Part shown: in pieces, positions 1 through 64,000 of the stretch | How the letters are laid out: each line of letters opens with the position of its first letter | Numbering within the stretch: position 1 is the first letter of the stretch | Source of the DNA: Botryllus schlosseri | Lineage: Eukaryota | Direction of reading: 5' to 3' | Assembly: GCA_051294905.1 (NCBI GenBank) | Contig: CM119372.1 | Coordinates: forward strand, 12,898,001 to 12,962,000 | Length of the DNA: 64,000 nt | Position numbers and translations under genes: made by a program | Notes under the pieces: model-generated | Database searches by the model: none | What the model was told of the DNA's origin: nothing | Seen by the model: only the letters and a program-made list of their open reading frames with translations

Positions 1-263
1 CTTGCAGCCCGCGGCCTCTACGTAATTTGAAAAAGTGGCCCGCAGCACGTTTTGGGTAGGCGACCTCTGGGCTAGACAATTTGACTACACCAATCCGAAT
101 CGAGTTTTCATTGTAATGATTCAAGTCAAGTAGTGAGAGACGACGTTTTTCCAGTACTGAAACTATACGTCCGTGCCAGTAAGAGTTGTACAGTATTATC
201 AACGAGAATTATAGTTGTTGCACTTTCTTCTCACCGTGGAAGCCTTGAAATCTAGATCTAAAG

Positions 264-343
264 CAGTGGTTGCTCAAAAATCAAAACAGTTTCTGAAAAT
301 CGCTCACTGGGGTGGTGAAATATCGCTATGTTGGGAACCACTG
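264..343. mobile_element. Tiny hAT-type MITE
   Basis: Ends cagtggttgctcaa / ttgggaaccactg; flanks atctaaag / atctaaac (8-bp TSD, one mismatch). Confidence 0.6.
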
Positions 344-595
344 ATCTAAACATGTAGTACAAACTTCCGCGCCTTAATGGAAGTAACATTCTTATGAAGT
401 CTTGTCCAAACCGTAACATTCTCTTAAAGCGCAATGAAAGAGGTTGCGGTATCTTTAACGTGATGTGTAACAGAGACTATTTTCGTTCAGGTCGCGAAAA
501 GGTACACCATACTGTTATGACATCATAACGAGTGATATCCAAATTCTCGATTCGAAGCCTGTTACCAGATTTGGTAACAAATCTAGCTCACGTAC

Positions 596-32443
<31,848 letters not shown>

Positions 32444-32810
32444 GTCCTCAATCAATGGGCTTTATTGAAATATATTAAGCTAACTTTACATCCATAGTTC
32501 AATATACACGCCCTTCCTCAATTACAACGTTTATTAGGCGGCGTTTAGGCCTAGAACACACAGCGTTTCAAGATATTGTGTTTACGGGTTGTATTTTCTT
32601 GGTTTGTTTACGCTCGATAACCTCCAACCCAATGTGCTATCATGCGTGGCCTAATATAGTCACTGATAATCAAAAACGATAATATATTTTCGGACAGAAA
32701 GCATTATTATTGTTTTATCATCATCACGGGTAATTTACGAAATTCATCGATACTTCATATTATGAAAGGATTAAGTTTCTCATATTCCCCTCAGATTAAA
32801 ATATTCTTAC

Positions 32811-33166
32811 AGACAAGATAGCGCAATGGTGAAGCACAGCAATTTACAACGTTGCAAATTGCTATGGGTGAAGCATCTTGATCGGTAGGTCGTGGATTCG
32901 ATCCACTGCCGGGTCAGACCAAAGACCTGATTTGAAACACTGGCATACATGACTTCCCCGTTGGCGCTCATGCATTACTGGGATAGCATGAAGGGGTGGT
33001 GCAAGACTTGAGACTGTATCTGCACCTTCCTTGTCCAGCGGCATATGCACATCATTCACTCATGGTATGAATATGCACAGATCGTGTGAATCTATATCAT
33101 GAGTCGGTGTATATGCCGCAGAAACATCAAGGACAAAAATAAAACTACGTCCTTTCCTTTCCTTTC
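32811..33166 (+). mobile_element. tRNA-derived SINE candidate
   Basis: A-box-like tagcgcaatgg, B-box-like ggattcgatcc and a (ccttt)n tail. An inverted partial copy of its 3' end lies at about 33510-33607. Confidence 0.65.
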
Positions 33167-33737
33167 ATAAGGTAAATAATAAATATCCGCCTGGTGTCAC
33201 TATAGTGTCAGTGAAGGAATGACCAATCTAAACTAGTAGTTTTCACTCTCACCCAGTGCTGTAATCATAGCCTTTATAAGGCTATAAAGGCTATGCTGTA
33301 ATGACTCGAGTCATATCTCGACCCGAGTCACGGTTTCCTGATGACACGACTTGACTCGAGTCATTTTCTTAAAGTTCGGATATGACTCGAGAGTTGAGAC
33401 TCAGACGGCCTCTAGATCGACATTTCATTGTAATTTCGAAGAATAGTAAAGTAACCACACTGGTACTTGAAAATGCGACCAGAAACTGGTAAAAGTTAGG
33501 AAAAATAGTAAGGAAAGGAAAGGAAGTAGTTTATTTTTGTCCTTGATGTTTTTGCGGCATATACACCGACTCATGATACACATACACGCGATCTGTGCAT
33601 ATGCATAGTATATTATAAATGCGAACCATTCGATATCACCAAACAGAGGTATAGTAGTAACGATATGCAGTCGCGCTTTATTTCAATGAATAGCACTCGC
33701 CCATCCACGTCTATCATTTATAAAATAACCGATATAG

Positions 33738-34103
33738 TAGGCTTACCATACGTCCTCTTTTAAGAGGATTTGTCCTCTTTTTTGAGTTTTTTGAAAGTGT
33801 CCTCGGAGGACGCCCTTTTGTCCTCTTTTTTGAGATTTTGTCCTCTTTTTTGAAAATTTAGGTCAGATTTAGAGCAAATTGCGAGTGATATGCTGCAAAT
33901 TAGCACAGAAGTGACGCTCTGGCGGGTATTTCGGAGTGAAAATGGTTATTTTAGCTCTGAGCGAAAAGATGACCTTTTTTTTAGTCAACCGATCGCAAAG
34001 TGGGAAAAATTCACCGGTTTCTGAGAATTCTACTCCGGTTTTGCAAGTTGCAAATTTCTGAAAAAGTGTCCTCTTTTTAGATTTCCAAAATATGGTAAGC
34101 CTA
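33738..34103. mobile_element. hAT-type MITE with tgtcctctttt repeats
   Basis: TIR taggcttaccata / tatggtaagccta; perfect TSD cgatatag. Confidence 0.9.
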
Positions 34104-35189
34104 CGATATAGTATCGATAGAAGTCTACTGTGTTTTGTACATCCATTGAATTAGTGCACGACATCTCGAGAGAACTCCATCTGAGTCGTTCGGCCGCGAC
34201 GCGCGCGCGTGTGTGTGTACTGTGTACTACAGCCGTACTCTACAAAACACTATGATTCGAACACACATCTCACTGCGGCGACATCCGTGATTTCGATTTC
34301 TACCATCATCCGTTTTCCTGTATTTACAATATAGCCTAATAAGCCTATCAGTCTAATTTCGCGTCGGCTTCGCAGGTCGCCTAGTCCTCGTCGCCCACGT
34401 CAGTTTTGAAATCCAGCTAAGTAGCCTACTTATTACATCGCATTGTATCTTGTAAATTGCATTGTACGTTGTGTGTCTTGAACGGATGAAAATGTCAAAA
34501 AAATGCTGATTCAGTCGCGTCGTTTACGTAGCTCGCAGAGCCTCCGTCAAGCTCGTTTTAGACGTCGTTATTTTATACGTACCTCACTAGTCACTACAAC
34601 TTCGGTAATCGGTTCGGCATCGATGAAATACTTCCTCATTTGTTAGTTTCGAAAATACGAGGTTAACAGTTATTGGTGGGTACTCTTGCGAGTATAAGAC
34701 GGAAAAATCACAGTATAGAATCTACATATCAGCAGAAACAATGTCTAAAAATGAATGTAAGTTCGATTTTGATTTATATACCTGATTTATTGGACTTAGA
34801 TCGGCTACACCCATGTGTTGGGCAAACGTTTTAGCTCGAGGGCCGCATTCTGCATCTGAATCCATTCGCGGGCCGCTGACAGACTATGGTAAAATTGGGA
34901 ATGAAGGCCAAACGCAATCTTGTTTGATTATGTAGTGACCTAAAGACATGGGGATTATATGTGGATATCTGTTTAAAACAATTGAATAGTATATTCATAC
35001 TGAAATATGCCCGAATATTTTCGGCTGACTCTCGTCAAGGGTAATCGTCAGCAACTGGTAGAGAAGTGGATAGAACATTGTTTATCAACAATCGTATCAC
35101 CAAATATGACGTCACCGACATGACATTTACAATGATCGAGGCGAAGATATTGCTCAACCTGAATGAACTATTTTTACATGGTACACGAA

Positions 35190-35400
35190 CTCGTTCTGTG
35201 TTGACACAAACTAGGTTGGTGTGTTTTAATAAAAGTCGACTCCAGGCACACAAATGAAAGTGTGACCGTTCTCTCCCGACGACGTGAAACCTGTAGTCTG
35301 GATATTTTTTAACACAAACATAATTAGGCCTATGCAATAAACGTTTGCCAATGTCAGAATTCATGATCTTTGCCTGTCGTGAAAAGGCAAATTAAATATT
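35190..35400 (-). mobile_element. Penelope-like retroelement relic (GIY-YIG endonuclease C-terminus)
   Basis: SDIGKRLLHRP...YRFHVVGRERSHFHL, then after a frameshift LESTFIKTHQPSLCQ, resembling the SAIG.HL...F.I...LEA..IK...P.LC pattern. Confidence 0.65.
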
Positions 35401-36308
35401 GATTTGATGATAAACGCACACACGTCAGAAACATTAACGAGATTGTATAACCTGACCTACCATTCTCAAATACCACGTGACGATTTCCATGTCAAATGAT
35501 TCAATTCAACGGTTGCTACTATCGATCATAACCGAGCTGTTCCGAGTTCCGACTGCGGCCTGCAATAACAGTGGTATATGGGTAATGGAAGGTATACGAC
35601 TATATAGCCTGCGTGCGTGCGATTGCGAGAAGCATCATTCGTTATGGTAAAATTTAATGTTCCCCGATGGTCCTAAAGTTGCCCGTGCTATTAAGCAGCT
35701 GTAAAAGTACAAGAAACGCGGATGGAAGGTGTAGCCACCGAAACTCAACCAGTAACACAAGGCGTGTATTGTCGGGGTATCCTTCCTCCGACACTGCGGA
35801 AGCGAAACGAATCTAATGCAGTTATTTTCTCAATATCGGAATAGGCCAAGTCATACTATGGTAGGTGTATGAAATCTGTGAATGTACTTCTCCAGTTCCT
35901 TACAATAAAATGTTAAAATGTAGGCTATATAAATTGTATGGCCACGCACACAGATAATGTACTCCACTTACGTATTTCAGCCAGAGCATATGACAAGGCA
36001 AGGCTCTATAAGACCGAAAGTCGTTTTTGCAATATATGTTCATAAATGAAAGAACCAGCGGAAGAGTACTAGTGACGTAGGCAGAGGGGTAAAATACACT
36101 GCTACGTCGTTAAATTTTTGTAACCTGGTAGTCGTGACGTAGTTTTCGCTGGTTACGTCACCATCTGCCCCTAACAACAATTCAACACTTTCGAAGTGTT
36201 CAATATGACGAGTGACAACGCATAAGAACAACAGTGGTGCGGCGAACTGTGAAATAACCACAATTAAGATCATGATTCCAAAACCAAAACTATTGTATTT
36301 CATTCTAG

Positions 36309-36392
36309 ATAGCTTCATAAAAGACACGAAAGGAAATGTAAGTTTGAATTTAGGAGGAAACTCAAGAATGGAAATGAAAGTTACCAGCAAAG
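36309..36392 (+). CDS. Candidate upstream exon of the ubiquitin-like gene (84 nt, phase 1 to 1)
   Basis: ttcattctag|AT...AAAG|gtaagg, open frame SFIKDTKGNVSLNLGGNSRMEMKVTSK, phase-compatible with exon 43149-43316 and similar in composition. Confidence 0.4.
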
Positions 36393-37731
36393 GTAAGGTG
36401 TTGATGCAAAGTTTCACCACGCTATTTTATGCTACGTTATGTCATTCACATTTCACAATGCTGCAGAGCAGTGGTTCCCAAACTGGGGTCCGCGGTCCTG
36501 TTGGGGTCCGTGAGACATTTCTAGTACCGCTACGGACCTTCCAAAAAATTCACACGATCCAGAAATTGTGATTTCTGGAATATGAAAATTGCAGGCGACT
36601 TATTTTCTGAACCAAACTAGATGGTGGCCAAAAATTACTTAATTTGTCAACAAAAAATAGAGTATTTTGGTGCAGAGTTAACTTTAGTCGCGCTTCGCGT
36701 GATTTATTGTCACTATATTTCTTGATTTTATTGTGTGTATGCGCAATGCGCATGCGCACTCTCGAACAAAATACGCATAATTTTGCAGAAATAAGTCTAA
36801 CTGTATTCGCAATTATGAGAGTATCGTTTGAGGCCATTGGGATGCTTTAGTGTAGAAGTGCAATGCATTTCAGCGCTGACCGTTTCCTATCCTGGAAGCA
36901 CCAAGACATGTGAAGGTTCGGTCAACATGCGACTCCACGAAGTGCACTGGCAAAAAGATCAGCGGTGATAAAACCGTGCCTCAAAATGATCACCGCATGT
37001 TGGCCGAACCTTCGATGTTGATATGTCCAGTCACCGAAACAGACGGGCACCGAATAGTCAACTCGTGGAGGAAAATAATGTTTCCCGTGTTGAAAAGCAA
37101 TTTGAAAAGGATTTTTTTGGTCTGGTAAATGTGACCGATTCCGATATCTTTCGATTAGCGACAATAACTACCTTCACGAAATAACAGCATGCTTCAACAA
37201 AGTGATTGTTCACACCGACACGCCTGAATCTAACACTCGTAAAACTTATGACGTCTTAACTGTGAGGCATGAACATGGAATAATATAATTACTTGACCTA
37301 AAATTTGGAGGACATTGGTTCCACCGGTAAATGTGATCATGTGCCCCCAGAGAGGATAATAAGACTCATGCAAGACCGAACATATTGACAAAATTGAATA
37401 CTTACCCGGGGCCTACGATACTTACGGCCTAATATGGCACATTACACTTGCAGGATATAAGAGGCCGACACTCCCAAACAGACATCACGATTGACTCAGC
37501 GATTGTTTTACTTTGCTGGTCGACAATACTAAATGCCTCCCATCTTGAAGCAAAATGCACTCATTTCACTCTGCGAGATCTAGCTAGACGGTTGCATCTG
37601 TTTATATGCTGCTGTATTGACCGTCTTATACTTATAATACGAGGTAGGGTGCTGTGAAGTTGCGATTGCGCTATTCACATTTGGAGGCAAGGTTTTCGAG
37701 CTATAGTCGCTAAGTTAGAATTATTATTTAA

Positions 37732-39162
37732 CCCTTTGTAACCGGCCGGCCTACTGACCAAAATTTTACTGCATCCACATAAAAAACGATAAAATGTCAT
37801 CCATATGGCTTAAATCGACGCCCAATATATTGTCGTAAACCTGAAGTCGACGCCTAGCGGTCTGAGATACTCTCACGGCTCAGACGCCAGAGGGAATAGT
37901 GTTATGCGAGAAAATGTTCTCGATTTCTTGAAAATAAAATGAAATTTTGTTCTTTTTTTATCTCCTGACGTCATACCTAGGCCCTTTTATTAGTATATGA
38001 CCACCTGATTGCCTTCCGCATGAATCTCTACGTTCCAACGAGACATTACATGCTTCTATAGCGCTTCATAGCCCAGCGCTACGATCTTGGAAAGGTAGAG
38101 ACGATGAGCACAATCACGCGGCCGCCGCCGATGAGTAATCTATTACGTAATCTCGTATTCTCGCTGAAGGCAACGCGCGTTCAGCTCTACATAACACAGT
38201 GACTGCCTTGGCAATTCTGCCTGTAGTATGCAACTCCATGCTATTGAAGTGTTATCAACCCCAGTTGCTTGTTATATGTAACTTGCAACTGCAAGGGATC
38301 CGTAAGTATACACTTATTGCCTTATTCGACACTGCCCAGTGCCCATATACGCTCGGGAAGTCATTTCACGTGATACATTGCTTTATTTCGCATCAATTTG
38401 AACTGTATTCTACACGGCTAATGTTCCATGTATGATCAACAGTAGTCATAGAAGCCAACAGTAACTTCGTGTGCCATCTAAAACAGATATATAACTGCCT
38501 CTATATGATGTTGTTATCACAGGCTCGGATACAAAAATAGCCTAACTCGCACGCTTATTTGTGCGGTGTTAGGGCTGGCGTCGGCTTTCTTATACAAAAC
38601 TAAGTTCCATGATAGGGATATTGATGGATATGCCTGGATAATGGCTAACCATATGTATAATTTGCTATTGCCTGAAGCAATTGTACATCTGTTTGAAACC
38701 GCACCGATTCAGGTCATCTTACGCAGCCATGATTTTCACGTAATAAGGTATGCTTCTTTCACGTCAATTTGAAACATCTTCTACGTGCTAATCTTCGATA
38801 TAAGGACTTTCATAGAATAGTATGACCAACAACAAGTCATAGAAGATAATTGTAATCGGTTATATGACGTCTAGAACGGAAGATACAATGGTTTATATTT
38901 CAGGTGGTCATTGACGCGAACATCATCACAAATTCAATTTTGCGGGAAACATTTTTGCGTGTTCAATCTGCATTTCAAGCAGGATACACATTGCAACAAT
39001 AGGTTATACATGATCTGATGCATGCGTATTTATAAGAGCTATACATACAAACCGATTGCAATAGTTTATGACCAATACAGGTCTAGCTATCTTGAATTAA
39101 ATATCGACTCCTCTGTGTTAAACAGTCGCGGTCTAGTATACTAGACCGCCGGTCGCAAAGGG
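37732..39162. mobile_element. piggyBac-type non-autonomous element
   Basis: TTAA on both sides; termini ccctttgtaaccggc / gccggtcgcaaaggg; no transposase ORF. Confidence 0.85.
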
Positions 39163-39437
39163 TTAATGATGTCACGATTAGCTATTGCCGTAGTAACAAC
39201 TCTGTACGATTGCAGTGAAGGTATGTTTAGGAGCCGTTTTGACCATCCGGTAGCATCTAGGTAGGTAATTATGTAGCTGGAAATAATACTTCATGTTGCA
39301 CTAGTTGCAGTATTAAACAAACTAATATCGGCTAGAATTCATGGTGGTATTTTATGCGGCATTTATGACAGTGAATTTTGACATATTATATGTATGCTTG
39401 ACGATGCAGGCTTGGCTTAATGTATAATTGAACGTTA

Positions 39438-41060
39438 ATGGTCAACAAATGTTGTGTTTATGGCTGTAAATCTGGATATTTAACTACTGAACAAAAAGTT
39501 TTGTCGTTTCACTTTCCATTTGACGATGCGGAGTTACAAAACAAATGGATATCTTTTGTGAATGGGCGCGATTGGAAACCAACTCTCAATTCTGTAATCT
39601 GTGAATTGCACTTTGAATCAAAGTACATCACCGACTCATGCTTGCGAAAACGACTACGTTTGGAGGAAAAACCAGTCCTAGTGAAGGCACTACCAGAGAC
39701 CGAAATTACAGGAACTTGGTTAGCAGAGGAATTGCTGGATTGCATTGCTGCTCTCAATCGGCATGGATTTGCCGTTCGAGGGCTTGTGTCGGATAATCAT
39801 TCTTCCAATGTAAAAGCATTTGGATTAATGAGACAAAAATACTCTGGAAATGATGAGTTCCCTCTTCATCATCCATCCTACGCCAAGAAAACATATATAT
39901 TTTTCGATACTGTACAGTGTACGACGTTATGTGAGTTTTTCGTTGATAAATCGCGGATTATCCACCAATCAAGGATAATCCGAGAAATTTCAACGAAAAA
40001 CTCCAATAACTCCGCTTCTACTGGTCGGAATTGACTCAAATTTGTTTTGCAACGTCTTTGAAGACAGCTCAACAATTTCATGGGGTTGGCAGAAAAATTT
40101 GGAATTTTTTTTTTCAATTTTTCATAATAAATTAAAAATTTTAATTGGATCTGCGGAGGCCTTTACTGGTTGGAATCGAGTTAAATTTGGTGAGCAAGGT
40201 TTTCTACTGCAACCTGTCGATATAAGAGGTGACCGGCTTGAATCGAGGAAAAAAAGTTATTTTTGAACAGCCCTAGTGTACGTCTTGTAAAGAGCATATG
40301 AAAACATTTACTCCGAGCCAAGAAATTCATTTTTCCTCGATGCTCATTCATCATCGCCTGGTGGATTCGTTGCATGGGGCGATCTTCACAAGGTCAGGGA
40401 ATATGATGATAAGCTGGATTCGAATTTGTGTAAAGCGCCAAAATTGACATTTTTGCCTCATCGCATCCAAGCAAAATCAAACAGAATGTCAACTTAGCTC
40501 TTGCTCCATTCCATGAGTCAACTATTGCAGCTTGCAAAAGTTGCTTGCCTCACAGGGAAGATATGTCTTCATTTTTGAGTCTTACTAATGCTTGGTGGAC
40601 ACTGGACAGTGGACAATCATCAATTTCTGTCCCATATTTTCGGCAAACCCCTAGGCCAAAGCAGTGGTCTCACAAGATGCAAAAATGGATTCTTTACAAG
40701 ACTTTGCTAATTGGCTTGTAAAATGGAATGGATATAACCCCCAGAACTATTGTCTATCAACTGTCAAAGCAAACCTTGAAAGCTCCGATTGAAACCCTGC
40801 AGCTCAGTCACTACTTATGAAAGATCCGTTTGAAAGAAGGTTCTCGCGCTATAGGCAAATGAGTGAGGGAGATTTCTGATGGGTTTAACAGAAGTTACCA
40901 ATTTTGAAAAGATAATTCTGCTTCGTTTCATCCCAAAAATTGAGGTAAACTACTGGGAGCATGATATTGGTGTTTCAGGTTTAACTCATTTTGATCATTT
41001 CAAACAAGTGATTGCAGATGTGGCGATTGAAATTACCGACTTACCTCTAAAAATATTTCG
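39438..41060 (+). pseudogene. Degenerate THAP9/P-element-like transposase, internally deleted and interrupted by a MITE fragment
   Basis: N-terminal THAP zinc finger (CCVYGC...FP...W...ICELHF), then VRGLVSDNHSSN and FFDTV. After the insertion, broken frames give LVKSI*KHLLRAKKFIFP, FHESTIAA and DPFERRFSRYRQMS. Confidence 0.85.
39925..40275. mobile_element. Right-arm fragment of the palindromic MITE family, inserted in the THAP transposase
   Basis: aataactccgcttctactgg...tttttgaacagcccta resembles the right arm of 47565-48227; flanks gtgtacga / gtgtacgt. Confidence 0.7.
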
Positions 41061-41717
41061 CGCTTCGCGTTAATACAAAATAATTGCTCGTTGATTTTTC
41101 AAACCACTGCATGGTTAGTTGGTAGCTATCTCGATCGCGAAGCGCGTAAAACCGTTTGTAAATGGGGTGTATGAAGGGTAGTGATGAAATTGCGCGTAGA
41201 GGTCGGAGGGGGCGGCACGCATCGTCGCCCATAGGTTAGGTTGATCACGCCATGAACAGCTTGAAGTGGAATTTGAACCGGCTGATTCACGATAATATGG
41301 TTGCGTTCTCAAAAACGCAACCAAACATAGTGGAGCTGGTCGCAGAAAATCAGCTATACACCCGTTACATTGACACCATAAATCCAAGATGTTGTTTTGT
41401 GTTGATTTGGTAAGGGACCGTGAGTAAGTTAAGAAATATTGCCATGGGATCATTTGGGGAATTTTCTTGAATAGTTTGGAACCGTCCGCTGTAGAGCTGC
41501 AGAGAGGTATACGGGGTTGTTGTTTGCTTGTGTGATATTCATGGTGCTTCGACTACATTAGTAATGGTCATTTTGCACCAGGCGGATACTCTTTATTTTT
41601 TGTATTTACCGACATGTAGCACGGCCCATTTCTAGACTTTTTATAAGACACTGCTTACGCGGAGACGTGACGAGAAGGAGCCTAGAAATAAACCTCCAAC
41701 ACTTGGGCAGGAATTCT

Positions 41718-41797
41718 GGAGTCGCCCTCGGTCGGACTCGGACCTGCAACCCATTGCTATTGCAGCTGTGGATCATACCACTACGCTATGTCGCCAC
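41718..41797 (-). mobile_element. tRNA-like SINE head (degenerate)
   Basis: Reverse strand reads gtggcgacatagcgtagtggta...caggtccgagtccg with A- and B-box-like motifs, but no clean cloverleaf. Confidence 0.45.
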
Positions 41798-43148
41798 AAT
41801 ACGAGGATGTTATAAACCCCACCTTCCTCGAGTGTGAATGAGTGATGTGAGAATTCTTTCTCGATTATCATGTTGGAATTGTCATGATTTGATTTGCTAA
41901 TCACGAAAGACTGACGGATCAAGTGACTAGTTGCGGAGTCCTTTACAACGTAACTAGTAGCGATATTTCGCCATTCAAAATACTGTTTCTATGGTCGAGT
42001 ATGCGAGATAATAATATCATTGACCAATTGGTGTCCTCCTGCTAAATCATGTTTGTATGTCGTGTTCGTGTGAAACATCTTATGTGGTGGTTACGCTATT
42101 TCTATGTTATATAGACCACTCTGAGGAGCTGGACAATTTTGCGACTTGTGACACGGCCTGGGGGTGGTCAAACTAGTCACGGATGGTTCTCAAGTAGAAG
42201 TATAACATTGACGCCGTAAATATTTACTCGTTTGCAGGTATAGAAATAGCTATATCCAAAGCATGGCAAAACTGCTTCAGGGGGGAGTAGAAAATGAAGA
42301 TTTGAGAAGTACTCAAGTGAGTACTCTCAAAAGGTAGATTTGGCAGATTAAGTAGTTGATCGAGGGGGGGGGGCTACTTTCAAAATGGTTGGACCCATCT
42401 TCTCGACTGACGCAAAATGACCAATGCCGCTACATATTTGTGCATGCAGCAATTTTCGAGAATATATTCAGATATCAGGATACAGGCTTATTTCACCCAG
42501 TCGTTATGACAATTTCACTCAAAACCGAGATGGGATCAGATCCCGAGATGACTGTCAACTTCAAAAAATCCAAAGTAATAAAACTAAGCAGTTTCGCCTT
42601 AAAAACTGCTGGGTACAAGTGGAAGCAGTAGAAAAAACAAAAGTAAGTAATGCAAGTTAGCAAAACATATTTAAGTACTCCCGTAAAGTAGAAGTATAGT
42701 TCATTACGGATCAGATCACTGATCGTGTTTACTCCGGACTCAATCAAAATTTGTACTCGACACTTTCATAGAACCCTTGTTACGACTCCCTTAGCGATAA
42801 AAATGAATTTCGAGTGCGACCCTCACCCACATCGTACGTAGCCATGTGAGCTAAAGGCACGCAGTACAATCTTACATATTCGACGTCGTATATTTGTTCG
42901 TGATGTCACAAAGAATAGATTTTTAGCGTCACGTAACTGTTCACTATATCCGCTTAAATTTTCACGATGGCCGCGTCCGTAAAAGGCTAAAATATAATCC
43001 GCACCGTCGGAAACGCTACCTACAGAGTGACCACGAATCGAATTTCGAGTTTTCGAAACGGCTGAGAAAAAGAAGGACGATGATATGTTCGACTCCCATT
43101 ATTTCTCGATTATTTCGAAGCCATCTTCTATTTTCGACTTTCATTCAG

Positions 43149-44099
43149 ATAACAGTTCCTCGATAACGGCTGGGAGAGACGTAGACATCAAAGTTGGCGG
43201 AGATTTCAATTTGGGATCTCAAAGCCGCAAAAATGATTTTCGTGGTGCCTCGATTGGTGTAATCAACGAAGGTACTATGAACAGTAAGCAAGAAGGCACC
43301 ACCACGAATATCGGCGGTAAGAAAAATGGACAGACTGATGACGATCCAAAATTATAAATCTATGATAATACCTGGAATAATGCCACCTTTTGTTTAACTA
43401 TTATGTATCATTCGTTATATCCATAATTGATTATACTACCAGAGGAAGTTTAAGTATAGTCATCGTTGGCACTAAAATTTCAAGAAGTAGAAGTAACGGT
43501 ATTTGCCGAGGCTCTACGTCGATAATGCGACATTGTATGCTTGCCGATGTTGAAGTACCATGGATATGGGCTATATGCAAGTTCAAATCGCTCAAAAACT
43601 GATTTCTTTGATCGAGATTCCGTGGCAAACCCTCAGTCCTTGTTACTAGTGATATGCAAGTTCGGAATGAATTAGACTACAGACTCCGGATTCAATAGAG
43701 TTTCAAAATTCAAATATTTCAGTTGCTGAACAGTCGAATCTTCCAGAAGCCAATGCTCCGTCCGTATCCGAAAACAAAACCACCGCTGAGTCCAAACAAG
43801 AACAAATCCACAGTGAACGCGTCATCAATTTCAAAGTCCGGTTACTAACGCTTAAACGAATTATTCATCTTCGTCTTCCCGACTCGTCTCTGGTACAATC
43901 GGTCGTCGAAAAAATTAATAAGGACGAAGGCGTGGATGTAGCTCTGCAACTAAAATTGGATGACGGAAGCGATAAAACTCTTGACCATAAAAAGAGACTG
44001 TGCGAGGAGAATGTGGCGGATGGATCCATTTTGAACGCTCGAGACATTGCGATCACCGGCGCGACGTCTCGTGCCACCGGAAGGAGAGTTTTGGCTTAG
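43149..44099 (+). CDS. Spliced gene: G/N/S-rich exon (43149-43316) plus terminal exon (43723-44099) with a ubiquitin-like domain; 5' end uncertain
   Basis: Pyrimidine-rich acceptor tcattcag|43149, donor G|gtaaga at 43317 and acceptor atttcag|43723 join in phase 1. The last exon is open to TAG at 44097-44099. From 43821 it reads VINFKVRLLTLKRIIHLRLPDSSLVQSVVEKINKDEGVDVALQLKLDDGSDKTLDHKKRLCEENVADGSILNARDIAITG, which aligns by eye with ubiquitin. An in-frame ATG at 43085 is an alternative start. Confidence 0.72.
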
Positions 44100-45973
44100 G
44101 CAAACTTGAACATAAAACAGCGAATTTAGCAGCAACAAACACTGTCGTTTTGGATAACGGATATGTATTCCGTAGCAACCGTCAATCATGTAAAGTGTAA
44201 TTCCGTAGGCTTATCCACTTGAGTATTTCTGCGCGTTCAGTATGTGGGTATAGGTCATTCACGGCGTAACGTGACTATATTGCTCGCAATCACAAGATTC
44301 GGTGTCCTAAACATAAAATATACGCGAAAACTAAAAAGTACCAAATTCATATCTCAGTTCCAATGCAGTCACTGTTCTTAACATTTCATTGACTTCTTAT
44401 ACCACCTCTTTATGTCGCTTGTCTTTTAATGTTGTCTTCTGTTACTTTTGACACAGTGTGCATGCCGCCTCTTTACTTCGCGTAGAGACGGTTTCGACCT
44501 CTTCCTATCTTTTCTTTGTTTCGCAATCTTGTGGTGTATTGATTTGATAAAATTGTTAATAAACCGAACTGAACAATTGCAGGTTTGGATGATATTATGA
44601 TTTGACATATGAGTACGGTCGCGTTTAAAACAAAAGACGTGGTTTTAAATCAATGGTTCTTAACCTTTACTAACACGTAGAACACTGCAGACCTTCGCGG
44701 AACCCCGAATTTTCGCCGAGAGTCACAAAAACCAAAATCTGTCACCTTGCACATCCAACTAAAGACATCTAATACGTTACTATACATTGCTGGAGCGAAA
44801 AATGAACTGTGCACCAACAGAGTGTTAAATGAACAAAACTATTGAAATAAGTTTTCACACAAAACGATATCATTAATGAATCGCTGACCTCACTGCATAT
44901 GCAGTGTCGCACGAAAAGCCCAGACGAAGCAAGTAAAGTCAAGCTTACGGAAATCGACTACAACTGACTCTGACGAGGACGTGTGCGAGAGAGATTGGAT
45001 GAGAGTGTGACTGAAAGTCGTCCGCAAAAATCGTATCACAAGCAAAGACCAAGCAAAAGGACAATATTCCTGATCGGGCGCAAATGACCTTATCGGCGAT
45101 AAGCGCCAAACAATTGTTCAATAAAATACAAATACAAATGACTGAATATTTATTGCAAATTAGCGTGTGGAGCGTAGCGGCGAGCGTCGGCGTCGGTCCC
45201 ACCGTTGGAGATTATTGTGGGCTTCTCGTCCCCAGTGTTGCTGTTCTTATAGCGACAAATTAAAAATAAAAAAGACCCGATAAAGAAAGAAAAGACCAAA
45301 AAATAGCTTCTCAAAGGACCGAAGAAGGAAGATTAGCATCGAAGAAGACTGCGTGACATCGGGCACTAGGTCGAGATGGATATCAGTGTAAGAGACCGTA
45401 ACTGGTCGTTCGGCATCTTTACATCGCATTGTGTGAATTGTATATCATCGCATTGTACATTATGTGTGTATTTCGTGGGCGGATGAAAATATTTCCTGAC
45501 GCTGATTGACTTTTGCTGTTCCCTAGCGAGGCATCACCTTGGAAAATGACATCGTATTGTTCCGACGTAATCCGCAGCGTGATACCAATTGCTTTACAAT
45601 TACATTATAATTATTGGAGATGGAATTGACACTTCGGAGAGACTGGATTTCGAATTCGAATCCCAACCTCCCTACGCCATTGCACACGACCTACCACCAC
45701 AAGTCATAATGGCTGATCGAGTCCTAAATGTCTGCAACTAACGATGACCAAGGCGGGCGTATCATTACAAATCATATGAGTGTGTGTCTTGACGTCCATG
45801 AAACCCCATGGCGAAAATCAACTCTGATTACGAGAGTTGAATTCGAGTACTTGAATTGCATTGCCTGGACGTTCCAGCCCATGGTGTAGGGTTACCCAAT
45901 ATTACCATATAGGGTTACCATATATCTCCTCCCTTTTCAGAAATTCGAAAATCTCCTCCGAGAACGCCTAGAT

Positions 45974-47112
45974 CAGGGCCGGCCAACCCGTGGCCCGCGA
46001 GAAGGTTTTGAGTGGCCCGCGAGGTAATTTCCGAAATTTGTAATATTATCAAAAATGGATTGCACAGATTGTGAACTTGCAAGGCCAACCAAAAATTTGA
46101 TTAGTCTGACCGCAACACTTGAGATGTAATGACTAAAATATCAGTTCCGACGCATTGGCAGATCCATGAACCGGTCACATTTTGGTAGATATTCGTACAC
46201 TACAATAAAGCAGAATAATTTGCGATAGATTTATCAAAAGTAAAAATGTTCTACACGCTTCGCGCAACATGTTGTCACTTGATTTCTTGCTTTTAATATT
46301 GTTACCCCTTTGTGAAAATGAAAGAGCTCCTAATGTATCAGATTGAGTCTAACTATATTCGCGATTACGAGACAAAGTGTCGTTCAGCATATGCGACCTT
46401 ACGTTTGCGCTTGCAGAAAGTCCGTCGACTATGAAACCTATATAGGCACAAAACGATTGACGCATGTTGGTCGAAGCTTTCGATATCTATATGTTCAAGC
46501 GCCGAATAGTCCAGTCCTTACAAACTGAGCCCTGCGATATGCAGCAGGCCCGCAATACAGTCAAGTGACCAGAGATGAGCGGATTTGAAATTTCTATGTC
46601 CTAATCCAATCCAAATCCGAACCTTCAAATCCAAATCCTAATCCATAACTTTTTCATATTCAAGTCCATGTCCAATCCCAATCCGATTCCAACTGGAAAT
46701 TCAGAAAAAATACTAATTTATGCAATGGAGGGATTCGAAAATTTTCTTTCACAACCAACGATTCACCTGATTCAAGATAACTTAGTAACCATAAGTACAT
46801 TAATAACTGATCTGAATAAAGTTCGTCGCCATTCGCCACACGACATTTCAATCTGCCAGAAAATAAGTAAATCCAATCCAAGTCCTAATCCGTTCTGAAA
46901 AAAATGTCTAATCCAAATCCAATCCAAATCCGACAAAATTTCACAAATCCTGTTTTTTCAAATCCTAATCCTAATCCATGCTCATCTCTGCAAGTGACGA
47001 TATTATTGACCTACGAACTTCGAAAAATTTTCGCGCTTGGCGCGGCTAGTGGCCCGCGCAATAGTTCGTCAATCGAATGTGGCCCTTTGGCTGAAAAGGT
47101 TGGCCACCCCTG
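45974..47112. mobile_element. hAT-type MITE hosting a nested MITE
   Basis: TIR cagggccggccaacc / ggttggccacccctg; TSD gcctagat / gcctatat; internal tggcccgcg repeats. Confidence 0.82.
46570..46990. mobile_element. Nested hAT-type MITE with (aatcc)-rich repeats
   Basis: TIR cagagatgagc / gctcatctctg; perfect TSD caagtgac. A related end is visible at about 63420-63515. Confidence 0.9.
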
Positions 47113-47564
47113 GCCTATATGTTCTCCTTTTGGGCAATTCGTTCTCCTTTATACCTCTGACAGCCAGGCCACTGGACAGGCAAAACTAAAAAGACGCCAT
47201 AACGCGAAATCCGTAATGTGGATGTTGGAGCTGGTCTTAAGGTAGTTGGACTCTACTAATGACATTTTTTAGTCAACACAGCAGTATTAATATAAAGTGG
47301 GTAATTCGGAATTCGAGTTGAAAAAACCACCATTTTTTAGTCAGAACAAGAGAATTTCCGGGTCAATATTTACAAATCAGTAGTTTTCTAGTGCGGTAAT
47401 CTAACTTTTATGATTTGTAAAATGTGTCCTCCTTTGAGGATCCCAAAATAGGGTAACTCTACATAATGCACATCGTATTACATGTGCTTAATTGCCGTTC
47501 TGGATAGCGAAAAATTTCCAGGCTACAGCTCTGTGATATATTCTTTGCTCCGCTCATTGTTCAT

Positions 47565-48227
47565 TAGGGCTCTTCAAAAATGACTTTTTTTCTCAATTCG
47601 TACTGGCTACTTGATAAAATTGTTAGGTTACCTGATTTAAGCCTACACGCAAAATTTGGTTCAATTCCAGCCAGTAACCGCTTTGCTACAGGAGAAGTAA
47701 GTTTCGATTTATTATATAAAGATAAATAATAAAACATTTGAAAATTTTCTGTTCACCCCATGAAAGTGTTAGGCTCTCTATAGAAACGATGCTCACCAAA
47801 TTTGGTTCAATTCCAACCCGTGGAAGCGGAGTTATTGCCGTCGAAAAATTTGGATTTGAATAAAATAGTATTTACGGTGACCGATTTTTTGTTTATTTAT
47901 TAAAGTTGTGCTCACCGTAAATACTATTTTATTCAAATCCAAATTTTTCGACGGCAATAACTCCGCTTCCACTGGTTGGAATTGAACCAAATTTGGTGAG
48001 CATCGTTTCTATAGAGAGCCTAACACTTTCATGGGGTGAACAGAAAATTTTCAAATTTTTTATTATTTAATTTTATATAATAAATATAAACTTACTTCTC
48101 CTGTAGCAAAGCGGTTACTGGCTGGAATTGAACCAAATTTTGTGTGTAGGCCTAAATTAGATAACCTAACAATTTTATCAAGTAGCCAGTACGATTTGAG
48201 AAAAAAAGTCATTTTTGAAGAGCCCTA
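47565..48227. mobile_element. Near-perfect palindromic (foldback) MITE
   Basis: Arms 47565-47880 and 47912-48227 are inverted repeats with few mismatches around a 31-bp loop; perfect TSD ttgttcat. Confidence 0.95.
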
Positions 48228-48645
48228 TTGTTCATGTGCACTTCTGCAGTGCATGTAATAAACCCTGACGTGGTGTACAGAATATAATCATATTCATTAC
48301 AACACTTTGGTATACGTGCGGAAGACCAGCTGATATTACAAATATTGTAGATAGAGCAATTGCTTTTAGATAGCTTTATTTCTCGACGACACCTTTAGGC
48401 ATTAAGACAAGAAGCGACATGCTTTCTCTTGTGACCATAACAATAATAAATCAAAATAAATGCACCCCTAATGGGTGGGCTCATGGGCTGTCACACGTAT
48501 ATACGGTTACAAATGAACTCTCTCGACCGATACATATTGACATATTTTAGTAACAATGATATCGTGGACACTGTACTATTAACAAATGTAGTGTAGCCTC
48601 TACATACAGTATGTGTAGTCTCACAATTCGAGGAATGCACTGTAA

Positions 48646-51600
48646 CTAGACATTTCCTATCATTTTCTTCATTTCCGATTCGCTTCCCAAAACCGCAACT
48701 TTTGTGTCCAGTCTTGACATTGAGGCGTTTTCACATTTCTGTAGAAGATTCACGATAGGCTACTTCATACATATAAGAACGCTCATGCACTATTATTGAA
48801 AATATGTATCAAATGTTGATAGAATGAAGATAATGAAGTTCGCTTAACACCAAGTTGTTCATGAGTTATCATAACCGGTGAGATGCTAACATTTCATCGT
48901 CGCAGCGGATCGGTCAATTTGTTTCTAAATGGCTGAGAATGTAATCATAGACTTATTTGACAACACGCATATCGCAATGACAATTGAAACTATCTCGCAT
49001 CAGTGAGAAGTGTGCCGCGGTTGGTTAAACGGTCATGATCACAGTGGCAGTTTGTAGGGATGGTGTGAACGTGAGGTTCACGTTCGCGTTCTGTGTGTGA
49101 ACCTCGGAAATTTAGAGGTTCGCGTTCACAACAGAACCTTGGTAGGTTCTGCACTGTGAACTTTTTGGTAAATTGTAATTTTCACTCCATTATAAGATCT
49201 TTGGCTCAAATTTATTGCATTTCAACTATACGGGCCACTCCATGCATGGTGCTGGCAGCATAAAAAATCAACGCTTAAAGAGCATGCACCATGCACCTCG
49301 ACAACCTTAAAAGTTTTAGTTGCTTTGTTACAAATATTTTCTCGGAATAACCAACTTTCCGTTTGTGAATATTTAGTGACTTTCTGCTGTGAGCTTGACC
49401 CGCAATCACACAACATCACGAGCGATATACGTAGTCAGCGAATGATGCTTATTCAACCAATCAATGACATTGATATCGTCTTCTGATGTAAAAATCGAAC
49501 GGGCGTACGGGGTCAATCTTGACTTCATATGTTTATTGTATCATTAAAACCAAATCCGTGCTAATAAGGTGCTTGCTACTGCTGCATAACTTGTTGTTGG
49601 TGGTGGTATCGGTAGCGAGTATAGAAACCCGTTGTACACTCTGCTCAATATCAATGTAGCAATACTCCGAACACATTGTCCGGTCTGGCTAAGACCGTTA
49701 AGGCGTAAGCTTATATTCCTTGGTAAGTCCTCGTCGAAATTGTTGACAAAGCGACGGAATGTATTGATTTTACGCAATTATTATATCCTTTGATTACCGC
49801 TGTTGATACATTTAGCGACGTTTAAAACGTCAATATGTGCTTCAGCATTGTGGCATTATGTGGACCGAGTCTTCGCTAGGTATCGTGTACATTAATATAG
49901 GCGATCACTTCATTGGAAGATAGGGTTGGAATTAGCAATATGACGTCACGTGACGTCACGAGGTTCACGTTCGTGTTCACACAGAACCTTTCAAAAAGGT
50001 TCGCGTTCACACGAACCTGAACCTTTCAGAGGTTCACACCATCCCTAGCAGTTTGTTTGAGCCCAGGTTCTCATTATCGTGTACGTGTCGGGGGTTAATT
50101 TGGCCACCTCCACGCCGGTTTCGCCGCAAATGCAGTACACTTAGAAGCCCAGTATGTATAAGTGGCCGAGCTAGACAAGTCGACAGCAAAGAACCCGAAT
50201 CAAAGGGTAAAAGTCGTCTAAAAGTGTTCGAAAAGCAAAGAATCCAATCCGATACCACGCCGTATCTAGGGCTACGCAAAATCGAGTATCACTCATTATG
50301 ACGTCACCGTGACCACAGTATCGATGAGGTATTATATTCAATAAGATAATACCTTTCGAAATGTTTCACCGGGAGATGTGTATACGACGTAGATTCCCAC
50401 AACCGGAATGCTCAGCATCGACATCAAGCTCAGAATCCAACCCACCCCGTCTCCCCACCACGGATAAGTGTAGCTTCCTAACGTTAAAGGCGTGTATTGG
50501 ACGCAGCATGTTATGAAAATGATCTGTGAGAGAACACAAACTTGCAAGTCGCCGATATTGTCAATTCCAAAGCCTTTTTACCAAGCAGAATGAAGGCGTT
50601 ACGTATTTGAAACAGTACTTGAACGCGTTTGACGGATAATAGCCAATCATGGATTTCACATCGTCCCAAAACCGATCAATCCCGTATACCCACCCGACTG
50701 CCATACTCTCGAATATGGCTGCCCACAGCAAAGCGATGCCACTTGCGCCATAGCGATTTATTATTTCGAAAATGTAAATCCCATTCTGTAAAAGAAATAA
50801 CTCTCGCTCATACTGAAGCAGGTCAGCTCGTGGCGTGGTATAGCCTATTACTTACATTCGCAAACTGAGGTAAACTTAATACAACCAAAGTCAAACAGAA
50901 TCCAGCCCTCCAGATCTGAGTACCTTTATGACTGAAGTATTGCGGCCAGTAATCCGCTAAAGCTGTCACGCTGCCTTCAACCACCGTGAACTGGATGTAA
51001 ATAATGACATATATATTCATATTCACCGAACCATGCTGAACAGCGTACGAGAACAAATGTAAAACTTACGACGCCGTCGATAGCGAGGAATGTGAGTCCT
51101 AGGAAAAACGCAGCGGCCCAGGCTTGAGGCGCAGGTAAAGTATTAAAAGCGTTCGGAAACACTATAAACACTAGCTCGGGACCTGTAACCAAAACGTAAT
51201 ATTTTAATTCAGATCATCTAGGGGTCGTACTCGTAACCCTGAATAACACTCGTGTGACTTTGTAAATAGTAGTCAATAGGGATGGTGTGAACGTTAGGTT
51301 CACGTTCGCGTTCTGTGTGTGAACCTCTGAAATTTAGAGGTTCGTGTTCACAACAGAACCTTGATAGGTTCTGCACTGTGAACCTTTTGGTAAATTGTAA
51401 TTTTCACTCCATTATAAGATCTTTGGCTCAAATTTATCGCATTTCAACTGCGGGCCACTCCATGCATGGTGCTGGCAGCATAAAAAATCAACGCTTAACG
51501 AGCATGCACCATGCACCTCGACAACCTTAAAAGTTTTAGTTGCTTTGTTGCAAAAATTTTCTCGGAATAACCAGCTTTCCGTTTGTGAATATTTAGTGAC

Positions 51601-54600
51601 TATCTGCTGTGAGCTTGACCCGCAATCACACAACATCACGAGCGATATATGTAGTCAGCGAATGATGCTTATTCGACCAATCAATGACATTGATATCGTC
51701 TACTGATGTAAAAAATCGAACGGGCGTACGGGGTCAATCTTGACTTCATATCTTTACTGTATCATTAAAACCAAATCCGTGCGATTAAGGTGCTTGCTAC
51801 TGCTGCATAACTTGTTGTTGTTTGTGGTATCGGTAGCGAGTATTGAAACCTGTTGTACACTCTGCTCAATATCAATGTAGCAATACTCAGACTCCGAACA
51901 CATTGTCCGGTCTGGCTAAGACCGTTAAGGCGTAGGCTTATATACTTTGGTAAGTCCTCGTCGCAATTGTTGGCAAAGCGACGGAATGTATTGATTTTAC
52001 GCAATTATTATATCCTTTGATTACCGCTGTTGATACATTTAGCGCCGTTTAAAACGCCGATATGTACTTCAGCATTGTGGCATTATGTGGACCGAGTCTT
52101 CGCTAGGTATCGTGTACATTAATATAAGCTATCACTTCATTGGAAGATAGGGTTGGAATTAGCAATATGACGTCACGTGACGTCACGAGGTTCACGTTCG
52201 TGTTCACACAGAACCTTTCAAAAAGGTTCGCGTTCACACGAACCTGAACCTTTCAGAGGTTCACACCATCCCTACTAGTCAACACCGTAACGAGGGTAAT
52301 ACGAAAAGTTGTTTGATATGCCGAGGCTTGCAGTTCAACATTGCACTTACCAGACTTGGACAACTAGAAACTTTTCAGTTTTTCCAAATTAGATTAGAAT
52401 TAGATTACTGGAATTTCGCTCTAATTTAGTGAAATCAGACAACTAGAATCATCTAGTTGACCAAGTCTGGCACTTATTGGTTGCACTTTCCTCGCGGCCT
52501 AGTCAATCATTCTGTTCAGTTGGCGTATTTTGTGATTATGATAAGTTATACAGCTTGACCTATGAAGTAGCTAAAGTATTTCACGTTCTACCTATGGAAT
52601 ATTGGCATCTTATCGTTTAAATTTGGTCAAGATAACACAGCTTCGGGATATGAAGTGTTGTAGACACAATTCCTATTCCGAAGTTGATATTGTCGAATTA
52701 AACTTTTACACTCTATCCTACCTTGTAAATTATCTCATTTGAATAGCTCTCGGCGGCAGCTTAGAATATATGTACGAGTAGATGGCCTAAGATCACAGCC
52801 GTCGTAGGAACCTCCTTGACAGGCCTGCTCCAATCATAGTACGCGTAGTCATATAGACCGTACCGACGACTCAAATAAGCGAGAGCATTATACATCAAAA
52901 CCACGACGTTTTACCAATTTCAAAAGTTTGGGAATCTTCATCATTGTCTGTTGTCGGCAACGCATACACAAAGGGCCATTCGCACACTTTTATAAACCAG
53001 CCTGGAATCGCAAATTACGTTAAATCGCAGACATGAATATAAAACCAATCCTTTATCGTTATCGAGCAAACTGACGTTAGCATTAGGACTGGACAGTTGA
53101 CATGGACGCAATGATTCGAGTGCTCAAATCTGAATCGCGAAATATAGTACTAATGATTCGAGTCGAGTGGTGAGAGATGATTTTTTTCGAGTACTGAAGT
53201 TATACGCTATTTGTCACTTCCACACCTACAAGGCTGTGGACCCCGATTTTTCGTATCGCAGCATACGAAACATCCAGTCTTGTAGTGCAAAGCTACGCAA
53301 GTACGCATGTTAGTGGAAATTATACATCTGTAGAGTCGTGTTATACAAAACCAAACACCAAAACTTTGCCAAGAGTTACCCAACGAAGACGGGTTTATGG
53401 AGTAATGATGATAGCAAGCTGAAATCTTCAGCAGCACTTGAAGGAACTGCTGCACACTGCACTGACATTATATCTGCCTGATTTCAAACACCTTGCAGCC
53501 CAGGTGGGGAGGCACTGTATCATTCGATAGCCTACATGACATTGTGACGTAATAAATTCGTATTTTTGTGTTGTTGCCCTTTTTAAAACTAAGATTTTTG
53601 ATGTGTGGCTTTCGCAAGAAGCAGGTCTTCCCACCCCTCAGATAGATGATTGTTGATATGCCTCTACTGCGAACCGGACACTTTAAATGTTTTGGGCAAT
53701 TTAAAATTTGATGTTAAGGTAGATAGTCTCGCGGCTCACCTCCATCAGCGATGTCTGAAACATTTTTGCCTTGAATAAACGCCATGTGACCGAGGAAGGA
53801 GAATACAACGAATCCAAAGAAAAGTGAGCTGAAGCAACAGGTCATCACAAAGAAGTACGAACTCCTAAATGCGATTGAATTTGTTTTATCAATACGCAAA
53901 TACTACAGTTGTCTTCATACTTGTAGCAATCGAAGGAAAATTTGTTGTAGCTGCCCATGCCGTAGAAGCACCCGTTACACACTGCCAAGGAGAAAATGAC
54001 CTGAGTTCCGCCGTCGAGCCAAACCTGTTGGAGGAATATACGTATAGAATAAATGGGCAATACGATGCAGAAGTAGACCATGTTCAATATACCGCCGGTT
54101 CCATTAGTTTTGTTACGTTTGGAGTAATGTAGAATCGAATGCCTTCACTCGCGCCTTCCAACGTTATCCCTCGTATGAAAAGTGCAAGCATCAGAACGTA
54201 GGGTGCGATTACAGTAACATAGGCAGCCTGAAAATACAAGTCACTTCGTTATGCACCATGGCGGCAGTGTGTGCCTAGATAGCAAAAGGAAATAAAGACA
54301 TGCAGTGGGTTTCTACATTACTCTATAATGTCATCGTCTCTTTTCTATGATACCACTTCACAGTGTCGTCGCCATTTCACTATAATCCAAAGCTCTTTTA
54401 CACTTCTATTAATTACACTGGTCAACAAAATGAAAAAAAAATTTTAGGCAGAACATCTGAGAGCCGTTTCTGGGGTTTTTTAGGTTGTTGATTACGAATA
54501 TCACATTAGTTTTGTCAGATTGGCTCTTTGTCAGAAGATATTCATACCCCTAAAAAAGCCCAAAATTACTGTGTTTACCCTTAAATATTTTTCACTTGGT

Positions 54601-57600
54601 ATAGGAAGAAAATCGTAGTTTTTTCTCATTTTATACTGCACATAAATAACTAATTGACTATGAAGAACCCTCATGTCATTCTCAGTCATTCTATCAATAA
54701 TAACATGACATGATGCGAAATATTTGTTTGTCAAAAAAGCAGTTTGTCAAGCCTAAAAATTGTACTTTTGCACAACGGAAATACATACTCTCCTGTATCA
54801 ATTGGTCATACTACCAAGAATAAAGAGGAGTATAAAACTATAAAATTTGTCCTTGGAAGGCTTAACTACAATACTCATATGCGTCTCCTTTCTTTTGACT
54901 GGTAAATGGATAATTTTCCGCTGAGTCAACAAAGTGGGTATACCTAGTAACCCTATCAAATGAGAAGCTTAAATATGGTATCCGGTATATTCGAATACCG
55001 ATGAAAGATTCCAATTTCACATTAGGAAGGAGTTCACTGCATGTAATTTCTCCTAAGACGTAGTAAATATAACTTTTTAGAGGATTGTAAAGCACCCAAC
55101 CACAAACAGTTGGTCTGAAAATTCGTATCTGCATATCGAATACTTAAGCACAAACATGAGCATAAAAGTTCACTTCCTGTTCAGAAATCTGGATCTATTT
55201 CCTGATCATCTTGTTGATTAGCAAAGGGAGGCGTTCTACCAAGACATCAGAACAAAAGAAAGATATCAGGGCAGATGAGATGAACAATTGAACATATTAT
55301 GTCAGACCATTGCCGGAACCTTTCAAGAAACTGCACTAAACAGCTTACAGGTAAAAATCTTACAACAAAAACAATTATGATTTAAAATATATCAATAATA
55401 TTATATTCCCACTGATTATTTCAAATTTAAAATAGGTGGTTGACGTAAAACTGATTGAATTAATGCCCCGTTATTTGAGTATCTAGGTAAATACTTATGT
55501 ACATGACTGGAGTTTATTTATGTACATGATATCCGTGAAAATCTGTAACGATGATGAATATATAACCTCTAAATATGGTGCTGTTGCTGTATTTTGATTT
55601 AAAAGAGTCTTCTGTGTGTAAAAATAACAAGTAGATTGATTTTCTAAACTTTATAATACGACTGAGCCGATTTTATATCTAGTCATTACCGCGAAAATGG
55701 GAGATTTTGGTCAAAATAGCCCCATGGATTATCTCCACAACAAGAGCCAATTTGATAAATCTAAGGTCGTATTCGGAATCAGTGCCCTTCAGAACCCCCA
55801 AAACCACCCTTACTTTGTCTGCCTAAAAATATGTGTTGACCAGTGTTTTCTCGCTCAATGCGCTTATCTATATCGTATCTTACGAGACTTCAATGTTTCA
55901 CGTTGTATCAATGGGTGGCTGGTATTTCTGTGAACAAGATTTCACAAGACCCCAACGATAAGTTATGTAAATGTCGCATTGCAATATTACCATGTTTCAC
56001 AAATGGTGGAGGGTTGCGATGCGAATGCGATGTTTGTGGGATAGGAATAATTGACCAACCGTCCCATTGCGTCATGCCTTTGATTTCAGAGAGAGGGGAT
56101 AGAGGCATCCTGACATTTAACGTCCTGGCTGCGGTAAAAATTGTTCTTATTCTGAAACGGTTCACCTGTCATGCTGCGAGCAGCGCAAGGCTGCAACACT
56201 TTTAAAACCACCGCGCTGCATATTGCATTTGTTGCAGTCAGAGGAGAATTTCTGATCTTTCTGCTTGTTCTTGTGCCACTTAAAACCCGGTATCCACGCC
56301 ATTTCTCAATTGATAACCCGCTAGAATTGTCTAATGATTGTGAGATCGGTAATTTATCTCGTATGAGGAGCTTGATTGATATATCCCAGAAGACTCTGTC
56401 AATTACTGCAACTGGTCGAAGAATTGGTATTCCGTTTGGATTGATGGCTTCCCGGATGTCAACTGATCGCTGCCAAATCCTAGACAACATAGGTGGATGT
56501 AACTCGGATGATTGCCACTTCGAGTCAAATTCATAGTCCGGATACCCTTTGTGTGGTCATTCGTAGAAGGTTCGTAGTTGATGCTGTTATTACACCATAA
56601 TCGTGGATCGCCTCAAGGCGAAAAAGGACATGATCCACTGGCCAGTGTATTAGCACTACGTTGCATATGTATCAGGTTTGAACATGGAAACCCGAATGTC
56701 GGCGGAATGATCTTGAGTTTTGACGCCCATAATTTTCAACGAGACGTTGCAAATAAACGTCAGACTGGCGATACAAAAGCGATGAACCCCGTTTGTGACT
56801 GACATGCGGCGCCCGCGTGATTAACGAGAACGTTGTCTGTTTCTACGCGGCAGTCCAATGGCACTGCTGCCGATTTCTAGGCGCACCAGCCTATCTAATG
56901 GGTTATCTACTGACGATACGTTGTAATTCAAGCAACCTTCCAACGAGTTTGATAAGGGACAAGTTCCACGTCAGAGATACGATCGAAATGAAGGTTGCAC
57001 TCACCTCACACGTACCAAGTAACAGCAACATAGTCCAACGTAAGAAATAACGTCAGATTTACAATTAACAAACAAACGAAATAACGTGAGATTTACAATT
57101 ACTTTGGCGACATGGTAAATAACCAACAACTGGTGATTCGCAAACGCTCTATATAGCGACGAGAGCAGCCAATCCGAGAAGGCTTAATTACAACTGATTG
57201 TTAAAATACGAACGCAAACATAGGCAGATAACTGACATGCGCAATTGCCAACACTCCCCCATTTGACCAATACCACTCAAAAGAATTTTATCCATGTAAT
57301 AAGTGTCAAGATAACGAATGAATTACTTGAAACGATAGACAGGTGTTCAGCCACTCTTATAAAGTGACGAACCTTCGTTGGAACAGAGAACGCAGTTTTA
57401 ACGTGAACAGTTTTTTCGGGTGGGTGACTCTGGATATCGGAATAATCTTGTCGCGTTGGTGATTGCGTCTGTTATTTTTTGACTTTTATTTTGCGTTCGT
57501 AATTTAACTATCACTCTCGGAAACAGAATCCAAGGATATCATACTGTTATGGAGCAAAGGTTCTCTATTCTGGAATACTCAAACTATTTTCACCATATTT

Positions 57601-60600
57601 GAATGCTGACCTTGCCAGAAGTACGAATCCCTTTGCATATGCACAGGTAGGAAGCCAACCAACACAGTAGGAAACATCCAACCATTTTCCAGTTGTGGAA
57701 ACCACCGAAATCTTCTATACCGGAGGAGCGTTGTAATACGTAGTTGCTGTACATAGAAATTTATCATTTAAAATAAACTCCAATAAAATATCAGTTCCCA
57801 TAATAATAATCTATTCATGTGGTCAAGGGCCTGTATTTAGAATGTATTATGGGATTTGACAAGCTCGCTGATTCGGTGGACGAAGACTACAACGCATAGC
57901 TCATCAGGGATGAAATTATGCTGCCGATTCTGCACACACGATCCCGTTCATTTCGGTCAGCATAATTTATTGACAGTAGCCGATGGCTATCATTGAGGGT
58001 TCGTGCGGAAAATTAAGTCTGCAAATTTCCACGGGGTTACCACGTTCCATGATTAGCGGTGTAGTAAACTGATGGATTTCAACTAGTCGCACTATAGATA
58101 CCAGCTAGCAAGAATGTACGCCTTTTTCGTGACAGGGTTAGAATGATAGAATTAAAGACACAGGCTCATACCGAGAAGGCTACAGTGGAAATTACTTGAA
58201 AAATTCCGCCGGTGCAGCAATCCCTGCAGCCTGAGAACGATTACTCATGTTGTATTGCCCGTATGCTGCGGAGGAATGAATTCCAATGCTAGCATTTTGT
58301 TCGTGGCCTTGGTCGTCGCCAATCGGCACACAGTTTACCGTGTTCCACCAATTGTCTAGTCGAAACGGGCGTCATGAATAGTAGCTTCATCAAATTACCA
58401 CAGTCTTCAACTCACCGCAAGTAGCCCAAGATAGCTCTCCAATAGCGAATGAATTGAAGAAGTAGAAGACACACCAAGACATCACGACGACGAAGAAGAT
58501 TTCAAACAGAAATGATATGATGATCCCGGAAAACCCAATACCCTGGTAAATCAAACTGCATATGTTACTTTGTTACATGATCTTGCATGTGCTTGTGCAA
58601 TGTGCCCTGTGCATACCGGTAGGTGTAAATATCAGCTCAAAAGTCATTATTGGTAATTACCTCGATCACGACAAACAAAGAGTGACAGCATATAGTCACC
58701 GAATTGTAGTTAGAGAATAAGTAGTATAATGAGTACATACTCACTTTCATTATAGGTAATATGTCCCAGGCAGCAATGCATCCATGTCTTGTAAACTGCC
58801 CCATGGCCACTTCCATGAATAGCAGCGGTACGCCAACTATCACGGCCGATAGCAGGTAAGGTATGAGAAATGCACCTGCGTAAAAGTTGAAGGATATTAG
58901 CATGGCCGCCATCCTCAGTTCAACCCTCTTCGCTATACCTGCAACTGCATAGTTATAATGAGCAATTTATCACGATTGGAAGTGCAGAAAATTGACATCC
59001 ACTCGACGTGGGTGTATATAGTGGGCTATTTTAGCCTATACATGAAGAATCCCATCATGCTGAGAGGAGCCGGTTATTTGCGAAAAAGGGAAAGGCGCCT
59101 TTTCCCTTAAGTTTTCAACGTGAGAATTGATGTGTCATGTAATTTATATTCAGTTACAATGATATAATGATAAAGATTTCTTAGATGAGTTCACACACTG
59201 TAATCATCATTCTTTTCCTCTAGCTTTACCAGTGGTTCTTAATTTTTACTAGCCAGGAGAACCCTTACGATAATCTGCAACTGTGCATCAACAACAGCGT
59301 TAGAACAACAACACCATTAAAACAGGATTTACACACAAAACGAAATGATCATAATGAATATATATTACAGATTAGTGTGTCTTCTGCCGCTCCCTTTCAG
59401 AGACAAGTTCAAAAAAAGCGAGGTTTCACCTTGGAAAATGCCATCGTATTGAAAACCAAAGGCATAGACCAATTGCTTAATTTCAAATGAGCTAATACAC
59501 ATTGAAGATAGCGTCGAAGCTCATCCTCCCCACGCACGCCACTGCACACGACGTAGTACCGTCACAAATCTACTACTGATCGTGCTCTGCGGCCGTTGAT
59601 GGGGGTCAAGACGGACGCGCCATCACAAATCATATGAGTTTTGTGCAGTGCTTTTCAACCATTTTGAGATCAATTCGCACTTTTTTTTGTAAAATAAATT
59701 TCCCGACACCCCGACGCAGAAGGGGTTGGCCTTGAAATGAATGACTCTCATAGGGCTGGACTCGCTCGTTGCTCACCCCTACACTAGTTCATCCCAACGG
59801 TCTTCAACCATGTTTTCCAGAAAAACCAGTCGGACAAATCTTATCATGAACTCTCATGATAAAGCCATATTTTCTGTGTGTCTCGCTTATTGGCTACAGT
59901 ACCCAACACAGTGACCTTGGATATGTAAAAACTATTGCAATAAATTTTTTGCAATTAATTCAACAAATATATTACATAAATATTAACAGATAGCTCTGGC
60001 ACAGCGTCGACCCTTAGCGGTCCATACCTTAATAAACCTTGAAAGGGTAGAAATTTGTGTTACGGGTTACAGTAACTTACAAATGTGAGTCTGTAATGTT
60101 GTCATTCGCTACTATTCTCCTGCCTCGCGCTAATCGAACAGTTATTACGAAAATATGATGATTGTTTAGCGAATAAAAGCAAAAAGTCAATTCGACGTCA
60201 TCTTTCCAGCTTGTTACAGGCTCAGACGGGCTGTTAGTACACCAGCTTCCAAACCAGACTTTTCCTTACGTAATAATTATAGTGCGAAAATATTTATTCA
60301 CGACGGCTTGTGAGAGCTACGATTAGTGGTGCGACGTAAGTTAAACAAGTTTTTACAATTGCGTCTCAACTGCAATAGTTACCCTGTCCTTGAATTTCCT
60401 ATTAGGTTTATTTGAATTGTTCCACGTGAGAAAAATTAACAATTATTCACGATTTTCATTCGCACTCATTCGGATTTTTCATTCGCACCACCGTCGTCAT
60501 TCACACTGCAATTCTTTTATTCGGAAAAGTGCGAACCGTCATACAGGTTGAAAATCACTGGTTTTGGTGTGTGTCGTTACCCCCAGCGAACCCCTGAGCA

Positions 60601-62337
60601 ATGTTCCCTCTAATTTTTGACGAGTTTGCGCACACTCACCATCTTACTGTGCAGACCCTTGGACAGCAGTGCGTAACGACTAGAACAAAAGCTCATCACT
60701 TCGGATTTTTTTGTGCGTAAGTTGGATTTTCTGTGCGCAGAGACCGTGTTAGTACTGCGCACGTGCGCAGCTTAGAGGGAACATTGCCCCTGAGCTCAGT
60801 AAAACTAATAGGTTCGTTTGAACTCCGGTTAAGAACCACTGATCTAAACAATAGCTAGCATATGACATCCAGCGCCATTAGCGCTGAACTTGAAATGTTA
60901 TGTAGAGTATATGATACCCGTTACCTCCGCCATTCTTGAAGCAAAGGTATGAAAATCTCCATATGTTTCCTAATCCAACATTATAACCAATCACATTGAA
61001 GGCAAATTCGAACTTGTTGCGCCACGTAATCCTGCAAGGGAGTCACTCTGAAATTTCTATGTGATCAGCCTAAATTCGCACAGTCGCGACTGATGGTCAC
61101 AAGTACCGAAACAGCGCATATCGGATGCGTCTCAATTGGTATTGACGGAAATGCCGGAATCTTAAACGGTTGATATCCCTGGTTGATATACAGAGGGAAT
61201 GAAACATGATTAAATAATTCATCGGTAGCGAATATAGGGTTCTGGTTTAAATCAGGCTGATTTAAATCAGTGTAATTTAAATCAGTTTTTTTTCGTTGAT
61301 TTTTGATTTTAATTTTACCATTTTGATTTTATTGATTATTTTGATTTTTTCAAATGTTCGGACGAGATGCGTGACTGTGGTTTATTATCGGACAATCATG
61401 TGCATTTTATATAAACAGGAGATAGCATCTCGTCACCAGCACCGGTGTAGCTCAGCTATTTGACATACAGACGGGAAAAGAGCAAAGAGCGATAGTCAAC
61501 CAATATGTTAACGTTTTGCTGTGGATACTAGTCAGTTGTCTGTGACATGTTGCTGCTATTTCCGAGGCACTGATGGGATACCACAAACACAGCGCAATCC
61601 GGAGTCTCTATCGAATTCGAAATATTCCCTCATCTCTGATCAAGTTTGCTGGCAGAAACCACTCATTCGGTCAAGATGAAGATGCAACTATTATGGATGG
61701 TCCCGATTTGACTCAACATTTTTCCTCGCTACTAGGGCAGATCAGTAATGATTCGGGCGACCCATCATTAGCGCATAGCTTGAACGTTTTCAGCTATCTG
61801 GATGATGATTCACAGCCCCACATAATTGAAGTTTAAGCGTAATCCTTCATCACCTTGATTGACATGGTAGTCATTCATCCCATTTTCTTTTGTGCGTGTT
61901 GTTGTTATTATGCGTAAAAAAAACAAAAAAATCATGATTTGAATTATTAAATTGATTAAAATCGATTTTAATCAAGAGTAAAACCATTTAAACCAGAACC
62001 CAAGCGAATAGTTAGTGATTTTAGTCACGCACCGTAACCCCGTCTGTGAAACTATCCTAGAACCACCGATATGGTAGAAATACAAGATGAAATGGATCTA
62101 GATCTCCGCTAAATTAACTGTGGAGACTTCATATAGGCTACCATTATGTATGCGCTGTGGATGCTATGTGGATATTGCAGTTTATCCAACATATACAATA
62201 TGAATTTACAGAGTAGCATATGATGATTTATTTTCGTAGTGTCATTAAACAAGTAGGCTATTTTGTGAAACATAAACACAATAAAAGCGTAATAACATTT
62301 TATCCAACCTGGGATCTTTATCCTCTTCGATAGTCAT
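48646..62337 (-). CDS. SLC6 (sodium:neurotransmitter symporter family) transporter, divergent, complete multi-exon gene
   Basis: Exons 62309-62337 ([10 protein letters not shown]), 60925-61031 (ITWRNKFEF...[18 protein letters not shown]), 58745-58875 (GAFLIPY...[12 protein letters not shown]), 58416-58542, 58196-58355, 57611-57746 (KGIRTSGK), 54093-54227 ([11 protein letters not shown]), 53921-54024 ([13 protein letters not shown]...GSYN), 53740-53864, 51070-51182 ([10 protein letters not shown]), 50856-50990, 50582-50785, 50353-50523 (YTYPWW), 48646-48738 (stop TAG). Splice phases are consistent. An optional in-frame exon may lie near 61107-61178. Confidence 0.93.
49055..50047. mobile_element. 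hAT-type MITE of about 1 kb, copy 1 (last SLC6 intron)
   Basis: TIR tagggatggtgtgaac / gttcacaccatcccta; perfect TSD gcagtttg. Confidence 0.95.
51277..52274. mobile_element. hAT-type MITE of about 1 kb, copy 2
   Basis: Same TIRs and nearly the same interior as 49055-50047; TSD gtagtcaa / ctagtcaa. Confidence 0.95.
52351..52469. mobile_element. Short hAT-type MITE
   Basis: TIR cagacttggacaactaga / tctagttgaccaagtctg; TSD gcacttac / gcacttat. Confidence 0.8.
54416..55845 (+). mobile_element. Chapaev3-like (CMC) DNA transposon relic
   Basis: TIR cactggtcaaca / tgttgaccagtg; flanks tta / ttt. Decayed transposase motifs [19 protein letters not shown] and [19 protein letters not shown]...[14 protein letters not shown]. 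Confidence 0.78.
55950..56520 (-). mobile_element. Possible highly decayed Penelope-like retroelement fragment
   Basis: [16 protein letters not shown] resembles the RT lead-in (K.G.P.RPI); [12 protein letters not shown]...TGE loosely resembles a GIY-YIG start. Weak. Confidence 0.35.
59230..60841. mobile_element. Nested MITE stack: outer element with inserts at 59646-60560 and 60599-60786
   Basis: Outer TIR cagtggttcttaa / ttaagaaccactg, interior similar to about 44651-45810. Inner TIR cagtgcttttcaacc / ggttgaaaatcactg. Second insert TIR caatgttccctctaa / ttagagggaacattg with perfect TSD cccctgag. Confidence 0.8.
61235..62002. mobile_element. hAT-type non-autonomous element with gatttaaatc repeats
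   Basis: TIR gggttctggtttaaat / atttaaaccagaaccc; TSD agcgaata on both sides. Confidence 0.85.
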
Positions 62338-62623
62338 GTTGCCGGCAATCTTGTCAAAGGCGCATCAGACGAAATACTGACAGGCAACTAATTTTGGTTA
62401 GATTCGAAGGAACATATAGCATTTTACCTTTTTCTCAAACTACCTTCGAGAGAACGCGGCAACCCCTATGGTTTGCTAGCTCGAGTCCGACACAGTCGAC
62501 TATAGAGTTACGGATTAGGTGTTGGAGATAGCCTATATCTAGGCTCCTTTCCGCCATCCGATCCGCGTCAGTGGCGTCTTACAAAAGAAAAGAACGAAAG
62601 TTGCACCGTGTTGGTGTAAAATA

Positions 62624-63343
62624 CGGGATTGCAATCAGGTCACGCGGTTCCGAGTCACGAGTCATTCTATGATTTTACTTTTGAATCGAGTCAACTCGAG
62701 TCGTTACCATTTTATTATCGAGTCAAGTAAAAGTCAAAATACGTCACAATTAGGTCCCCGTCAAGAGCGGTTCATTATTTTTTGTGTGTGATCTCATTGT
62801 GGCGATATTCAAAGTATCACGTGCAGAATGAAATCTATTTCTGCTTGTAAGACTTAAAAGTAGATCCGATTTTCAACGACTTGTATTCCCCATAATTTTT
62901 GACTTGGTTTTCGTTATTTACGGTTTCTCAAGTAGAAGTATATGATATTCATTCTGTGTCTACGTTATATTTTATCTTGCTAGAGGGGGAGTAATGTCTA
63001 TCGCCCTTGACCGGTATTCCTCAGATAAATTATGACGAAATTAGGACTCACTCCTTAGAAACGACCGAAACATTCAGTTCGTCTCCATTCAGGTGTCTAT
63101 ATTTTGCACAAGGGGCACAATGAACGTAAGGATCATAACGAAACCTAAGGCTGATATTGAAAAATTATGACCACGAGAAAACTAATGAACGAACATTGTG
63201 ATGCAGCTAGCAGCATGATCAAAATGAAAGGTGTAGGATGCAGTGTACAATGTGCCCAGTGGCTCGAGTACAAGTAGAGTCTATCCAAAAATCGACTGAA
63301 GTCGAGTCACGAAAAAGTTGAGTCTCGAGTCCTTACAACCCTG
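62624..63343. mobile_element. hAT-type MITE (gactcgagtc family) upstream of the SLC6 start
   Basis: Ends cgggattgcaa / ttacaaccctg; perfect TSD gtaaaata. Confidence 0.82.
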
Positions 63344-64000
63344 GTAAAATAACCAATGTATAGCATAGCCGAAACACCATGAATACTAAAAAATAGCCAG
63401 CATCATGTTTATATGAGAGACAAATCTATTCAATCTAAATCCTAGTCAGAATTCGCAAATATCTTAAGCAAGTTCTTCAATCCATCTTTCAAGTTCAAGC
63501 CCATGCTCATCTCTGCTAGACACAACCTTCGACTGCATTTTGGCGTCACAAATAAATACGTATAACTACACAGGCAATTGAAACTGGAAACTATCAAGGA
63601 AGTAGTGTGGGTTGAATCGTTTGTTGCGGACCCTCGGGCTATTTAGAATGTAAACTCTCTCATAATATAATTTACGTCGGACTATGCCCGGTTTATGACG
63701 TCATCACAGAGGAATTAGGCGTCTGCAGTAGGTTATAGGTTCGATTCCCACTTATTCTATTATGTGTATTTTCCTGGATATTCTATTATGTGTATTTGGA
63801 TTAGTAAATAACTACTTCTAGCTTAATTTAATGGATTTATCTTAGATCATGGCTTTACTTAAATGTTTTTTATGCTTATAACGAAAAGCTACTTTAGTAT
63901 TCTAATGGAGTGCAAATACTTGTTTACTTATCAATTTTGAAGGCTTGCGTCGTTTGTGCTATGATACGCAAAATTAATGTGTTCAAATCAGACCTGTCAT

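What the first reader, a model, noticed from the sequence alone, without database searches (positions are those of the whole stretch)
43085..44099. Hidden gene joining RHIM/amyloid-like motifs to a non-canonical ubiquitin-like domain
Seen: a 377-nt open terminal exon absent from the ORF track encodes a segment that aligns by eye with ubiquitin (FKVRLLTLKRIIHL ~ IFVKTLTGKTITL; VVEKINKDEGV ~ VKAKIQDKEGI; KTLDHKKRLCEENVADGSIL ~ [20 protein letters not shown]). It splices in frame to an exon encoding short G/N-punctuated hydrophobic motifs (ITAGRDVDIKVGGDFNLG, FRGASIGVINEGTMN, TTTNIG), with a polar linker between. Known: RHIM and related amyloid signalling motifs use short hydrophobic-x-hydrophobic-G cores in cell-death and innate-immune adaptors. 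Inference: this may be an uncharacterised amyloid-motif plus UBL signalling protein; I do not recognise this architecture.
Basis: partly seen in the sequence, partly recalled or inferred. Interest (0 to 1): 0.8.

Follow-up and report, generated by a model that had tools for sequence, protein, structure and literature searches.

The report
NLR-shared beta-motif fused to ubiquitin-like domain
This is a real, expressed animal gene that joins a ubiquitin-like domain to a short beta-strand-prone module that is not a RHIM but also sits in front of an immune receptor (NLR) elsewhere in the same genome, so it may be a partner protein in a new self-assembling immune signalling system, though assembly is untested.

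Summary
RNA joins 36392→43149 and 43316→43723, so 43085-43148 is intron. With an inferred start mini-exon at 34741 the product is 214 aa. The last exon is a beta-grasp ubiquitin-like domain (Z 11.9, rmsd 1.4 Å, 73 residues) without a terminal GG. The N-terminus is not a RHIM: no core tetrad, no Pfam match. It is a proline-free, two-exon module (R and A). Module A recurs in this genome on two motif-only genes, two intronless copies, a multi-motif locus, and one symmetric exon 2.2 kb before a NACHT exon (25 bits, genome-scale E 0.008). That locus also carries a motif found upstream of other NLRs. Best reading: a fast-evolving adaptor or regulator recruited to NLR assemblies through a shared motif, working like fungal NLR/effector amyloid pairs. 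Amyloid formation and binding are untested. The NLR link rests on one exon with no RNA check, and weak selection leaves room for a young shuffled gene. Earlier scan notes reported NLR-side motifs on other DNA of this genome; none shown covered a ubiquitin-like partner.

The parts
34741..34756 (+). Inferred start mini-exon (coding part: ATG, five codons plus one base, GTAAGT donor, phase 1)
   Evidence: Only candidate of this shape in 30000-36309; mirrors the start mini-exon of the C10 paralog, which is seen spliced in the intronless C17 copy. Outside the stretch laid with reads, so not RNA-verified.
36309..36392 (+). Exon R: 84 nt, phase 1/1, one copy of a roughly 28-residue beta-prone repeat
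   Evidence: Donor shown by RNA; acceptor inferred from sequence. Ungapped profile of 5 paralog repeats scores it 32, against a maximum of 19 in 89,373 background windows and 0 of 20,000 shuffles. HMMER with the same rows did not report it above 5 bits.
43149..43316 (+). Exon A: 168 nt, phase 1/1, the shared motif module (VGGD...DFRGASIGVINEG)
   Evidence: Both joints in RNA or contigs; 7 paralogous places at E 3e-4 or better plus one weaker, in front of a NACHT exon.
43085..43148 (+).
   Evidence: Skipped by the 36392→43149 joint.
43723..43820 (+). Polar linker at the start of the terminal exon
   Evidence: Sequence and composition; outside the match to the ubiquitin-like paralogs.
43821..44045 (+). 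Beta-grasp ubiquitin-like domain (about residues 123-197)
   Evidence: AlphaFold2 with 4 sequences: pLDDT 75.7, residues 11-80 at 81-87; Foldseek E 3e-6 and VIA Z 11.9 to ubiquitin-like domains; profile and Pfam hits.
44046..44099 (+). Unstructured tail and stop codon; no di-glycine
   Evidence: pLDDT under 50 for model residues 88-102; GG occurs only at residues 21 and 50 of the product; tail not conserved in paralogs.
44100..44563 (+). Probable 3' UTR, ending near AATAAA at 44558
   Evidence: Single-cell run X21 depth 64.6 against 0.64 on the two strands in 44108-44521; AATAAA position. The exact end is inferred.

Best explanation
The gene encodes a cytosolic 214-aa adaptor or regulator. Its N-terminal 89 residues (modules R and A) are an interaction tag shared with at least one NLR and with small motif-only proteins. 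An activated, oligomerised NLR would cluster its tag and recruit this protein by like-with-like beta-strand stacking, most likely a cross-beta or beta-solenoid assembly as in fungal NLR/effector pairs. The assembly would then display non-conjugatable ubiquitin-like domains, which recruit ubiquitin-system partners to pass on or shut down the signal. SHOWN: splicing, expression, the fold, absence of GG, and recurrence of the module. INFERRED: the start exon, the splice of the NLR motif exon to NACHT, binding, the amyloid state (about 0.35 on its own) and the direction of the effect.
For: RNA joints. Ubiquitin-like fold. A profile of module A built without the NLR row scores the exon at C10:25101029-25101250 at 25.3 bits (E 0.008 scaled to the genome); the next unrelated piece of 9,576 scores 7.8 and the best of 20,000 shuffles 12.9. 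That exon and the window exon are reciprocal best non-family hits. It is symmetric phase 1/1, 2.2 kb before a frame-compatible NACHT exon. At C3, module A alternates with motif B; 5 of 25 other B matches lie 5-12 kb upstream of a listed NACHT on the same strand, against about 0.04 expected by uniform chance. Motif-only genes on C10 and an intronless copy under purifying selection (dN/dS 0.08 on 48 codons). N-terminus has 0 Pro, 10 Asn and 12 Gly in 89 residues with alternating hydrophobic positions. Sharing a motif between an NLR N-terminus and another protein is how fungal amyloid signalling pairs were recognised (PMC5485727, PMC7885112, passages).
Against: Only 1 NLR was found with module A, and its splice to NACHT has no RNA check. 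That match was first picked from a genome-wide search at E 0.24, so the profile E-value is the fair figure. The partners are on different contigs, unlike adjacent fungal pairs. Selection is weak: module A pairs give dN/dS 0.26-1.05 outside the C10b/C17 pair, the window's ubiquitin-like domain about 0.5 against 0.15-0.21 among its paralogs. Of 16 listed codon differences in run X23, 12 are non-synonymous (list truncated). The C3 copies replace the GG of the motif with EE or GE. The enrichment test assumes uniform placement, although NLRs and B exons cluster, and 20 of 25 B matches have no listed NACHT within 15 kb (the NACHT list holds 94 of 224 candidates). The N-terminus carries 12 Lys/Arg and 10 Asp/Glu. 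Three of 5 structure models stayed at pLDDT 42-47.
Confidence: 0.5

Rival explanations
1. A young exon-shuffled chimera: a phase-1 motif exon landed in front of a ubiquitin-like exon and is transcribed, but it drifts and has no role in NLR signalling.
For: 12 of 16 listed codon differences non-synonymous; dN/dS 0.63-0.71 to the C3 copies, with intron flank still alignable at 77-80%; no full-length relative in three protein searches or the 1.84-billion scan; the other ubiquitin-like paralogs lack exon A.
Against: Four-exon open frame kept; expressed in runs of 4 studies; start exon, R and A keep the order of the C10 genes despite dS above 1, so the N-terminus is old; no stop among the listed differences.
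Confidence: 0.2
2. Modules R and A form an ordinary soluble beta-helix or beta-sandwich interaction domain, or bind a folded partner, with no amyloid templating. The protein may still be immune-related.
For: Motif-only paralogs have 130-140 residues of repeats, enough for a small solenoid; the Atlas's nearest clusters for one of them include an autotransporter-like cluster, all at 0.82 or less, leads only; many charged residues.
Against: On the NLR only about 30 residues of module A are shared, in a polar exon, which is short for an independent fold; no Pfam or PDB match.
Confidence: 0.22
3. A true RHIM or cRHIM protein that couples to RIPK-like kinases.
For: Short hydrophobic-x-hydrophobic-G words (IKVG, LNLG, TNIG) in the sequence.
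Against: No core tetrad; no Pfam RHIM match; no match to solved RHIM or HET-s chains. If the animal is a tunicate, RHIMs and RIPK1 are reported absent there (PMC4262963, PMC12119088, passages).
Confidence: 0.04
4. A conjugatable ubiquitin-like modifier that is clipped and attached to targets.
For: The domain is C-terminal and is followed by a short tail with single glycines.
Against: No GG after the last strand, and the tail is not conserved in 3 paralogs or P0001.
Confidence: 0.04

Closest known systems
Fungal NLR/effector amyloid signalling pairs (NWD2/HET-S, HRAM, PP, sigma; PMC5485727 and PMC7885112, passages read)
   Same: A short N/G-rich motif at an NLR N-terminus in place of a folded domain, and the same motif on a separate non-NLR protein, there with repeats.
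   Different: No sequence match; motif is N-terminal on the partner; partner domain is ubiquitin-like, not a pore-forming HeLo; genes are not adjacent; amyloid untested.
RHIM proteins, including Branchiostoma RHIM-NACHT BF82280 (PMC4262963, passages read)
   Same: Short beta-prone motif shuffled among innate-immune architectures at positions that death-fold domains usually hold.
   Different: No V/I-Q-V/I-G tetrad; no Pfam RHIM score; longer two-exon module.
Integral ubiquitin-like domains (TINCR microprotein 7mrj, TBCE 1wjn, Rad23, OASL)
   Same: Beta-grasp fold, Z 11-12, 15-25% identity, no terminal GG.
   Different: Top matches are tied within 1 Z, so no subfamily can be named. Two paralogs just pass the Pfam UN_NPL4 cut-off, the window protein does not.
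CARD-only and pyrin-only regulators (recalled, no call)
   Same: The C10 and C17 motif-only genes would be the like of interaction-domain-only tuners of NLR assemblies.
   Different: Different module; analogy only.

Membership tests
RHIM | Core tetrad V/I-Q-V/I-G (PMC12119088, PMC7885112) | tested here: not met
   No match in the spliced product.
RHIM | Pfam PF12721 score over cut-off | tested here: not met
   No family for the module exons at E up to 10; no match over cut-off in the assembly, 3 weak ones on other contigs.
RHIM | Hetero-amyloid with RIPK-type partners | not testable with these tools
   Needs bench work.
NLR-associated amyloid signalling motif (HET-s/HRAM, PP, sigma, BASS type) | Same motif at an NLR N-terminus and on a non-NLR protein | tested here: met
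   One NLR locus; 25.3 bits, genome-scale E 0.008; splice to NACHT inferred from phase.
NLR-associated amyloid signalling motif (HET-s/HRAM, PP, sigma, BASS type) | Receptor and partner genes adjacent | tested here: not met
   Window is on C2, the NLR on C10; no NACHT in the window's ORFs. This is a fungal and bacterial trait; RHIM genes are not clustered (recalled).
NLR-associated amyloid signalling motif (HET-s/HRAM, PP, sigma, BASS type) | Sequence match to a described motif family | tested here: not met
   No Pfam or PDB sequence match for the profiles of R and A; BASS and PUASM profiles were not available.
NLR-associated amyloid signalling motif (HET-s/HRAM, PP, sigma, BASS type) | Beta-arch amyloid with templating | not testable with these tools
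   No ArchCandy or fibril assay available; composition is compatible.
Beta-grasp ubiquitin-like superfamily | Strand-strand-helix-strand-strand-strand fold | tested here: met
   Z 11.9, rmsd 1.4 Å, 73 aligned; profile hit to ubiquitin variants E 1.5e-4.
Conjugatable ubiquitin-like modifiers | Di-glycine after the last strand | tested here: not met

The most novel reading that the evidence does not exclude
This animal runs a fungus-style amyloid signalling network with its own non-RHIM motifs. NLRs carry motif A or B, a multi-motif locus bridges them, motif-only proteins tune the assemblies, and the window protein is the partner that coats the assembly with a ligase-free array of ubiquitin-like domains.
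Probability: 0.3. Interest if true: 0.85.

Novelty: new variant of a known kind. Interest (0 to 1): 0.62.

Why it matters
How NLRs without a death-fold domain signal is open, and tunicates are reported to lack RHIMs (PMC4262963). If this genome is a tunicate's, as earlier scan notes say, a non-NLR protein sharing a short motif with an NLR N-terminus gives a receptor/partner pair that can be tested with two peptides. A motif joined to a ubiquitin-like domain was not seen in my five literature searches (listings and passages only). If the motif is amyloid, it would be a further animal signalling amyloid beside RHIM and cRHIM, with a new output.

Tried and rejected
Start at 43085: rejected by RNA. 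RHIM and conjugatable modifier: rejected. Single-sequence searches of the last exon gave no Pfam family and ubiquitin only at E 0.4; single-sequence folding gave pLDDT 44. Atlas hits to ubiquitin clusters at 0.88-0.90 are leads only; the motif-only paralog got nothing from 0.9. Protein searches found no relative of module A (weak evidence) and only one 85-aa unnamed fragment, P0001, for the ubiquitin-like domain; P0002 is a low-complexity chance hit. Complex prediction of exon A (2 copies) with the NLR motif gave no answer, score 0.00, alignments unused: no evidence either way. No holder of the stretch is on record as RNA in the run listing; the raw RNA runs came by species label. Exon R, motif C and the C12 upstream exon found only themselves genome-wide, so the C12 motif has no shown NLR link. 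Modules R and B are not detectably alike, and R and A only faintly. No NACHT remnant in the 50 kb of C3 held. The ZU5-UPA label for P0003 is my recollection and got no Pfam or PDB match. One repeat exon was read in the wrong frame; rows with C10b_r1 were dropped. Upstream DNA of other NLRs was not obtained, so motif B was not compared letter by letter with them. No DNA run was laid as a control.

Full report
Setting. The window is C2:12898001-12962000 of a 495.5 Mb, 219-contig assembly. GT-AG introns, a THAP element, a Hobbit/BLTP2 gene and an SLC6-type transporter mark it as animal DNA. The sea-squirt label comes from earlier scan notes; I did not test it. The gene lies on the + strand between Hobbit and the transporter, both on the - strand.

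Gene structure. Four runs from four studies were laid on 35000-47400. A GT..AG joint 36392→43149 has 46 raw reads at 36 start points in the bulk RNA run X23 and appears in contigs of X1 and X2. X1 and X2 are only guessed to be RNA, and the raw-read runs list no reads for this joint among the rows shown; X23 differs from the assembly at many sites in this exon and has no depth in that bin. The single-cell run piles up on one strand at 44108-44521, which fits a 3' end near the AATAAA at 44558. So 43085-43148 is intron. The upstream exon is 36309-36392, phase 1/1 (acceptor from sequence). The start exon lay outside the laid stretch. The only ATG mini-exon with a phase-1 donor in 30000-36309 is at 34741, and it mirrors the start exon of a paralog whose splicing is visible in an intronless copy. 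The four exons give one open frame of 214 codons.

C-terminal domain. Alone, the last exon gives no Pfam family and ubiquitin at E 0.4. The assembly holds three paralogous exons at 38-42% identity and a more distant candidate at E 2.7. Their four-sequence profile hits ubiquitin variants at E 1.5e-4, and the paralogs hit UN_NPL4, YukD and ubiquitin models. AlphaFold2 with that alignment gives pLDDT 75.7 in the best model (2 of 5 models near 75, 3 at 42-47) with beta-grasp order. Foldseek's best is the TBCE ubiquitin-like domain (E 3.3e-6); VIA-align gives Z 11.9, rmsd 1.4 Å over 73 residues to TINCR, tied with many other ubiquitin-like domains. There is no GG after the last strand and the tail is not conserved, so this is an integral, non-conjugatable domain.

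N-terminal module. It is not a RHIM. The core tetrad V/I-Q-V/I-G (PMC12119088 and PMC7885112, passages) is absent, Pfam is silent, and the RHIM model has no match over cut-off in the assembly. It is nonetheless a conserved family. Exon A matches 9 other places at E up to 10, 7 of them at 3e-4 or better; the weakest (E 7.7, with a stop) was dropped. On C10 two tandem genes read start exon, R, R, a short acidic exon, then A followed by a stop: motif-only proteins. Two intronless copies lie on C17, one open (139-codon frame) and one with a stop; the open one shows dN/dS 0.08 against its parent on 48 codons. The window's exon 36309-36392 is one R repeat: an ungapped profile scores it 32 against a background maximum of 19 (89,373 windows) and 0 of 20,000 shuffles, although HMMER missed it. 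Residues 1-89 hold no proline, 10 Asn, 12 Gly and alternating hydrophobic residues.

Link to NLRs. The ninth place (E 0.24) is a 222-nt phase 1/1 exon at C10:25101029-25101250, 2.2 kb before a phase-1 NACHT exon. Searched back, it finds only itself and the window exon. A profile built from the seven other A exons scores it 25.3 bits, E 0.008 scaled to the genome, while the next of 9,576 pieces scores 7.8 and the best of 20,000 shuffles 12.9. On C3 three A exons alternate with two other phase-1 exons, A-B-C-A-B-C-A by model. Motif B matches 25 further places, and 5 of 25 lie 5-12 kb upstream of a listed NACHT on the same strand; the NACHT list is partial (94 of 224 candidates scored) and the chance model ignores clustering. 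Earlier scan notes describe an N/V/G-rich exon before many NLRs here; motif B may be that exon, but I could not compare letters. Two C12 ubiquitin-like paralogs have a modelled upstream exon with a G-rich core like the second half of A (about 1 in 10,000 background windows; seen by eye first), but it found no other place.

Against. Selection is weak: 12 of 16 listed codon differences in X23 change the residue (548 differences over the stretch not shown), module A pairs mostly give dN/dS 0.3-1.0, and the window's ubiquitin-like domain about 0.5. This fits diversifying immune genes and also drift. Only one NLR carries A, unverified by RNA. No relative outside the assembly was found except an unnamed 85-aa fragment, so conservation across species is untested.

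Mechanism. Fungal NLRs carry a short amyloid motif at the N-terminus and pass the fold to the same motif on a separate protein (PMC5485727 and PMC7885112, passages). Amphioxus puts RHIMs where death folds usually sit, and tunicates are said to lack them (PMC4262963, passages). The distribution here, on an NLR N-terminus, motif-only proteins, a multi-motif locus and a protein with an output domain, fits that logic. I therefore read the window protein as an adaptor or regulator recruited through module A, presenting ubiquitin-like domains to ubiquitin-system partners (0.5 overall; amyloid state about 0.35). Rivals are a soluble beta domain (0.22), a drifting chimera (0.2), a true RHIM (0.04) and a conjugated modifier (0.04).

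Literature. Five searches listed no paper on such a motif-plus-ubiquitin-like protein or on tunicate NLR motifs. In PMC9815663 (passages) ubiquitin-clan Crinkler domains appear as fungal NLR N-termini, not with a motif; PMC12261475 (passages) has no occurrence of tunicate, ascidian or ubiquitin. I read passages only and no supplements; motif tables in the supplements of PMC4262963, PMC9815663 and PMC12261475 could bear on the novelty claim.

Verdict. Observation partly confirmed, interpretation partly supported. A new variant of a known kind, interest 0.62.

Noticed in passing
L016:115-288, 1309-1398; L017:1869-, 3952-4122, 6428-6517, 9382-9489; L018:3655-3825 (C3:25.398-25.422 Mb): Tandem phase-1 exons A-B-C-A-B-C-A, a possible multi-motif bridge between motif A and motif B; the A copies have EE or GE in place of GG.
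   Followed up: partly
L019:8041-9309 (P0003): Phase-1 terminal exon 14 kb after the C3 motif exons that looks like ZU5-UPA by recollection (no Pfam or PDB match), with a polar tail holding a single IHIG word. It has over 30 paralogous places, 4 of them 9-33 kb downstream of a listed NACHT.
   Followed up: partly
L022, L021 (C10:26.827-26.836 Mb) and L012/L011 (C17:2336856, 2260124): Two motif-only genes and two intronless copies, one open and one with a stop; candidates for interaction-module-only regulators.
   Followed up: partly
L002, L004 (C12), L003 and L050 (C6): Small family of terminal ubiquitin-like exons, dN/dS 0.15-0.21 among L002-L004; the C12 copies model as 137-145 aa proteins with a short G-rich N-terminal exon.
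   Followed up: partly
C1:23.45-24.81 Mb: Eight motif-B matches on the + strand with no listed NACHT within 3 Mb downstream; what they are joined to is unknown.
   Followed up: no
window 39432-40718: Decayed THAP-domain DNA transposon inside the gene's 6.8-kb intron (Pfam THAP E 4e-13).
   Followed up: no
window 1100-30000, - strand: Hobbit/BLTP2 lipid-transfer gene, head to head with this gene; its 5' end was not mapped.
   Followed up: no
window 49055-59000, - strand: SLC6 (SNF) transporter exons, with a 1-kb 96% direct duplication at 49055-50047 and 51277-52274.
   Followed up: no
window 47562-48230: 669-bp near-perfect palindrome whose arms resemble part of the intronic THAP element (40004-40281); probably a non-autonomous derivative.
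   Followed up: no
window 43987: All four runs laid read C where the assembly has A, changing His to Pro in the ubiquitin-like domain; the assembly may hold a rare allele.
   Followed up: partly
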